A stretch of DNA of 64,000 nt. It comes from a virus. The stretch covers positions 1 to 64,000 of IMG/VR virus record IMGVR_UViG_3300050821_016647; one strand, given 5' to 3'. Each line of letters begins with the position of its first letter. Position 1 is the stretch's first letter. The position numbers were made by a program, and so were the translations under genes. This document shows, piece after piece, positions 1-64,000 of this stretch. The notes under the pieces are model-generated. The model saw only the letters and a list, made by a program, of their open reading frames with translations, did no database searches and was not told the DNA's origin.

Positions 1-86
1 TTGCCCCGCGTCTCGGCCGATGTCGGGGATTGGCGACTTTCCGATGATCTCGCGGATCGTGTTCAACAGGTGAGCGTCGCCGCGGG

Positions 87-1487
87 TCATGGCTTCACTC
101 GGAACGTGAGCGCCTCGGCCATGTGCGGGCCGGTGATGAGATCCGTGTCGTCGAGTGCGGCGATGGTGCGAGCGACGCGAGGAATGGTCCGCTCGTATTC
201 GACGGCCAGCGCCGCGACGGAGCTAGTCTTGTCGAAAAGTTTCTGCGCCTCGGGTGAGATTTTCGGGATGGAGGATTCTAGAATCTTCCGCGCCACCTCG
301 ACGCGCACTCGTACGGATTCGTTGTTGTCGCTCGACGTGCGGCCCGACGTGACGGCGGCGATGCGATAGTCGGGGACCTCGACGCGCATCGCGAACAGCG
401 ACTCGTAGGACGCGGCACGCTCCCGAAAGCGCTTCAGTCGCTCGGGGGTGCACTGGCACCCGGTGACGTACGATGGCCCGCATTCGCACTTGTTCGTCGC
501 GCCGACGAGCAGCGGCGAGGCCGGCATCGTCGCCGTGCGTCGCAGTGTGACCTTGCCTTCGGACAAGACGCGGGCGAGCGCTTCGAGCGCGCTCTTTCGG
601 AACTCCTGCACTTCATCAAGAAAGAGCACGCCGTGATGACCGAGCGTGACCTCTCCCGGGCGCGGGTGATCGCCACCGCCGAGCAGGCCCAGCTCGCTCA
701 CGGTGTGATGGGGAGCGCGGAAGGGTCGGGAGACCGGGGCGCCTTTCAAAGCTTGTCCCCACCCTCCGCCGCGTAGCCCTGCGGCGTCGTGAATGGTGAG
801 CACGTCGAGCGCTTCATCGGCCGTGAGACTCGGCAGGATGCCGGCGAGGCGCCGTGCCGCCGCGGTCTTGCCCGTACCGGGACCGCCGACCAGTAGAAGA
901 GGGTGCCGACCCGCGGCGGAGATTTCGAGCGCGCGACGAACCGCGGGGGAGGGCAGGTCGGCGATGCTGAGATCGGAGACCTCCTCTTTGATGCCGGGGC
1001 TTCCCACGAGCCGCAGGTTCCCGTTGACGGCCGCGTCGGCGAGAGACTCGCACGAGAGCACCTTTGCGCTCGTCGCGGTAGCGTCGAAAGCGTTGCCGGC
1101 CGGGACGACGATCTCACCTTTCCCGACGGCGCGAGCGTGTGCGACGACGCCGCGAACGGAACGTAGTAGGCCGTCAAGGGCTAGCTCGCCGATGTAGACG
1201 GCGTCGCCGCGCCAGATTCCGTTGTTGCGCAGCCCCGTTATGGCGAGAGCAATCGCCAGGTCGAGGCTCCCAGGATAGCCTGTGACCTCGGGCGTCACGG
1301 TGACGTCGACGTTACCGGCCTCGATACCGCACTGGGCGAGTGCCGACTTGACTCGCACGCGAGCCTCGCGCATCGCAACGGCCGGTATGCCTTCGATGAG
1401 AATCCCACCAGCCGCGCTAGCTTTAGCCGTGATAGTGACCGGACGGGATTCGATGCCTACGAGGACGGCGGAACGAACGGTGATCAT
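87..1487 (-). CDS. comM: ComM/YifB-family Mg-chelatase-like AAA+ ATPase (diverged)
   Basis: Start MITVRSAVLVGIE (ATGA overlap at 1484-1487); Lon-like N-domain (SLDLAIA, GELALDG), Walker A GGPGTGKT, PFRAPHH, GGG..PRPGEVTLGHHGVLFLDE, C-terminal VARTIA. Confidence 0.9.
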   Translation of the reverse strand: MITVRSAVLVGIESRPVTITAKASAAGGILIEGIPAVAMREARVRVKSALAQCGIEAGNVDVTVTPEVTGYPGSLDLAIALAITGLRNNGIWRGDAVYIGELALDGLLRSVRGVVAHARAVGKGEIVVPAGNAFDATATSAKVLSCESLADAAVNGNLRLVGSPGIKEEVSDLSIADLPSPAVRRALEISAAGRHPLLLVGGPGTGKTAAARRLAGILPSLTADEALDVLTIHDAAGLRGGGWGQALKGAPVSRPFRAPHHTVSELGLLGGGDHPRPGEVTLGHHGVLFLDEVQEFRKSALEALARVLSEGKVTLRRTATMPASPLLVGATNKCECGPSYVTGCQCTPERLKRFRERAASYESLFAMRVEVPDYRIAAVTSGRTSSDNNESVRVRVEVARKILESSIPKISPEAQKLFDKTSSVAALAVEYERTIPRVARTIAALDDTDLITGPHMAEALTFRVKP

Positions 1488-1822
1488 GAAGCCTCTTTTT
1501 GGTAGACGCCGGTTTTGGAATAGATGCTTTGAATGGGTTTCCCCTCTTCCCAGTCGAGTATCTGGTCTGCACTTCGGCCCCATGCGATGAGAGCCTCGCG
1601 CGCCGTGTCGAATGCGGAAACGTCGAAACCAATCCCGGTGGGAGCGTCGGGGGAATGAGTCCAGTACAGCTCGCGCGTCGATGCGTGCCAACGAGGCTTA
1701 CCGGCGGCCGTCGTGCCGTAGGTCAAACTACGAATCAGAATGCCGGCGCGCTTGCCTTTGAAGAGGATGGGGAAGGTGGTCACTCCAGAGTGTGTCTGTT
1801 GGTGAACGAGTGAGGTGCTCAC
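1484..1822 (-). CDS. hypothetical protein
   Basis: 112-aa ORF in the minus-strand run, coupled to comM. Confidence 0.65.
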   Translation of the reverse strand: MSTSLVHQQTHSGVTTFPILFKGKRAGILIRSLTYGTTAAGKPRWHASTRELYWTHSPDAPTGIGFDVSAFDTAREALIAWGRSADQILDWEEGKPIQSIYSKTGVYQKEAS

Positions 1823-1894
1823 CGCGCGTCAGAGTGAAACGACGGCCCCCGATAGACAGGAAGGAATTGGCCGGTGCTGAGAGCTTGGTAGCGG

Positions 1895-2122
1895 TCATGT
1901 TTCCTCAAGCGGCGTAGTGAATTCCCAATTCGCATTGAGCGCTTCCATATCCAGGTCGATCCCCTCTACGGGCATCGTGCGTGTTTCGGGGGTGAAGCCG
2001 TCTACGCGCAGCGCGATAGCGATGGCTTCGTTGACGTTGGCCTCCGGTGTGTCATCGGGAATTTTGACCCATCCGTCCGTGCACGTGCGAACCGGAATGT
2101 TCGTGACAAATACGCGCTTCAC
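1895..2122 (-). CDS. hypothetical protein
   Basis: GTG start overlapping the upstream stop (GTGA at 2119-2122); VKRVFVTNIP... Confidence 0.6.
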   Translation of the reverse strand: MKRVFVTNIPVRTCTDGWVKIPDDTPEANVNEAIAIALRVDGFTPETRTMPVEGIDLDMEALNANWEFTTPLEET

Positions 2123-4182
2123 GACGGCCCCCGCATTGTGAGCAGTACGGTTCGCACTCCGGTCCCGTCGAACGTGCCGGCCGGTAGCTCCTCCCACGTC
2201 TCGGCCAGAGGCTTGAGCTTCTCTGCTTGCCGCGGACCTCCGGCGCAGATGGCGACGAGTCGACCGCCGGGCTTCAGGAACGTACGAGCGCGCATGATGT
2301 GCATGACGTCGACCGCGTCTTTGAAGGGCGGGTTCATGACGACGGCGTCGAACTCGAACGGGGCACCTTCCGCTTCCGGACCGACGAAATCGAGAAAGTC
2401 GGCGCAGTGTGCGTCCGTCAGTCGGGCAAGCCGAGGATTGATCTCCACCGCGGTAACGACGCCGCCGCGCGCCCGAATCGCCTGGACGATGTTTCCCGTA
2501 CCGGCGCTAGGCTCGAGGACGCGGTCGCCCTCGCCGACGCCCGCGAGGCGCACCATGCGCGCCGCCAGGTCGGGAGGCGTCGGAAAGAGCTGGTCCGCCG
2601 AGACGACTTGAACGCCGGCCTTGAGCGTTTCTTTCATCGCCTCGAACTTGTGACGGGTAACGATGACGTCGGGCTTGGAAACACTGGTCCCCTCCCTAGC
2701 GAGCTTCGCCACAATCTGCGCGTCGGAGAGTCCTTCGCTGGCGAGTTGACCGATACGAGGTTCGTGTAGCAGTCGCTCCGGTAGCTCCGGCTTTTTACCG
2801 CCGGGCGGCGGCGGGTCTTTTCGCGGAATGTCCGTGATGAACACCTCGATGTCCTCGAACGAGCCGCCCGGCTTCCACATGGTGCGCTGACGGTGCGCGC
2901 CGTGCTTCTCGTTCTCTTTGACGCGCACGGTACGGTACGAATCGCTGTGCTTGGCGCGATAGTCCCATTCCTTTTTCGTCATCTCGTGGAACGTCTCGCC
3001 CTTGGCGTTCGTGCCGGGGTAGTTGACGAGCGGCGGTAGCTTCGTCGCGGCGGCGACCTTCGCGGCGTCTTCCTCGCTCGGGGGCCGGTAGTCGACGACT
3101 TCCTCGATACCGACTTTCATGCGTCCGTATCGGCCTCGAACGGTGTACGAGTTGACGTCGCCCTTGTTCACTCCGGATTGGGCCACCTTGTTCACGCGCA
3201 AGACCACCGCCCATCCTCGGTGCTCGGTGAGCACCTGTCCGCCGGGCTTCACGTCGAACTTCTCGGCGTGTACCGCGATGTCGCCGGTCTCGCCGAGCAT
3301 GGCGCGCTCGTACGTCAGGCGAAGGTTCAGATGCGAGATCCACCGTTCGCGCCATTCGGCGTTACGCGTGTGCGCCTCGACGGCGCGTTTGGTCGCTTCT
3401 TCGACGGTGATCTCGTTCTTGTCGAGCGCAGACCACGTGCCGTACGGTAGCGCGCGATCGTAGTTGGCAATCTTGAGCGCCTGGTCACGCGTGAGCGTGG
3501 TCGACCAGAACTTGATCCCGCCGATCGACTCGCTGCGCGATTTCTCGTGCTTGCGCAGGTCGGCCTCCAAGCCCTTGATGCGCCTGTGACGTACGCCGGG
3601 GTCCTCTTTGTACTTGGCGAGCCGCAGCGCGCCAGCGGCGCGGCGTTCCCAGTATTTCGACGTCTCCCAGAGCTTGATCGCCTTGCGCATGCCGGACTTG
3701 ATCCGCTCGGCGTCTTTCTCGGCGTGGCGTTGGGAATGGTGGCCGATGAGGATCGGTTGGCCAAGCGGGATGTTGTCCGCAATCGCCGCCACCGCCTCGT
3801 GCGCTCGTTCGGCGTCGTCGGCGCGCTTCTCCTGGTAGACCTCGAACCGCTCGGCGCGTTCCTCGGCGCGCTCGACGAGCGACGTATCTTCGTCGCCGAT
3901 GTCGCCGCACAGCTCGAACGCCAGATCGGCGCGCTCCGGGGTCCACATGGGAGCGACGAACAGCTTTTGCTGTGGTGCCCAGTGGAAGCCGGCGGCCTTG
4001 ACGCGATCGTATAGCTCTTTCGGGAGCCGAGCTACCGAGCGTAGGCGAAGCTTGTTGTCGGCGGGGTCGTAGGTCGCGTCCATGGTGGGGAATGAATGCC
4101 CGGGGCAATTCGGTTTCTGACATACGTGGCAAACGCCGCACGTATCGGGAGAAGTGCAATCGTCGGGTATGGTGGCGTTCAT
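2119..4182 (-). CDS. DUF3560 domain protein fused to a C-terminal N6-type (NPPF) DNA methyltransferase
   Basis: YDPADNKLRL...GQPILIGHHSQRHA (DUF3560); LFPTPPDLA, VLEPSAGTGNI, VVMNPPF; ATGA-coupled start at 4182. Confidence 0.85.
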   Translation of the reverse strand: MNATIPDDCTSPDTCGVCHVCQKPNCPGHSFPTMDATYDPADNKLRLRSVARLPKELYDRVKAAGFHWAPQQKLFVAPMWTPERADLAFELCGDIGDEDTSLVERAEERAERFEVYQEKRADDAERAHEAVAAIADNIPLGQPILIGHHSQRHAEKDAERIKSGMRKAIKLWETSKYWERRAAGALRLAKYKEDPGVRHRRIKGLEADLRKHEKSRSESIGGIKFWSTTLTRDQALKIANYDRALPYGTWSALDKNEITVEEATKRAVEAHTRNAEWRERWISHLNLRLTYERAMLGETGDIAVHAEKFDVKPGGQVLTEHRGWAVVLRVNKVAQSGVNKGDVNSYTVRGRYGRMKVGIEEVVDYRPPSEEDAAKVAAATKLPPLVNYPGTNAKGETFHEMTKKEWDYRAKHSDSYRTVRVKENEKHGAHRQRTMWKPGGSFEDIEVFITDIPRKDPPPPGGKKPELPERLLHEPRIGQLASEGLSDAQIVAKLAREGTSVSKPDVIVTRHKFEAMKETLKAGVQVVSADQLFPTPPDLAARMVRLAGVGEGDRVLEPSAGTGNIVQAIRARGGVVTAVEINPRLARLTDAHCADFLDFVGPEAEGAPFEFDAVVMNPPFKDAVDVMHIMRARTFLKPGGRLVAICAGGPRQAEKLKPLAETWEELPAGTFDGTGVRTVLLTMRGPS

Positions 4183-4373
4183 AGGGTTTGCTCCGAGGTC
4201 TCTTCGAGAATCGCGAGCGCGGTTTTCAGCGCTGCGATTAGGTGCTTGGTCGCCGAGATAGAGATTCGAGCGCGAAAGCTGGTGACGTCGCCTTCGTCTC
4301 CTACGTCCATCATGTCGAGCACGACACGACGCCGGCCGTCCATGTCCGGATAGGCTGAGGCGTGGTCGATCAC
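4179..4373 (-). CDS. small hypothetical protein
   Basis: GTGA/ATGA coupling at both ends. Confidence 0.5.
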   Translation of the reverse strand: MIDHASAYPDMDGRRRVVLDMMDVGDEGDVTSFRARISISATKHLIAALKTALAILEETSEQTL

Positions 4374-4504
4374 GGGAAGCACCACATTCCGAGCTTGATT
4401 GCATACTCCAGTTCTTCGTCGGTCATGGAGTCCACGCAATCCACGATGATGCAATGGTCCCGGACCTCGCACCGTTCGAGTAACTCTTTTCCAATAGGGC
4501 TCAC
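4370..4504 (-). CDS. small hypothetical protein
   Basis: GTGA coupling at both ends. Confidence 0.45.
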   Translation of the reverse strand: MSPIGKELLERCEVRDHCIIVDCVDSMTDEELEYAIKLGMWCFP

Positions 4505-4863
4505 GGTTTGACCTCTTTCGGCTCGTGCGATTCGACCGAGATCCACGCACGGTCGCGTGGTGACGTGCCGTCGGGACCTTCGGTGACCCAGTGCTTGTCG
4601 CAATAGTAGAAGACGCCGCCCCCGCGGTAGTGCTCACACCGCGTAGCGTCCGCGCCGCAGTAGTGCGTGGAGCACTGGCACTTGATCCCAGGGCGGGTCA
4701 CGACGTGACCTCGCGGGTATCGCTTCGCGACCCGGACCTTGCCTACGCACCCCCGGAAAAGGTCAATAAACCAGACGTGCGTGGGCAAGGTGCGAGGCGC
4801 GAGGCTCGACTTGTCGGAGGGGTTCGATGGGGAGACGGTAGACGAACGGCGACGCATTGTCAT
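4501..4863 (-). CDS. hypothetical protein, Cys-rich (possible Zn-binding)
   Basis: CQCSTHYC...C...YYCDKH; coupled ORF. Confidence 0.55.
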   Translation of the reverse strand: MTMRRRSSTVSPSNPSDKSSLAPRTLPTHVWFIDLFRGCVGKVRVAKRYPRGHVVTRPGIKCQCSTHYCGADATRCEHYRGGGVFYYCDKHWVTEGPDGTSPRDRAWISVESHEPKEVKP

Positions 4864-5207
4864 CTCCAGTCTTTTGGTAGTGAGCGTCCGGCTTTTGGCC
4901 GGCGTGGTACGGCGCGAGGCGATCGACCTTCGTTATTTGATAGGTATTCGTCCAGCTGAATGAACAGCTCGACCATGCGCGCCGGGTCTTTTGAAATGTC
5001 CTCGTAGCAACGTCGCGCGAGTTTGCGCAGCTCGACGAGCGCCGCGTCGGGGTCCGTGATCTCGGGGAGTGAATGCCAGCACGGCGCCACGTGGAAGCCT
5101 CGCCCGCCGCACTTCGGGCAAACGTCCGTGTGAGAGACGCCGCAAATCTGACAGCACCCGTCCGCGCCTACGTTGCAGTCGGAGTCTTTCGCGTGCTTTG
5201 CGCTCAT
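4860..5207 (-). CDS. hypothetical Zn-finger protein
   Basis: CQICG...CPKCGGRGFH; ATGA coupling at 5204-5207. Confidence 0.6.
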   Translation of the reverse strand: MSAKHAKDSDCNVGADGCCQICGVSHTDVCPKCGGRGFHVAPCWHSLPEITDPDAALVELRKLARRCYEDISKDPARMVELFIQLDEYLSNNEGRSPRAVPRRPKAGRSLPKDWR

Positions 5208-5728
5208 GACGAGCACGCTTTCTGATGCGCCTCGGTCTCAGAAAAACCTTTCGCGCGTAGCGCCGCATAACTGCGCTGCCAGCGAATCCACGGCCGGAGC
5301 AAATCCCGGACGATGTAGGGTAGGCCGCATTCCTCCGTGACTCCGTCCGCGCTCGGTTCGGCATTCAGGAATGCCTCATCGTCGGGGACGTCCAGGTTCC
5401 AAGCGCCTTGTGCTAGGTGGTGCAGCGCGTCGTTTTCGGCGTCCTCGCGATCCTGCTTGGGCGTCGTCATGAAGTAGGGGTTCGAGAGCGTATCGACCCA
5501 ATACGACCAGCCCTCTAGGGTCGGCGCTACTACCGCCACGTGGCCACGCCAGCGAAGCACGCGTGCGCCTCGGTCAAGCCTCGCGAGCGCCGAGAGCGTT
5601 TCGTGCTCGCACGTGAGCGCCGCTTCTTTCGGAGTCGGCCGCATGCATTCGACCGGTCCGAATTTCGCCTTGTGACCGACGACGCGCCGGCCGCGAATGT
5701 CTTTGACCTTGCGGACGGTGGGCTTCAT
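5204..5728 (-). CDS. hypothetical protein
   Basis: 174-aa ORF coupled at both ends. Confidence 0.7.
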   Translation of the reverse strand: MKPTVRKVKDIRGRRVVGHKAKFGPVECMRPTPKEAALTCEHETLSALARLDRGARVLRWRGHVAVVAPTLEGWSYWVDTLSNPYFMTTPKQDREDAENDALHHLAQGAWNLDVPDDEAFLNAEPSADGVTEECGLPYIVRDLLRPWIRWQRSYAALRAKGFSETEAHQKACSS

Positions 5729-6042
5729 GCGAACACCTGCGCGCGAACGAGCACGAAGCGTTCGCAGTCGGCAATGGTGACCGAGGGGAGACGGTTTTCA
5801 ACGCACTTGATCATGAGGCGTGCGCCGGCTTCCGTGTCGAACGGACCGATAGCGAATTTGAACCGGTCGCCGTGCGTCTCCTCCGTGGGCACCACGTCGG
5901 AGTGAAAGAGCGCGAGCTTGCCGAGTCGGGTGGAGTATCCGACGTACGGACGGACACGGCCGTCGAGCCGGCGCGGCGGTAGGAGCGCGACGAGTTTGCC
6001 GGCGACGAAGATCGACTCAGGTTTGCGTGACGGCGTGCTCAC
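5725..6042 (-). CDS. hypothetical protein
   Basis: Coupled ORF in the minus-strand operon. Confidence 0.6.
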   Translation of the reverse strand: MSTPSRKPESIFVAGKLVALLPPRRLDGRVRPYVGYSTRLGKLALFHSDVVPTEETHGDRFKFAIGPFDTEAGARLMIKCVENRLPSVTIADCERFVLVRAQVFA

Positions 6043-6707
6043 GGCGACACCTCCGCCGCCGGTCCCGCGTACGTCGCACGCGCCGCCATTTCGGCGACGT
6101 CGCGCGCGTCGGCCGGATCGTCGCTATTCTCGGCGGCTTCCTTCGCTTCGCCGCGTACGTATTCGAGGCCCCCGTAGAAGCCCCAACAGTCGTCGAGCGT
6201 TTCACCCTCGCGGCCCTTGACGCTGTAACCGTAGACTTGGCCGGTGAGGTACTCGTCATACGCTTCGACCTCTTGCCGGATGTAGCGCGTTAGCTCCTCC
6301 GCCGTCGGGACGGACGCGCCCGATTCGGCGCCGCCCATCATCTTCTCCACGTTTGAGCGGGTGACGTATCCCCACCCGACTTGTCCGGAATCCCACCGAT
6401 CGTGAAATGGGTTGGCGTCGCCGGCGCGCATGGTGATCCCGCTGTGGTCGTAGAGATAGAGCGCGAGCACGGCGAGGATTTCGTCACCCTCGGCCGCGAT
6501 CTTCTCGCGCAACGTTTCGAGGCTCATCGGCTCGATTCGCTTCTCTTCGTCGCCGAGCACAAGCCGGCGATGCCAGCACGCGAGCGTGGACCAGTTATCG
6601 TAGTCGCGTGGCGACATTGGCTCGGGGTCGCGAAAAATCTTGACCGTCCGTCCCGCGTGCTCGAATTTCTCGACGAGATACTCTCGGTCGAAAGTGCTGC
6701 TAGTCAT
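6039..6707 (-). CDS. conserved mobile-element/phage hypothetical protein
   Basis: LYLYDHSG...DSGQVGW...YDEYLTGQVYGY...CWGFYG pattern familiar from phage/MGE hypotheticals; leader GAAAGGTCAA. Confidence 0.75.
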   Translation of the reverse strand: MTSSTFDREYLVEKFEHAGRTVKIFRDPEPMSPRDYDNWSTLACWHRRLVLGDEEKRIEPMSLETLREKIAAEGDEILAVLALYLYDHSGITMRAGDANPFHDRWDSGQVGWGYVTRSNVEKMMGGAESGASVPTAEELTRYIRQEVEAYDEYLTGQVYGYSVKGREGETLDDCWGFYGGLEYVRGEAKEAAENSDDPADARDVAEMAARATYAGPAAEVSP

Positions 6708-6751
6708 CAGGGTTGACCTTTCTCCGCGGGCTCGACCCCGCGGCTCCCTTA

Positions 6752-6789
6752 TGTCTCGTACATGATACGCATGGCGCGTCGATCGTCAA
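6752..6789 (-). promoter_or_regulatory. sigma70-like promoter, repeated early motif (copy 1)
   Basis: Minus strand TTGACG(6789-6784)-N16-TATCAT(6767-6762), then GTACGAGACA; matches copies at 10117 and 11802. Confidence 0.7.
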
Positions 6790-7307
6790 GCTCTCTTTTT
6801 CGTCTCGGTCTCGTGCTGTGCCTTGAGTACGCGAATCGCGTCCGCTGCGGTCTCGGGAGTCTGGTGCTTGCGCAGGTAGCGGCCGTCCCACGTGTAGACG
6901 CGGCACCTTTCAGAGGAGAAAATCCGCGGAACGCTTTCCGCGAAATGCACGGCGTCATGTCCTACGCCGTCGACATACGTAACGTCGTTCAGGTGCGTGC
7001 CGTGCTCGCGAAGGATCCAAACGAACGGAATCGACGGGTCGAGCTGATTGAGGTACGCGCGATCGTGCACGTATAAATCGCGCCGGTACTTGACCGGCCA
7101 ACCTACGCGTTCGGCCTCGGCTAGGATTGCGTCCCAGTGTGGCGCGGCCTTGCAGCGCGCGGTCCCTCCGCTGTAGACGTTCTCGCCGGACCATTCGCCG
7201 CGAGAGCATTCGGGCGAAGTGCAGTCTTGCACGTTATGCGTTACGACGGTGGGGGCACCCCACGTCGCATGGGGAACAGTAGGCGGGGGCGGGGGTCGGC
7301 GCTTCAT
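6786..7307 (-). CDS. hypothetical protein
   Basis: 173-aa coupled ORF (PFVWILREHGTHL). Confidence 0.7.
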   Translation of the reverse strand: MKRRPPPPPTVPHATWGAPTVVTHNVQDCTSPECSRGEWSGENVYSGGTARCKAAPHWDAILAEAERVGWPVKYRRDLYVHDRAYLNQLDPSIPFVWILREHGTHLNDVTYVDGVGHDAVHFAESVPRIFSSERCRVYTWDGRYLRKHQTPETAADAIRVLKAQHETETKKRA

Positions 7308-7624
7308 CGCTTCACCCGAAAATCGGTGGATACCAGATTGCCGCCTTCGGGGACGTCGACGGCTTGACGTGATGTCGGCGAGAACACGAGCGCTCGGCGC
7401 TCGGTGTAGCGCTTGTCCACGTCGATCACGTCGACGATGAGTACCTCTTCTCCGTCACGCTTCGGGATGAAGGAGATATTCACCTGTGCGAGGCGAACGC
7501 CTCTCGTGTCGACCAAATCAACGGATCCGGTGTCGCCGTCGCCAACGACGAGCGCCGTACGGATGAATTGGCCGTCGTCATACAGGCGTGTTTTCGTGAA
7601 CGCGTTTATCTTGGGCTTTCTCAT
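7304..7624 (-). CDS. hypothetical protein
   Basis: Start MRKPKINAF with ATGA overlap at 7621-7624. Confidence 0.65.
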   Translation of the reverse strand: MRKPKINAFTKTRLYDDGQFIRTALVVGDGDTGSVDLVDTRGVRLAQVNISFIPKRDGEEVLIVDVIDVDKRYTERRALVFSPTSRQAVDVPEGGNLVSTDFRVKR

Positions 7625-7896
7625 GAGTGTAGGCTCCATCCGTCCTCGAATCCGTTGCCGTGGTAGCAGAGACCCACCGTCATGCGGCCTAGTCCGGTCG
7701 CGCAATCGGCGACCCAAAGGCTCGGGGCGAGCGCTTCCCAGGGGAAACCGTCCGGCCGGATACGGGTCATGCCGAGACGTCGAAGCTGCGCCCACATGCG
7801 ACGAGCGCTCGGGTAGACCGAGAGAATCCACGCTAGCGTAGCGCGGTCTTGCGGTCGGATGTCGGCGCGACGTATCTGGATACCGTCAGCTTTCAC
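7621..7896 (-). CDS. hypothetical protein
   Basis: Coupled ORF. Confidence 0.5.
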   Translation of the reverse strand: MKADGIQIRRADIRPQDRATLAWILSVYPSARRMWAQLRRLGMTRIRPDGFPWEALAPSLWVADCATGLGRMTVGLCYHGNGFEDGWSLHS

Positions 7897-8261
7897 GGCT
7901 GTTCCCCTAGCAAGGTGAGGATTGCCGAGCAGAGCCCCGCGGCGTCTTCCTGGTCGATACCGTTGCCGTCTTCGCTACGGTACTGGTCGAGCAGAGCCCG
8001 TGCCGTCGTTGTGACGCGCTCGACCGCTACCGCGCCGTCCCGGTCGATGCGTTGCCCGAGTGTGAGCTTGGGAGCGTTCAGCTCCGCCGCCAGCCTGTTC
8101 AGACCCTTGCGGACCATGTCCGCCTCCTCTGCGGTCTGACAGTACGCAAGGATCGCGTCGTTGCTCGGGTGGAGTACGTGCCACCGTTCTTCGTCGACGC
8201 GGTCCGCGCTGAAACGTTCCACGTGTCGAATGTCGACGTGGTCGATAACGAAATGAATCAT
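7893..8261 (-). CDS. hypothetical protein
   Basis: Start MIHFVIDHVD after leader GAAAGGTCAA (8277-8268). Confidence 0.65.
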   Translation of the reverse strand: MIHFVIDHVDIRHVERFSADRVDEERWHVLHPSNDAILAYCQTAEEADMVRKGLNRLAAELNAPKLTLGQRIDRDGAVAVERVTTTARALLDQYRSEDGNGIDQEDAAGLCSAILTLLGEQP

Positions 8262-8281
8262 GACCTTTTGACCTTTCGTGA

Positions 8282-8346
8282 CTCCCCCCGAGTCTGACGC
8301 GCCGGGAAGGGACCAACCTACCGCCACGCGCCAGACTCCGGGGGAG
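8282..8346. other. intergenic stem-loop whose loop carries the GAAGGGACCAA leader motif in antisense
   Basis: 15-bp stem with 1 mismatch (8282-8296 / 8332-8346), inner CGCG and CGG/CCG pairs, loop 8306-8320 GAAGGGACCAACCTA on the + strand. Confidence 0.6.
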
Positions 8347-8363
8347 CCGGAGCGATACCGTAG

Positions 8364-8561
8364 CTAGTTGAGATTTGGATCGGCCGGCCTCCTTTCCGCG
8401 TGCTCCGGTGCGCGTACCGTTATCAGCTCTGCGCCGATGACGTTTTGATGCCCGTTCGCGAGTAGGATCAAGCCTAGTTGCTTGAGCACGCGATCGATCG
8501 TTTCGTCGCCGGCCGGATCTTCGGCGTCGATTGAAATGATAGCTCGGACAATGCGCGTCAT
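8364..8561 (-). CDS. small hypothetical protein
   Basis: Leader GAAAGGTCAA (8574-8565) precedes the ATG. Confidence 0.6.
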   Translation of the reverse strand: MTRIVRAIISIDAEDPAGDETIDRVLKQLGLILLANGHQNVIGAELITVRAPEHAERRPADPNLN

Positions 8562-8573
8562 GGGTTGACCTTT

Positions 8574-8825
8574 CTACCGGTGAATGGTGGCCGACTCGAC
8601 ACTAAGCCGGTCAACGTTTTTCGTGAGGTACCGTTTCGCCAATTCCCCCGCCTGCTCTCGCGTGTCGCAAACTCGCGACGTGTACATGACGGTACCGCTA
8701 CCGCGCGCAATCAAAAGCGCCTTGTACCGTGAGCGCTCGTGTCGCGTGTCTCCCTTTCTGCCCACTATGTCGATCGTGAGGAAACACGATATGACACGAG
8801 ACGACGGCGCTAGTGCTTCTCCCAT
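8574..8825 (-). CDS. hypothetical protein
   Basis: ORF in the minus-strand run; start uncertain. Confidence 0.45.
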   Translation of the reverse strand: MGEALAPSSRVISCFLTIDIVGRKGDTRHERSRYKALLIARGSGTVMYTSRVCDTREQAGELAKRYLTKNVDRLSVESATIHR

Positions 8826-9142
8826 GTGTTCCCCCCGTCGTGCGAATGGTGGCCCCCCGCAATTGCCCGGGCGTTCACCTTTCGGCCGGACATGGCCTCC
8901 GCGCGTGCGACCGATTGACGTAGCGCCCAGGAATTGGACGCTGTGAGGGTACGGTAGGCGCACGCGTCGGAGACGTTGTCGCGGTCTTTCCACCCCGCGA
9001 ACGCGAGCGCACCGTTAGGCGCGATTGCAACCTTGACCCGTCCCGCGGTTAGCTCCGTCTCCAGACGCGCGAGCGCCTTTTTCACCTGATCGATTCGCTC
9101 CGAGAGCGATTGCCCCGGTTGACGCATTGATTCGCATGCCAT
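8810..9142 (-). CDS. hypothetical protein of the AAA ATPase module
   Basis: Leader GAAGGGACCAA (9157-9147); C-terminal GHHSHDGGNTW. Confidence 0.75.
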   Translation of the reverse strand: MACESMRQPGQSLSERIDQVKKALARLETELTAGRVKVAIAPNGALAFAGWKDRDNVSDACAYRTLTASNSWALRQSVARAEAMSGRKVNARAIAGGHHSHDGGNTWEKH

Positions 9143-9222
9143 TGGCTTGGTCCCTTCGTTGAATCGTTACCCTTCCGACCCCTAGCCTAGCCTAAGCCGG
9201 CCAGGGGTCGACGGGTGACGCG

Positions 9223-10083
9223 CTAGACCGCGCTCGCGGCAAGCGTCTCGCCCGTGGGGGGCGTCTCGCCCGCGACGTCACCCGAGGGGGGCGCGGCCTC
9301 GACGACGGCCGGCGCTTCGCAGTCAAGCTCCGCGAAGCGCTGGACGTTCTCCACGGGGGCCTGTGCCTCGACGGCTGGCGTATCCAAGTCGAGGAAAGCG
9401 AAACGCGCCTTTTCGATCGCGCCGCGCTGGATATCTTGCAGCACGCTTGCCGCGTTTTCGCCCTTTTTCTCGATACGCTTGACGATGGTTCGCGCGGCCT
9501 TGCGCGCTTGCTCGACCGCATCGGAGACGCGGGCGATTTGCTCGTCGCCGAGCATGGCCGACATGTCCGCGGCGCGCGTCGCGGCCTCGCGGATTGCTTT
9601 CACGTCCATTTGCTCGATACCGCGTGACATCGCGTCCAGTAGCGCCGTCACTTCGGAGCCAATGGCGCGCGCGGCCTCCTCATCCGTCGAGGCAATGCGA
9701 CCCTTGATTGTGTAGATCGCGACGCGCGTGCACTTCGCGAGCGCGTTGTGCTCGTCGGCCAGTGCGTAAGCGCGCTTGATTGCCGCGTCCAAGTCGGCCT
9801 CACGGTCGACGGGGCAGAGCAGGCCGAAATTCGTATCGCTGCAAATGTCGCGGATTTCCTTGCACGCCTTGCCGCGCGCCTTGACGGCGCGATCGTGCTC
9901 TGCGGGGTCTTCGATGACTCGCGTGGTCTCCCATCGGGTGACCTCGCGGCGCGTCTCGCCGATTGCGTCGCCCGCGACCCCATCGGCCGGCGCGTCGAGG
10001 TCAACGCGCTTGTACTGAACGCCCCCCGAAACGGTAGAGGAGAGCGCGACGAGTAGGCCCGGACGGATGATTGACGTTCTCAT
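9223..10083 (-). CDS. helical/coiled-coil protein of the AAA ATPase module
   Basis: Start MRTSIIRPGLLV after leader GAAGGGACCAA (10099-10089); Ala-rich helical sequence. Confidence 0.75.
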   Translation of the reverse strand: MRTSIIRPGLLVALSSTVSGGVQYKRVDLDAPADGVAGDAIGETRREVTRWETTRVIEDPAEHDRAVKARGKACKEIRDICSDTNFGLLCPVDREADLDAAIKRAYALADEHNALAKCTRVAIYTIKGRIASTDEEAARAIGSEVTALLDAMSRGIEQMDVKAIREAATRAADMSAMLGDEQIARVSDAVEQARKAARTIVKRIEKKGENAASVLQDIQRGAIEKARFAFLDLDTPAVEAQAPVENVQRFAELDCEAPAVVEAAPPSGDVAGETPPTGETLAASAV

Positions 10084-10116
10084 GGTGATTGGTCCCTTCT
10101 GAAAATGGTTTTCCCG

Positions 10117-10155
10117 GTGTCTCGCGCATGATACGCACGCGCGGGTGATTGTCAA
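10117..10155 (-). promoter_or_regulatory. sigma70-like promoter, repeated early motif (copy 2)
   Basis: Perfect TTGACA(10155-10150)-N16-TATCAT(10133-10128); 20-mer 10117-10136 identical to 11802-11821. Confidence 0.75.
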
Positions 10156-10167
10156 CTTCTCTTTCCC

Positions 10168-11739
10168 TCAGATATCAAATCGCGCGTCGGCGGTAGCGGT
10201 CTCTGGCGTCGACGCGGGACGAGCGCGGCCTTTGGCCCATGCCCTGAGATTTTCGATCTTGTCCGCGCTCGTCTTTGAGAGCGGTACGACCGCGCGCGCC
10301 GCGTTCAGAAGATCGGCCGTCGTGATTGCACGCTCCCCATCGCTGAACGCTACCAGCATCGCGCTCGGGACCAGTGACGCGATTTCGGCGCCGACGAATC
10401 CCGCGCAAGCGCTCGCCACGGTCGCCGCGTCGACGGTTGACGGGTCGCGCCCATACTGGACCATGGCCGCATTGACTACCTCGACGCGTTCGCGCTGCGT
10501 AGGTAGGTCAATGAACCAAATGTCATCGAATCGGCCTTTGCGTAGCATCTCCGGAGGGAGTGAGCGCACGTCGTTTGCAGTGGCCAAGACGAAGACTTCC
10601 GAGCGCTTCTCTTGCATCCAAGAGAGGAAAGCGCCCAGACGATCGGCGGAGACTCCCCCATCGGCGCCAGCTGGCCCCGCATTGAACATTTTTTCGACCT
10701 CGTCCAGCCAAAGCACGCACCGGCCGACCGCGTCCACGGTCTGGAAAAGACGGCGGATCGTCTTCTCACTATCGCCTACGAATTTCCCGGCGGTAGCGTT
10801 TAGGTCGCCGCGCAGCAAGGGGCACCCGAGCGCCGCCGCTACGCATTTCGCGAACAGGCTTTTGCCGGTACCAGGCGGGCCGACGAGCACGTACCCCTTA
10901 GGGCACGTGAGACCGTAAGCGCGTGCTCGGGGTCCGTAGGCGCCTCCAAGCAAGCGCGTTGCCTCTTTGAGCAAGTCTCCCCCGCCCATCGCCGCGAGGC
11001 CGCGTGCGTCGACGTCAAACCATTCGAGGCCGGCAATGCCGTTGACGATCCGCTTTTTCTCGTTGGCGACGATCGCCGCGTCAATCGACTTGCTAGTTAC
11101 CAGTGACTTGGCGTAGCAATTTTTGGCGCCTTGGATCGTCAAGCCGAGAGCCGCGCCAATCGCGGCCTCGCGAGCGCCATTCGTCGGCGCCATGTTCGGG
11201 TAAAGCTCCGTGATTGCGTCCAGCGTCGCCGCGATTTCGGCGCGATCCGGGAGAGGGTAGTCGATGCACGTGGCGTTACCCTGCAATTCGGGCGGTACGT
11301 CACTGGAGTACGTCAAAACCACCATGGCGCGCATCTCCGCGCGCGGCGCGGATTCGAGCTTGCGGGCGAGATTCTTTAGTTTGCGCTGCGTTGTGGGATC
11401 CTTGACCCACACGTGCCAATCGCGGAGCACGTACAGGGCTCGTGTGGGCGTCGACGCGATGAAATCGAGCGCTCGCGAGGGGTCTTGTGCGTTCTCCAGC
11501 ACTTCCCCCGTGGCGCTCGTGATACCCTGATCGCAGTCAACGAACCGCACCTCGTACGTGGCGCTCGCCCCCGCCTCGACTAGCGCGGCCTCGACGCGTG
11601 ACTCTTCTCCCGTTGTGATCCACAGGAGCGTATTTCGGGCTTTCAGTAGCGCGGTAATTTCCGCGGCGACGATCGCCCCCCTTGTCTTCGTGACGAGCGC
11701 GGGAATATCCGCGGCTCGGGTGGTGCCTTGCGTGTTCAT
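10168..11739 (-). CDS. AAA+ ATPase (Ycf46/CDC48-like central domain)
   Basis: Walker A GPPGTGKS, Walker B VLWLDEVEK, LATANDVRSLPPEMLRKGRFD; degenerate N-terminal AAA; start MNTQGTT after leader GAAGGGACCAA. Confidence 0.9.
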   Translation of the reverse strand: MNTQGTTRAADIPALVTKTRGAIVAAEITALLKARNTLLWITTGEESRVEAALVEAGASATYEVRFVDCDQGITSATGEVLENAQDPSRALDFIASTPTRALYVLRDWHVWVKDPTTQRKLKNLARKLESAPRAEMRAMVVLTYSSDVPPELQGNATCIDYPLPDRAEIAATLDAITELYPNMAPTNGAREAAIGAALGLTIQGAKNCYAKSLVTSKSIDAAIVANEKKRIVNGIAGLEWFDVDARGLAAMGGGDLLKEATRLLGGAYGPRARAYGLTCPKGYVLVGPPGTGKSLFAKCVAAALGCPLLRGDLNATAGKFVGDSEKTIRRLFQTVDAVGRCVLWLDEVEKMFNAGPAGADGGVSADRLGAFLSWMQEKRSEVFVLATANDVRSLPPEMLRKGRFDDIWFIDLPTQRERVEVVNAAMVQYGRDPSTVDAATVASACAGFVGAEIASLVPSAMLVAFSDGERAITTADLLNAARAVVPLSKTSADKIENLRAWAKGRARPASTPETATADARFDI

Positions 11740-11801
11740 CGTTGGTCCCTTCCGCGCCCAGCGGGCGCTTTCGATGGGGCTCCGCGCCCACGGGGAAGCT
11801 T

Positions 11802-11839
11802 GTGTCTCGCGCATGATACGCGCAAGGGGGGTCTGCAAA
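11802..11839 (-). promoter_or_regulatory. sigma70-like promoter, repeated early motif (copy 3)
   Basis: TATCAT at 11818-11813 within the conserved 20-mer; -35 weaker (TTTGCA/TTGCAG near 11833-11839); inverted near-copy at 11871-11888. Confidence 0.6.
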
Positions 11840-11859
11840 CGGGTGACACGGCTCGGGAC

Positions 11860-12400
11860 GGGGCTTGTGGGCGTATCATGCGCGACACTACAAGCCCACA
11901 AATGACCATGCGTTATCCACAATGTGACGTAGTGTCGTGACCCTACGTCCACATGGCGCGACCGCGGAGCCGTACCCTCGGCGGTACCGTCCGCGGAGCC
12001 CCGCACGGCTCCCACAAGGGCCCTCCGACGCGTGGATCGTGGCTCCCACGGTACCAGGGTCGACCGCGCCGCGCGTGGCTTGTGGGCGCCCGCTGGGCGC
12101 GCGTCGACGGCGCGCGGTCGACCTAGGCCGCTTGTGGATAACTTGCCAGCGTAACGGCTTGAATTTGTGGCCCTATGTGGCGGTACGTGGCGCTACTTGT
12201 GGCGCTCGTCCAGCTTGCGGCCCTCTACTTGTGGAGCGCGTGTGGCGCGCGGCCGGCGAGGGTCCGGCGCGGCGCTGGAGCTTCCTGGAGCTGTTCGATA
12301 GGCTCGTGGATAGCTCTGGAGCTATTCGATAGGCTATTCAACAGCTTGTGGAGCTGTTCGCCGGGTCACCACGGTCCGCGATAGCTCGCCTGGATAGCTC
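11860..12400. other. putative replication origin / control region
   Basis: No credible ORF; perfect DnaA boxes TTATCCACA 11913-11921 and TGTGGATAA 12133-12141; about 10 TGTGG/CGTGG repeats; 12-bp inverted repeat 12058-12069/12112-12123; 31-bp tandem repeats 12285-12360. Confidence 0.55.
12285..12360. repeat. 31-bp iteron-like tandem repeat (about 2.5 copies)
   Basis: CTGGAGCTGTTCGATAGGCTCGTGGATAGCT / CTGGAGCTATTCGATAGGCTATTCAACAGCT / TGTGGAGCTGTTCG. Confidence 0.7.
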
Positions 12401-12430
12401 AGCGGGCTGTTTCTGCGCGCGGGCCCTCTT

Positions 12431-12670
12431 CTACTCGACGTGTGGGTCGCCCCAGCTTCGGGGAACCACGGGTACACCGTCGAATGGGCTCGAAACAGCT
12501 CCGCGGCGGGCTCCAGGCGCCTCGGAAACGGCCGATCGCCGCTCGGGATACCTCCCGGCGCGGAGCTTCTGCCGGTCGGTCTTGGAGAGGCGCGCGTAAC
12601 AGGCGCCGCAGCTCTCGGGGTTTCCGCAGCCGGGGCACGGTGGAATGCGGACTGGGTAGGGCTTTTTCAT
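12431..12670 (-). CDS. small Zn-finger protein
   Basis: CPGCGNPESCGAC. Confidence 0.5.
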   Translation of the reverse strand: MKKPYPVRIPPCPGCGNPESCGACYARLSKTDRQKLRAGRYPERRSAVSEAPGARRGAVSSPFDGVPVVPRSWGDPHVE

Positions 12671-12683
12671 AGAGATTTCGACC

Positions 12684-13205
12684 TCATGCAGTGGGTTTCG
12701 ATAGCTCGCATACCACCTCTTCGCGGAGCAGTCCTCTCAGGCCGACCTGAACGGCGCAGCTTTCGTGGACGTGGACGAGCTGTCCCGCTGCTTTCTCGAA
12801 CACTCGGCGCTTCCGCCTACGGAAACGGTGCGTGCAGATCCAGCAAACACCCAGATCGTTTCGCCGTTCGAGCAGTGAGGTTGCCGGAGGGAGCCACGGT
12901 CCGTACGTGAGACCCTCGTATAGCTCTACAATTCCAAGTATTTCAGCCGGCGGTCGGAGCCGGTATGGTTCAAAACCTGGGTTCCCGCGACCTTCACAGC
13001 CGTTGCAGCTCATGCAAAGCAGTCCGCGAATCAGTCCGGTGACGTGATCGTGGTCGACGACTAGCGCATCACTCCGGAAGCACCCGCACGCGGCGCACCT
13101 TCCGGCTTGCCACGCCTGAAGAGCTTCGATTCCTCGGACAAATCGCAGAGGTAGCTCGGGAACGGGCCAGGATAGGTACGCGAGCGGTTTTAGTTCGCCC
13201 CTCAC
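12684..13205 (-). CDS. recombination endonuclease VII-domain protein
   Basis: GRCAACG...LVVDHDHVTGLIRGLLCMSCN. Confidence 0.85.
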   Translation of the reverse strand: MRGELKPLAYLSWPVPELPLRFVRGIEALQAWQAGRCAACGCFRSDALVVDHDHVTGLIRGLLCMSCNGCEGRGNPGFEPYRLRPPAEILGIVELYEGLTYGPWLPPATSLLERRNDLGVCWICTHRFRRRKRRVFEKAAGQLVHVHESCAVQVGLRGLLREEVVCELSKPTA

Positions 13206-14164
13206 GCAAGCCCCGTTGACGAGTTGTCGTCGAACAGCGTCGCGTTCCGGTAGTAACCACGCACGATAGCAACGTTTTTCCAGCGACCTTGGCGCATGAT
13301 AGCTGCCTCGCTCTTCCCTTTCTGGCTGGCGATCGTCGCATGACCCGAGCGGAGGGAGTGCCCAGCGAAGTCGGCTTTGATTCCGGCCGCTTTCGCGGTC
13401 TTTTGCACAATTTCAGCGACGGCCGCAGGTGAAAGACGGGCTCCCCAGCGGTTCCGGAAGATCGGGCCCTCCACGATGCCGCTCTCGTCGAGGTGTGCAC
13501 GCATTGCGCGCACCGGACAGAGCTTCGGATCGGACATGTACGAGACGCCGACCCACTCCCCTTTGCCCTCCTGGTCGGTCTTCGAGCTCTTGACCCAGAT
13601 CTCGAGCCCCTTGGTCACGAAGCGCACGTGGGCGTAGTCGAACGCGGCGATTTCAGAGCGCCGAAAAGCTCCAAATAGTCCAACGAGTAGGATAGCTCGG
13701 TCCCGAGCGCTCTTGGTGACCGGGATCATGGCGCTGATCATGTCGAGCGTGATGGCTTGCTTCTTCGTCTGAGCGACCTTCAGGTCTCGGCGAATGGATT
13801 TCATCGCCTTTTTCACCTCGGGCGGGATGAACCACTCGAGTCCAGCGTCGCGATGGTAGTAGGCGACGGCGGAAATCACGCGCGTGATGCAGGCGACCTT
13901 CGGACGCCGCTCTCGCCCGTTGGCGTCGTGTGTCGAGCGAGCCAAATGGACGAGGTATCTCGCAATTGCCCGAGGATCGCTCGGCAACAGACGGAGCCTT
14001 CGGGAGCCCATCCAGCTGCTGAACTCCTTCCAGTCGGACGCGTACGCGCGGAGCGTGGTGTCTGCGAGCTTCCCCTTCTCCTCGATGTACTCGCGCGTCT
14101 CCTCGCCCATGACGGCGAGCTGAGCGGTCAGAGATGTAGGTACGAGGGCTGTTTCGGATGCCAT
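13202..14164 (-). CDS. tyrosine recombinase/integrase
   Basis: TLRAYASDW SAM-like domain; RDRAILL...FRRSE, K, HSLRSG, GRW, Y catalytic set. Confidence 0.92.
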   Translation of the reverse strand: MASETALVPTSLTAQLAVMGEETREYIEEKGKLADTTLRAYASDWKEFSSWMGSRRLRLLPSDPRAIARYLVHLARSTHDANGRERRPKVACITRVISAVAYYHRDAGLEWFIPPEVKKAMKSIRRDLKVAQTKKQAITLDMISAMIPVTKSARDRAILLVGLFGAFRRSEIAAFDYAHVRFVTKGLEIWVKSSKTDQEGKGEWVGVSYMSDPKLCPVRAMRAHLDESGIVEGPIFRNRWGARLSPAAVAEIVQKTAKAAGIKADFAGHSLRSGHATIASQKGKSEAAIMRQGRWKNVAIVRGYYRNATLFDDNSSTGLA

Positions 14165-14432
14165 GATAAGTGTTTGTTATCGCGGCGAGCGGAGCCTGGC
14201 AAGAGGTCTCGACCGGCGGGCCCCGCGGCGCGTCTCGCACGCGATCAGGCCCCTCCTTCGCGCTCCTCCCATCGAACAGGTGCTTTCGCACGCACGAGAC
14301 GCGTCGAAGCGCGCTAAGCTCGCCCTCGTGCCCCGGAGCCGTCGGAATCCCGCAAGTCGGTACCTACACTCGTGTCCTGGGTGCGATCGGCCTGCTGGTA
14401 CAGGTCATCGCCCCGAGTGCCCGAATCGTCCC

Positions 14433-14765
14433 ATGACCGATCCTGACTTTCGTCAGCAGTACGGTCAGCTTCCGGAGTACGAAGAGACGCCTAGACGCTC
14501 GGTGCCGTCTCGAAAGCGACGAAAAAGCCGTCGCAACCCCCGCTCTCACGAGCTGTTCGACTACAGCTCCCGCATCGCCGTCGGTGGAAGCTCGCTCTCC
14601 CCCTGGGAAGCCACTGCGGCCGTCGCCGGAGTCACCGTCGTCCTGGCCGTGCTCGCGTACTGGAGCATCAAATCGTCCGTCGCGGCCGTCGCGCCGGTAG
14701 CGCCGGTGCCTGTTTCGCCGCCGGTGCAGCCCGTGCCGGTGCCCCCGAACAGCCCAGGGTACTGA
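14433..14765 (+). CDS. basic-NP-TM family membrane protein
   Basis: SRKRRKSRRNP...AAVAGVTVVLAVLAYW TM, Pro-rich tail; in-frame ATG at 14433. Confidence 0.65.
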   Translation: MTDPDFRQQYGQLPEYEETPRRSVPSRKRRKSRRNPRSHELFDYSSRIAVGGSSLSPWEATAAVAGVTVVLAVLAYWSIKSSVAAVAPVAPVPVSPPVQPVPVPPNSPGY

Positions 14766-14935
14766 TGCTCGGCTCCACGCTCCAGTGGCTCGCCTGCAAC
14801 CCCAACGCGCCGCAGCTGCTCGTGGTCACGACGCTCTCCAACATGTCCCCTCCCGTGCCGCTTCCGCGTCGTGAGCGTCGCGCCGAGGCGGCTCGACGAC
14901 GTCGCGCGCGCCGGGGTGCTGAGCGCGCGACATGA
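14765..14935 (+). CDS. small basic protein
   Basis: Translated by hand: MLGSTLQWLACNPNAPQLL...EAARRRRARRGAERAT; TGATG and ATGA coupling. Confidence 0.45.
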   Translation: MLGSTLQWLACNPNAPQLLVVTTLSNMSPPVPLPRRERRAEAARRRRARRGAERAT

Positions 14936-15081
14936 GGAACGTTTTTCGAAACGCGTGGGGGCTTCGGCGCGATCTGCTCTGGCTCGCAGGGAAAGCGCTA
15001 CGACGCGGCCGACTGCTTCGGTGGCTCCGTCGAGACCTTCTCCAGATCCTCGACGATGACTATCCGCCCGAAGGCGTGTAA
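14932..15081 (+). CDS. small amphipathic basic peptide
   Basis: Translated by hand: MRNVFRNAWGLRRDLLWLAGKALRRGRLLRWLRRDLLQILDDDYPPEGV; ATGA coupling. Confidence 0.45.
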   Translation: MRNVFRNAWGLRRDLLWLAGKALRRGRLLRWLRRDLLQILDDDYPPEGV

Positions 15082-15090
15082 GCTTTCTCC

Positions 15091-15297
15091 ATGCGTACCC
15101 GACACCGCCACCGTTCGCAGGAAATCGCCTTCAACGCGAAGGTCAGTGAGTCGATCCAGAAGAACTACGGCGGCACCGGGACCCCCGCGGTCCTACTCGG
15201 CCGCTCGATCACGGCCGCGTTCACGTGCCTCGGGTCGCAGGCTCCGTTGCACGCGCGCTTCCTCGACAAGATCGCGACGGGCGGCGGTGGAGGCTGA
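15091..15297 (+). CDS. small protein, paralog of 15300-15515
   Basis: RHRHRSQEIAFNAK...IQKNYG..GTP. Confidence 0.55.
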   Translation: MRTRHRHRSQEIAFNAKVSESIQKNYGGTGTPAVLLGRSITAAFTCLGSQAPLHARFLDKIATGGGGG

Positions 15298-15299
15298 AC

Positions 15300-15515
15300 A
15301 TGCACCACCATCGAAACAGGAAACAGGCGACGGAAGCTTTTCTCGCGCGAGCGAAGGCGTACGACGTTCTCCAGCGCACGTACGGAGACGCCAGTACACC
15401 CGTGCGATCCGCAAGGCAGGCCGCAGGAGCCACTCTGGTGGTCGGCTTTTCGCCGTACCCCGTTCAGGCCAACGTTCTCTTCCTCGGATCGCCGTTCGTC
15501 GTGGGCGGTTCCTGA
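15300..15515 (+). CDS. small protein, paralog of 15091-15297
   Basis: MHHHRNRKQATEAFLAR...LQRTYG.ASTP. Confidence 0.55.
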   Translation: MHHHRNRKQATEAFLARAKAYDVLQRTYGDASTPVRSARQAAGATLVVGFSPYPVQANVLFLGSPFVVGGS

Positions 15516-15525
15516 ATCGTAGCCG

Positions 15526-15927
15526 ATGGACCGCGCAAAGCTCCGCGGCTGGGCACACGTCATCGGGTCGGTCGCGAGCGTCATCTTTGCCGCTGCGGCG
15601 TTCGTGACGGCGCTGAAGGGCAACAGCACCGCGCAGGCCGCGCACGACACGGCGACGCAGACGCACGAGGTCGTGAAGACCGCGTATGAAGAGCACGACA
15701 AGGCAATCGTGCAGAACCAGCAAGCGGTCGCGGTGACACACGAAGAGCTCGAAGCCCTTCGCACCTACGTCGACCAGCACCAGAACGTGCACGAGGCGAT
15801 CGTCACGCCGAAACCGAGCGCGGGAGAGGGTCGCGTCGTCGTGATGTCGATCGGCGCAGACGCAGGGCCCCCGAAGGTCGCGCCGCTTCCGCCTCCAGCC
15901 ATGTCGCGACCGTTCAACGCGCTCTGA
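15526..15927 (+). CDS. membrane protein with coiled coil (holin/spanin-like architecture)
   Basis: N-terminal TM (VIGSVASVIFAAAAFVTAL), helical middle, Pro-rich tail. Confidence 0.65.
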   Translation: MDRAKLRGWAHVIGSVASVIFAAAAFVTALKGNSTAQAAHDTATQTHEVVKTAYEEHDKAIVQNQQAVAVTHEELEALRTYVDQHQNVHEAIVTPKPSAGEGRVVVMSIGADAGPPKVAPLPPPAMSRPFNAL

Positions 15928-15928
15928 C

Positions 15929-16201
15929 GTGACGGTTTGCACGCACGAGCCCGTCGTCGACGCGGGGCACGGTGTGCGCTTCGAAGTGCGTCGCATGGAC
16001 GGCGTCATCGCGCACGTCGCGTACTGGCATCCGCGGCCCGACGGCGCGGGCGAGTGCTACGGATGCATCGGCATCCGACCCGCCTGGGAGGACGGATGGG
16101 ATTTGCTAAGCGAAGCGCCTCTCACTGTCTCCCCTTCGCTCGAGTGCCGTGCCTGCGGGCATCACGGGCACATCACTGAGGGGAAGTGGGTGCCGGCTTA
16201 G
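15929..16201 (+). CDS. DUF6527-like Cys/His metal-binding protein
   Basis: LTVSPSLECRACGHHGHITEGKW. Confidence 0.7.
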   Translation: MTVCTHEPVVDAGHGVRFEVRRMDGVIAHVAYWHPRPDGAGECYGCIGIRPAWEDGWDLLSEAPLTVSPSLECRACGHHGHITEGKWVPA

Positions 16202-16367
16202 ACTCGTCGACCCACGCCTTGGCGGCCACGAGCATTTCCGACAGCGCTTTATTCCACGCGTCCGCGATTGTCTGTTGATCCTCTTCGCTTCCGTACTTCT
16301 CGACGATGTACGGCCGAAGAGCTTCGCAGTGGTCGATCTTCTCTGCCAGCGTGTCCCACGCGCTCAC
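16173..16367 (-). CDS. small hypothetical protein
   Basis: GTGA coupling with the upstream stop at 16364-16367. Confidence 0.5.
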   Translation of the reverse strand: MSAWDTLAEKIDHCEALRPYIVEKYGSEEDQQTIADAWNKALSEMLVAAKAWVDESKPAPTSPQ

Positions 16368-16675
16368 GAGCAGTGCACTTTCAAGAGGTGCATTGCGAGT
16401 GCGGTGAGTCCTACCCCGACGGCCGCGCCAAGCATGTAGAACGAGAAGTCCATCGTGCTGTTCGCGAACGAGTCGTTCTCCGGGGGCCGACGGTCGAGGT
16501 AGAACTCCTTGAACGCCGCCGCCGCGATGCCTACGCCGAGTGTGATGAGGATGGGTAGCCACCCGGCCCCGAGCACGATCGAGAAGAGCGCCGCGAGCAC
16601 GATGACGATCGCGCCGCCGAGGAAGTGGCCAACCTGGGCCAAATATTGTGGGTTATTTTCCCAGGTAGCGCTCAT
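16364..16675 (-). CDS. three-TM membrane protein (holin-like topology)
   Basis: Three hydrophobic segments; HFLGG...KEFYLD...DFSFY. Confidence 0.7.
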   Translation of the reverse strand: MSATWENNPQYLAQVGHFLGGAIVIVLAALFSIVLGAGWLPILITLGVGIAAAAFKEFYLDRRPPENDSFANSTMDFSFYMLGAAVGVGLTALAMHLLKVHCS

Positions 16676-16755
16676 AGGCCCTATGGTACCATGAAGAAAA
16701 TGCCCCGACGACGCTGGCGGCGTCCCGGGGCGTGACCACCTGATTGGAGGTAGCG

Positions 16756-17460
16756 ATGGGGAGCATAGCAGACCTAGTACCAGGCAGACTCTTCGGGAAT
16801 CTTCGAATTCTTCGACGAGTTGCAGACGGACCTAACTGCTCGGCACGTTTTAGCGTGCGCTGTGAACGAGTGCTCGAAAACGGCACCGTCTGTGGAACCG
16901 AAAAAGAGGTAAATGGCAGCAATGTCGCTTGCGGCGTCACCGTGTCGTGCGGCTGCTGGCGAAACAAAATGAGCCACGGGGCAGCACGCAAAGGAAAGCG
17001 CACCGGCGCAATGCGATCGTGGACCGCAATGAAGCAACGACCTAAGGTCAGGTCCGGTTACGTAGACCGTGTCGTGTGCGAGGGCTATGACAAGTCCTTC
17101 GAGTCGTTTCTTGCCGACCTCGGTGAGCGTCCTGAAGGCATTCAATCCTGAAGGCATTCAATTGAACGAATTCGGAACGCCGATGGTTACTGGTGTGGGC
17201 ATTGTCACGAGTGCGTCAGAAATGGTTGGAAAGCAAATCTCCGATGGGCAACCGACGGAGACCAACGACGCAATACCTCTCGCAACATCCTGCTGACCCA
17301 CGCCGGAGAAACTATGTGCCTCAGCGATTGGGCCAAGAAAACAGGCATAAGTCTGAACGCACTCACCCATCGCGTGAAACACGGATGGTCCATAGAAGCA
17401 GCACTGACAACGCCAGTCGGAATCAGTCAGGGGCCTCGAGCAACAAGAGGCCACCGATAA
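16756..17460 (+). pseudogene. HNH homing endonuclease interrupted by an in-frame TGA
   Basis: SD GGAGG at 16746; SCGC, SWTAMKQR, FESFLADLGERP; TGA 17149-17151 inside tandem 16-mer CCTGAAGGCATTCAAT x2; same frame resumes RHSIERIRN...NLRWAT..DQRRN...LSDWA..TGIS to TAA 17460. Confidence 0.8.
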
Positions 17461-17944
17461 GGCCAATACCAAATCCAGCGAGCCCGCACATGATGGTCGT
17501 CGCGAGCGGAGCGTCGACGATTGCGTGTTGAATCGGATCACCAAGCTCCGGCGAAATCTCGTCGACGTGATCGATGACAAACGAGCCGTTGCGATAGATC
17601 ATCATGTGCATCGCATTCTCTGCGACGGCTTCACGATACTGCGCGACGACACCTGAGTAGAGAGGCCACGCCCACGTCGCGCGCCGAAAGGTCGTGCCGC
17701 CGATCTGCACTTCGTGAGGGAAGAGATTTCCGAGCGGCCACGTGCCTGTGATCGCCGGGATGACGGGGATCTTGCCGAGACCGGCGAACCTCTCGAAGAA
17801 CTCCGGCGGCGGGGCCTGCTTCGTTCTGAAGTGCCCTCCCGTCGTGCCGGCGCAGAACGGTTTTCCGCAATCCACGCATCGTCCGTACGTTCGATCGAGA
17901 CCTTTGGACGACCCACAGTGCTGGCAAGCGAAGGTCACGCTCAT
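17423..17944 (-). CDS. Zn-ribbon protein with C-terminal TM
   Basis: CQHCG...CVDCG; AGLGK; C-terminal GLAGFGIGLIGGLLLL. Confidence 0.7.
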   Translation of the reverse strand: MSVTFACQHCGSSKGLDRTYGRCVDCGKPFCAGTTGGHFRTKQAPPPEFFERFAGLGKIPVIPAITGTWPLGNLFPHEVQIGGTTFRRATWAWPLYSGVVAQYREAVAENAMHMMIYRNGSFVIDHVDEISPELGDPIQHAIVDAPLATTIMCGLAGFGIGLIGGLLLLEAPD

Positions 17945-18195
17945 ACCCATTCAAAGCCGAGCGTACCGAGGATGTCCGAGGCCCAGCTCCCGGCGCCCTC
18001 TTCACAGTCCCTCCACCTCGCCGTCAGCTGACGTACGAGCGCGTAGAGCTCCTGGCAGGTGTAGTCCCCGGCGACGCCGTCGCGTTCCGCAGGACGCCCG
18101 GAGATGGTGTAGATCCCGTCCGGAAGGTTCTTCGACCCGCACGCGCGGATGAACTCGCGCCTCGACGGTAGGGTCCCATAGGTCATCGAGATCAT
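17941..18195 (-). CDS. hypothetical protein
   Basis: SD GGAG then MISMTYG; coupled. Confidence 0.55.
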   Translation of the reverse strand: MISMTYGTLPSRREFIRACGSKNLPDGIYTISGRPAERDGVAGDYTCQELYALVRQLTARWRDCEEGAGSWASDILGTLGFEWV

Positions 18196-18200
18196 CGTCG

Positions 18201-18407
18201 TCACTCCTGCTTGTCCAGGCGCCATCCTAGCAGAAACAGCGTCTTGTAGAGCTCGTCGTAGGGCTCCCGAGCGTAGCGCCAGCGCGCGGCTTCGTCGCCT
18301 TTGGCGCGCTGGCCTGCGATACGAAGCACGCGTCCGTCCGCGAGCTTCACGCTCGCGATGACCGTGCCGTCGGGATGCACGTGCGTCGTAATCATCCCTT
18401 CTTTCAC
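18201..18407 (-). CDS. hypothetical protein
   Basis: Coupled ORF. Confidence 0.55.
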   Translation of the reverse strand: MKEGMITTHVHPDGTVIASVKLADGRVLRIAGQRAKGDEAARWRYAREPYDELYKTLFLLGWRLDKQE

Positions 18408-18697
18408 GAGTCGGGCGCGTAGCCTTGGATCGATGCGGCGGGTCCGATGTCGTCGTAGGGGCTGTTGATGAGAACGCCCGGTTGATTGAGCGCTCCTCCC
18501 GCCGCACCGGTACTGGCGCCCGAGACGGCGTCCTGGGCTGCCGCTCGGACTGCGGCCTCCTGCATCTTCGTGTAGACGAGATAGGCGATGCCGCCGACGA
18601 TCCCAATGCCGATCGCGGCCAGGACGATGTCCTGGGAGGTGTTCACCGCGATCTGTCCGAGGACGCTGTCGGGATTTCGTCGATAGCGGCGTTTCAT
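18404..18697 (-). CDS. basic-NP-TM family membrane protein
   Basis: MKRRYRRNP...DIVLAAIGIGIVGGIAYLVY. Confidence 0.75.
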   Translation of the reverse strand: MKRRYRRNPDSVLGQIAVNTSQDIVLAAIGIGIVGGIAYLVYTKMQEAAVRAAAQDAVSGASTGAAGGALNQPGVLINSPYDDIGPAASIQGYAPDS

Positions 18698-18921
18698 CGC
18701 AGCAAGCTCACGCGTCCATCCGTCGTCCCCGGTATGCCAGACGGCACCTTCACGATTTCGTGATTCAGCCCTCGAGCCTCACTCTGTGCGCATTCGATGC
18801 ACGCAATGAACACGTGCGCGGGCGAGACGTAGAGAACTGCGCGCGCGGCGTTCTCCGGGACCGGCTTGCGGCAGGTCGAGCACGTGGCCTCGCCGCGGAG
18901 GATTTTCGCGTCGGTTTTCAT
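18694..18921 (-). CDS. small Zn-finger protein
   Basis: CSTC...CIEC; coupled at both ends. Confidence 0.6.
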   Translation of the reverse strand: MKTDAKILRGEATCSTCRKPVPENAARAVLYVSPAHVFIACIECAQSEARGLNHEIVKVPSGIPGTTDGRVSLLR

Positions 18922-19439
18922 GTTGAAACGGTGCCTGTCGTCGGAGGAGTGGCGAGATAACTCGCTACCGTTTGAGGAGCCGCCTGCGCAGCAGCTGTAG
19001 CCTGGGCTGCAAGCGCTGCGTTCTGCTGCGACTTCCAGATGAGGTATCCGATGGTACCAACGACAGCGACTCCACCGAGCGCAAGCAGAAAATTGCTATC
19101 AGAAATAGGATTCTTCCGTGACCCGATTCGCATGTTCGACGGCGTCGGTCCTCGTCGCTTGCGCGGTTTCTCCTCGCCCAAGACCGCAAACCGGTGACGA
19201 CCTCCTCCCAAGCGTGTACCGCAGGCGTCGCACGGTCGGTACGAGAATTCGCGAATGCCGTTGTCTTCGTCCGCGTCCTCTGCCGAATCGAAGTCCGGGA
19301 CGAGGTGCGGACCGAGCGCATTGACGCCCTCGATGACGTCGCGCTCGCGGTTCGGGTCGTCGATTCCGGACGTGTCACCGTTGACCGCGTAGAACAGGCA
19401 GTCGTCGCAAAGCCAGAGGTCGTCTCGAATGACTTTCAT
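18918..19439 (-). CDS. Cys-motif domain fused to a basic-NP-TM module
   Basis: CDDCLFYAVNGD...EFSYRPCDACG then RKRR...RKNPISDSNFLLALGGVAVVGTIGYLIW. Confidence 0.75.
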   Translation of the reverse strand: MKVIRDDLWLCDDCLFYAVNGDTSGIDDPNRERDVIEGVNALGPHLVPDFDSAEDADEDNGIREFSYRPCDACGTRLGGGRHRFAVLGEEKPRKRRGPTPSNMRIGSRKNPISDSNFLLALGGVAVVGTIGYLIWKSQQNAALAAQATAAAQAAPQTVASYLATPPTTGTVST

Positions 19440-19448
19440 GAGCTACTC

Positions 19449-19871
19449 CTACGGAAAGGACGGGCCTATGGTGGGAAGAACAGGAACGGTGCCGTACGCG
19501 CGAGCAACCTCTCCGATGGGCTGGACGTTGGGGTCCACTCCATAGCTGGCGCCCGATGCGCCGCCGAGCGGCGTCAAAGACCCGCCTGAGCCGAGGACCG
19601 TGGGCGCGTTCACGTTTCCACCCGCAGGAGTTCCTGCACCGACCGTCCCGCCCCCGTCGCCGGCCGCCGCCTGCGCGTCCTGCATCGAGACCCAGAGGAG
19701 ATAGCCGACGAGCCCGAACGCCGCGACGCCGCCCGCGATCAGTAAGAGATCGGTGCCCGTGATCTTGGCGTCGACCTCGATCGGATTTGCACGCTCCCAT
19801 CGACCCCTGGTCTTCGTGTACTCGACCGTGCGCCCGTCCGGGCGAACCGAAATGAAAACGGGTGATCTCAC
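19449..19871 (-). CDS. basic-NP-TM family membrane protein
   Basis: RWERANP...GTDLLLIAGGVAAFGLVGYLLW. Confidence 0.75.
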   Translation of the reverse strand: MRSPVFISVRPDGRTVEYTKTRGRWERANPIEVDAKITGTDLLLIAGGVAAFGLVGYLLWVSMQDAQAAAGDGGGTVGAGTPAGGNVNAPTVLGSGGSLTPLGGASGASYGVDPNVQPIGEVARAYGTVPVLPTIGPSFP

Positions 19872-20338
19872 GCAGAGGGCGCCACCGGGAGCGGTGACCC
19901 TCCAGGAGCGTAAGGCGGCTGGGGCAAAGCCGGCGAGCCAGGGGGAGGCAAGAAGTTCTGCGCCCCGAGCAGTACCTGGCTCGACGAGGCGAGACTGGGC
20001 TGATTGAGCGACGCCGAGGCAGGCTGGAGAGGCAAGCCCGGGTATCCGTTCGCGGCGGCCGTCGACTGCTCTTGAGCGGCCTGTTGCTGATTCCAGATGA
20101 GGTATCCGACGAGACCGACCGCAGCGATGCCCCCTATCGCGAGCAGGATATCGGTACCGGATAGGCCAAAAGGATTTCGCGACGTCTTCTGGAGCGATTG
20201 ACCGGTACGAAGTCGCCAGTCGAGCTCCGCCGGACCAATGCCTTCACTTTGCAGTCGCGCAGCGACGGGTACCGGATCACGATAGCCAGCACGCCGCAAC
20301 ATGCCGGCCATTCGAACGCGTTCTTGCTGCCGATTCAC
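19868..20338 (-). CDS. basic-NP-TM family membrane protein
   Basis: GTGA-coupled start; KTSRNPFGLSGTDILLAIGGIAAVGLVGYLIW. Confidence 0.75.
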   Translation of the reverse strand: MNRQQERVRMAGMLRRAGYRDPVPVAARLQSEGIGPAELDWRLRTGQSLQKTSRNPFGLSGTDILLAIGGIAAVGLVGYLIWNQQQAAQEQSTAAANGYPGLPLQPASASLNQPSLASSSQVLLGAQNFLPPPGSPALPQPPYAPGGSPLPVAPSA

Positions 20339-20577
20339 AGTATCGACCCGATCGCGGTGAGTGCCGCGGTATTCTGGAGCGTGTCGGAAGTGCTCTCTCC
20401 TGACGGATTGAGTGCTTGGTAGATCATCGTCACACCAAGTCCGACGAGCATGACGCTCGCGACGCCGCCGACGACGAGCTCGGTTGTCGAGGGACCGAGG
20501 GGGTTCTTTCCATACGGCATTCTCTTGGGACCGCACGGTGTACAGAGAACAATCGTCTTTGGACGACGTCGTTTCAT
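20335..20577 (-). CDS. basic-NP-TM family membrane protein
   Basis: MKRRRPK...YGKNPLGPSTTELVVGGVASVMLVGLGVTMIY. Confidence 0.75.
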   Translation of the reverse strand: MKRRRPKTIVLCTPCGPKRMPYGKNPLGPSTTELVVGGVASVMLVGLGVTMIYQALNPSGESTSDTLQNTAALTAIGSIL

Positions 20578-20837
20578 CGACGCCCGCGCCGCTTCGCGCG
20601 CCTCTTCGTCCGACGCTTCACGCGCTTTGCGGGCTTCGCCTTCGACTCGGGCACGTACCGGAACCGCGCGCCCTTCACCGTGAGACTCCGGCCCCCGGTC
20701 TTCTCGAGCCGACCCGCAGCAAACCTTTGCGCGGCTTCCATCTTCCGAAAGTGTTTGATCTTCCGGCCGCCCTTCGTGCAGACGTCGTAGCCGTCCGGCG
20801 CGATGTGAATGACGAGTCCGCTGCCACGCTTTTTCAT
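20574..20837 (-). CDS. small highly basic protein
   Basis: MKKRGSG...KRVKRRTKRRAKRRGRR. Confidence 0.6.
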   Translation of the reverse strand: MKKRGSGLVIHIAPDGYDVCTKGGRKIKHFRKMEAAQRFAAGRLEKTGGRSLTVKGARFRYVPESKAKPAKRVKRRTKRRAKRRGRR

Positions 20838-20851
20838 GAGTCTCTTTCCCT

Positions 20852-21046
20852 TCAGGTGCCCGTACCCGACGGCGCTGGACCCGTCGGAGCGGGCGCCGTT
20901 GCCGCAGCTGCGTTCTCTTGCGACTTCATCCAAAAGGAGAAGCCGAGCGCTCCGACCGCAACGATTCCGACGGCGACACGGAGCCAGTCCTCCGCCTCGC
21001 CCGAGAAGGGATTGCGTTGAAGCGCACGTCTCGAACGACGACGCAT
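20852..21046 (-). CDS. basic-NP-TM family membrane protein
   Basis: MRRRSRRALQRNPFSGE...VAVGIVAVGALGFSFW. Confidence 0.75.
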   Translation of the reverse strand: MRRRSRRALQRNPFSGEAEDWLRVAVGIVAVGALGFSFWMKSQENAAAATAPAPTGPAPSGTGT

Positions 21047-21060
21047 GACCTTCTCCCGAA

Positions 21061-21339
21061 TCAGCCCGTTGCCGAGTAGGGAACAGCCGGCGGGAGCGGA
21101 TTGCCCGACGCGTCGACGCCTGCGGCCGTCGCGCTGCCGAACGTGCCAGGTGCCGCCACCTGCGCGCCCGTGGGAAGCGCGGCGCTCGAGGACGACCCGT
21201 ACTTTTGGTAGAGCAGATAGCCGCCTAACCCCAGCACGGCGACACCGACGAGCCCACCGACGATGAGCTCCGTGTTACTGAGCGGGTTGGCTCGGTAGTA
21301 GCTCGCGGACCGGATCAGCTTGTGCCTTCGACGCGCCAT
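21061..21339 (-). CDS. basic-NP-TM family membrane protein
   Basis: MARRRHK...YRANPLSNTELIVGGLVGVAVLGLGGYLLY. Confidence 0.75.
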   Translation of the reverse strand: MARRRHKLIRSASYYRANPLSNTELIVGGLVGVAVLGLGGYLLYQKYGSSSSAALPTGAQVAAPGTFGSATAAGVDASGNPLPPAVPYSATG

Positions 21340-21396
21340 GGATGGTCTCTCCTGTAGGTCTTGACCGCGTCCGCGGTCGTGCTTAGCCAGCATACG

Positions 21397-21771
21397 TCAG
21401 TCGAGGGAAATCGTCACCTTCTGACCTACAGCGACCCCATGCCGTTGGCAAAAGCCTCCTCGAACTTCCAAGACGCTCGTCGACGGCCTCTCAACCCCTC
21501 TGGGGGTTTCATCGTAGGGCTGCAAGGTCAGGATCCCTACGACGTTCACGCCGTCGATGAAAACAAGGTCGAGTACGAGACCTGTGCGTCTCATCCAAAA
21601 TAAACGGGCCTTCCGATCCGTGAACCAGAAAATGGCCCCCTCGTCTTCTGCAAGAGACGCTCGATCCATCAAACCGCGCTGTTGCTCCTCCGGAGCCTCG
21701 AGAATCTCCACGCGCACGGTCGGGCCCTGCTGCACACACCCCTTCGTGAAGCGCACGAGCCCCGGCGTCAT
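21397..21771 (-). CDS. DUF192 family protein
   Basis: QQRGLMDR..L..DEGAIF...FWMRRT..LDLVFID...VLEVRGG. Confidence 0.85.
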   Translation of the reverse strand: MTPGLVRFTKGCVQQGPTVRVEILEAPEEQQRGLMDRASLAEDEGAIFWFTDRKARLFWMRRTGLVLDLVFIDGVNVVGILTLQPYDETPRGVERPSTSVLEVRGGFCQRHGVAVGQKVTISLD

Positions 21772-22016
21772 GCGTCCACCGCCACGATGGCGCCCACGCA
21801 CGGCTTTGCATGACACCGCATGCAGTCGAGCTCGCTCCAGATGCCCCCGAGGACGCGGTCGGTGCTGTCGTCGATGCATTCGGCGCAAACGCGCTCGCGC
21901 TTGCCTCGGTCCCGGGCGTCGCGCTCAGCCGCTTTTCGATAGAGCGAGTCGGCTTGAAGCCCGACCTGACGGCCTCGTTCACGCGGCGACGTCGGTAACG
22001 TGGAGGAGGCAGCCAC
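21768..22016 (-). CDS. small Zn-finger protein
   Basis: CAEC...CMRC; start uncertain. Confidence 0.4.
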   Translation of the reverse strand: MAASSTLPTSPRERGRQVGLQADSLYRKAAERDARDRGKRERVCAECIDDSTDRVLGGIWSELDCMRCHAKPCVGAIVAVDA

Positions 22017-22017
22017 G

Positions 22018-22398
22018 TCACCCTGCCTGAAGAAGCCGCTCGACCGTGTACACGTACTTCGCCGCGAGACTATCACCGGGAATGGCGCTGCCTGGGGTTG
22101 CGCCGAGACCTGTTACACCTGTCGAGCTCGAAGACGTACCGCTCGGAATCAGAGCTGGAGGGGACCCGTCCGGATTCGGAGGTACCACAGGAACACCACA
22201 CCACCCTGGTGTGCTCTGCGCCCGCGTCATCAGGTAGACGAGAAAGCCGGCGGCGACCGCAGTGACCCCGATGATGGCAACGAGCGCGACGGGGGAGAGC
22301 TCGAGAGGATTGGCGCGGTCCTGACCCTGTCCGTAGACCTCCAGGACCGGGTTCTTCTTGCTCTTGCCCGAGCCGTAGACCCTCACTTTGTACGCCAC
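22018..22398 (-). CDS. basic-NP-TM family membrane protein (two NP motifs)
   Basis: KSKKNP...DRANPLELSPVALVAIIGVTAVAAGFLVY; also VTGLGATP. Confidence 0.75.
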   Translation of the reverse strand: MAYKVRVYGSGKSKKNPVLEVYGQGQDRANPLELSPVALVAIIGVTAVAAGFLVYLMTRAQSTPGWCGVPVVPPNPDGSPPALIPSGTSSSSTGVTGLGATPGSAIPGDSLAAKYVYTVERLLQAG

Positions 22399-22430
22399 GC
22401 TCAGGAGCGTAGCCGCGTTTCACAGCGTGT

Positions 22431-23213
22431 TCAACGATGTCGACGTTTCACCGGTTTCCGTTTCCGGCGCACCGGATTCGCCTTCGGCAGCACGCGCACG
22501 CGTACATCCGGTTCAGGCTGCGAAAGAGCGACGCCAATCGCGATACCGGCAGCCATGATGAGTGCACCGCTCGCGATCCAGACCCAGAGCGGAATCTTGA
22601 TGGACTGAGGCGCCGGGCTGACTGGCGGCAGTCCCTCTTCCAACATCCCAAGAAACGAATCACTCGCCGAGAGAATGGCGAGCCTCTGCTCTTCGCTGAT
22701 AGCCGGCGACTGTGGGAGCTGAAAGTCCGGAACGTGAGGGAGCGGAAACGGCGCGTACGCTGTCTCGAACGGAGGCGACTCAGCCGGGACCTCGATGACC
22801 GTGAAGGTCTCTCGGCCTTTGGTCTCGTAATAAACTGGGACCGGGACCTCGACGATCGCAAAGACCGGATCGCCCGACGGCCTGAGCTCGTCGTCGTCAC
22901 CAGGCGGTGGCTGTTCGCTCCGGTGATAGTCATCGATCTGCTTTCGTAGGGAGAGAAGAGGATCGTCTTCCCTCGGCGGCCCGAACGGGTGCTTCCACTT
23001 CTCTTCGTAGGGTTGCTTATACCGCGGCGGCCCTCCTACGTAACCTGTCGCTGCCCCACCCTTCGGTAGTGGCGTAGGCGGAACAGGAGGCGGCGGAACC
23101 GGCGTCGCAGGGAACGGGATGTAGTCGCGGTCGGTCCAGCCCGAGATGTCAGCCGTGACGTCGAACCACGTCGTGGCGATGCCACCTATGTCCCAGGAGC
23201 CTTCGCGAGCCAT
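22431..23213 (-). CDS. Pro-rich protein with C-terminal TM-NP-basic module
   Basis: IPLWVWIASGALIMAAGIAIGVAL...PKANPVRRKRKPVKRRHR. Confidence 0.7.
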   Translation of the reverse strand: MAREGSWDIGGIATTWFDVTADISGWTDRDYIPFPATPVPPPPVPPTPLPKGGAATGYVGGPPRYKQPYEEKWKHPFGPPREDDPLLSLRKQIDDYHRSEQPPPGDDDELRPSGDPVFAIVEVPVPVYYETKGRETFTVIEVPAESPPFETAYAPFPLPHVPDFQLPQSPAISEEQRLAILSASDSFLGMLEEGLPPVSPAPQSIKIPLWVWIASGALIMAAGIAIGVALSQPEPDVRVRVLPKANPVRRKRKPVKRRHR

Positions 23214-23230
23214 GCGGTACCGAGGCTAGC

Positions 23231-24229
23231 TTACTTCAGATCGAGCCACTTCCGGTTCGCAGGATCGACGATCCACCTTACGGTCTTTGCGAGGCTGTCG
23301 AAAAAATCCCGAGGGATCTCCCAACCCATCTCGCGCATGCGTGCTCCGTCGAGGGCGTAACGGAGGTCGTGCCCGGGTCTGCTGGAATGGAAGTCCACGA
23401 GCTCGAAATTTGGGTCTCGGTTGAGAATGGATCCAACGAGCTTGACCATGTCGAGATTCGAGATCTCGCGCTCACCTACGATGTTGTACTTCTCGCGCAC
23501 GACGCCGCGCTCGAGAAGAAACGTGACAGCTGAGGCGACGTTGCGCGCGTGGATGTAGAAGCGGCTCCCCGCGACCGTCTTCTCGGGATTGGAGTGCACG
23601 AGAATCTTCTCGCCACTGAGCGCGCGGCGCACGACCATCGGAATGAACTTCTCCGGGTGCTGTCGCTCGCCGAAGACGTTCATCGTGTGCGTCACAAAGA
23701 CCGGCACCTTGTACGTGTTGGCCCACGCGAGACAGAGCTCTTCGCCGCTTGCTTTCGTGGCCGAGTATGGGTTCGTCGAGTTGTAGCGGTCCCACTCCTT
23801 GTGCAAAGTCCCTTCCGGCGCCGGGCCGAAGACCTCGTCGGTCGAGAAGTAGATCATTTTCTCGAGCTTCGAGAGCCGGCGAGCCCACTCGAGCATTCGG
23901 AACGTCCCTACGACGTTGCTCTGGATGAACGGCCACGGGTTCTCAATCGAGTTGTCGACGTGTGTCTCGGCGCCGAGATGCACGATGTACTCGGGATCGC
24001 CCAGCTCCTGTCGAAGCCCAGCGCCGAACTCGTGCGTGAAATCGGCGGTGAACATGTGTACGCGCCGGTCGTCGAACGCGTCAATGTCGTGGAGCCGGTC
24101 GAAACCGCTGGAAGCATAGGTGAGCCGGTCGAGGATCGTAATGTCCCAGTCCGTGTTCCTGATGACGTGCTCGACGATGTGGTGACCAATAAAACCAGCG
24201 CCGCCCGTAATGAGAATTCGCTTGGTCAC
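23231..24229 (-). CDS. rfbB: dTDP-glucose 4,6-dehydratase (NDP-sugar SDR)
   Basis: ITGGAGFIGHH, HLGAETHVDNSI, FSTDEVFG, NPYSATKA, NVFGERQHPEKFIP, RPGHDLRYA. Confidence 0.93.
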   Translation of the reverse strand: MTKRILITGGAGFIGHHIVEHVIRNTDWDITILDRLTYASSGFDRLHDIDAFDDRRVHMFTADFTHEFGAGLRQELGDPEYIVHLGAETHVDNSIENPWPFIQSNVVGTFRMLEWARRLSKLEKMIYFSTDEVFGPAPEGTLHKEWDRYNSTNPYSATKASGEELCLAWANTYKVPVFVTHTMNVFGERQHPEKFIPMVVRRALSGEKILVHSNPEKTVAGSRFYIHARNVASAVTFLLERGVVREKYNIVGEREISNLDMVKLVGSILNRDPNFELVDFHSSRPGHDLRYALDGARMREMGWEIPRDFFDSLAKTVRWIVDPANRKWLDLK

Positions 24230-24603
24230 GTCAAAGCCTCCAAACGGGCAGGCAAGCTACGCCAGTCCGAAAAATCAGGATTGAGCCATGGTAGGCGTCG
24301 ATTGTCGTACGGAGAAAACTGTTCGCCGTACGTCAGGGTCCGTGCCGGGATTGTGCCGTACGGATAGAATATCCACCACACACGCCGACGAGGTGTCGTC
24401 CTGAACGTCAGCTGGAAAACCTGGGCACCGTGTGTCTCGGCCATGCCCCATTCAACAACACAAAAGAATTCACAATCAGGATGAGCTTTGGACGCACAAT
24501 AGAGTCCGGAATCGGCCATCATATCCCCGTCGACGTACTCCATCTCCTCTCCGCAAAGTGGACAATCATACGGAACAGGGATTCTTGTACTGAACGAGAT
24601 CAT
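24226..24603 (-). CDS. hypothetical Zn-ribbon protein (lower GC)
   Basis: CPLCGEEM...YC...C; coupled to rfbB. Confidence 0.55.
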   Translation of the reverse strand: MISFSTRIPVPYDCPLCGEEMEYVDGDMMADSGLYCASKAHPDCEFFCVVEWGMAETHGAQVFQLTFRTTPRRRVWWIFYPYGTIPARTLTYGEQFSPYDNRRLPWLNPDFSDWRSLPARLEALT

Positions 24604-24628
24604 CCGAAAAACTCCAATCGGCAACGTG

Positions 24629-24934
24629 TCATAGAATCGTAGGGAACGCGAGGCGCTCCTTCTCCAGGTCGGCGCGTAGCTTGAGAAGATGGGCTTTGAG
24701 CACTCGAATCGGTGACTCAAATGCCGCGTCGGGCGCTTCGAACACGCTGCGAGGCGACGGGAAGGGTCCGAAGCCCGCCTGCCGGTAGACGTTGTCCTGC
24801 ACGGGATGCGAGAAGTCGGTGGCGACGAGCATGTGCTTGCCGTTGCCAAGGTCGGCGTCTTCGATCTGGATGCCGTCCTCGTCTTTGGAAAGCACGCGAA
24901 TGACCCAGCCGAATTGAAACTTGCCGTCAGCCAT
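24629..24934 (-). CDS. hypothetical protein
   Basis: MADGKFQFGW... Confidence 0.55.
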   Translation of the reverse strand: MADGKFQFGWVIRVLSKDEDGIQIEDADLGNGKHMLVATDFSHPVQDNVYRQAGFGPFPSPRSVFEAPDAAFESPIRVLKAHLLKLRADLEKERLAFPTIL

Positions 24935-25085
24935 GTGCGTCACCGCAACCAGTATTCTGCTCGTTCTCGTTCTTCTCGCATCGCTTACATGCAGACGCGA
25001 GACCGCTCGGATTGTTCGACTGCTTGCGGAAGCGCTTGCCGGAAAGGATCTTCTTACAGGCGCGGCAACGCTTGTGTGACCACAC
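24927..25085 (-). CDS. small Zn-ribbon protein
   Basis: Translated by hand: MWSHKRCRACKKILSGKRFRKQSNNPSGLASACKRCEK... Confidence 0.5.
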   Translation of the reverse strand: MWSHKRCRACKKILSGKRFRKQSNNPSGLASACKRCEKNENEQNTGCGDAHG

Positions 25086-25087
25086 TC

Positions 25088-25414
25088 TCATCCCGTCGCC
25101 TCAGCCGCATCGGCGGACGCCTCGTACACGTCGCGCAACGGCGCGTCCAGCTCGCGTTCGAAGATCGTGAACTCCTTTGTCTCGAGGCGATCAGCCCAGA
25201 GCTTGGTGAGGTCCTCGAATGAGAGCTTCTCGAGCGACGCACGGTCGACCGGCTCGTCGCCAGTGTCGCTCGTCTCCAGTTCGCCCTGCATCAGCGCTCG
25301 GACCGCGGCGGCGGCTAGTTCGCGCGACGAATAGACCCCAGCAGGACCGGGTGACGCCTCGTCGTCGTTACCCCAGCCGCCACCGGGCGACTCAACGACG
25401 AAGATCGTGCTCAT
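25088..25414 (-). CDS. acidic hypothetical protein
   Basis: MSTIFVVES..., ATGA coupling at 25411-25414. Confidence 0.6.
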   Translation of the reverse strand: MSTIFVVESPGGGWGNDDEASPGPAGVYSSRELAAAAVRALMQGELETSDTGDEPVDRASLEKLSFEDLTKLWADRLETKEFTIFERELDAPLRDVYEASADAAEATG

Positions 25415-26208
25415 CGAGGACCAGGAGCCTGAGGTCCGAGCGCCGCCTGCTGCTGGGCTTGCTGCGCCTGCTGCGCGGCCTGCTTTTGCCGGTCCTCGCG
25501 CGCTCGCTGTTCGACGGCGCGGACCTGCTCCTCGGTCATCGGTGGCAGCTTCTTGATCTTCGCCACCCAGTCGTAGGTCACGTTCCACCGCGTCTTGAAG
25601 CGCTCGGCCTGCGCCTCGGCGCTGAAGAGCGACTCCTCGGTCGGAACCGTCTGGCCGACGTCGACGCCGAAATGTGCCTTCGTGCGGTAGTGGTCGAGCC
25701 CGTTGTAAACGCGCCACTCCTGGTTCAAGTAGAGAAACGTCTCCTGCATGAAGAACCGACGATGAGTCGGGTCCCAGAATGCGCGACTCGACCGGCCCGA
25801 GGGAACGAAGATCTGCATCCACGCGTCCTGCTTCATGATCCGGTAGCACTCGTCCATGAACGCGAAAAACATGTCCTGGCCGATGAAGCGCGCTCGCGTC
25901 TCTTTAGTGATCTCGTGATGAGGTGCTCCAGTGATGTCGCGCTCCTCGATCTCACGCGCCGGAATGTGCTCGAGAAAGTGCGATGAGAATATCTCGTCGA
26001 CGGAGTTGTCCTTGAAAGGCCAGGGGAACATGAAAAGATTTACACGGTGGGTCGCCTTGTCGCCGTAAAGGTCGACACCCTCGAAGCCTTCCTTGGGATT
26101 CACACCGCAGCCGAGGTCCAGCTTGCACTCGTGTCGGCCCGCAGCTTCGACGAGCTTCGGCGTTTCGTTGATCAGATTCGCTCGGCGTGCGGCGCTCTTC
26201 TTCGTCAT
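25411..26208 (-). CDS. class I SAM-dependent methyltransferase (type 11-like)
   Basis: KLDLGCG...GVD...FPWPFKDNSVDEIFSSHFLEH...YRIMKQD...DPTH. Confidence 0.88.
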   Translation of the reverse strand: MTKKSAARRANLINETPKLVEAAGRHECKLDLGCGVNPKEGFEGVDLYGDKATHRVNLFMFPWPFKDNSVDEIFSSHFLEHIPAREIEERDITGAPHHEITKETRARFIGQDMFFAFMDECYRIMKQDAWMQIFVPSGRSSRAFWDPTHRRFFMQETFLYLNQEWRVYNGLDHYRTKAHFGVDVGQTVPTEESLFSAEAQAERFKTRWNVTYDWVAKIKKLPPMTEEQVRAVEQRAREDRQKQAAQQAQQAQQQAALGPQAPGPR

Positions 26209-26462
26209 GGCTTCTTGCTCTCTACTTTCGGCTCCGGCTTGATCTCGCCGGGCTCCGGTTGAATGAACACCTTTACGATCGCGTGCGCGTTGCAGCGGTT
26301 GCAGATGACCTCGCACTCGAGGATGTCGTGATTGAACGGCGACACGCCGGGTAAATCCCAGCGGTGCCCCTCGAGCTGACACCACTCCTTCTTGAGTGCA
26401 TCTTCCTTGGCTCGAAGAAGGGTACGGCCCTTTGCCAATTCCTCTTTGGTAGCCGGGGGCAT
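26205..26462 (-). CDS. small hypothetical protein
   Basis: C..EGHRW...CNRC; coupled. Confidence 0.55.
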   Translation of the reverse strand: MPPATKEELAKGRTLLRAKEDALKKEWCQLEGHRWDLPGVSPFNHDILECEVICNRCNAHAIVKVFIQPEPGEIKPEPKVESKKP

Positions 26463-27266
26463 CTAAAAAACTGTCCCAGATGCGATATCCAAATGGCCTA
26501 CACGCACCCGACAATCCGTCGCAAAGCGCTTCCCGGCGCGAATAGCTTTCTCGCAGAAATGCAGATCCTGCGTGTAACCCTGCACGCCCTTGCCAGGGAC
26601 CACGTCGTTGACGGTCACGTACCAGGGCGGAGGAATGTCTCGGAAGAGACTCATGCGCCATAGACCACACCCCATAGCTACGCCGTTCACGGGCATGATG
26701 TGCCCACGCTCCAACGCCTCGCGCACGTCCCGCGGCCGGAAGTCGAGCACGCCTGTCCGTGCATATTCCGCCGGGTCCCCGTACGCCATGGGCATGTTGT
26801 GATCGCCCTTCGTGAAGTACATGGCGCTCACCGCGTCGTAGTTGCCCCACTCGATGCTTTCGAGCAGGCGAATGTGCGCGTCGGGTGGAGGGAGATTATC
26901 GTCCTCGAGTGTCAAAACGTACTTCCATTTCGAGAGCTCCGGGTGCTTCAGGATCATCTCGATCATGTTGTTGTACGCGTGACCAACCTCGTGCCCACTC
27001 GCGAAGAGAATTGCTCGCTTCTGGTTCATGGGCGCGATGAGTCCTAGCCACTTCGAAACGACCGCGTCCGGAATCATCCCTCGCGTAGGAATAACGACGA
27101 CGGTGCTCGAGTCCTTGTACGTGCTACCCGGAATGAGCTTGACCGTCTCGTAGCCTTTGCCGTCGAACTTGGAGAGGACGTCGGCGACGGGCGTGGTTGG
27201 TGTCGTGATAGACGGACCGCCGGTCCGGGTGAGACGAGAGCTGCTCTTTTTCTTGCTCTTGCTCAT
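26463..27266 (-). CDS. GT-A fold (family 2-like) glycosyltransferase
   Basis: VVVIPTRG, YVLTLEDDNL (DxD-like), AMGCGLW, QDLHFC, VRVGHL. Confidence 0.85.
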   Translation of the reverse strand: MSKSKKKSSSRLTRTGGPSITTPTTPVADVLSKFDGKGYETVKLIPGSTYKDSSTVVVIPTRGMIPDAVVSKWLGLIAPMNQKRAILFASGHEVGHAYNNMIEMILKHPELSKWKYVLTLEDDNLPPPDAHIRLLESIEWGNYDAVSAMYFTKGDHNMPMAYGDPAEYARTGVLDFRPRDVREALERGHIMPVNGVAMGCGLWRMSLFRDIPPPWYVTVNDVVPGKGVQGYTQDLHFCEKAIRAGKRFATDCRVRVGHLDIASGTVF

Positions 27267-27436
27267 CGTTTCTCCGGTTTCTTTTCTTCCAAAGCTACGG
27301 GTGCGCCCGCTCGAATCCAGAGCCGTATGATGTCGGCCACGGTGAGACCGTACCGATCCGCTTTACTCTTGATCGTTGCGAGCTCGGCGGGCGAAAGGCG
27401 CAGATTGAACTGCTTGCTTCGCGACGCCGAATCCAT
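27263..27436 (-). CDS. ribbon-helix-helix DNA-binding protein
   Basis: KQFNLRLSPAELATIKSKADRYGLTVADIIR. Confidence 0.75.
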   Translation of the reverse strand: MDSASRSKQFNLRLSPAELATIKSKADRYGLTVADIIRLWIRAGAPVALEEKKPEKR

Positions 27437-27440
27437 GGTG

Positions 27441-27477
27441 TGACGCAACTGATATACGTTGTGTTGCGTGGCGTCAA
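27441..27477 (-). promoter_or_regulatory. sigma70-like promoter with overlapping inverted repeat (probable RHH operator)
   Basis: TTGACG(27477-27472)-N17-TATCAG(27454-27449); ACGCAAC/GTTGCGT and TGACGC/GCGTCA inverted repeats. Confidence 0.55.
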
Positions 27478-27485
27478 GCGGAAAG

Positions 27486-28646
27486 TTACGTGCCCTGCAT
27501 GATGACGAAGGGCTGCTCGGCCGCGGTCGCGCCCGTGCGGATGTAGCTCGCGGTGTTCGAGAGCCCGAACGAGGTGGGCAGCGCGTTGGTCGTCGCCTGC
27601 GAGTAGCCGGCGAGCATGAGATTGCTCATGGCACCGACCTGCCCGCTCGAGATGCTCGGCTGCGCAGCGTTGCCGTAGTAGCTGACGGTCGCCGAGTTCT
27701 GCGTCGAAATCCACCACGCGAAGAGGTAGACGCCGGGAGTGACGGTCCACGAGTTGACCGACATCTGCTGGTAGTTGATGCCGGTGTTGCTCGAAAGCGC
27801 CGCACCGCTCGTCCAGGTGATGTTCGTCGAACCGGAGCTCACGAGTGTGATCTTCGTGCCCGCGCTCAGCGTGTAGAGCGCGGCAGAAACCGAGAGTCCG
27901 CCCGAGACGTTGCTCGAGTGATTCGATACGGACGCAAGCCACATGATGTTCGTGACTGTGATCGCGTACGGGAAAATGACGGGTTGGAAGAAGAGCGTGT
28001 TCTGACCACCCGTAAGCGCAGTCACAGGGCCGCCGTTGCTCCAGCTCGAGATCCCGCCGTTCTGAGCGGTCACCGTCGAGCCGTTCAATCCGAAACTGAT
28101 CCCGTTCGAGTTCGAGAAGACGACGTTCGTGAGGTTCTGACTCGTCGTCCCTGCGGAGACGTTGATGGCCGTGAGCGCGTTGACAGACGCGGTGATGGTC
28201 CCGATCCCGGCACCCGTCGATAGACCGAAGCTCACGCCGCTGCCGTTGGCGAACGTGAGGGCCGTCACGTTGTTGCTCGTCGTGCCTGCGGAGACGTTGA
28301 TGCTCCCCTGCGAGCTCGCCACCGTGGCGCTCGCGGTGATGTTCGTTCCGTCGAAACCAAAGCTGATGTTGTTGGCGTTCGAGAAGGTGATCGCGGAGAC
28401 GTTCGAGCTCGTCGTACCGGCGGAGATGTTGACGTTCGTGAGGAGGGTGCCGTTGCCCGTCGCCATTCCGAGCGTCTGGTTGCTCGACAAGCTCCAGACG
28501 AGCGCGAGAGCGCCACCGCTGTTCGAGAACCCGATGGTCACCGTCGACGCGTTCGCGTCTCCGACCTGAAACATCGGTCCCAGGTGGTAGAGCGTGTCCA
28601 GCGAAAGCTGAACGAGGTCTTGGAAGTTTCCGGTCGTAACGGGCAT
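27486..28646 (-). CDS. fibre/spike protein with ISAGTTS...SFG repeats
   Basis: 3 repeats of about 32 aa; N-terminus and C-terminal head paralogous to 29965-31425. Confidence 0.75.
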   Translation of the reverse strand: MPVTTGNFQDLVQLSLDTLYHLGPMFQVGDANASTVTIGFSNSGGALALVWSLSSNQTLGMATGNGTLLTNVNISAGTTSSNVSAITFSNANNISFGFDGTNITASATVASSQGSINVSAGTTSNNVTALTFANGSGVSFGLSTGAGIGTITASVNALTAINVSAGTTSQNLTNVVFSNSNGISFGLNGSTVTAQNGGISSWSNGGPVTALTGGQNTLFFQPVIFPYAITVTNIMWLASVSNHSSNVSGGLSVSAALYTLSAGTKITLVSSGSTNITWTSGAALSSNTGINYQQMSVNSWTVTPGVYLFAWWISTQNSATVSYYGNAAQPSISSGQVGAMSNLMLAGYSQATTNALPTSFGLSNTASYIRTGATAAEQPFVIMQGT

Positions 28647-28698
28647 GGATAACTCCTATCAGATCACGTGAAATTACGCCAGGCTAGGTTGGGTGAGA

Positions 28699-29961
28699 TC
28701 ATGCCGCGGTAAGGTTGGAAAAACCCCCTGTGCCGGCCTGGTAAAATCCACCTGCGATCATCAGCCACGAGGTCGACCCGCTCATGTTCCCCACGGGGTT
28801 CTGAGCGCCCGTCACGTTGGTCTGGTACTCAATAAGCCACGTGAGTGAGCTCGTGATTTGAATGAGCAAGTAGGTGGAATCATTTCCTCCAGGATTCGAT
28901 ACCGCAAGTCCGGGGCTACTCGTGCACGCGATCACGATTTCGTTAGTGGACTTGTTGAGAGTGAAAGAACCGGGCGTCGCCGTGGTCCCTGTTCCTGAAT
29001 TCCCGGACCCGGTGTCGTACACATTGATATCTTGGACCTCAACTGCGTAGACCGCTGACGTACCAAACGTACCGGTGTACGCCGCATGAACGGCCGCAGC
29101 GGTTCCTCCCGCCACGCCAAACGCTACGAACATCTGGCACCCGGCCACACTCGCACCTGCACAAGCGTGATAGGTGTTGTTCTCGGAATCCGTGACGGAC
29201 CACGACATTCCGCTCACGCCCATGCACATGACTACGATTGCGTTGCCAGCCGTAACATTGCTGGTGAAAGTCGCCGTGATGGGAGACCCCGCAGACGTAG
29301 TCTCCTCGACCGCGACCTGCACCGGGACCGGCCACGGGTTCGGGTTGTCTACAGAGGACAGGCCAACTGCCATGATGCCGTAGTCGGAGTTGACCGCTGC
29401 GTTCCAGTGACCCGCGTACGTACCCGCAGTCGGAGCCGCGAGGTCGCCCATCGCGGTCCACGCATCCGTGCTGAGGTTCGAGCGGAGCGTGTACCCGCCA
29501 CCGATGGAGGCGATGTTCTGATCGATGAAGGCCGAGAAAGAGATGATGACGTCGTTGACCTCGGCGGTCGTGAAGTTCGCCGTCGACACCGCGGTGCCCG
29601 TCGACCCGAAACCTACCGCGTACCCATCCACCGGGTGATGCTGGGCGCAGCCACTCCACTCCTCGCAAATCAGGCCAACATCTGCCTCTGCTGCCAGGAG
29701 CGTCACCGTGACGGTCGTCGCCCCCGCATTGCAGTTGGGGACGTGGTAGACCGCGCCGCCCGAGTTCCCCTCCTGCTGGTTGAAGATGACGGGGATCCAC
29801 TTATTCCCGTTGTTGTCCGTGACCGAGACGACCTGCCCCTTCTGATACATCCCAATGCCGAGGATGAGCAGGTTCCCCGCCGCATTCGGCGTGATGGAGA
29901 GGTTGAACGACGAGCCCGCCGCCGGGGCCGTCTGGATGATCTGCTTGAAGGTGATAGCCAC
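28699..29961 (-). CDS. beta-rich Ser/Thr/Ala virion-surface protein with internal duplication
   Basis: Two related halves (AGNLLIL/AGNAIVV; AGATTVTV/GGTAAAV; TANFTTAEVNDVII/PGSFTLNKSTNEIV). Confidence 0.65.
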   Translation of the reverse strand: MAITFKQIIQTAPAAGSSFNLSITPNAAGNLLILGIGMYQKGQVVSVTDNNGNKWIPVIFNQQEGNSGGAVYHVPNCNAGATTVTVTLLAAEADVGLICEEWSGCAQHHPVDGYAVGFGSTGTAVSTANFTTAEVNDVIISFSAFIDQNIASIGGGYTLRSNLSTDAWTAMGDLAAPTAGTYAGHWNAAVNSDYGIMAVGLSSVDNPNPWPVPVQVAVEETTSAGSPITATFTSNVTAGNAIVVMCMGVSGMSWSVTDSENNTYHACAGASVAGCQMFVAFGVAGGTAAAVHAAYTGTFGTSAVYAVEVQDINVYDTGSGNSGTGTTATPGSFTLNKSTNEIVIACTSSPGLAVSNPGGNDSTYLLIQITSSLTWLIEYQTNVTGAQNPVGNMSGSTSWLMIAGGFYQAGTGGFSNLTAA

Positions 29962-29964
29962 GAC

Positions 29965-31425
29965 TCAGGTACCTTGGAGGAGGAACCAAGGCTGCACGAA
30001 TGCTTCACCGGTACGAATGTAACTGCCCGTGGCACTGATAGCGATCGAAGTAGGTAACGCGGCAACCGTGGACACCGAAAAACCTGGCAAGACCTGATTC
30101 GTGAGTTTCCCCGCCGGGTCAACAATGTTTGTCGCCCCGCCCGCGCCGGTTGCGACAATGGGTAGAACAGCATAGGTGACGCTGGCGGTGTTCGCACCCG
30201 ACCACGCCATCGCCATGACGTAAGGACCCGGTGTGATGGACCACGCGATACCGACCGAACGATACTGATTACCAGTAAAGTTGCTGGATGACGCCGACGA
30301 CCACGTAAAAGCAGCCGACGACGAACTGGCTTGGCTAAGCGAGCCCGCAGTACCTCCACTGATAGAGTAGAGACCCACGCTCATCGTAAACGAACCAGAC
30401 GTGCCAGCGCTCGCCGATACGGATGCGAGATACATAAGGTTGGCAGCAGACAGGAAATAAGGAATCACGATGGGTTGCAAATACAGCGTCACGCTGCCCA
30501 TCTGATTAGTGCCGGACGAAGGTAAACCGTTCTGCCAACTCGAGAACCCTCCATACGCTCCCGTGATGGTGGCGTTGTTCATCCCGAAGGAGAATCCATT
30601 CGAGTTCGAGAACGTATACGCCGACCGAAGCAGCGTCGTGGTCCCTGCGCTGACGAGAAGCCCGGCAAAGGCCGTCATCGTCCCAACACCGGCCCCCGTA
30701 CTGAGACCGAAGCTCACGTTGTTGGACGTCGAGAACGTGATCGCGCTCAGGGCGTTACTGGTCCCGCCTCCCGCGCTCACATTGAGGGCGTACGACGCCG
30801 TGACCGTCGACGCGCTGAGCCCGAAAGAGACGTTGTTACTATTGGACAGCGTAAACGCAGACAGCAGGTTGCTCGTAGTACCCGCGGAGATGCCGATGCT
30901 GTCCTGGCTGCTCGCCATCGTAGCCGTAACGACCGAACCACTCAGTCCGAACGAGATTGCGTTCGAATTGGAAAACGTCACCGCGTTGAGATTCTGACTC
31001 GTCGTACCGGCAGAAATGTTGAAGTTGTAGGACGCCGTAATAACCGAGCCGGCGAGACCGAATGTGATGTTATTCGAATTTGAAAGTGTCGCTACGCTCA
31101 CGGATCCGGTGATCGTCGAAGCGTTGAGGCCGAAGCTCACGTTGTTCGAGTTGGAAAAGGTAACGGCGGAAAGGTCACCCTGGGTCGTACCGGCAGAGAT
31201 GTTGATGGCCGTGAGGAGCGTCGCAAGCGTCGTGTTCGTGGGGTAATAGAGGCTCTCGTTCGTCGTGTGCTGGGCGATGAGATTGAGCATCCCACCCGAG
31301 TTGCTAAACCCCTGCGTCAAGGTGGACGCTGCCGAGTTTCCGACGACGAATTCCTCACCCAGGTGGTAGAGCGTGTCGCCGCTCAACTGGACGAGGTCGT
31401 TGAAATTGCCGGTAGTGTCGGTCAT
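29965..31425 (-). CDS. fibre/spike protein with ISAGTTS...SFG repeats
   Basis: About 6 repeats; TTGNFNDLVQLSGDTLYHLG N-terminus; ends QPWFLLQGT. Confidence 0.75.
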   Translation of the reverse strand: MTDTTGNFNDLVQLSGDTLYHLGEEFVVGNSAASTLTQGFSNSGGMLNLIAQHTTNESLYYPTNTTLATLLTAINISAGTTQGDLSAVTFSNSNNVSFGLNASTITGSVSVATLSNSNNITFGLAGSVITASYNFNISAGTTSQNLNAVTFSNSNAISFGLSGSVVTATMASSQDSIGISAGTTSNLLSAFTLSNSNNVSFGLSASTVTASYALNVSAGGGTSNALSAITFSTSNNVSFGLSTGAGVGTMTAFAGLLVSAGTTTLLRSAYTFSNSNGFSFGMNNATITGAYGGFSSWQNGLPSSGTNQMGSVTLYLQPIVIPYFLSAANLMYLASVSASAGTSGSFTMSVGLYSISGGTAGSLSQASSSSAAFTWSSASSSNFTGNQYRSVGIAWSITPGPYVMAMAWSGANTASVTYAVLPIVATGAGGATNIVDPAGKLTNQVLPGFSVSTVAALPTSIAISATGSYIRTGEAFVQPWFLLQGT

Positions 31426-33023
31426 AGGCCCGTCCCAAAGAGAATCGTACCCGGTTGACGAAGCGCGGAGAAGCCCGTTCGCACATAGCCCGTGTCCGTA
31501 AGAGCCACGGAAGCAGGCAGCGCGTTCCCAGTGCTGGCAGAGATTCCGTTGAGCGGCGCGGACGTTTCAACGCCGTCGAAGGAACCCACGAGGTTCATGG
31601 CCGCTCGACCGAAAACGTTGACCGAGACACCGTTCTGTGTCGAGAGATACCACGCAAAAAGGTAGTCACCGGGGGTCATGGAATAGTTGATGCCCACGGT
31701 CCGGTACCTCGTACCGCTGGCGCCTCCGTAGAGCGAGCTCGCCGTCGTGGCGCTACCACTCGTCCACGAAATGGCGCGCGAGCCGGAACTCGCCAAGCTC
31801 GCGGTAGCTGCGTTGAACGTGTAAACGGCATGGCTGATGGTGAGCGCATCCGAGGCCGTCGAAGCTCCCAAGAAGTCGGCGATGAGCACGAGCTGCGTCG
31901 CGACGAGAGCTGCCGCGAGTGAGAGCTTTTGAAACGAGAACCCCGCCTGCTGAATCGGAAAGTTGGTCACGAAATCTGCATCCTGACTGAAGCACGAGAC
32001 CGTGAGAGCAGGCGAGACCGAAGCCGTCACCGTTCCGGCATCGAGCCCGAAAGTGACGCCGCCTCCGTCACTGAAAGTGACGGCCTGAAGGTTATTGCTC
32101 GTCGTGCCGGCAGACAGGTTGAACACATACGAGGCAGTCAGCGTCGAAGCATTGAGACCGAAAGAAATGCGGTTACTGTCCGCGAACGTGAAAGCGCTCG
32201 CGAGATTGCTCGTCGTGCCGGCGGAGAGATTGATGTCTACTCCGGATACGTTCGCCGACGCGGTCACGTTCGTCCCGTCGAAACCGAAACTAATATTATT
32301 TGCGTTCGAGAAGGTGACCGCTGAAACGTTGCTCGAAGTGGTCCCGGCAGAGATGTTGATGTTGGTGAGACTCGTCGCGACCGACGCAGTGATCGTCGAA
32401 TTATTCAGCCCGAACGAAACACCATTTGCATCTGAGAAGGTGAAGGCCGAAGCGAGGTTCGAAGTTGTTCCGGCGGAAATGTTGATATCGACACCGGTCA
32501 CATTCACCGATGCCGTCACCGTCGACCCAGCCATACCGAACGTCACGTTGTTCGAATTCGAGAAGACGACCGTGCCGGAAGAGACGCTATTGCCCATCGC
32601 CGAGATGGCGAGGGCCGATCCAAGACCGCTAACGTCTACGAGAATTTGCCCGTTCGTATTGTAAACTCTGAACCCATTGCCGTCCGTGCTGTACTGAAGC
32701 ACGTAGCCGGGCAGCAGCGTGAATGTGAAGAGAGGAATAGCCGTAGTGCCGTCCGTCTGTTGCACGGACACCGGACACGGAGCTCCACTCGTATTCGCAA
32801 CGGACAAAAACTTGACGTTGCGATCGAAGTTCGCGGGTGGAGGCGGAACAATAACGGTTGTCGTCGCCGTCGTGATAGGCGGCATATCGAGCGCGCCCGG
32901 AATGACTGTCGGAGGGCTCGTACTTGAATTGATGTCAATGAACGATGCGTGAACTGCAATGGATACAACACCGGCTCCGGTGACAAGTAAAATGCTCGAG
33001 GAGGTGTTGGGTAGATTGAGCAT
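31422..33023 (-). CDS. fibre/spike protein with ISAGTTS...SFG repeats
   Basis: 5-6 repeats; MLNLP N-domain; head domain related to the other two fibres. Confidence 0.75.
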   Translation of the reverse strand: MLNLPNTSSSILLVTGAGVVSIAVHASFIDINSSTSPPTVIPGALDMPPITTATTTVIVPPPPANFDRNVKFLSVANTSGAPCPVSVQQTDGTTAIPLFTFTLLPGYVLQYSTDGNGFRVYNTNGQILVDVSGLGSALAISAMGNSVSSGTVVFSNSNNVTFGMAGSTVTASVNVTGVDINISAGTTSNLASAFTFSDANGVSFGLNNSTITASVATSLTNINISAGTTSSNVSAVTFSNANNISFGFDGTNVTASANVSGVDINLSAGTTSNLASAFTFADSNRISFGLNASTLTASYVFNLSAGTTSNNLQAVTFSDGGGVTFGLDAGTVTASVSPALTVSCFSQDADFVTNFPIQQAGFSFQKLSLAAALVATQLVLIADFLGASTASDALTISHAVYTFNAATASLASSGSRAISWTSGSATTASSLYGGASGTRYRTVGINYSMTPGDYLFAWYLSTQNGVSVNVFGRAAMNLVGSFDGVETSAPLNGISASTGNALPASVALTDTGYVRTGFSALRQPGTILFGTGL

Positions 33024-33032
33024 CTGCGTGCG

Positions 33033-33422
33033 TTACATATTCGCCAGAAGAATTCGCCCGAGTGTGTCGTAGACGCGAAAGCCGTCAGCATCCGTGTCGT
33101 ACTGAATCGTGTACCCCGACTGAAGCAGGATGGAAAAAATCGTGATGAAGTTCGTTCCATCTGTCTGCTGGACGATGATGGCGCACGGCACCGCACTCGT
33201 GTTCTGAATGGATAAGAACTTGACGTTCCGATCGAACGTCGGCGGCGGAGGCGGAACAACCACCGTCGTCGCCATCAAGGTAATGAGCGTGTTCTTCGCT
33301 CCAGGGTTGACCGTACGCGAGACGATTCCGAGATCGTCGAACGACGCGTGAACCGCGATAGACGAGACGGCGCTTCCGGTACCGACCAGAATCTTCGAGG
33401 TCGTGGTGGGGAGATTGAGCAC
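33033..33422 (-). CDS. stand-alone paralog of the fibre N-terminal domain
   Basis: MLNLPTTTSKIL...DRNVKFLSI...QQTDGT...DADGFRVY matches the N-terminus of 31422-33023. Confidence 0.75.
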   Translation of the reverse strand: MLNLPTTTSKILVGTGSAVSSIAVHASFDDLGIVSRTVNPGAKNTLITLMATTVVVPPPPPTFDRNVKFLSIQNTSAVPCAIIVQQTDGTNFITIFSILLQSGYTIQYDTDADGFRVYDTLGRILLANM

Positions 33423-33759
33423 GGCGTGCTCCTGAAGCTACTGGACAGGTCCCGCGGACCCACGCCTGCGGCTCTCGAGGAGAACGGTCTCTCTCACGAG
33501 AAGAGCCTACACCGACTCCTTACGTCTTTCTACCCCCGTCGCCGGACTCCTGGCCCGCAAGCTTTCGTACTGCTTCCGAGCTCTTCACGACCTCGGCATG
33601 TGCGTGCACGATGGTCAGACGCGGAGGAGCTGGCAGCGGGGGCGCATCGTTACCGAGCGCGCGACGGTGGTAAAACTGAAGAAGGTCTTTCGTGGATGCC
33701 GGAGACGTCATTGGACCGCGTGACCTATCACGGCCGCGTCGCGTTTCAACAAATAAACG

Positions 33760-34716
33760 TCACGGGATCGGCGTGATGTGCGCCGCAATGCGGTCGAGCG
33801 CGTTTTGAATGCTCGTAGGATTCGCTCCGGACCAGTTGGCCACGGTTGTCGCCGTGTACTGCAATCCGTTGGCTCCGGAAAGAAGCAGGGGAGCTCCAGC
33901 GCCTCCAGTAAGTACGACGACAGGGGGAATAGCGCCGGCCGTTCCTCGATAGCTCGTGTTGGCACCGTCGAGCGTCAACGGAGTCAGAAGCTGAGTCCCG
34001 ACAAGAATGGCTTGGAGAAGAAAAGCACCCGTCGCGGTCATTACGTTAGGAGTGACTCCTCCGTTCGTTCCAACGCTGTCCCCATTCGAAGACCAGAACG
34101 ACTGGAAGTGTGTGGCCGTGACATTCACATTCGACTGAATGTCATTGCCCTGAGTGTAAATGACGTTTACGTCCGTGAGGCTCAACGTCCCGAGAATGTC
34201 ACAAGTGATCAAACTCAAAGTCGAACCGGTACCTGCTCCACCCAGGACGGTCAGATTGTTGTCAAACTCACAATTGAAGAAAAAGAGGAAAGGTGTCTCG
34301 ATAGCTCCCCAGTTGAAAGTCTGGGACTGCGAGAACTGAATGTTGCTGAAGGTCGCGGTTCCAAAGTTTCCGAACCCACCGCCGATTGTCATTAGGCCGG
34401 TGAAAAACGTCCCCTCAGGCTCGATAGCCGTAAACGAGACTCCGCTCTTGAGCGAGAGATTGTCGCTATATGATCCGGGGCCCACCTGGATCGACCACCC
34501 GCCGGAGTTGTCCGTGGTCGCCAGAGCTTTGGTCGGCGTCAAGAACGGCGCGTCGATCGTTCCGTTGCCGGTCGCGTCATTACCGCCCTTGTTGACGAAA
34601 ATAATCTTCGTCGCAGACACTGGCGGAGGAGGTATAGGTTGCCCACCCTCGATGGCTTGGACGCGCTGAAGAGCCTCTGCCGCGATTGCCCAAACCTTCA
34701 TCAAGAGCGTTCTCAT
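33760..34716 (-). CDS. pectin-lyase-like/beta-helix spike protein
   Basis: IFVNKGGNDATGNGTIDAPFLT...IQVGPGSY (DUF1565-like start); paralog of 35761-37563. Confidence 0.7.
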   Translation of the reverse strand: MRTLLMKVWAIAAEALQRVQAIEGGQPIPPPPVSATKIIFVNKGGNDATGNGTIDAPFLTPTKALATTDNSGGWSIQVGPGSYSDNLSLKSGVSFTAIEPEGTFFTGLMTIGGGFGNFGTATFSNIQFSQSQTFNWGAIETPFLFFFNCEFDNNLTVLGGAGTGSTLSLITCDILGTLSLTDVNVIYTQGNDIQSNVNVTATHFQSFWSSNGDSVGTNGGVTPNVMTATGAFLLQAILVGTQLLTPLTLDGANTSYRGTAGAIPPVVVLTGGAGAPLLLSGANGLQYTATTVANWSGANPTSIQNALDRIAAHITPIP

Positions 34717-34748
34717 GCTCTGAAGACTACATCAGCTCCAGAGCGTCG

Positions 34749-34961
34749 TCACCTGTCTCGGCGACCACGGCGAGACCGGCTCTGAGCGGCTCCGCGAGCC
34801 ATCCGAATCCGTCCTAGACCCTCTTGGACCTTCTCTTCCACTCGCTCGAGGCCGTCGTCGATGGCCTCCGCAACGGAATTGGACAAGACCTCAGCGACCT
34901 GTTTGCCAAAACCTCGCAAGAGCGACTCGAGGGCCGGTGGGACCTGTACTCGCCTAGGCAA
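34749..34961 (-). CDS. small helical protein with basic tail
   Basis: LLRGFGKQ...RSRRGRRDR. Confidence 0.55.
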   Translation of the reverse strand: MPRRVQVPPALESLLRGFGKQVAEVLSNSVAEAIDDGLERVEEKVQEGLGRIRMARGAAQSRSRRGRRDR

Positions 34962-35286
34962 GGTGCAACCCCGAGCGCTTCGCGCGCTGCTTGAGCTTCA
35001 ACGCCTCAGAAGAGGCGATGAGCGTCTCCCACGGCGCGTCACAGTGGAAAGCCGTGACAGAAATCCAGAGCGCACCTTCTGGGATTTCCAGAGAATCGAG
35101 CCCAAGCCACGGATAAACGAGCACATCGGTGCGCGGAGCAACTCCCCCACCCGCCGTAGGCTGGACGCTGAAAGGTAGATTGAGCTTGTGCAACGATTTG
35201 AGCGATCGACTCGCCGGACGCTTACCCAGAAACCACTCGCCGTTGGTGAGAACCGCCCACCACTCGTTCAGATCGAAGTCGTTCAT
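34954..35286 (-). CDS. hypothetical protein
   Basis: 110-aa ORF in the minus-strand run. Confidence 0.6.
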   Translation of the reverse strand: MNDFDLNEWWAVLTNGEWFLGKRPASRSLKSLHKLNLPFSVQPTAGGGVAPRTDVLVYPWLGLDSLEIPEGALWISVTAFHCDAPWETLIASSEALKLKQRAKRSGLHLA

Positions 35287-35336
35287 GCCGGCAGACTACG
35301 CCGGCATGGGACTGTATGGCAAGTCGAGGATGCTGC

Positions 35337-35702
35337 TTACACGCCAGCGTTGAAGACGGCGTACCGGTACGTTCCGAGGTCACCTGTCTGCGTGACACCC
35401 GGCGTCCCGGACTCGTGGCTCGTTACCGTGAATCCGGTACCGGGAGTGATGTCGGCTTCCAGCGTTCCGAGCGCAGTGGAAGCATTGACCCCGGCGAGGG
35501 TCAACGCCACGGTCGATCGTGCCGTGATGGAAGGCAACACCACCGCCGGGCTCACGCCCGCCACGAGTGTGACCGTTCCGGTCGACAAGACCTGTCCAGC
35601 CAGCGCCGCTGCTGCGGCAGCTTGCTGAGCTCGCATCTCCGCATCCGCTGCCAATAACCCGGTCGTCTTCAGCTCGCTCTTGTCGCCCATGATCGTTCTC
35701 AT
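35337..35702 (-). CDS. small beta-rich virion protein
   Basis: GTVTLVAG...ITARSTVALT...ITPGTGFTVTS...YRYAVF. Confidence 0.65.
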   Translation of the reverse strand: MRTIMGDKSELKTTGLLAADAEMRAQQAAAAAALAGQVLSTGTVTLVAGVSPAVVLPSITARSTVALTLAGVNASTALGTLEADITPGTGFTVTSHESGTPGVTQTGDLGTYRYAVFNAGV

Positions 35703-35760
35703 TTCTCTTTCCGCGCCTTAGCGCTTCATCTTACGCCATCTGGCGCAAACTTACTCTATT

Positions 35761-37563
35761 TTACAGTCCGCCTGTCGCTTTCATGAACGCCAGCGTCTGT
35801 GCGATCTCGGGCGCTGTCTGCCCAACGCAGTATGCAACCATCGATCGGTAATGCCCCTGGAACACCTGGCTCGTCGAGGCTCCACCCGCGGTGATCTGAC
35901 CTACCGTAGAGGAGAGCGCAACGATGTCGACCGGTCCGACGCCGGCCGTCGTTACGGGCGGATTGTTGTCCAGGTAGATCGAAAGGTTGCCCTCAAACAA
36001 CGTACCTAGAACGTAGTGCGCGACAGCCCCCGACACGCTTGCGCTTTCCGCGAACTTGGGCGGGTTCACGCCAGATGAGTCGTTGATGAACACGGAAAAG
36101 ATCACGTTGCCGGGAGTAGCGGAATCGAGGCCAACGGTAAGTCCGATTCCGTTTCGATTGCCTCCTCCGTTCTGCGTCGAGGCAAAGATGATCGGATTGA
36201 GCTGGGACGCCAGCCAGTCCTTCGTTCCCGTGTAGAGGACGCAAGCCGCGATCGTGAATTCATCGGGCTTGAGGAAGAACGTCCCCGCCATCATCGAGAC
36301 GTCGGCGTATTGGAACTGGCTCATCGACGGCGACTCGAGCGTGTCGAGCGTCGCCTTACCGTTGAAACCCGCCGGATTGAACGTCGCGGGCGTGGTGCCG
36401 TCAACGAAGGTCGTCCAGAGCTGACCGACGCGCGACGGGGCCTGGTCAAACCACTCCGGGACTGCACCTGCGTTGTTGAACACGCCGACGTCAGCGTTGA
36501 CGAACGTCGTCATCCCACGTGTCGACAGGTTGAACGCGAACGCACCTGGCGCAGGTGACCATGTCACTCCGTTGACGCCGTCAGCCGTCGCGACCGTTCC
36601 TGCGGCTGCGGCCACTCCGGTTGAATTTGTGGAGTTCAAACCAACGACCGGTGACGTAGGAACAGGAGCCGCAGCTCCACCGACGAGCGTGACGGTAGAT
36701 GGAATTCCTCCAGCCGTCGCGGTATAGGAAGTGTGACCACCACCACCATCAGTCAGTGTGAGTGTCGTTCCCGCTCCTGCTCCCGTACCTGTCAAATTAG
36801 CAGAAACGTTCTGTCCTGCTGACGCGTTGATCGACAACGCAATACCGTTGAGAATATCACCGAAGCTCTGCCACGATGTTGCGACCGTTGCGCTAGAAGC
36901 GAAGCTCGTAGCTCCGGCAAACAAAGTAAGGTTCGTTTCAACAGAGCACCCGACGAAAGTAGACGAACCCCCAATCGTCGAACCTGTTTGAATAATAAAA
37001 AGAGCCCCTACTGCGCCGGTAACATCACCGGTAACTGAAAGATCGCCGTCTACATTGGTCTTCGCTCCTAAGAAAAACTGACCGAAGAAACCGCCAGCGT
37101 TGACCCCCGTGAAGTTGAGAGTGACGTTCCCTCCGACCTCACACGCGTCAAGCCCTCCCAAGACAAGATTTGCTGCACCGGCTGCAACCCATAGAGGAAG
37201 GTCGAGTGTAATTGAACCGTTGAGAAAAAATCCAAGCGTACTTGCATCGAGTCCCGAGACAATGACGTTTGGGACCCAGGAAATGCTCTCAGTATACCCT
37301 CCTGGACCTACCTGAATAAGTGCAGGCTGATCAAATGTCGGCGCTATCCCTGCCGCCACCGTCATCGCCTTACCGATGGTCAAAAACGGCTTCTCATCCG
37401 TCCCGTCTCCCGTCGCGTCGTTTCCACCCTTGTTCACGATGATCGTGAACGTTGCCGCAGGCAAAGGGCCGTCACCTCCGCCACCGCCGCCGCCGAAGAA
37501 GCTCCTGTAAAGGGCTTCGTCGGCGATCTGACGTGTTGCCTTGAGGACGTTTGCGGTTCTCAT
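35761..37563 (-). CDS. beta-helix spike protein with C-terminal LamG/concanavalin-like domain
   Basis: IIVNKGGNDATGDGTDEKPFLTI...IQVGPGGY; C-terminal EWFDQ...TFNPAGFNG...NLSIYLDN...FQGHY. Confidence 0.7.
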   Translation of the reverse strand: MRTANVLKATRQIADEALYRSFFGGGGGGGDGPLPAATFTIIVNKGGNDATGDGTDEKPFLTIGKAMTVAAGIAPTFDQPALIQVGPGGYTESISWVPNVIVSGLDASTLGFFLNGSITLDLPLWVAAGAANLVLGGLDACEVGGNVTLNFTGVNAGGFFGQFFLGAKTNVDGDLSVTGDVTGAVGALFIIQTGSTIGGSSTFVGCSVETNLTLFAGATSFASSATVATSWQSFGDILNGIALSINASAGQNVSANLTGTGAGAGTTLTLTDGGGGHTSYTATAGGIPSTVTLVGGAAAPVPTSPVVGLNSTNSTGVAAAAGTVATADGVNGVTWSPAPGAFAFNLSTRGMTTFVNADVGVFNNAGAVPEWFDQAPSRVGQLWTTFVDGTTPATFNPAGFNGKATLDTLESPSMSQFQYADVSMMAGTFFLKPDEFTIAACVLYTGTKDWLASQLNPIIFASTQNGGGNRNGIGLTVGLDSATPGNVIFSVFINDSSGVNPPKFAESASVSGAVAHYVLGTLFEGNLSIYLDNNPPVTTAGVGPVDIVALSSTVGQITAGGASTSQVFQGHYRSMVAYCVGQTAPEIAQTLAFMKATGGL

Positions 37564-37567
37564 GGGT

Positions 37568-38116
37568 TCACTTTACGTGCACAACGAAGTGCTCAATCAG
37601 ATACGTCAGTCCTGTAACGACAGGAATGAGAATTCCCATATAGAAGAGATACTTATTTCTCGTTCTCTCTTCACGCTTCTCTTGAAGCTCTTCTCGCTGC
37701 TGAAGAGCAACCAACGCCTCTTTGGCGCCGCGCTCCTCGGCTTCCTTCTCTTTGATTTTCTCCTGAATGCGCGAGAGTTCCGCATGATCCATGACCCAGT
37801 GCGACCCGGTCGGTGATTGCGAAACGCGGACTTCGAGCTTCTCCGTCAGGGGCGGAGGTGGGACCGATCGAGTCTTGAGCGGAGGCGCCCCAACCGCACG
37901 AGCTACGTCTTCTAGACGCGCCTCGACTCGACCCGCGATCCCGTGCGCCGCCAGCGCAATGCCCTTGGTCTCGTCGATAGCGGCCTCGAGCTCAGGAATC
38001 TTCTTTTCGAGGTTGTCATTCACCTTGAACGCTAACGTGGCATATCCGCGTGCTAAGTCGATCGGTGCCATGGGGATGGCGGCCTCGTCATTTGCAGGTC
38101 GGGATGAGCTCGGCAT
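37568..38116 (-). CDS. coiled-coil protein with C-terminal TM
   Basis: TGATG-coupled start MPSSSRP; charged helix then YLFYMGILIPVVTGLTYLI. Confidence 0.65.
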   Translation of the reverse strand: MPSSSRPANDEAAIPMAPIDLARGYATLAFKVNDNLEKKIPELEAAIDETKGIALAAHGIAGRVEARLEDVARAVGAPPLKTRSVPPPPLTEKLEVRVSQSPTGSHWVMDHAELSRIQEKIKEKEAEERGAKEALVALQQREELQEKREERTRNKYLFYMGILIPVVTGLTYLIEHFVVHVK

Positions 38117-39771
38117 CACGAACCCGCTACGGTACGCGCATGAGCTAGGTAGACGATGCCACCAATTCCAACTGCAACGACGGCAAGCCCAGCTACCAAA
38201 AGACCTGTGTTGGTGGAAGCCGGCGCTGCGGGAGCCACGAACGGAGCGACCGCTGGCGTCGATGTCGTCGTTGCACCGGTCCACGACGGCGTAAGCCCCT
38301 CCGGAATCGTCCCAGGCTGCGTCTGCGACGCAGGGGGAAGCGTCGTATCGCCCGTCCAGCCAGGTGTAGACGGTCCGGACGTTGGGGGTGCGTACGTAAT
38401 GTCGCCGATCGTCACCGATCCATCCGGGTTCGTCGTCGAGGCTGGCGGAAACGGAGCTTGACCGAGCCCTGCCATCGCACGCGCCGTGTCGCGTAGATCT
38501 TGAGCGTTCGCCGGGCCGAGCGGACCGACGCCCTTCAAGAGGTGAATCTGCGTGCTGCCGTTGTTGGGCTCCTGGTATACGCACCCGGGATCATCAAGCG
38601 CCGTCGAAGGATCCCACAAAAACTGATTGCAGGTACACGTGCCCCACTCCCACTCGCAGTAGGGGTGGTGCTCGTTGTCCGTCGGCTCCATCGAGGTCTG
38701 GCCGCAGCACCCGCCGAGACCGGTCGGTCCGATCGCCGTCGAAGGCTTTCCACACCCCGCGCACTGACCGACGCCCGTAGGTTCGCCAGAGAGCCCAACC
38801 GACAGCGTGTGCGCCGGCACTTCGGGATCGACTTCACCTGGATACCGATCCCAGATGTAATTCTGACCGAGCCCCGTCACGCCGTCGTCGCAACGATCGA
38901 CCTGGACGTTCCATCCGTCGCGCGCGGGGTAGAACTGGAAAATCCCTGAGACATCGCCGAAGCGATAGAAAACGACCTCACCCTGCTTCATCTTGGCGGC
39001 TTGGAGCTCTTTCCTCTTCGCCAAGACCTGCGCCGAATCACCCGTGTACGGCGACCACGAGCATGCGTCGACCTGCACCTCGGTCACGCCGTAAAAGTAC
39101 GGGTACCAGTAGCCGTCCCACCATCCACCGCCCCAACCCCAGCCTCCCCAGCCGTGGCCGTGGCCGTGACCGGGCGGAAATGGGTGATGCCCTCCTCCAC
39201 CGTGACCAGGATGTCCACCCCCTCCACCTCCGCCGCCTCCACCACCTCCTCCGCCCGGCGTCAGGTGAGGCGTCAGAAGACCGCCCGCGGGAGGAGCTGC
39301 GTGCTGAGGGGCATGCGCCGGTCGATTGCCGGCATGTCCTCCCCCGTGACCTCCACCGTGACCGCCTCCACCATGTCCGCCTCCGCCGCCTCGACCGAGA
39401 GCGCCGACGCCGGGATGGTGTTCTTCGTGCCTCTCAGCGTGCCTCGGAGTCTGCTGCCCTTGCTGCTGAGCCGTATGAAGCTTCGCAGAAGCTGCATTGT
39501 AGATCCCGACCAATCCGCCACCCGGACCACCTGCCGCATGTCCGCTGTGCCCTTTGTGAGAAGCAACATGGCCGCGACCCACACCCGTGGGCCACGACGC
39601 TGGTACGTGAAGCTGTTCTCCGACCGAGAAGTCAGAGAAGGTCTTCCCAAGCCCGGTCGGCAGCGTTGTCTTGTGCGGGTTCGCCGCCACGAGCTCCGGA
39701 AACCGTTGCCAGTTTCCGGTGAGCCTGTGCGCGATTCGTGCCGGCGTATCGCCTTGTCGGACGGTGTACAT
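38116..39771 (-). CDS. LysM-domain virion membrane protein, Gly/His- and Cys-rich
   Basis: MYTVRQGDTPARIAHRLTG...LVAANP; poly-Gly/His linker; 8 G[LV]G motifs; C-terminal TM. Confidence 0.8.
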   Translation of the reverse strand: MYTVRQGDTPARIAHRLTGNWQRFPELVAANPHKTTLPTGLGKTFSDFSVGEQLHVPASWPTGVGRGHVASHKGHSGHAAGGPGGGLVGIYNAASAKLHTAQQQGQQTPRHAERHEEHHPGVGALGRGGGGGHGGGGHGGGHGGGHAGNRPAHAPQHAAPPAGGLLTPHLTPGGGGGGGGGGGGGGHPGHGGGGHHPFPPGHGHGHGWGGWGWGGGWWDGYWYPYFYGVTEVQVDACSWSPYTGDSAQVLAKRKELQAAKMKQGEVVFYRFGDVSGIFQFYPARDGWNVQVDRCDDGVTGLGQNYIWDRYPGEVDPEVPAHTLSVGLSGEPTGVGQCAGCGKPSTAIGPTGLGGCCGQTSMEPTDNEHHPYCEWEWGTCTCNQFLWDPSTALDDPGCVYQEPNNGSTQIHLLKGVGPLGPANAQDLRDTARAMAGLGQAPFPPASTTNPDGSVTIGDITYAPPTSGPSTPGWTGDTTLPPASQTQPGTIPEGLTPSWTGATTTSTPAVAPFVAPAAPASTNTGLLVAGLAVVAVGIGGIVYLAHARTVAGS

Positions 39772-39803
39772 GGGCTTCCCTCAAACGTGACTTGCTGTGT
39801 GAC

Positions 39804-40241
39804 TTACCTGCGGCGCGCGTACGCGCGGTGAGAAGAACGTCGACCAAAGGACGACCTGGACTTTCCACCACCCTGAACTGTCTTGCGGTGAGCGAGGTAA
39901 GCAACCGCCGCGATTCCGCCGACAACCGCGATGGCGCCGAGGATGAGCGGCGTGTTGCCGGTCGTGAGCGACGAAAGGACCGAAGAAGCGGTACCCGTCG
40001 TCGAGGCAGCAGAGCCGACAGCTGTCCCACCGCCGCCGCCGCCGCTGCCCAAGATCGTTCCCGTGTATGTCGGGTCTGATCCGTCGGGACCAAGAAGCTG
40101 AGACGTTTCCGTCCCACCCTCGGCTCCGCCCGAAATGAGGCTGTTGCCTCCACTGTCCGTTCCGTCCGAGCCCGCTGCGGGCCCGAGCTGGCCTAGACCG
40201 CGCAGCAGTGAAGTGTGAAACGCCGGCTCATCCATGATCAT
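39804..40241 (-). CDS. Gly/Ser-rich membrane protein
   Basis: EPAFHTSLLRGLGQ; TM PLILGAIAVVGGIAAVAYL; basic tail. Confidence 0.7.
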   Translation of the reverse strand: MIMDEPAFHTSLLRGLGQLGPAAGSDGTDSGGNSLISGGAEGGTETSQLLGPDGSDPTYTGTILGSGGGGGGTAVGSAASTTGTASSVLSSLTTGNTPLILGAIAVVGGIAAVAYLAHRKTVQGGGKSRSSFGRRSSHRAYARRR

Positions 40242-40252
40242 CTTCCTCTCGT

Positions 40253-40972
40253 TCACCTGTTGGAAATTACGTATGCCAGTCCGAACCCGGCTGCGATGCT
40301 GATGACTCCCACGGCAAGCGGCACGCCCCATCCCGCGAGCGCATCGCCGATCGTCGAAGCGGTCGTGGTTGGCGTCGCCGTTTGACCAACTCCTCGAACC
40401 GCGACACGTCCAAACCCCACTGGAAAGCTCGTGCTCCCAGGAATGGACGGTGGAGCCGAGGGCGACGAGCACGGCGGCATCTGCACTGCGCACTTCGCTC
40501 CTTCGCAACCCTCGCATGGACCGCCTGCGGCGCAGCTGCCACAGCACGGCTTGCCCGTCGCCGACGTTCCGGGCGCCGCTCCTACACCTTCGCCCACGTG
40601 CTGCATCGCCGGTACGCCGCGACGACCCATGATCGTGAGAATGGGCTCGACGCCGTGGCCGCTGTCGTCCCCACCGCCGTCCGCTCCCGCTCGAGGACGC
40701 ACCGCATAGGCCGGCGCCGGCTGAGGATAGGCGTGACCTGCCACGCCCAACTGACGTGACGGAGCTCGAGACTCCCATGCTGGCGGCACTGTGAGGCGCT
40801 CGCCGACGTGGAGTTCTCGAAACGTAGGAATCTGACCGAGTCCGACGCGCGCGGTGACAGAGGACTTGTGTGCGTTCGCACGCACGAGCTCGCTCATTCG
40901 TGCAGGATTGCCCGTCAGTTTCTGAGCAATCACCATCGGCGTGTCGCCAGGTTGGACGATGTAGAAACTCAT
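40253..40972 (-). CDS. LysM-domain membrane protein
   Basis: MSFYIVQPGDTPMVIAQKLTG...LVRANAHK; CCGSCAAGGPCEGC; C-terminal TM. Confidence 0.8.
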   Translation of the reverse strand: MSFYIVQPGDTPMVIAQKLTGNPARMSELVRANAHKSSVTARVGLGQIPTFRELHVGERLTVPPAWESRAPSRQLGVAGHAYPQPAPAYAVRPRAGADGGGDDSGHGVEPILTIMGRRGVPAMQHVGEGVGAAPGTSATGKPCCGSCAAGGPCEGCEGAKCAVQMPPCSSPSAPPSIPGSTSFPVGFGRVAVRGVGQTATPTTTASTIGDALAGWGVPLAVGVISIAAGFGLAYVISNR

Positions 40973-42165
40973 CCGGGACCTCCGTTGCCTTGCCGCCATC
41001 GCGCAAGCCGGCGAAGAATGGCGTCCGTCGTAGGATTCTGCGGCGCTCTTCCGAGACCGGTCATGTTCGGGCGATGCACTACCGTCTTCGGCTCTCCACG
41101 GCCCGTACGCCACTGTTTAGCGATTCGTTGAATGATGCCGTCCGCCTTCGTGACTACGGCTGCGGGCAGTCCTGCCAGACGCGACGACGTGTTCGACGCA
41201 TTCGGATGAGGAGGCGACGCCGGACGCTTCGGCTGCGGCTCGCCGGACTGACCACCTTCGGGCAAACACGCGTCGTACGCGCTCGTATCCTCGGCGCTGC
41301 GTCGCATCGTGTTGTCGCCGACCTCGGTCGTGTCGCGCGTAAGTCGGTCACCATCGCCGGGACGTCGGTACGTCTTCGGTGATCCGGTCGGCGCCTGCTC
41401 TTCCATCTCGAAGATGAGTGATCCTGCGATGCGGCCGTAGATCGACAGGGGGTAGTTCTGGACGAACGCGTCCTCGGGCGTCGTGCCTTGCGTCGTCAAA
41501 AACTGAAGTGCTCCACCACCCGTCGTGGGCGGTGGCGCGGAGCGGGTACTCGGGTCCGTCTGCTGCACGCTCGCCATGAAAACGATGTTGCAGGGGCCCT
41601 CGAACGCCACGTCGCAGACAGAAGGCTCACTCCAACGGTCGCAACGCAAGTCGAAGAAGCGACCGAGCTCAGGAGTAAGAACGTTACCCGGAAACGATCC
41701 GCCGTACGGAGGCGTGACGACATTTCCGACGATGGTCTCGAAGATCTGAGCCGGTGTCTGACTCACCTCGAACGCCATTCCCTCGGCGTTCTGCGCGTTG
41801 GCCAGAATCTTGGCACCCGGCGGAAGCTTGCGGATGCCCCAGAGAACGTTACCGTCGACATAACTCCACGTCGGCGTCACCACCGGCCTCTCGAGCGGGT
41901 AGGTGTACGCGCCACCACCCGTACCGAGTGGAATCTGGTCGAGAAGCGTCAGGTACTGGCGAAATCCCACCACTCGCCCGCGTTGCCCGGCGTTGAAATA
42001 CTTCGCGCACAGCACAAAGAGCTGCCGCTGCGTCGGAACCTGCGGACCGCCGTTCGTCCCGATGAAGAGGCCGAGGTCATACGGACCACCGAGTGGGTCC
42101 GAGCCAACAAGCTGCCGGTTCGGATTCAGCCCGACCGTCACGATTTCTAGGCGGCTGCGACGCAT
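40969..42165 (-). CDS. candidate jelly-roll minor capsid/vertex protein
   Basis: Beta-strand-rich first ~270 aa, basic low-complexity tail with MTGLGR; directly downstream of the capsid candidates; fold inferred only. Confidence 0.5.
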   Translation of the reverse strand: MRRSRLEIVTVGLNPNRQLVGSDPLGGPYDLGLFIGTNGGPQVPTQRQLFVLCAKYFNAGQRGRVVGFRQYLTLLDQIPLGTGGGAYTYPLERPVVTPTWSYVDGNVLWGIRKLPPGAKILANAQNAEGMAFEVSQTPAQIFETIVGNVVTPPYGGSFPGNVLTPELGRFFDLRCDRWSEPSVCDVAFEGPCNIVFMASVQQTDPSTRSAPPPTTGGGALQFLTTQGTTPEDAFVQNYPLSIYGRIAGSLIFEMEEQAPTGSPKTYRRPGDGDRLTRDTTEVGDNTMRRSAEDTSAYDACLPEGGQSGEPQPKRPASPPHPNASNTSSRLAGLPAAVVTKADGIIQRIAKQWRTGRGEPKTVVHRPNMTGLGRAPQNPTTDAILRRLARWRQGNGGPG

Positions 42166-42189
42166 TACGCTGCCTCCCGTGCTATAAAT

Positions 42190-42220
42190 GCTGCCTGCGG
42201 CGCGTCAACGCCCAGGCAGC
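42190..42220. other. GC-rich hairpin at the edge of the GIY-YIG insertion
   Basis: GCTGCCTG-C-GGCG-cgtcaa-CGCC-CAGGCAGC. Confidence 0.5.
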
Positions 42221-42299
42221 GTGGCTCACCTCGACCTTTGCAGGGAGGCGAACGATGAAGATTGTGAATGGTTTCCGTGCGCGTGTCGAGGTCGGTTGA

Positions 42300-43295
42300 A
42301 TGAAAACCGACCCGGAGAGCCGTTGGTTCACCATCTACGTTCACACGTGCGACGCGGACCCGCGAAGCAGCGGCGATCGTCTTGGTAAAGGAAAGCAGTA
42401 CGTCGGGCAGGTGGTTCATTTGCTCGGTGACGCTTCGGACACGCCGGAACTGGCAATGAAAAGGCGATGGCGAGCAAAACGTTATGAACGATCGCTGATC
42501 GGTCATACTGTCCGTCAGTTCGGAACAAAGAATTTTCGTCACGAGATTCTTGATACTGTACTCGGACAGACCGCGGCCAACCTCGCTGAAGCCGAGTGGG
42601 CTGAAAAACTCGATACCTACGAACCACACGGGTACAACAGAAGAAAATGTGGAACGCAGGGTGCACTGACTTTTGAGGAACGCAGTGCGTTTGGCCGCAT
42701 CGCGCGTCGTAAAGGAATGGAAACGCTTGGTCCAGAAGGACGAAGCGCAGCCATGTACAAGGCTAAGGAAACGTTGGGACCCGAAGGACGAAAGGCAATT
42801 AGTCGTAAAGCAATGGAGACACTCGGTCCCGAAGGACGGAGCGCGGCTGCTCAAAAAGCGAAGGAAACGCTGGGACCCGAAGGACGAAAATCGGCCACTC
42901 GCAAGGCGAATGAAACGAAGGGTCCTGAAGGTCGAAGTGCTGCCGTCCGCAAGGCGCTGAAAACAATGGGTCCTAAAGGTCGGCACGCACGTGCACTCAA
43001 ATCGAATATGACATCGGGACCAGATGGTCGAAGCGCCCGTGTGCGCAGAGCCAATGCGACGAGAGGGCCTGAAGGACGAAGAGCCTCTGCTCTCAAAGGA
43101 ATCGAGACTCAAGGTCCCGAAGGACTGAAACAACGCCTCTACAAGGCTTGGGACGTGCGTTGGTTCAAAGCGCTTCGACTCGCTCTTGCACAAAAAGACT
43201 TTGTGAGAGCTATCGGCGTTCTCAAGGCGTGCCTCTACGCCACAATGCGGAGGCTGGCCGAAGATCCTCTCTTTGGCGAACAGATAGTCGAATAG
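42300..43295 (+). CDS. GIY-YIG homing endonuclease with nine 16-aa repeats
   Basis: TIYVHT...QYVGQ...KRRW...HEIL...AEAEW...GYN; repeats ETLGPEGRSAAxxKAx; antisense to the capsid operon, lower GC. Confidence 0.85.
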   Translation: MKTDPESRWFTIYVHTCDADPRSSGDRLGKGKQYVGQVVHLLGDASDTPELAMKRRWRAKRYERSLIGHTVRQFGTKNFRHEILDTVLGQTAANLAEAEWAEKLDTYEPHGYNRRKCGTQGALTFEERSAFGRIARRKGMETLGPEGRSAAMYKAKETLGPEGRKAISRKAMETLGPEGRSAAAQKAKETLGPEGRKSATRKANETKGPEGRSAAVRKALKTMGPKGRHARALKSNMTSGPDGRSARVRRANATRGPEGRRASALKGIETQGPEGLKQRLYKAWDVRWFKALRLALAQKDFVRAIGVLKACLYATMRRLAEDPLFGEQIVE

Positions 43296-43365
43296 CGGGC
43301 CTGATGTCGCCGCGTATTGACTACTGACTATTTTTCGATCTCTCCACCTGCGCACGGGTGCCTCC

Positions 43366-43971
43366 TCACGGGCACTCCACCGCCGGGGGGACCCAAAATC
43401 CGAGCTCGCGAAGTTTGCAGGCCGCAACGTCCACGCTGATTTCGTCTACTGTGTGGTCCAAAAATTGCCAGCCGTTGAACGTAAGTACACAGTTGTACGG
43501 GGGCGCATTGGGCTCGCTCGCCGGGAACACTTGCGTGAGCATGAACTCGATCTCGATGTTCTGTTGCTTGTAGAGCGGCCACCCGCTCACCCAGCGCGAC
43601 GAGATGAGGTTCACGAAGTTGTTGAGCGGCGTGAAGTTCGGCGAGACGAGGTAGCGCGGCCCCGAGTGCACCGTGCAGCGCACCGAGATGCCTGGCGCCA
43701 TTCGGAGGTTCGCGTCGTACAGCGTCTTGAAGATGTTGCCCGCGAAGACGTTCGGCTGCTGAAGATCGTACTGGAGATTGTCTATCCAAGTTCTTTGGGC
43801 AATGGTTGTATCAAGACCAGCTTCGATGGGTTGCTGCCCCAGAGCCGCAGAGGAGAATGAACCCGATGCGTTGATCGAGATTGGAATCCGAGGAATCCCG
43901 AGGACGATCCCATACGCCGCGATCGGGTCCATGACCGCTAGGTCTTGAATGTACTGCGGCTTCGGTTCCAT
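43366..43971 (-). CDS. candidate small single-jelly-roll capsid protein
   Basis: 201 aa, alternating hydrophobic beta pattern (WIDNLQYD, ISVRCTV, WPLYKQQNIEIEFML, CVLTFNGWQF); adjacent to the large candidate. Confidence 0.5.
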   Translation of the reverse strand: MEPKPQYIQDLAVMDPIAAYGIVLGIPRIPISINASGSFSSAALGQQPIEAGLDTTIAQRTWIDNLQYDLQQPNVFAGNIFKTLYDANLRMAPGISVRCTVHSGPRYLVSPNFTPLNNFVNLISSRWVSGWPLYKQQNIEIEFMLTQVFPASEPNAPPYNCVLTFNGWQFLDHTVDEISVDVAACKLRELGFWVPPAVECP

Positions 43972-44011
43972 GCTCGTCCTCCTTTCCTTCTCTCGTTGAA
44001 GCTAAGCGCGT

Positions 44012-44070
44012 GAAAAACAAGATGCCCCGAAGCCACCCGACTCTCCCTCCTAGGAAAGAGAGCCGGGCAG
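44012..44070 (-). terminator. possible intrinsic terminator/attenuator after the major capsid candidate
   Basis: CCCGACTCTC/GAGAGCCGGG stem (44036-44067), followed on the minus strand by TCTTGTTTTT. Confidence 0.4.
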
Positions 44071-44086
44071 CTCCAGAGCTCTACGA

Positions 44087-45328
44087 TCAGCCGCCCGCTG
44101 ACTGCGCGGTCCCGACCACGCCCGCCGGGACGAGGTGGTTCAGGATGTACTGCTTCCAGGGTCCCCAGATCTCGAAGCCCTTGATGAGAATGGCGAGCTG
44201 GAGCGCGCCACCCTTCATGAGCACGCGATCCGTCTCGACGGCCTTCTCGACCACGATCGTGGTCGGCTCTGCCGTGTCCGCGAACGACAGCTCTGCGATC
44301 GTAACCGCCGTGAGGCCGTCCGTCGCCGGGCCGATCGGCATCACGGTGTGCGTGGTGCCGAAGCCATGGTCGTTGTTGGACAGGTATTGCTTCATGAGGT
44401 TCTGGTGGTACTCGTCCTGCGCCTTGAGCACCATCCCGATCGGGATGCCGCGCTCGAGCAGAACCGGCTTGAACAGCTTCCGGAACGGCTGGAGCATGCC
44501 CGTCATCCCCTGCGTGCGGAGGCCGCCGTAGGTGACGTCGAGCAGATCGTACGCGCGGGTCGGGTGGTACACGCCCGTGCTCGTCGCGCCGCCGGTCGTG
44601 ACCGACCCGATGCGCTGCGAGTTGATCGGGAGGAACGTGCCCGTATCACCGATGGGCGCGCCCTGGTACTTCGCGTTCACGCGGTCGACGTACCGCTGGA
44701 ACGCCTGCTGCGAAGAGCCCGCCGCGACGGCCTCGGCGTACGAGCCGAAGTAGCTCACGTCCGCCGCCAGCTCGTTGATCAGCAGGTAACGCTGCTGCAT
44801 GATCCACTGGAACTGGTAGGCGTTCATGAGGTGCCAGAGCGCGTTCTGCGCGCAGACGCCCCACTCGAGCGTGGCCGGGGTCATCGTCTGACCGCCCGAG
44901 AGTCCGAGGCCGGTCAGGTCATCGGTCGCGAACGAGTCGGGCGAGTTCGGGATCGCCCCGGATGCCGGCTGGAAGTTGATGTAGTTGCCGATCTGCGAGC
45001 CCTGCTGGGGCTCGGCAAACCCGTGCACGCCGAAGCCGATGACCAGCATGTCGACTTGGAGGATGCCGTTGATGACGAACGAGCTGTCGACGTCCTGGAC
45101 CCCCGGTACGGCCTTGGGGTTTTGGAGCACGTCGATCTCGTCACCGAACGTCCCGTCGATGAAGCCGTCGGCGACGGGCAGATCGATCGTCCACGTCACG
45201 TACTCGATGACGGGCACCTGCGTAAAACCGCAAGTGAGAACGCTGTTGACGACGTTGTCGGAGGGAGCCGCACCGAGTCCCACCATGCGGCTGGGATTCT
45301 CGAGCTTGTGCATGCTTGAGCTTTTCAT
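44087..45328 (-). CDS. candidate major capsid protein (jelly-roll-like)
   Basis: 413 aa, very strong GC3 bias, beta-rich (KPVLLERGIPIGMVLKAQ, LQLAILIKGFEI), N-terminal ENP + MVGLGAAP, followed by a hairpin; no HK97 features recognised. Confidence 0.55.
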   Translation of the reverse strand: MKSSSMHKLENPSRMVGLGAAPSDNVVNSVLTCGFTQVPVIEYVTWTIDLPVADGFIDGTFGDEIDVLQNPKAVPGVQDVDSSFVINGILQVDMLVIGFGVHGFAEPQQGSQIGNYINFQPASGAIPNSPDSFATDDLTGLGLSGGQTMTPATLEWGVCAQNALWHLMNAYQFQWIMQQRYLLINELAADVSYFGSYAEAVAAGSSQQAFQRYVDRVNAKYQGAPIGDTGTFLPINSQRIGSVTTGGATSTGVYHPTRAYDLLDVTYGGLRTQGMTGMLQPFRKLFKPVLLERGIPIGMVLKAQDEYHQNLMKQYLSNNDHGFGTTHTVMPIGPATDGLTAVTIAELSFADTAEPTTIVVEKAVETDRVLMKGGALQLAILIKGFEIWGPWKQYILNHLVPAGVVGTAQSAGG

Positions 45329-45441
45329 CTGTTTCTCCTGCGCCTGCGGGAGACCCGCATTCGCATGATGGTTTCAAGGCGTTGGACGAACTACGAACTA
45401 TCGAGGCACGCACTCACTAAACGAGCTGAGCGCGTTGAACT

Positions 45442-47139
45442 TCAGTCCTCCGGGAACGAGGCGTACATCCCGAAGCCCTTGGGGAGAGCTCCGAGACACG
45501 ACTCATCACGAATCGCTGCCATCGCAGCAGCGTGCGTAGCGGCGATGCCGCCAGAGGTGCTCGTGCACGGAGCGCACTGCGGACCCGTGCTGGGTCCACC
45601 TGGCAGAACCGTTCCGGCCGGCGGGTCCTGGACCACGTCGCCGGTATTCGTGAGAATACCGTGCGGGGTCTGGAGCGGATGCGCAGGGTAACCGACAGGA
45701 ATGGTCGGTCCACCGCCCGGTGCATAGATCGCCGGAGGCGTGCTGCCGCCGGGCAATCCAGGAGGAGCGTTCCCTGGGCCGCCAGGCGAGTACGGCGCCT
45801 GGTTCGGCTGGGACGCTGGAATCACCATGGACGTCGGTGCAATCGGCGTGTTCACGGTGAGAGGCGAGGGAGCGTTCTGTCCCACACCGCGTGCCTTGGG
45901 CCCAGGGTCCCTTAGCGCCGGACGGCGACCGACACCGCGGGGGAGACCCGCGAGCGGAGTCGACGTCGTGGGAGCTGCCGCGGTTCCGGCTGCCGGAGTG
46001 GCCGCCGTCACCGCCGCCTGCGCTTCGATCTCGGCGAGGTAGAGCTGCTGTCCGAGCGCCGTCGAACCGATCATGGAAGCCATGACCGACTTGAACAGGT
46101 TGCCGAACAGAGCCGCGCCCGCGCCGAGCATCATGCCCTGAAGGGCCGCGCGGCCCCACGGGGAATCGACGAACGCCGCCGCGATCCCTGGCACCGCAGC
46201 CACGCCGAACTGCGCGGCCATGGACTGCCAGGATGGGAATGCCTGAGTCGCGACGTCGTTCGGAACGACCTGCGTGCCGCCCGGTGGAACGCTGTTCGCT
46301 GGCTGACCTGCCGCAACGGCTGTCGTCGACATGTACCGTCCGACGAAGTCCGCGAGACCGTAGCCGAGGATGCCGGTGATTCCGACGAGCACGAGCTCAC
46401 CACCAGACAGCGGGTTCGAGAGCACATAGCCCTCAGCACCGATCGTGTCGTACGCCTCGCGCTCGCTGTAGCCGGACCGACCGTAGGCCGGCAACCGGTG
46501 CGAACGCGGAGTGCGACGTGCATGTGACCGACGACGGCTCGAGCTGCGGCGCGTCTTGCGGTGCCGACGCGGAGCCGCACGACGAGTGCGACGCGCATGC
46601 GACCGACGGACCGAACGACGACGCCGACGCGGCGCAGAGAGCCCGAGGCGACGCCGACGCCGACGAATGCCCTTCAGGGCCGCCTTGCGGTGCCGACGCG
46701 GTTGCCCGAACCACTCCTTCGCGCGCGCCCTCTTCCGGCGGCGACGCGGAGCTGCGCGACGAACCGCACGACGCCGACGCCGACGGACCGGAGCCGCGTG
46801 GTGCCGACGCGCCGCGAGGCGACGCCGACGCCGACGGATGCCCTTGCGAGCGGCACGACGGTGACGGATCGGTTGTCCCTTCCAATCGGAAGCCTTCGCC
46901 CTGCGACGCCGACGGCGCTTGGGGGCTGCTGCCGCGGGGGCTGCAACGCGACGCCGACGCCGACGACGCGGGGCGGCTGCCGGAGCGGCTGCCCGGCGAC
47001 GACGCCTGCGCGGAGCTGCGGCGGGGGCTGCGGCCCTGCGACGGCGACGGCGCGGCGCTGCGGCGGACGACTTCACGAAGTGGCCCCTCGAGTTTCTTTT
47101 GCGACCGCGGGCTGCGCGCGACTTGCGGCGTGACTTCAT
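45442..47139 (-). CDS. protamine-like Arg-rich core protein fused to an NP motif and multi-TM domain
   Basis: SD GGGAG then MKSRRKS; (AAAP)RRRRRR repeats; LSNPLSGGEL + TM; further hydrophobic helices; frame stays open and basic up to 47502. Confidence 0.8.
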   Translation of the reverse strand: MKSRRKSRAARGRKRNSRGHFVKSSAAAPRRRRRRAAAPAAAPRRRRRRAAAPAAAPRRRRRRRVAAPAAAAPKRRRRRRAKASDWKGQPIRHRRAARKGIRRRRRRLAARRHHAAPVRRRRRRAVRRAAPRRRRKRARAKEWFGQPRRHRKAALKGIRRRRRRLGLSAPRRRRRSVRRSHARRTRRAAPRRHRKTRRSSSRRRSHARRTPRSHRLPAYGRSGYSEREAYDTIGAEGYVLSNPLSGGELVLVGITGILGYGLADFVGRYMSTTAVAAGQPANSVPPGGTQVVPNDVATQAFPSWQSMAAQFGVAAVPGIAAAFVDSPWGRAALQGMMLGAGAALFGNLFKSVMASMIGSTALGQQLYLAEIEAQAAVTAATPAAGTAAAPTTSTPLAGLPRGVGRRPALRDPGPKARGVGQNAPSPLTVNTPIAPTSMVIPASQPNQAPYSPGGPGNAPPGLPGGSTPPAIYAPGGGPTIPVGYPAHPLQTPHGILTNTGDVVQDPPAGTVLPGGPSTGPQCAPCTSTSGGIAATHAAAMAAIRDESCLGALPKGFGMYASFPED

Positions 47140-47543
47140 TGGCAGTGTCTCCCTAGTGGAAAAACCCGGCGCTTTGGCCGACTTCGAAACGGTAACGAAG
47201 TAGCCTGTAGACGTCAAACGTCTCACATGATTGGCAGTCGTCGAACGCGGTTTACGACCACGTGAATAGCGACGGATCACCGAGAATTTGGCTCTCGAAT
47301 GCTTGCGACGTCGCGGCGCACTATTCGACTTGTCGGAGCGAGTTTTCGTGGCTACTCGCTTTGTAATACGCTTGTGTGCAGCGCTCGTAGACCGATTTCG
47401 CGATACACGCTTAGGTTTTGTATTACGAGCGCCGGCTTCGTCGCTTTCACTCCTGAATGCGTTCATTCGAGCCGCATAATCCCCGCCGGATGACTTCGCC
47501 ATCCACAACGAATACGCCCACGCGGGCGGAACGACAACTCGCT

Positions 47544-47981
47544 CTACGGGAACACGTACCCGCGGTCGTCTACGATGCAGCCGTCTCCCAGTGACAACTT
47601 GTAAATGCGACCAGCTTTCCACAGAGTGGGTTGCCGCGATTTGAACGGGTGATGGAAGCCACCACTGGCTCGCTTGCCCTTGCGCACGTAAAGAATCTGC
47701 GCAACTTCTCCGACTTTCTTCCAGCCATCCTTCGGAATCTTCGGCAGCGTCGCGAGCACCGCTTGGTAGTCGGCACCGAAGTAGCGCCGGTGCGATCGAT
47801 TCATCTCGACCGGACGCCGCGTCTTCTTGAAGGGTCCAAAAAAGACATCACACTTCGGCAACACGACCCCTTCCTGGTCGTGGAACGTCCCATAGGATGC
47901 CGGCAAGCGAATGGTCTTACCGTTGGCCATCTCGAAGACCACGCGGTCCGACTCGACACGAATGGACGGCGACTCGCTCAC
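47544..47981 (-). CDS. basic hypothetical virion protein
   Basis: GTGA-coupled; ILYVRKG...GGFHHPF...PTL...IVDDRGYVFP. Confidence 0.65.
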   Translation of the reverse strand: MSESPSIRVESDRVVFEMANGKTIRLPASYGTFHDQEGVVLPKCDVFFGPFKKTRRPVEMNRSHRRYFGADYQAVLATLPKIPKDGWKKVGEVAQILYVRKGKRASGGFHHPFKSRQPTLWKAGRIYKLSLGDGCIVDDRGYVFP

Positions 47982-48379
47982 GACGCCCCCTGCTGAAGCG
48001 AGCTCGAGTACCCGCCGGGGGCCCCGCCTGAAGCAACGTAATTGAGCATGTTGGCCGTGGCCCACGTTTGGTAACCACTAACGGAGGGTGCCGTCCCAGC
48101 CGGCAACGACGCAACGTACATCGCCGGCAGCTGTGCAATCGAAGCGGCAAGCGCCGTCGACTGCGCCGCAGTCGGCTGCATCCCTCCGATGCCTGCGTTG
48201 GTCGCAAGGATCTGATTCAAGATCCCGTTCTGCACGTCCGCGCTCGGGGGCCAGACGCTGTTCTGATACGTGGTGTAAACCATCCACCCGACGCCGCCGA
48301 CGACGACCGCGCCCAGACCCAGCAGAAGCCACTGCTGAGCCTGGGGGGAAAGCGGGTTACGTCGGGAGCGCCGTCTCAT
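47978..48379 (-). CDS. basic-NP-TM family membrane protein
   Basis: MRRRSRRNPLSPQAQQWLLLGLGAVVVGGVGWMVY. Confidence 0.75.
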   Translation of the reverse strand: MRRRSRRNPLSPQAQQWLLLGLGAVVVGGVGWMVYTTYQNSVWPPSADVQNGILNQILATNAGIGGMQPTAAQSTALAASIAQLPAMYVASLPAGTAPSVSGYQTWATANMLNYVASGGAPGGYSSSLQQGAS

Positions 48380-48392
48380 TCGCCGACCGCGA

Positions 48393-48692
48393 TCAGATGG
48401 CCGCGAGATTCGACGCGTAGGGCTGGAAGATGGATGGCAGATTCGCAACGGCGGCCTGACCGGCCGGCGTCTGAAGCCATGCCTGCTCGTTCGCAGTCAC
48501 CGGCGTCGAACCCGCCGGTAGCGTCGCGGCATACGCGGCGTTGAGCTGGGACGCCTCGTAGATCGTGTACACGATCCCGGCCGCGGTAAGCGTCCCGAGG
48601 CCGATGAGCAGCCACTCGATTCCGGTCGGATTCTCTTTGCCGTACGCGCGAGAGCTGCTGAAACGACGGCGTCGATGATGTCTTCTTCGCAT
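48393..48692 (-). CDS. basic-NP-TM family membrane protein
   Basis: MRRRHHRRRR...GKENPTGIEWLLIGLGTLTAAGIVYTIY. Confidence 0.75.
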   Translation of the reverse strand: MRRRHHRRRRFSSSRAYGKENPTGIEWLLIGLGTLTAAGIVYTIYEASQLNAAYAATLPAGSTPVTANEQAWLQTPAGQAAVANLPSIFQPYASNLAAI

Positions 48693-48722
48693 GGGAATCT
48701 CCTGTTGAGGTGACCGACGTTA

Positions 48723-49646
48723 TCAGATCCTTCTTGGACCTGGAACTTTGCCGACTCCACGCACCATCTGCTGCGAAAACGCGTAGTCCTTTGCCTCTTT
48801 CACCGGAGTGCCGTCTGGAAAACACGGCAATCCTCTCTCGAGCCCGACAGGCACGTAAGACGCGCTGTCAGCTTGAGGCGCGAAGGCGTGAGCCATCGGA
48901 AAGACGCCAACGCCTGTTGGTTGAGCTGCTGGCTCTGTCTGCACAGGCACTGCGCCCACTCCAATGAAGTCGCCGTGGTCCGGTTCTTTTCCCATGGTCG
49001 TCGGAGCTCCGTTAGGTGTGGAAGACATTGTCCCGCTGATGGGGTCGACCCACCATTCCTTGGTCGCCGGATAGGACTCGTCCACGCCGTATTTCTCTGA
49101 CGACGGATCGACCTTCATCCAATTACCGTTGTCGCCGAGCACGGCGCAAATGACGTGGGTTGCCTGAGAGGTCCCGTACGCCTGACCTACGATCCGTGTC
49201 TCGATGCCAATCGAGAGCATTGCCGATGCGAACGCGATGCAGCGGTCATCACAATCGGCGGCAGGCATGCAGAGCCCATGTTCGTCCAGACAAAGCGTAC
49301 GAGCAGGAGTCGCCATGAGCTCGGTGTTGACCGGGTCCTGGACGTAAACGGTCCTTTTTCGAATCTCGTTGAGGATGGCTTGCGCCTGTCCTTTGACGGT
49401 CTTCGGCTTGCCCGCGGCAATGAGAACTTTCCCGGCGAACGCGCGGAGCCGCGGGTCATTACGGCCGTCGCGAATGTACTTCGACATCTCGTTGAGCGAG
49501 TAATTCGTCCCTTCAACCCCCGGTGGATGTCGGTCCTGAATCACCGGCGTTCCAAGCGCTTTCGCCGCCTCGGTCGCAGACGGAGCGAAGCCTTTGCCGA
49601 AACCAGCAATCGGGCGGGGAAATGCGGGAACGTCGGAATCGCTCAT
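48723..49646 (-). CDS. transglutaminase-like (papain-fold) cysteine enzyme
   Basis: VYVQDP...P.RTL...ADCDDR (Cys), ATHVI (His), WMKVDPS (Asp). Confidence 0.82.
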   Translation of the reverse strand: MSDSDVPAFPRPIAGFGKGFAPSATEAAKALGTPVIQDRHPPGVEGTNYSLNEMSKYIRDGRNDPRLRAFAGKVLIAAGKPKTVKGQAQAILNEIRKRTVYVQDPVNTELMATPARTLCLDEHGLCMPAADCDDRCIAFASAMLSIGIETRIVGQAYGTSQATHVICAVLGDNGNWMKVDPSSEKYGVDESYPATKEWWVDPISGTMSSTPNGAPTTMGKEPDHGDFIGVGAVPVQTEPAAQPTGVGVFPMAHAFAPQADSASYVPVGLERGLPCFPDGTPVKEAKDYAFSQQMVRGVGKVPGPRRI

Positions 49647-49648
49647 GG

Positions 49649-50224
49649 TCACCCCGCCAGTAAAACGTTCGGTGCGACCCAGTAATTGTTGAAGACCTGC
49701 GTCCACCCGGCCCCTGGCGATCCGACCTGGTACACGGCCTTGAGGTGGTGCGGCATCGCCGTCACACCGGTAGGACACCAGATCCAATACTCACCGACCT
49801 GATGCCACTGACCTTGACCGGCTTGCGGCGCCTTCGACGGCATCGCCCCGTGCGTGTACCAGAAGCCGCGCGGATCGAACTTGGGAGGAATCTGCGCGCC
49901 AGCGGCGACGAGCGTCGGCGCAGCTTGAATGTTGGTCTTGTGGCCTTCAACGATCGAAAGAGACGTGTGCTCCGGAGGAGGCGACATCGCAACATCAGGG
50001 CGCATCAGTGCTCCAACACCTTCCGGCTCTTTCGCGGCTCCTTCCGACTCCTTCCCTACTCCCTCCGGTTCCTTCCCTACACCCTCCGGCTCCTTCACCG
50101 TACTCTTCGTCGGTGCCGAGGTATCCGGCCACTTCTTCCTCTCTCCCCCAGGAAGCAGACCCAGACCTCGAATGATCCCCTGAGGGAAGATGTAGTCCTT
50201 GTCGGGATTGCGATCGTCACTCAT
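49649..50224 (-). CDS. virion protein with KEPEGVG repeats and Trp-rich repeats
   Basis: MSDDRNPDKDYIFPQGIIRGLGL; (KEPEGVG)x~4; GQWHQVGEYWIWCP, GWTQVFNNYWVAP. Confidence 0.65.
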   Translation of the reverse strand: MSDDRNPDKDYIFPQGIIRGLGLLPGGERKKWPDTSAPTKSTVKEPEGVGKEPEGVGKESEGAAKEPEGVGALMRPDVAMSPPPEHTSLSIVEGHKTNIQAAPTLVAAGAQIPPKFDPRGFWYTHGAMPSKAPQAGQGQWHQVGEYWIWCPTGVTAMPHHLKAVYQVGSPGAGWTQVFNNYWVAPNVLLAG

Positions 50225-50745
50225 CGAGCTCTCCTTCGTGGCTTCGCGCGTCGTACGCGTCTGAACCTTCGTTGCGTTCCGTGACCGATCGAAAGCGGGT
50301 TTGACTTCATTCCCGCCGGAGCAACCGCGGGTCGCATCGCCGACCATGCGATGAACCCGAGGAGTCCGAGAAGCGCAGTTCCACCGAGCACCCACGCCCA
50401 CGTGGGCACGCTCGAGGTCGCGGGAGCTGCGGCTACGGGAACCGGCGCTGTGTACGTCGGAAGAGGAAGAGTGCCAGGAAACGACGTGGGCACGATCGCC
50501 GTCGAGCCGACAGGATTGAGTCCGTCCGTCGAAGCTGGAGGCGTCACACCGGGTATCGGGATCTCCACGCCCGATACGAGCGGCGTCGTATCCGCAGTCA
50601 CAGCCGGAGCCGGCGGCGGCTCGGGCGGTGGCGTAAGTGGCGGGAGAGTGGTCGGAGCGTACATGACCCCGGCAGATACCTGGCCTAGACCTGTAGGAAC
50701 AGAGGCGCCGTTTTGGGGCGTAGCAGGCGTAGCTGTTGCTTCCAT
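50221..50745 (-). CDS. Pro-rich protein with TM-NP-basic C-terminus
   Basis: PTGLGQ; VPTWAWVLGGTALLGLLGFIAW...MKSNPLS...RRFRRVRRAKPRRRAR. Confidence 0.75.
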   Translation of the reverse strand: MEATATPATPQNGASVPTGLGQVSAGVMYAPTTLPPLTPPPEPPPAPAVTADTTPLVSGVEIPIPGVTPPASTDGLNPVGSTAIVPTSFPGTLPLPTYTAPVPVAAAPATSSVPTWAWVLGGTALLGLLGFIAWSAMRPAVAPAGMKSNPLSIGHGTQRRFRRVRRAKPRRRAR

Positions 50746-50790
50746 GCGCCTACAGTATCAGGCACTCCCGAAGTCGTCGAGAATGGGCTT

Positions 50791-51573
50791 CTACGTCGAA
50801 GACGACGCAGGCGAAGAAGCCTCGGAAACGAGATAAATCACGCCACCGAGGACCGCAATTCCGAGCAGTCCAGCTATCACCATAGCCGTCGTAGACATTC
50901 CTGCCGGCGCTACGGATGGGGCGTAATACTGCGCCGGCTGAGGCTGTCCCGCTGCGGCCATCGTAGCGAGAATCGCCTGCGCCGACGCCGAGGAACGTGC
51001 CGTAGGCGTTGTCCCGGGAGCGGATGGGTACGTAGGGGAGTACGTCCCAGGAAGTCCCGATTGAAGCGTCGTGTTCACGACGAACGATGGCGCAGAAGAA
51101 GGAACGGGAATGACTGGCGATTCTCCTGGAGCCAACGGCTGAATTTTTCCGACTCCTGAGGGGAGACCCATGACGCCTCCGATAGCAGCACCTGATCCGA
51201 GCTTGCTCGTCTTGGACACGTAGTGCCCGCCGTGGCCCGTACTCTCGACGAAGAGTCCGTCAACGCAGATCAAGATCTCATTCTTACCCCCGGACGTGTA
51301 CTTACCAGTCTTAGCGTCGTATCCGGTGTAAACGAACTTGAAGAGGTATCCTCCATAAGTGAAATATGGAGAGACCCCGATCTGGGTCATGTAGTAGTTG
51401 AAGACCGGGCCGTAGTTGAGCGAGACGCCGTCGATGGTGACGTACGGACCGTGGCCTTGCGTTATCACTCGCAGCCAGCGCTTGCACTGGCGAGCGCCGG
51501 TCAGAACGATGCCTTCCGGCGGTGATGGATTTACGCCGAGACCTCGGACCAGCGCTGGGCTGAACGCGTGCAC
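50791..51573 (-). CDS. virion membrane protein
   Basis: GTG start MHAFSPALVRGLGVNP; C-terminal TM. Confidence 0.65.
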   Translation of the reverse strand: MHAFSPALVRGLGVNPSPPEGIVLTGARQCKRWLRVITQGHGPYVTIDGVSLNYGPVFNYYMTQIGVSPYFTYGGYLFKFVYTGYDAKTGKYTSGGKNEILICVDGLFVESTGHGGHYVSKTSKLGSGAAIGGVMGLPSGVGKIQPLAPGESPVIPVPSSAPSFVVNTTLQSGLPGTYSPTYPSAPGTTPTARSSASAQAILATMAAAGQPQPAQYYAPSVAPAGMSTTAMVIAGLLGIAVLGGVIYLVSEASSPASSST

Positions 51574-51581
51574 GATCTGCT

Positions 51582-52922
51582 CTAATCGAGCAAATAGTAC
51601 GCGCCCACACCCGCACCACCGACGAGCAAGAGCGCCCAGAGCCACGCGTACGACGTCGTCGCAGCGGCGTACGGGATGAAGACCCAGTACGCGGGCCCGG
51701 TGTTGATCCACTGTCCCGTGATGCCGGCGGCTGCGAGTTGCGCAGGGACCTGCGTCGGCCTCGGAAGGGTCGGGCCACCGATCCCCAGAAGTTGGTTCAC
51801 GTTGCTGACCACGTAGTACGTGTTGACGATGGCAAGCGAATACGCCGGCATCGGGTACCACTGCCAGAAGTGCGGGCGAACCATGCACCACGCGCCAGGC
51901 AAAGAAACCCCGGGCGGAGGTGCCGTCGGTCGCGCAACCCCCGTGCTGTTGTACACCCACGCGAACTGCCCCAGTCCGGCAGCGGTCTGGAATACGGGGA
52001 TTCCCGGTTGAGGCGCCGTAGGCGGAAGCACCATGGCCAAGAACTGCGCGCTGAGCACCGCCTGGTGAACGGAAGGAATCCCGCTCGCGGAGTAGACGAG
52101 CGCGACAGGAGTCAGAGCACCAGCAACCACAGGCGCAGTCTGCACAACCGTGACCGCACCAACGGTGCACTGCTGGATCGGACCGTTCGTCAGCGTAGGG
52201 TTGTAGCGGAAGTGCGACCCGCCGTACGTGAAGTAGATCCAGCCATCGGATGCCGTCGATACGCCGCCGACCGCCAGTCGCGAAGACAGCGCAGGAGCCA
52301 CCTGAAGAAAGAGCGCGCTCGTCGAGGACAGACCCTTCCAGCCCGAACCGGCTGGGCAAGCAAACGGATTCGTCAGCGTCACCTGCCCGAGACCGGTCGG
52401 CTTGCGACCGACACCGACGATATCCGCTGCCCCGTCCGCAAAAGCGCCGACACCGGTCGGCAGTCCGTTGATGCCTTGGAAGTGCGAAGGCGGGTTGTAG
52501 TGCGTTCCGTGCGGGAAAAGCTCCTCTCCGCCGGCCAGCAGCTCCGCTGCCTCCCCAGACGACCCTGCGGCTGGACCGAGTCTGCCGCCCCCCTCTCCGC
52601 CCACATTTGTCGCCGACCCAGAAGATGTACCTCCTGCACCCATGTTGCCGTGAGGACCCTCACTGCCTCGCGGCTCAGGGGTCAAGTTGTACCCTCCGCG
52701 ATTGACCTCGTGCCATCCGCTTGGCTGCCCTACGCCCGCCGGCATTCCGGCGACGCCGTGAAAGTGCTCGGGGACCTTGTACACGGCACCTTTCGCGTCA
52801 GGCCGGACCAGTGTTAGGCCAAGTCCGGTAATCGGCATCGCGAACGCTCGGTCTCGAGCAGGACTCGCAGGATTCCGTCCGAGTCCAAGGTGACGAACGT
52901 CGAAGGCGCAATCCTGGGTCAT
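51582..52922 (-). CDS. virion membrane protein with multiple G[LV]G motifs
   Basis: QDCAFDVRHLGLGRNP, DRAFAMPITGLG; Trp-rich repeats; C-terminal TM paralogous to 52997-53551. Confidence 0.7.
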   Translation of the reverse strand: MTQDCAFDVRHLGLGRNPASPARDRAFAMPITGLGLTLVRPDAKGAVYKVPEHFHGVAGMPAGVGQPSGWHEVNRGGYNLTPEPRGSEGPHGNMGAGGTSSGSATNVGGEGGGRLGPAAGSSGEAAELLAGGEELFPHGTHYNPPSHFQGINGLPTGVGAFADGAADIVGVGRKPTGLGQVTLTNPFACPAGSGWKGLSSTSALFLQVAPALSSRLAVGGVSTASDGWIYFTYGGSHFRYNPTLTNGPIQQCTVGAVTVVQTAPVVAGALTPVALVYSASGIPSVHQAVLSAQFLAMVLPPTAPQPGIPVFQTAAGLGQFAWVYNSTGVARPTAPPPGVSLPGAWCMVRPHFWQWYPMPAYSLAIVNTYYVVSNVNQLLGIGGPTLPRPTQVPAQLAAAGITGQWINTGPAYWVFIPYAAATTSYAWLWALLLVGGAGVGAYYLLD

Positions 52923-52996
52923 GGTCGATCTCTCCTACCTTGTCGTCTGTCTCGACAGGGTAAACTAGCCGAGCGGGTACCGCAACTCTGCGTTTT

Positions 52997-53551
52997 TCAG
53001 TCGATCAGATAGTAGCCAGCGGCCCCAGCCGCTCCGAGCCCGAGTAGCACCCAAAGCCAGGTATACGACGTTGGCGCAGCAGTGACGGGCATCGCGCCTT
53101 GAGAGGTGAGCGTCACAAGCGCCGGATTGAACGTCATGGGCGCCCCGGCGACCACGATGGGCGCCGAGCCTCCGCTCTGATGAGCCGCGACAGAGCTCTT
53201 GCTCGCGCAGACGCTCACGCTACCGAAGCCGGGCGAGAACATGATCGGCAAGCCTGACGACAACTTGAAGTAGAAGTTGCCGTCTGCGGCAGCTCGCGAC
53301 GGATACAAGGAAGCCCAGTTTCTTATCCACTTGACGAGAGCGCCGGTGAGCTCGGGCACCTTCGGCGACGATGGGCTCGGAGGGTACGCGTTCACCCAAG
53401 AATAGCCCGCCGGACAGGAAATAGGCTTCGCCGACCAGTTCGGAGGCGTGAGTCCCAGCCCCCTCGGTCGAAGACGCGCTGAAAACGCGCGGTCGCTCGG
53501 GGCCGGCACGCGACCGAAACCTTGAATCGGAAAAGCGTAGTCCTTGGACAT
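52997..53551 (-). CDS. virion membrane protein, paralog of the C-half of 51582-52922
   Basis: MSKDYAFPIQGFGR; CPAG..W, A.DG..YF; SYTWLWVLLGLGAAGAAGYYLID. Confidence 0.7.
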   Translation of the reverse strand: MSKDYAFPIQGFGRVPAPSDRAFSARLRPRGLGLTPPNWSAKPISCPAGYSWVNAYPPSPSSPKVPELTGALVKWIRNWASLYPSRAAADGNFYFKLSSGLPIMFSPGFGSVSVCASKSSVAAHQSGGSAPIVVAGAPMTFNPALVTLTSQGAMPVTAAPTSYTWLWVLLGLGAAGAAGYYLID

Positions 53552-53553
53552 GG

Positions 53554-53838
53554 TCACTCCGTAGCAAAGTAGATGAGGGCCCCGATCACTGCAACTCCGA
53601 CGGCTCCGGCAATCACGTAAGGAACCAACGACGGTGCTGCCGCAGCCGACGCCGTTCCCGGCGCGGTCACTGCAAGACCCTGATCCAGACTCGCTTGCGC
53701 CGCGACGACTCTCGCTTGAGCCGCTTGAATAGCGGTCGTGTTTCCGCTCGCAGCAGCTTGTGCCAGCGCCGTCTGCGAATTTTGCCACTCGGTAAATTGC
53801 GCCGTCAGCTGCGCTTGAGTCTGTCCGAGGCCGCTCAT
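53554..53838 (-). CDS. small helical membrane protein
   Basis: MSGLGQTQ...; C-terminal TM. Confidence 0.7.
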   Translation of the reverse strand: MSGLGQTQAQLTAQFTEWQNSQTALAQAAASGNTTAIQAAQARVVAAQASLDQGLAVTAPGTASAAAAPSLVPYVIAGAVGVAVIGALIYFATE

Positions 53839-55310
53839 CTTCGAAGCAACCTTCCAGCTCGAGCAAGACCAAGCTTCGTCGTTTCGACGGGGGACGTATT
53901 CGTCGCCGCCGAGTACGCCAGAATGGCAAAAGCCAAGGTGCCTGCGGCGCCTGCTGCTACCGCGCCGACCTTGCTAGCCGTCGTGAGGGTCGGGGCAGCA
54001 GCAACCGTCACAGACTGTGTTGGTGCAGTCGTCCAGTCTTCGGGACCCGTCCACACGGCTCCATTCGCCATGGCGCGAGCCATAGCGGAATAGTCCGCAA
54101 TCAGCTGATGGAGCGTGGCCTGAGCTTGCGTGGTCGACCAGCCAACACCTTGAAGAGTATGACCAGGATACCCGAGCTCGAATTTCTGCCCCCCATTCGG
54201 CTGACTCGAACCGAACGTTGTTCCGTTCTTGTTGAGGATGTACGCCTGAATCGACAGCTCGGCGACGATGGCCATAGGCGAAGCGCCGCAGCTCAACATG
54301 CCAAGCACGGTCGCGACGGCATTCATTCCGTCAGGGTTGAAGTAAATAGTCTGCCCACTCGTAGGTCCGTTCCCCGGAGCGGCTGTGCCGTAGAGCGATG
54401 TTCCGAAGTAAAGAGGGTCCGGCCGTCGCTGCTGCGCTCGCTGAACGATGAGCGCCTGGGTCAGCGTGTCACTCACCCCTTGCGTGGACTGAATCCACTT
54501 GTTTTGTAGGGCCGTTGCGCTTCCACCGGGCCCACCCGATCCGAAATAAAGATCGAGCGTGCAGTCCACCAGTCCTCCCGGACCTGTGTTCGTCGGCGTC
54601 GACCAGTTCCACCATACCGGTGTACAGAGCGGCTGCTCTTTCCCTTTTTTCCCAGTCACCGTATTCAGGACGGAATTGAGTGACGCCGATCGCGTATTCT
54701 GGCTTAGAAACGTTGGGCCGTAGCTCGGCAGTATTTGGTAAAACGGATTGGTGGCCCAAGCTCCATAGAGCAGATTCCTCCACGTTGACTCGCGCTTCGA
54801 AGTCGAAGGTGGATAAACGGACGCACACCAATCGGCCATCGCCCACCCCTGTGGGTTGTCCGACATGAGTGCTCGTTTCGAATTTGCGTAAGCAATCACA
54901 CGCTCGGTGATGACCTCGGTAGCCTGACTCACGCCGCCGACGGCAGTAACGCCCTGAAATGTCCCGAGGCTCGCAAGCCCTTCAACTAGACCCGCCACAG
55001 CGCCGACCGCAGCACCGTACGGACCTGCGATAGCTGCCCCTTGCATAGCACCGCTGAGAACGTCGGCCGCCATCGTCGCGACCTGCTGGTACTGCGCACC
55101 GCCGATACTCGTGATGAAAGAGATGCCAGCCTCGGCGAGCGTCATGAGCCCGTCGGAGGTTCCGCTTTGAATCGCGTTGACGAGATTCTGACCGTGCGTA
55201 ATTGCGTCCGACGCACTCGACGGGATATTTGCGAGCTGCGTCGCTGGATCGTTGAGGTGGGAGACTAGCGCCGAAGCGGACGAGAATTGGCCTAGCCCTC
55301 GAGCGCGCAT
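53835..55310 (-). CDS. glycine-zipper membrane protein (possible DNA delivery/penetration protein)
   Basis: MRARGLGQ; GAAIAGPYGAAVGAVAGLVEGL; C-terminal TM. Confidence 0.6.
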   Translation of the reverse strand: MRARGLGQFSSASALVSHLNDPATQLANIPSSASDAITHGQNLVNAIQSGTSDGLMTLAEAGISFITSIGGAQYQQVATMAADVLSGAMQGAAIAGPYGAAVGAVAGLVEGLASLGTFQGVTAVGGVSQATEVITERVIAYANSKRALMSDNPQGWAMADWCASVYPPSTSKRESTWRNLLYGAWATNPFYQILPSYGPTFLSQNTRSASLNSVLNTVTGKKGKEQPLCTPVWWNWSTPTNTGPGGLVDCTLDLYFGSGGPGGSATALQNKWIQSTQGVSDTLTQALIVQRAQQRRPDPLYFGTSLYGTAAPGNGPTSGQTIYFNPDGMNAVATVLGMLSCGASPMAIVAELSIQAYILNKNGTTFGSSQPNGGQKFELGYPGHTLQGVGWSTTQAQATLHQLIADYSAMARAMANGAVWTGPEDWTTAPTQSVTVAAAPTLTTASKVGAVAAGAAGTLAFAILAYSAATNTSPVETTKLGLARAGRLLRR

Positions 55311-55358
55311 GCGCCCAGCCTACATCGGTCCACTCTGGAGCGCTACGAAACGCTACGT

Positions 55359-57065
55359 TCAGCCCCAGAGCGGGCCGGACGGGACCGGGATTGTCGGCTT
55401 TTTCGGAGCCGGCGGCGGAACAGGAGCGGGTCTCGGAGGCGGCGCTGCTTGCACCGGCGCTGCTTGCGGAGGAGGAGGCTGCGGAGCTTGCGGAGGCTGC
55501 GGCTGCGGAGGAAGCACCGGAACCTGAGGGTTCTGCGCGCGCGACACCGCGTTGGCAAGTTCGATTCTCTGCTTCACCGCGTTGTTGGTCAGTGCCGCCT
55601 GATGGTCGACGATCTTTCGGTACTGGTCGACGCCCTTGGTCACGAACTCGGAAATTTTCGGAAGTGCCCCCACGAGCGTCGGCGCCCATGCGACCTTTCC
55701 CGTCGCGCGATCGAGCGCCATGGAGATACCACCCACGTCCTGAGTTAGCATTGCCGGTGGCACCTGCGGCACATCCTGAGGCCCATCGTCGATCTCATCA
55801 TCGACTGTCGCTGGCTGCGGAGCGAAGCCTGCGAACATGTCCTGCACAGTCTTCATCCCGGACATGGCCTCTTGAAGCATCGAAACCGTGCCCTTGATCT
55901 GCGCTCCGAACGACGGTTGCGGAGCCGGCGGCGGAGCCTGAACGATGACCTGCGCGGGCTGCGCAGGCGCGGCCGGCGCCGCAACGGCAACAGGCACTTG
56001 CCCCACTCCGACAGGACCGACAGGATACGCAGCCATCGGCGGTGCCGGCATCATGCCTCCAGGCACACGCACGTAACCGGGTGGGACGGGATACTGCTCA
56101 GACGGAAGAGAGATGAAACCCGCCGGAGGCTGTGGCTTCTTCATCTCGGCGACCATTTCCTTGAGCGTCGCCATCGTTGCGGCGTTCTGCGCCTGCATCA
56201 TCTCGAACAGCGCACGATTCGCGTCGAACCCGCCGGAGGCGGGTGCGGGCGGGGGCGGCATGTAAATGGGCTGCGGAGCCGGTACGGGTGCAGGAGATTG
56301 CGGCGGAGCTGCCTGCTGCTGCTGCGGCTGCTGCGGAGGAGACACCACGATGACCTGCGGTGACTGCTGCTGCGGTTGAGGCTGTTGTGGCCACGGGTAC
56401 CCAGGAGAAGCGGGCCAACCCTGACCTCCTCCGCTACCTCCACCGGCACCTCCTCCAGGATACGCGTACTGAGGTTGCTGCGGTTGCTGTTGCTGTTGCT
56501 GAGGTGCCGGAGGATTGATCACTTGCACGGGAGACGGCGCGGTTTTATCCGGCATGAACAACTTTGCCGTACCGCGTTCCGCACCTGAGCTCGATCGGAA
56601 CGAGATCTTGTATGTCGCCGGACCGCTCATGCCATGTTGACTGGCAACGTAGTTGTACAGATCGATCGAGTTCCTGACGTTCGCACCGAGCACCGGTTGA
56701 AATTGCGCTCTCGGTCCAGGGTCCTCTCGAGAGACCAGAATGATCATCGATCCCCATTCCTGAGAGAACGGGATGATGAGATTGTCGATGAGCTCGAGAG
56801 CTTCCTCGGCATTCCAAGAAACGCTTTTGCCGAGTGCTTTGTCCCGGAGCTTGGCTGCGTTACGCTTGTTCTTTCGCGCGGAGTCCACAGTCAAAGCTCC
56901 TATCGCACGAGCTTGTTCCTCGGAAACTTCCCCTTCCATGGTGGGGGTCCCGTCCGGGTTCGTGGGAACCGCGGCCGGCAGCGTAACCCGGGTCACGTCG
57001 CTCATGTCGACGTCGGCGTCTTCGGGGGTCACTTCGGAACGTCGAGCTACTCGGTGACGAGCCAT
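55359..57065 (-). CDS. large Pro/Gln-rich protein (possible scaffold)
   Basis: Globular N-terminal ~170 aa, long PQQQ/PAP tracts, two helical islands. Confidence 0.7.
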   Translation of the reverse strand: MARHRVARRSEVTPEDADVDMSDVTRVTLPAAVPTNPDGTPTMEGEVSEEQARAIGALTVDSARKNKRNAAKLRDKALGKSVSWNAEEALELIDNLIIPFSQEWGSMIILVSREDPGPRAQFQPVLGANVRNSIDLYNYVASQHGMSGPATYKISFRSSSGAERGTAKLFMPDKTAPSPVQVINPPAPQQQQQQPQQPQYAYPGGGAGGGSGGGQGWPASPGYPWPQQPQPQQQSPQVIVVSPPQQPQQQQAAPPQSPAPVPAPQPIYMPPPPAPASGGFDANRALFEMMQAQNAATMATLKEMVAEMKKPQPPAGFISLPSEQYPVPPGYVRVPGGMMPAPPMAAYPVGPVGVGQVPVAVAAPAAPAQPAQVIVQAPPPAPQPSFGAQIKGTVSMLQEAMSGMKTVQDMFAGFAPQPATVDDEIDDGPQDVPQVPPAMLTQDVGGISMALDRATGKVAWAPTLVGALPKISEFVTKGVDQYRKIVDHQAALTNNAVKQRIELANAVSRAQNPQVPVLPPQPQPPQAPQPPPPQAAPVQAAPPPRPAPVPPPAPKKPTIPVPSGPLWG

Positions 57066-57086
57066 GGTGTTCTCCTACTTCCTCGT

Positions 57087-57410
57087 TCAGGCGATAGCGA
57101 CCGGATCAGCGACGATCTTGCACATCAATCCGGCCGCAAGCTGGTGTGTATAAAGGTCCCTGAAAGGAGCGGCCTGATCCGTTCCCGCCGGGAAGTTCGC
57201 GATGTAGGCGGCCGTGTTGATGTCGAAGACGAGCGTCCGTGTTGCCGTGGCACCACCAAGCGAGGTCGTGTCCGAGGTCAACGTACATCCCGTGATCGTC
57301 TGGATCGGCGCTGGGTCGAGTACGACAGCCGTCATCGCTGCCTCGAGCTCGTCAGGAGTGACAGGACCCTGCGCCGTCGCGTGATAGACGAGGGTCGCGG
57401 TAAGGCTCAC
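57087..57410 (-). CDS. small hypothetical protein
   Basis: 107-aa Thr/Ala-rich coupled ORF. Confidence 0.6.
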   Translation of the reverse strand: MSLTATLVYHATAQGPVTPDELEAAMTAVVLDPAPIQTITGCTLTSDTTSLGGATATRTLVFDINTAAYIANFPAGTDQAAPFRDLYTHQLAAGLMCKIVADPVAIA

Positions 57411-57922
57411 GACTGCCCCGCCGTCGGCGCGCCATTCGCCGCTGGAGACGTGCCAGTGTCCGGCTCGAGATCATCGTCGTCGTCGTCATCATCGTCGTCG
57501 GGCGTGTTGGCTTCTTCCAACATCGCCTGCCAAACGTTGAACTTCGCGATAGTCAGCGTCCGCTGAACGGTGTGAGGGTAGTGCGTGATGATCACCGCGG
57601 TCTGCTGGCGTTCGAACTCGCTACCTGGAACAGGGACAGCATAGACGTCGACAGACGCGTCCTCGTTCGGGATCATGTCGACGATTCGAAGCGCCTGATG
57701 CCCCGCCGTCCCCTCGATCTCCTTGCCGTACGTGGCTGGGTTGTTCGGGTCCGTTCCACGGCTCAGTGTGGTCTCCGACCCGGGTACGAATCCACCGAGC
57801 TGCCACATCTCGCCGTTGACGAGCGCAACAGTAAAGAGCTTCGGTGGCGGGCTCATCGGGTCGGGCTGAGCTCCTGCCTGAGTAGGCTGACCGTTGGGCT
57901 GCTGAACGATGGGTTGGGTCAT
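57407..57922 (-). CDS. hypothetical protein with poly-Asp tail
   Basis: DDDDDDDDDD near the C-terminus; coupled. Confidence 0.65.
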   Translation of the reverse strand: MTQPIVQQPNGQPTQAGAQPDPMSPPPKLFTVALVNGEMWQLGGFVPGSETTLSRGTDPNNPATYGKEIEGTAGHQALRIVDMIPNEDASVDVYAVPVPGSEFERQQTAVIITHYPHTVQRTLTIAKFNVWQAMLEEANTPDDDDDDDDDDLEPDTGTSPAANGAPTAGQS

Positions 57923-58173
57923 GAACGTGCTCCTTTGACCGGCTTGTCGCCGACGAAATCTTCGCGTTTGTACACTCGACCGCCAACGGCGGTGAAGATG
58001 TTTTGCATGAACGTCAGACCTTGCTGGCTAACAGCGAAGTCGGCCAGCGCTTCGCCGATGTTGTGCGAGAGCGTGAGAGACGCTCTCAAGTCACCCGCTG
58101 GAAGAATCTCCAGCGCCGCCGAGACGAGCTCTTTGGACTGAGCAGTACATTGCTGACGAGCTCGCTTCTTCAT
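57919..58173 (-). CDS. hypothetical protein
   Basis: MKKRARQQC...; start uncertain. Confidence 0.5.
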   Translation of the reverse strand: MKKRARQQCTAQSKELVSAALEILPAGDLRASLTLSHNIGEALADFAVSQQGLTFMQNIFTAVGGRVYKREDFVGDKPVKGARS

Positions 58174-58181
58174 CGACTCTC

Positions 58182-59255
58182 CTATCGTTTCTTCTGCTTG
58201 TATCCGCGCAGCTTCAACTTGCCGGCTTCTGCGAAGCTGTAGAACTTCGTCTTGGTGCAAATAATCACGTGATCCATCAGCTCCAAGTTGACAGTCTGGG
58301 ACGCGTCCCGAATCGTCTCGGTCAGGAGCTTGTCCGAGTCCGATGGTTTACACACCGTCGAGGGGTGATTGTGCACTACGATAATCGCTGAAGCGCCTTC
58401 GACGACAGCGATACGTAGAACGTCCGGCACGGGTACATCCACTTTATCGCGAGCGCCGCGAGCGATCTCACTGATCCCGCGGACCATGAGCTGCGAGTCA
58501 ATGAGAATCGCAAGGAAGACCTCCTGGTCCTGCGACATCATGTACTCGCCAACCAACTTGCAGACACTCTTCGGCCCCGTCATCGGACCGATAGCCTTCG
58601 CCGCCGCGAGACACGAGCGAAACCGCTCGGGATCTCGAGCGATACGCACCCACGGCAAGCATTGAGGAGTCCTCGACGCATACGCACCGGTGAGCTCCTT
58701 CGAAAACGGCGTCTCAATGGACTCCTTGATCGCGTACCCTCCCCCCTCACTCGCTGCGAACCGATCGAACACGACCGCGTTGGGTGTCCCCGCTCCTTCA
58801 CACGCGGGTCCGCAGCACGCGACCTGATCCCCGCCGGGCTCCGCTACGGCAAAGAGCGGCTCGCTCGCCGTGTTACCAGTCAGGAGTCGTCCGCGACCTG
58901 CAAACGCGACCTCGGTCCGTTGCGTACCCACGACCGCGACGTCGACAGCGACCTTGCCGTCACAGCCGCAGCCTGGCTTCTTCCCGCCCGAGAACGCCTG
59001 CTCGAGGTTCCCCGCCGCCTCTATAGAGGAGAGCGGCACCGGCCGACCGTACGTCTGCTCGTCGACCGCAAGGCCGCTGAGCTCGTCGGCTTGGTCCGAC
59101 GCGACCCAGCGCTTGGCCTGATCGAACGGCACGCCAACCAGGACCGCTTGGCCGCCGAGGTTCGAAAGAATCCAGGCTCGAGACGTCCCGTCTTTCAAGG
59201 TGAAGACGAGCTGGAGGCGGACAGAATATCCGGGCGTGTTTTCGGAGTGGTTCAT
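58182..59255 (-). CDS. radC: RadC-like JAB/MPN domain protein with long N-terminal extension
   Basis: QEVFLAIL...VHNHPS...PSDSD...LELMDHVII. Confidence 0.85.
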   Translation of the reverse strand: MNHSENTPGYSVRLQLVFTLKDGTSRAWILSNLGGQAVLVGVPFDQAKRWVASDQADELSGLAVDEQTYGRPVPLSSIEAAGNLEQAFSGGKKPGCGCDGKVAVDVAVVGTQRTEVAFAGRGRLLTGNTASEPLFAVAEPGGDQVACCGPACEGAGTPNAVVFDRFAASEGGGYAIKESIETPFSKELTGAYASRTPQCLPWVRIARDPERFRSCLAAAKAIGPMTGPKSVCKLVGEYMMSQDQEVFLAILIDSQLMVRGISEIARGARDKVDVPVPDVLRIAVVEGASAIIVVHNHPSTVCKPSDSDKLLTETIRDASQTVNLELMDHVIICTKTKFYSFAEAGKLKLRGYKQKKR

Positions 59256-59296
59256 GTCCGCCAGCTTACCCCAGTCCGCGTTCCTGGTCCTCGCCC

Positions 59297-59743
59297 CTAG
59301 TCCGCCGCCGTCATGGCTTCGACGATCGACTTGCCGTCTGCCTCGCCGGTGACAGTCACGCCGCCTCGAGAGGTCACACCGACCGCCGAGTTGGGCGCGT
59401 CGTTCGGGACGAGGCGACCGCAGACGGCCGAACCGTTCTGCGTAACGCGCACCCAGACGCCGTATCCGGTCTCGCCGCCGCGCTCGATCGAGATGATGTC
59501 GCCTTCCTTGAAGCCGACGACGTCCGGGCCGACGCTCATGACGATGTAGCAGGCGTCTTTGGTCTTGTTACCGGGAAGCGCCAGAATCGACTTGTTCGGC
59601 TCGTACGCCGCCTTCTTGCAGAAGAGGAACCCCGGGCCCGCCTGCCACTTGTAGTTGCCCGCCGTCAGGCGGGGGTCCTTCTCCGGCTCGTACGTCCTCA
59701 CGTCGGTCACCGGTGACGTTGTTTTCAAGTCGTCCGTTCCCAT
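59297..59743 (-). CDS. GroES-like co-chaperonin candidate
   Basis: SILALPGNKTKDACYIVMSVGPDVVGFKEGDIISI resembles the GroES mobile loop + VAVGPG...VKVGD; SD GAGGAG. Confidence 0.5.
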   Translation of the reverse strand: MGTDDLKTTSPVTDVRTYEPEKDPRLTAGNYKWQAGPGFLFCKKAAYEPNKSILALPGNKTKDACYIVMSVGPDVVGFKEGDIISIERGGETGYGVWVRVTQNGSAVCGRLVPNDAPNSAVGVTSRGGVTVTGEADGKSIVEAMTAAD

Positions 59744-59936
59744 CGCTCGTCTCCTCTGGCAGTTCTTCGTGTAGCAATCGGTCGTAAAGTCGCTTCGTGA
59801 TGACGTCGAGCTCGATAGCGAGCCAGGCTCGCTCCTTCTCGTCCGCCTTCCCCTTCCATGCATCTTTGAGCGCGGCGTGCCGCAACCTGACAACGTTCTG
59901 TAAGACTCGCAAGTGCTGGATCAGCGCTGGACTCAT
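59568..59936 (-). CDS. hypothetical helical protein
   Basis: Plausible first ~65 aa; long overlap with the GroES-like gene makes the C-terminus uncertain. Confidence 0.4.
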   Translation of the reverse strand: MSPALIQHLRVLQNVVRLRHAALKDAWKGKADEKERAWLAIELDVITKRLYDRLLHEELPEETSDGNGRLENNVTGDRREDVRAGEGPPPDGGQLQVAGGPGVPLLQEGGVRAEQVDSGASR

Positions 59937-60135
59937 TTTTCCTCTTCAGTCGATGGCGGCGCCCACTCGGTCCACCACGGCGCCATGATGACAAGATGAA
60001 CAGTCCCTCGCCGACACTGCACGAGAGCTGAAGCCCGAGATGGACGTCGCCATCGACCGAACGAAGCGCGCCCCCGCTGGGAGGTTCAATTCCGACGGGG
60101 GCACACGCTCTTGTAATACGAAAGTGTGCGGGCCG

Positions 60136-60411
60136 TCAACGGCGAGCGCGAGCGCGCTTCGGAGGCACTTCTTCCTCCTCTTCCTCGTCGTCTTCCTCTT
60201 CCTCTTCCTCGTCCTCTGGGCGCTCGTAGCCAGGCTCGAACCGTTCGAGGTACTCCTCGATCATCTCGTCGGCGAGCGCGACCGCATCATCGAGAACGAC
60301 TTCGAACTTCTTCTTGGGGTTGCCGCCGAGACCGGAGAGCGCCGCAGACGCGAACGCGAGCCACGCTTGACGTTCTTCGAGTTCACTGATGATGCCACCG
60401 AGCTTACTCAT
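60136..60411 (-). CDS. small acidic protein with poly-Glu tail
   Basis: ATGA-coupled MSKLGG...EDEEEEEEDDEEEEEE. Confidence 0.65.
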   Translation of the reverse strand: MSKLGGIISELEERQAWLAFASAALSGLGGNPKKKFEVVLDDAVALADEMIEEYLERFEPGYERPEDEEEEEEDDEEEEEEVPPKRARARR

Positions 60412-61289
60412 GACTCCACCATCCACGGTTGAGGAAATAGGTTAGGTGATTGTTCGACCGCGACTTTTCGGAGCTTTCGAGCGAAACGTTGAATCTCGAG
60501 ATCCGCGGCGTTGTTCGCACGCTCCCTTACCAGCTTTGCGATGGCTGCGGGATTGGTAGTCCAAATGAAGCTCGTCTCAGCCTGGTGTGGCAGGAAGCTC
60601 GAGGCAGCTTCGTAGATGCGCTTCTTGTCGAGGCTGGTTGGCTTCTTGCCGTGTGCGATCTCGAATGCGTCGCATTCGCGTGAGACCGCGCCGAGGTAGT
60701 TGGCGTACGCCGACTGCATCGACTCTTTGAAATGCGTTTGCATACGAAGACGATGTGTCTCGTCCGCGTACTCGAACTCGAGACTGGAATACTTCGGTGG
60801 CTCGATGAAGAAACCGTAGTGATGAGTAAAGCGCGTTGACTCCTGCGACGGAGCGCCCTCCTCATCACGGTCGGCACCGACATAGTTGCGGATGATCTCG
60901 TGGCTCACGCGTCGAGAAACGCCCGCAAAGAAGAACGTCATCTTCGCGTGGTAGAGGATGCTGGCGTGCGGGATGTCGCCCTGCTGTGTGTTCTTGATGT
61001 ACTCGGCGTTCGTCTTCTTGCCGGCCTTGAGACCGAACGAGTCGTAGCACTTTCGACCAGCGAGCTCGACGAGCAGCTCGTTGTCCGATAGTCGACGCCC
61101 GTTCTCCATGAACGGATGAGGGAAGAGAGATTCCCAATTACGATTCGGCTCATCAGGCAAGCACTCGGGTCGATGCTTCTCAACCCAGTTCATCATCTCG
61201 GTAATTCCGGACGGAGTGAGCTCCATGGCCGCGATGAGCAAAACCGTCGGGTCGTCCGTGAGAATGGTGACTTTCTTTCCGGTATCCAT
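60408..61289 (-). CDS. thyX: flavin-dependent thymidylate synthase (atypical motif)
   Basis: ELAGRKCYDS, HASILYH, GVSRRVSHEIIR...SQESTRF, RANNAADLEI; TGATG-coupled start. Confidence 0.8.
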   Translation of the reverse strand: MDTGKKVTILTDDPTVLLIAAMELTPSGITEMMNWVEKHRPECLPDEPNRNWESLFPHPFMENGRRLSDNELLVELAGRKCYDSFGLKAGKKTNAEYIKNTQQGDIPHASILYHAKMTFFFAGVSRRVSHEIIRNYVGADRDEEGAPSQESTRFTHHYGFFIEPPKYSSLEFEYADETHRLRMQTHFKESMQSAYANYLGAVSRECDAFEIAHGKKPTSLDKKRIYEAASSFLPHQAETSFIWTTNPAAIAKLVRERANNAADLEIQRFARKLRKVAVEQSPNLFPQPWMVES

Positions 61290-62410
61290 CAGAACGTGAA
61301 CCTCGACTTCGCCGCCTCTACTGGAGCGGGCGCGGGTGGGGCGAGCGGTGGCGCTGGTAGCGTCGCAGCTGCCTCGCTCGCAGCCTGCAAAAACTCCGGC
61401 TTGTCGTGCTCCGGGTGCATGGCCCACGCGCGAGCGAGGTCGATCTGCATGCTCGTCCATCCCGTGACGGTAACGAGATTCAGCGCGATACCGAGCTTGC
61501 TCAGCTCTGTGACGAGCTGCGACAGGTTCTCCCTCGCTGCGGCTGGATTCTCTTTCGAGACAGCCTTCGTCCCGTTCGAACCTTCGCGCGACGCTTTCAA
61601 CCGCGCAAGCTCATCGGTCGACGTGTCTGGAGCTCGCCCGAGCGCTTCATCGCGCTGCGCTTTGTTCTCCGGCGTCTCGGCGACGGTTCCGTTGGCCGTC
61701 CCGTTCGCTGCTGCCGCTGCCGCCGCAGCTTCCGCCTCGAGCGTCCTCTTGTTCTTCGCGCCCCTCGGTCGTCCCTTCCCTCTTTTTCCGCCTTCGGCTG
61801 ATCCGCCGATGTTGACCGACCAGCAGTTACCGCACTTCTGGCAAGCGACTTCGTGCTGTCCCGGGTTGTTGTCGGGAGGGTCCATCTTCCAGTTTTCGGG
61901 CGGGCACGTGCACGGCTTGAACTTGCCTTCGTTCGCCGCCTCACTGCAAAGCTTCCCTTCTCCCGTGTGTCGATGCGCGGTCTCTCCCGAATACTCGACA
62001 CCTGCATCGCACGCTGCGCAGCCTCCAGCTGGTCTTGGCTCGCTGGGGGCTGGCGGCGGGACTACGACAGGCGGAGCAGCCGGTGGCTCTTGGATGGCAC
62101 GACCATTCGAGACGGGCACTACCACCACGCCACCACCATGGCTCGATCCGACAGTGACGCTCGGAGCTGATGTTGGAGCGATCATGGTCGCGCCCGGGTT
62201 CGCCTTCAGGAAGGCCGCGTTGTCGGCCATGATCTTTTCTCCCTTCTCTTCGATCTCGGCAGCGAGACCTTTCAGGAGAAGAACAACGCACTTGATCGAG
62301 CACGCATCCGCACGAACGGTCTCTCCCCATCCTCCTGCGACGGTGACGCCGCCATTGAAATCGTCGACCAGGTGCTGACACACGTCACACGTCACTACGA
62401 GCTTTCTCAT
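61289..62410 (-). CDS. multi-Zn-finger protein
   Basis: CDVC...CSIKC, CAAC...H...C, CTC...CQKCG; AT-hook-like GRPRG. Confidence 0.65.
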   Translation of the reverse strand: MRKLVVTCDVCQHLVDDFNGGVTVAGGWGETVRADACSIKCVVLLLKGLAAEIEEKGEKIMADNAAFLKANPGATMIAPTSAPSVTVGSSHGGGVVVVPVSNGRAIQEPPAAPPVVVPPPAPSEPRPAGGCAACDAGVEYSGETAHRHTGEGKLCSEAANEGKFKPCTCPPENWKMDPPDNNPGQHEVACQKCGNCWSVNIGGSAEGGKRGKGRPRGAKNKRTLEAEAAAAAAAANGTANGTVAETPENKAQRDEALGRAPDTSTDELARLKASREGSNGTKAVSKENPAAARENLSQLVTELSKLGIALNLVTVTGWTSMQIDLARAWAMHPEHDKPEFLQAASEAAATLPAPPLAPPAPAPVEAAKSRFTF

Positions 62411-62613
62411 CGTTCAAATCCTCCCGCTTTGAGCGCGGCCTCGGCCAGCTCTCGCGTTTTGTAGTAGTTGCTTTCGCGCGAGTAAGGCCCGCACGAGCAG
62501 TATGTCCCGATGTAGTGGCCGGCCGGCGACCGGTACACATCGAGCTTCGGCGTCACGCCGCAGTCGCCACACGTAGCCGCAAAGCCCGTCGCGATGGTCT
62601 CTCCGGGAATCAT
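62407..62613 (-). CDS. conserved small phage protein
   Basis: RSPAGHYIGTYCSCGPYSRESNYY.TRE.AE.AL. Confidence 0.7.
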   Translation of the reverse strand: MIPGETIATGFAATCGDCGVTPKLDVYRSPAGHYIGTYCSCGPYSRESNYYKTRELAEAALKAGGFER

Positions 62614-62780
62614 CGACCGATCTTCGACTTCAGCTTCGCGCGCTCCCGGCGCAGGCGCTTCTTCGTGAGCCGCCGGTAATAGAGGTGCTCGTTGTACGGG
62701 CGGCCTCGAATCCAAACGCGAAATCCGCCTCGCCATTCGGCGCTCCCACGTGATTTGTTCGGCCTCGTTCCCGCAATCAT
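62610..62780 (-). CDS. small basic protein
   Basis: Translated by hand: MIAGTRPNKSRG...YYRRLTKKRLRRERAKLKSKIGR; ATGA coupling at both ends. Confidence 0.5.
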   Translation of the reverse strand: MIAGTRPNKSRGSAEWRGGFRVWIRGRPYNEHLYYRRLTKKRLRRERAKLKSKIGR

Positions 62781-63016
62781 AGACACCTCCTCATCACCTT
62801 CCCGAATACCCTCATCGCCGTCGATGGACGACTCTTGAGCGAGATCACTCGACGTAGCGTCTCGATATCCTCATCGAGACGCCGCGCGAGCTCTCCTATC
62901 GACATACTTCCGCGACCGTCGCAGCACGGGCACCGAACGGCTAGGTCATAGCCCTCACGAGAGCGTAGGACCCAGCCGAGGTTGCACAGCTCGCACTGAA
63001 ACGGTCGCGCGGTCAC
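62777..63016 (-). CDS. Zn-finger + HTH protein
   Basis: CELC...CPCCDGRG then MSIGELARRLDEDIETLRR; GTGA-coupled start. Confidence 0.6.
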   Translation of the reverse strand: MTARPFQCELCNLGWVLRSREGYDLAVRCPCCDGRGSMSIGELARRLDEDIETLRRVISLKSRPSTAMRVFGKVMRRCL

Positions 63017-63750
63017 GCCTCGGCGGAGGTTGCCGCCGAGGCCGCGCCGTTCGACTCGATGTGCTTGTCGAGGGCCGCGAGCGCCTTCTTCTTGCTCTTC
63101 TTCGGCGCCTTCGACTTCGCTGCACCGTTCGACTTGGCCTTCGCCTTGGCCGGCTTCGCTTTGGCCTTCGCGGGCTTTGCCTTCTTCGGCGCAGCCTTCG
63201 CCTTGGCCTTCGCCTTCGCGGGCTTCGACTTGGCCTTTGGCGCAGCCTTTTTCGCAGGCTTCGCAGCGCTCTTGACCGCGCCGACGGTGTACTCGGTCGC
63301 GCGCTTGTTGCCCTGCTTCTTGAGGCCGAGCTTGTCGAGCGCGTACTGGAGTGGCTTCATCCACTCGCGCTTGTCGATGGCGAGCGCAGCCCTGACGGCC
63401 TCGGCGCGCATGGGGACGCCTGCCTGCTTCACGTAAGCGACGATCTTGCCGGCCATCTCCACGATGTCCTCTTCGGATCGCCGCGCGAGTCGGCCTGACT
63501 TGGCCTTGGCTGGGCCCGGCGGGCGACCACGGCGGGGAGCGCCATTGGTAGCAGTCGCTGCGGTGAGCGACGTCGACTTGCCATACCGGTCGCCAATGAG
63601 GTCTTCGAGCGAACACTCGCGAATGGCGAGCATGACGCTCGCGGCGAACTCGGCTGAGGCTGCTGCGATCTTTTCACGAAGCTGTTCCATGAGTCTTCTC
63701 CTTTTTTGTGGGTCGGCCCCCGTCATAATAACGTGAACCTGGTTATGCAA
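63013..63750 (-). CDS. histone-like DNA-binding protein (myxobacterial type) with AKP-rich tail
   Basis: GRLARRSEEDI...MRAEAVRAAL...LKKQGNKRATEY; KPAKAKAK repeats; start uncertain. Confidence 0.75.
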   Translation of the reverse strand: MHNQVHVIMTGADPQKRRRLMEQLREKIAAASAEFAASVMLAIRECSLEDLIGDRYGKSTSLTAATATNGAPRRGRPPGPAKAKSGRLARRSEEDIVEMAGKIVAYVKQAGVPMRAEAVRAALAIDKREWMKPLQYALDKLGLKKQGNKRATEYTVGAVKSAAKPAKKAAPKAKSKPAKAKAKAKAAPKKAKPAKAKAKPAKAKAKSNGAAKSKAPKKSKKKALAALDKHIESNGAASAATSAEA

Positions 63751-63762
63751 GAGCTGAAGTGA

Positions 63763-63978
63763 TTATTTCCAGATAACCGGGCGATTTGTTTCCCGATCGA
63801 ACCTCCAAACCTGATTACGATCTCCGTACTTCGGAAATCCGACGAATCCAGGTTGGCCGCGCCAGACCCAGACCATGTCGCGGTGTTGCAGCTCGGCAAT
63901 CACGGAGCGTCCCTGACTCTCTTCGAGATCAAAGAGCTTCGTGAGCTCATTGAGCAGATGGGCAAAGTGGATGTCCAC
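63763..63978 (-). CDS. small hypothetical protein
   Basis: 71-aa ORF in the minus-strand run. Confidence 0.5.
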   Translation of the reverse strand: MDIHFAHLLNELTKLFDLEESQGRSVIAELQHRDMVWVWRGQPGFVGFPKYGDRNQVWRFDRETNRPVIWK

Positions 63979-64000
63979 GAGCGTGTGGTGCGGCTCTACC

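Follow-up and report, generated by a model that had tools for sequence, protein, structure and literature searches.

In the prevailing view, large dsDNA phages have no protein polycations and load their preassembled capsids by an ATP-driven motor. Core proteins that condense the genome are characteristic of eukaryotic viruses, among them adenoviruses, baculoviruses, ascoviruses and giant viruses. Protamines and adenovirus pVII, the latter with V and mu, neutralise and compact dsDNA, in adenoviruses inside a capsid of the jelly-roll lineage, and pVII is matured by the viral protease at short Gly-containing motifs. The ascovirus protein P64 (64 kDa, pI 12.2) uses a basic domain of repeats to condense the genomic DNA (PMC6163548). 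In small icosahedral viruses, the charge of the capsid-protein arms scales with the genome that is packaged without a motor, and motor-packaging phages typically lack Arg-rich arms (PMC7096446). Among viruses with an internal membrane, encapsidation in PM2 has been proposed to involve contact between an area of the membrane and the nucleic acid; in PRD1, a viral membrane patch pinches off inward from the cytoplasmic membrane, and the internal membrane serves as a delivery tube (PMC6356626).

We analysed a stretch of 64,000 nucleotides of the virus record IMGVR_UViG_3300050821_016647 (the window), which contains a gene for an Arg-rich domain joined to a membrane domain and a Pro-rich tail (Table 1). 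With 121 Arg and 28 Lys against 25 Asp/Glu and a pI of 12, the encoded protein is the extreme charge outlier of the structural module. The reading frame stays open upstream to a GTG at 47622, and the additional codons, which run into the upstream gene (stop at 47544), lack conservation. Compared with homologues, the differences at codon positions 1/2/3 are concentrated at the third position, not only in the Arg-rich domain (Table 1) but also in the TM part (31/23/91) and in the tail (52/41/92), and because of this third-position bias we take 45442-47502 as the coding frame. The scan for promoters and terminators around the gene gave nothing above the shuffled expectation. Fourteen metagenomic homologues (E 1e-50 to 1e-129) conserve the motif MKSRRKSR...KGHFVK and the W-units as protein. 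With these homologues and the codon bias, the fusion of an Arg-rich domain to a membrane domain, which an earlier note on this DNA had described, belongs to a real, conserved gene, and the two W-units, LSNPLSGGEL, the hydrophobic helices and the Pro-rich tail with RGVGR/RGVGQ listed there could all be located in the ORF.

Table 1. Positions in the window of the membrane-protein gene, of its features in order from the N terminus of the product, and of the neighbouring capsid candidate.
Feature	Position	Strand	Details or evidence
Full-length ORF (long isoform), including stop codon	45442..47502	(-)	686 aa, net charge +124; ATG at 47502, stop codon 45442-45444
N-terminal extension, residues 1-121, long isoform only	47140..47502	(-)	Basic, Ser/Thr-rich, fast-evolving
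Conserved N-terminal motif DYAARMNAFR, just after the first ATG	47452..47481	(-)	Consensus (D/S)Y-x-x-RM-x-x-FR
Internal Shine-Dalgarno (SD) GGGAG	47149..47153	(-)	9 nt before internal ATG
Internal start Met122 (short isoform)	47137..47139	(-)	565 aa, net +97, begins MKSRRKSR
Arg-rich polycationic domain, residues 122-338	46489..47139	(-)	217 aa, 35% Arg; composition; third-position bias 60/42/114 versus related locus L001
Four AAAP-R6 repeats, residues 146-203	46894..47067	(-)	~58 aa
W-unit 1, W-K-G-Q-P-I-R-H-R-R-A-A-R-K-G-I-R6-L	46807..46884	(-)	26 aa
W-unit 2, W-F-G-Q-P-R-R-H-R-K-A-A-L-K-G-I-R6-L	46636..46713	(-)	26 aa
Invariant motif Y-x-L-S-N-P-L-S-G-G-E-L, leads into TM1	46393..46428	(-)	15 sequences aligned
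TM1 (predicted), residues 367-392	46327..46404	(-)	Gly-rich, invariant E369 and D385; KD 1.78; AF2 helix pLDDT 65-73
TM2 (425-447) and TM3 (448-480) (predicted)	46063..46230	(-)	Ala/Gly-rich, moderately hydrophobic; KD 1.3-1.6; AF2 helices pLDDT ~70-76
Conserved amphipathic helix G-Q-Q-L-Y-L-A-E-I-E-A-Q	46000..46059	(-)	AF2 helix 482-501
First RGVG site, G-L-P-R-G-V-G-R (RGVGR 522-526)	45925..45948	(-)	Alignment
Second RGVG site, R-G-V-G-Q (538-542)	45877..45891	(-)	G539 invariant, G541 nearly so
Variable Pro/Gly-rich linker, predicted disordered	45679..45876	(-)	
Conserved C-terminal segment P-G-I-L-T-N-T-G-D, C-A-P-C, A-I-R-D-E-S-C-L-G, end F-P-E/D	45445..45678	(-)	
Jelly-roll capsid candidate	44087..45328	(-)	413 aa, pI 4.9, GC3 0.90; next gene downstream, 113-nt gap

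Database searches returned no described relatives. Neither the whole protein (E≤0.01) nor four separate segments (E≤10) matched any Pfam-A family by hmmscan, and the whole protein and four segments likewise had no PHROG family match. The profile search against PDB sequences gave a chance match only (E 0.12), and among 50,697 GenBank phages tblastn found no match to either the membrane half or the capsid candidate. Because no Pfam, PHROG, PDB or GenBank-phage match was obtained, we consider the protein a functional analogue only, not a homologue, of protamine or pVII. The protamine/pVII likeness described in the earlier note is one of composition and possible function only. The best scores of a feature search in the ESM Atlas (0.86-0.87) were to unnamed viral clusters and serve as leads only, and the scan of contigs for a host yielded one 2.6-kb contig binned with an Acidimicrobiales MAG, which is too weak for a host assignment.

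The AAAP-R6 repeats, previously thought to fill about 200 residues, cover only ~58 aa, although the Arg-rich domain as a whole does reach ~217 aa. The W-units occur in one to three copies per homologue with W, H, A and G(W/I) conserved, which suggests a specific fold or partner for these units rather than pure charge. The arms of distant relatives are still polycationic but differ in sequence, being Lys-rich in L017 and K/R/H-rich in L015. Since these arms remain polycationic and are sometimes Lys-rich, it is charge, not sequence, that is conserved, which is the pattern expected for electrostatic binding of a polyanion. Across the family the arm ranges from ~100 to 340 aa and is highly variable in sequence, whereas the capsid protein is conserved. 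As a long, strongly basic, low-complexity domain in which charge is kept over sequence, the arm resembles the viral genome-condensing polycations pVII, P6.9 and ascovirus P64. None of the 8000 candidates scored (proteins <377 aa) was a stand-alone relative of the Arg domain, low-complexity words limiting this search.

How does this protein compare with the described systems? Like P64, it exceeds 60 kDa, has a pI of ~12 and joins long basic repeats to a non-basic structural domain in a large dsDNA virus. However, P64 belongs to an insect virus, has its basic domain at the C terminus and has not been reported to be an integral membrane protein, whereas our protein is from a bacterial virus, has two nested starts and is predicted to have three TM helices; the two are likened by architecture and published function only. 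The pVII protein (with V and mu) and protamines are also Arg-rich polycations, but they are small and soluble and lack a membrane anchor. The protein from the window, which matched none of their Pfam families at E≤10, is large (686 aa) and has predicted hydrophobic helices at residues 367-392, 425-447 and 448-480. Adenoviruses further differ in having a packaging ATPase and no internal membrane. The capsid arms of small icosahedral viruses share disorder, Arg-richness and attachment to a structural protein (PMC7096446), but they comprise 20-60 aa on the capsid protein of ssRNA or ssDNA viruses, in contrast to ~340 aa on a membrane protein of a 127-kb dsDNA virus. PM2 resembles what we propose below in its internal membrane, in a virus-specific membrane area thought to meet the nucleic acid and in TM proteins that link membrane and capsid, but it has only 10 kb of genome and its review describes no such polycationic membrane protein (PMC6356626).

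C-terminal to the arm, Kyte-Doolittle analysis and AF2 predict three or four hydrophobic helices. Residues Y359, L361, N363, P364, L365, E369 and L370 in and next to LSNPLSGGEL (361-370) are invariant in the 15 sequences. G484, Q485, Q486, E491 and A494 are invariant in the amphipathic helix, as are G523 and G525 in the first RGVG site, in which G519, L520 and P521 are nearly invariant; this site is also found in distant relatives, as RGVGAP in L012 and L014. The tail (541-686) contains 19% Pro, and distant relatives have Cys-rich patches at the matching C-terminal place. The AF2 model of residues 340-686 (pLDDT 47) has moderate confidence in the helices alone and was not used for a fold search. 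With TM2 and TM3 only moderately hydrophobic and this half-model poor, the predicted topology is tentative. The best-conserved part of the family is the TM2/TM3 region, and since the membrane domain, not the arm, is best conserved, the core function could lie in the membrane.

The RGVG sites that follow the membrane domain are the most conserved candidate processing motifs. Together with a transglutaminase-core gene (Transglut_core, papain-like fold; 48723-49787) in the same module, they constitute a likeness to adenovirus pVII. The adenoviral cysteine protease has the consensus (M/I/L)-X-G-G↓X or (M/I/L)-X-G-X↓G, and P-R-G-V-G and A-R-G-V-G lack M/I/L at P4 of this consensus. The Pfam scan revealed no adenain homologue, only the Transglut_core gene. 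Cleavage at the RGVG sites would not free the Arg arm because they lie C-terminal to the membrane domain. Release by cleavage at NP, as once suggested, is not supported. The NP motif is common to ~20 small membrane proteins of this genome (18.4-22.4 kb, 48 kb and 97-103 kb); it has the look of a motif for recognition or for the membrane interface. Like the large protein, these small ones have a basic stretch followed by Asn-Pro, a few residues and a Gly/Ala-rich TM helix. In the small proteins, 5-30 basic residues immediately precede NP, and there is one TM helix and a G-Y-x-I/L-W/Y-x-x-Q cap; the large protein instead has an arm of ~340 aa, a non-basic spacer of ~20 aa before NP, two more helices and a long tail. 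In the large protein, the 12 aa preceding NP are free of basic residues, which places it outside the pattern scan for the basic-NP-TM proteins. Its TM1 profile matched one of them weakly (E 0.0013, the others E>0.05), which does not establish homology.

The 121-aa extension, which had been raised as a possible longer isoform, gained support from the comparison of loci. It is in frame and open in 7/7 loci, with stops in the other frames, and carries the conserved N-terminal motif in all of them (the window, L001, L006, L007, L009, L010 and L011; also P0009, P0013 and P0014). The differences at codon positions 1/2/3 (58/47/65) have no third-position bias, and therefore the extension is weakly constrained except for this motif. 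The internal SD is conserved as well, being of the GGAG type with a 9-nt spacer in six loci and a spacer of ~5 nt in the seventh (L010), whereas the long-form ATG has no SD. Met122 and the motif next to it are conserved, and gene callers picked this start in 7/14 homologues. From these sequence features, two nested products of 686 and 565 aa are likely.

The position of the gene immediately upstream of the capsid candidate, already pointed out in the earlier note, holds in every related locus examined (the window, L001, L006, L007, L012, L014, L015, L016 and L017), with a partner of 410-460 aa. Even where the capsid candidate of a relative shares only 24-31% identity, the pairing persists, and the capsid family comprises 156 representative clusters at 50% identity. 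The AF2 model of the capsid candidate (pLDDT 87.4) is a beta-sandwich. VIA-align gave weak matches, all with Z<8, to STIV MCP (Z 6.3, rmsd 3.4, 108 aligned), SPV1 (Z 5.9), PR772 P3 (Z 5.9), the iridovirus SGIV MCP (Z 5.7) and PRD1 P3 (Z 5.5), and P23-77 MCP was also among them. The top-scoring structures are capsid proteins from viruses that contain a membrane; with such weak structural scores behind the assignment, the product of 44087-45328 is a capsid candidate.

The complete 127.5-kb genome had no match to Terminase_6N/6C, TerL_ATPase, Terminase_3, Phage_portal, Phage_capsid, FtsK_SpoIIIE or Pox_A32. A packaging ATPase was sought with seven Pfam models, and absence of a match to them is not proof of absence. 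The genome does encode two AAA+ ATPases (87-1691 and 10168-12015). A 555-aa protein with a match to phrog_1735 was weighed as a possible hidden terminase, but this idea was dropped, as the protein had no Pfam or PDB match; its tailed-phage homologues are annotated as hypothetical, and in one record as an ATP-binding-cassette protein. Because there is no terminase, portal or HK97 gene among the matches, and because of the ~20 small membrane proteins and the capsid-candidate matches, the viral setting fits a tailless, membrane-containing virus.

We propose that this membrane protein of the structural module, in two isoforms, binds or condenses the viral DNA and tethers it at the membrane, and we give this reading a probability of roughly 45%. 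Its N-terminal ~340 residues would be a disordered polycation, with a net charge of ~+125 in the long form and +97 in the short form, which would remain on the cytoplasmic side of TM1 according to the positive-inside rule. This arm would bind viral dsDNA electrostatically, neutralising part of its charge, and would tie it to a virus-specific membrane patch. The three-helix membrane domain would anchor the protein and probably oligomerise, and the Pro-rich tail with the RGVG motifs and the Cys-bearing end would project from the opposite face. The net result would be a genome-condensing and genome-tethering "core" protein of the virion that is itself an integral membrane protein, a PM2-type model in function. 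An argument against DNA tethering comes from analogy: pinching-off in the PRD1 style would put the cytoplasmic Arg domain between membrane and capsid, off the DNA side.

A far-reaching extension of the DNA-tethering proposal, and one we regard as unlikely, is that this ~127-kb lineage lacks a packaging motor altogether, that the two-isoform membrane polycation captures and condenses the replicated genome on a virus-specific patch of membrane, and that the jelly-roll shell then closes around this core of membrane and nucleoprotein. If true, a prokaryotic virus would encapsidate a large dsDNA genome by condensation, with core and inner-membrane protein in one polypeptide. A +124 membrane polycation beside the capsid gene and no detected motor point to another genome organisation, perhaps to another mode of packaging. 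The Arg domain, the two isoforms and the RGVG motifs provide an expressible handle on this uncultured lineage.

The same topology could also serve an assembly glue or scaffold. PRD1-type pinching-off leaves cytoplasmic domains outside the vesicle (PMC6356626), and an arm on the capsid-facing side might bind acidic partners, either the inner face of the capsid or other structural proteins, and register the capsomers on the membrane, as said of PM2 P3/P6 and PRD1 P16. The capsid candidate and most large structural neighbours are indeed acidic (pI 4.2-4.9), and the gene strictly adjoins the capsid gene. However, +124 on ~340 disordered residues far exceeds the need for contact with a protein surface, and the variation of the arm next to a conserved capsid protein, with no specific interface known, makes this role improbable. 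In complex prediction, the C-terminal 86 aa and the capsid candidate together scored 0.00, which counts neither way.

Equally doubtful is a non-virion, host-directed membrane protein that sequesters nucleoid DNA, RNA or ribosomes at the membrane during host takeover, or that has a part in superinfection exclusion or in the timing of lysis. RNA is also bound by Arg-rich motifs, the two nested starts are reminiscent of single genes that yield a pair of regulators, such as holin/antiholin, and the membrane domain with invariant acidic residues in TM1 is the best-conserved part. Yet the gene lies among ORFan genes of morphogenesis-like character, and its constant partner is the capsid candidate rather than the lysozyme genes at 116-119 kb. 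No holin or lysis family was matched in Pfam or PHROG, and 686 aa with a long Pro-rich tail is unlike holins of ~70-150 aa.

Polyarginine is membrane-active, and the arm might instead accompany the genome and, like a cell-penetrating peptide, help it to cross the host envelope, with the membrane domain in a delivery conduit. The highly conserved Gly-rich TM helices with acidic residues and the delivery tube of PRD1 (PMC6356626) would be in line with such an entry factor, but nothing supports it specifically and it is compatible with DNA tethering; we regard it as very unlikely as a separate explanation. An artefact, either an untranslated GC-rich open frame, as might be suspected from the ORFs of 100-260 aa in all six frames across 46.1-47.2 kb, or a fusion by misassembly, is effectively refuted by the third-position bias, the protein-level conservation of motifs and the continuous ORF in at least seven independent contigs.

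At the DNA level, the AAAP-R6 repeats appear only as degenerate short-period repeats, and the Arg codons of the Arg-rich domain are CGT (40), CGC (26), CGG (18), AGG (5) and AGA (1).

Comparison of related loci indicates that the Arg-rich membrane protein represents a new and conserved viral protein type, with a giant polycationic arm fused to a membrane domain. It appears to be made in two nested forms, its gene keeps a fixed position beside a candidate jelly-roll capsid gene, and it belongs to an uncultured virus lineage without recognisable packaging machinery. Because parts of the GC-rich stretch are open in all six frames, we tested the reading frame directly by codon-aligned comparison with three homologous loci. 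Third-position differences were in strong excess; codon positions 1/2/3 differed from the metagenomic locus L001 at 60/42/114 sites for the Arg domain, 31/23/91 for the membrane part and 52/41/92 for the tail. Searching 5.8 billion proteins with residues 340-686 returned 14 metagenomic homologues, none of them named, with E-values from 1e-50 to 1e-129. Their alignment revealed a motif kept at the protein level inside the basic region, MKSRRKSR-x-A-R-x-R-K-R-x-x-K-G-H-F-V-K, and W-units with fixed W, H, A and G(W/I) residues in one to three copies. The repeats are degenerate in DNA sequence and are therefore not a product of recent slippage.

The 686 aa include 121 Arg, 28 Lys and 25 acidic residues, for a net charge of +124. 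The architecture described in the earlier note was accurate overall, except that the AAAP-R6 repeats proper cover only ~58 aa of an Arg-rich domain of ~217 aa. TM2 and TM3 are moderately hydrophobic at most, and the AF2 model of the membrane and tail half is poor. The membrane domain is the best-conserved part of the protein, with E369 and D385 in TM1 invariant in the homologue alignment, which argues that it is more than an anchor.

Features of the Arg-rich membrane protein and of other genes and sites in the viral genome
Feature	Position	Description
Arg-rich membrane protein ORF	45442-47502 (-)	686 aa
Basic Ser/Thr-rich extension	residues 1-121	
Arg-rich domain	residues 122-338	35% Arg; first residues MKSRRKSR
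AAAP-R6 repeats	residues 146-203	four
W-units	residues 207-232, 264-289	two, 26 residues each; W-K/F-G-Q-P at start, R6-L run at end
Non-basic spacer	after Arg-rich domain	~20 residues; last part Y-V-L-S-N-P-L-S-G-G-E-L
Hydrophobic helices	residues 367-392, 425-447, 448-480	Kyte-Doolittle; AF2 helices, pLDDT ~65-76
Amphipathic helix	residues 482-501	after hydrophobic helices; AF2
Tail		19% Pro; G-L-P-R-G-V-G-R and R-G-V-G-Q; conserved end with three Cys
Terminator-like hairpin, then T-run	47166-47181 (-)	inside coding region of N-extension
Capsid candidate	44087-45328 (-)	413 aa, pI 4.9, GC3 0.90
Transglut_core gene	48723-49787	E 2.9e-7; Cys-His-Asp, papain-like fold
Small basic-NP-TM genes	window 18404-22398, 47978-48692; genome 97091-102925	
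P-loop/AAA+ candidate	87-1691	Mg-chelatase/ComM-like
P-loop/AAA+ candidate	10168-12015	AAA
P-loop/AAA+ candidate	71479-72681	AAA_24
P-loop/AAA+ candidate	75912-78332	D5-type primase-helicase
Gene with homing-endonuclease PHROG hits	42300-43295 (+)	tandem E-T-L-G-P-E-G-R-K/S-A repeats
Lys/Arg-poor proteins	window 27486-33023	four consecutive, 386-533 aa, 2-11 Lys/Arg each, pI 4.2-4.7
phrog_1735 protein	genome 113065-114732 (L004 9065-10732)	555 aa, E 7e-164

In seven independent loci (the window, L001, L006, L007, L009, L010 and L011), 105-150 codons 5' of the conserved MKSRRKSR Met are open in frame, with stops in the other frames. All extensions begin at an ATG and carry, within a few residues of it, the conserved motif (D/S)Y-x-x-RM-x-x-FR; the remainder has no codon-position bias (58/47/65) and is thus under weak sequence constraint, with its basic composition kept. 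A GGAG-type Shine-Dalgarno precedes the internal Met122 (47137-47139) in all seven loci, at 9 nt in six and ~5 nt in L010, and the long-form ATG has none in the same loci. On the simplest reading, a single gene would yield two products, one of 686 aa (+124) and one of 565 aa (+97); the longer isoform suspected earlier is supported. Beyond it the frame is open as far as GTG 47622, a stretch that is not conserved and runs into the upstream gene. The terminator-like hairpin lies ~12 nt 5' of the internal Shine-Dalgarno; such sites in the region are no more frequent than the shuffled expectation.

The protein matched no Pfam family, either whole (E<=0.01) or as any of four segments (E<=10), no PHROG family at E<=0.01, no sequence relative in the PDB and, by tblastn, none of 50,697 GenBank phage records; a limited search among shorter proteins found no stand-alone relatives of the Arg domain. 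It therefore falls outside the protamine and adenovirus pVII families to which the earlier note had related it, and "protamine-like" describes its composition only. The best functional analogue that we could document is ascovirus P64, a 64 kDa virion protein of pI 12.2 in which a basic repeat domain is responsible for condensing genomic DNA; its authors termed it a condensing protein of atypically large size (PMC6163548). In the main review of membrane-containing phages, no DNA-condensing or positively charged membrane protein is mentioned (PMC6356626), and a capsid-charge survey sets motor-packaging phages apart from viruses with Arg-rich arms (PMC7096446).

The gene directly 3' is one of a diverse family that forms 156 clusters at 50% identity, and its product is predicted with high confidence to fold as a beta-sandwich (pLDDT 87.4, pTM 0.86). 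The top structural matches were all weak, namely STIV MCP (Z 6.3), SPV1 (Z 5.9) and PR772 P3 (Z 5.9), followed by SGIV MCP (Z 5.7) and PRD1 P3 (Z 5.5), and at lower ranks by P23-77 VP16/17, HCIV-1/HHIV-2, FLiP, faustovirus and vaccinia D13. Most of these are capsid proteins from viruses that contain a membrane or belong to the PRD1-adenovirus lineage; Foldseek ranked papillomavirus L1 first. This gene probably encodes a jelly-roll capsid protein. The Arg-rich gene precedes it not only in the window, as already pointed out, but also in eight related loci: L001, L006 and L007, and, beside capsid homologues of 24-42% identity, L012 and L014-L017. The distant upstream proteins share the same order of parts: a basic arm, (E)NPL-x-x-x-EL, TM helices, an R-G-V-G-A-P-type motif and a Pro-rich/Cys-rich tail. 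Their arms range from ~100 to 340 aa and differ in composition, being rich in Lys in L017 and in Arg in L014, with a K/R/H mixture in L015. What is conserved in the arm is its charge and not its sequence, as would be expected of a domain under selection for polyanion binding. In L016 (4273-5947), the homologous gene is split over two frames between TM1 and TM2, probably by an assembly indel, the alternative being a real frameshift.

Since the Arg arm is not plausibly translocated, it would stay cytoplasmic, with TM1 oriented N-in. A membrane-anchored polycation of such size, encoded in the morphogenesis block and paired with the capsid gene, would most plausibly bind the viral genome and hold it against a virus-specific membrane. 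At +124 per copy, ~2,000 copies would suffice to neutralise the genome's 255,000 phosphate charges in full, and a few hundred would cover a substantial fraction. We put the probability of a DNA-tethering or condensing role at about 0.45. In the PRD1 route, a membrane patch is pinched off inward and DNA is pumped in later (PMC6356626); a cytoplasmic arm would then face the capsid and not the DNA, and the protein could instead glue membrane to capsid. It could also be a host-directed or lysis-type membrane protein, or an entry factor. A condensing core is a reasonable hypothesis, and the original interpretation is partly supported.

Release by cleavage at NP, also proposed, was not supported. 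The N-P lies in an invariant Y-x-L-S-N-P-L and resembles the NP preceding the TM helix in ~20 small proteins of the same genome. In these, a basic stretch leads through Asn-Pro into a Gly/Ala-rich TM helix, often ending G-Y-L-I-W/Y-x-S-Q-Q; their genes form two clusters, with two more just 5' of the Arg-rich gene. A profile of the TM1 region gave one marginal match to them (E 0.0013). Among short motifs, the two RGVG sites (G523, G525 and G539 invariant) are the strongest in a tail that is otherwise variable. A related motif, [RK]-x-[LIVFM]-G-[LFM]-G-x-x-P, occupies residues 14-24 of the capsid candidate (window 45256-45289) and is nearly invariant among 58 homologues (G17 and G19 in 55). RG[LVIFM]G occurs 14 times in ORFs of the genome against 6.0 +/- 2.3 in shuffles (~2x). 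Such motifs may act as a common signal for maturation or cross-linking; cleavage at the RGVG sites would take off the tail, leaving the Arg arm attached to the membrane domain. Similar RG(L/V)G motifs were seen in the tail and in neighbouring structural ORFs. The Transglut_core gene lies inside the structural block, 1.2 kb 5' of the Arg-rich gene; the corresponding block of L007 encodes a 980-aa protein with a weak Transglut_core match.

The window makes up the first half of one 127,529-bp IMG/VR virus record, which has direct terminal repeats and 100% CheckV completeness. Across the whole genome, six-frame searches at E<=1 gave no match to Terminase_6N, Terminase_6C, TerL_ATPase, Terminase_3, Phage_portal, Phage_capsid (HK97), FtsK_SpoIIIE or Pox_A32, and PHROG scans of ~30 large ORFs found no capsid, portal or terminase families. 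P-loop/AAA+ candidates are limited to the four tabulated. The replication module is phage-like (SNF2-type helicase, AAA_24, PD-(D/E)XK nuclease, D5-type primase-helicase), and two tyrosine integrases, ThyX, RadC, a GH25 muramidase and an SLT domain are also encoded. The plus-strand gene with homing-endonuclease hits sits between two minus-strand structural genes and looks like a mobile insertion; the matching position holds a minus-strand gene in L007 and no gene in L001. The 555-aa protein, without Pfam or PDB match, has ~45% identical homologues, annotated hypothetical, in 540 phages in GenBank that infect many different hosts. The four Lys/Arg-poor proteins are possible surface proteins of a fibre or spike-like kind.
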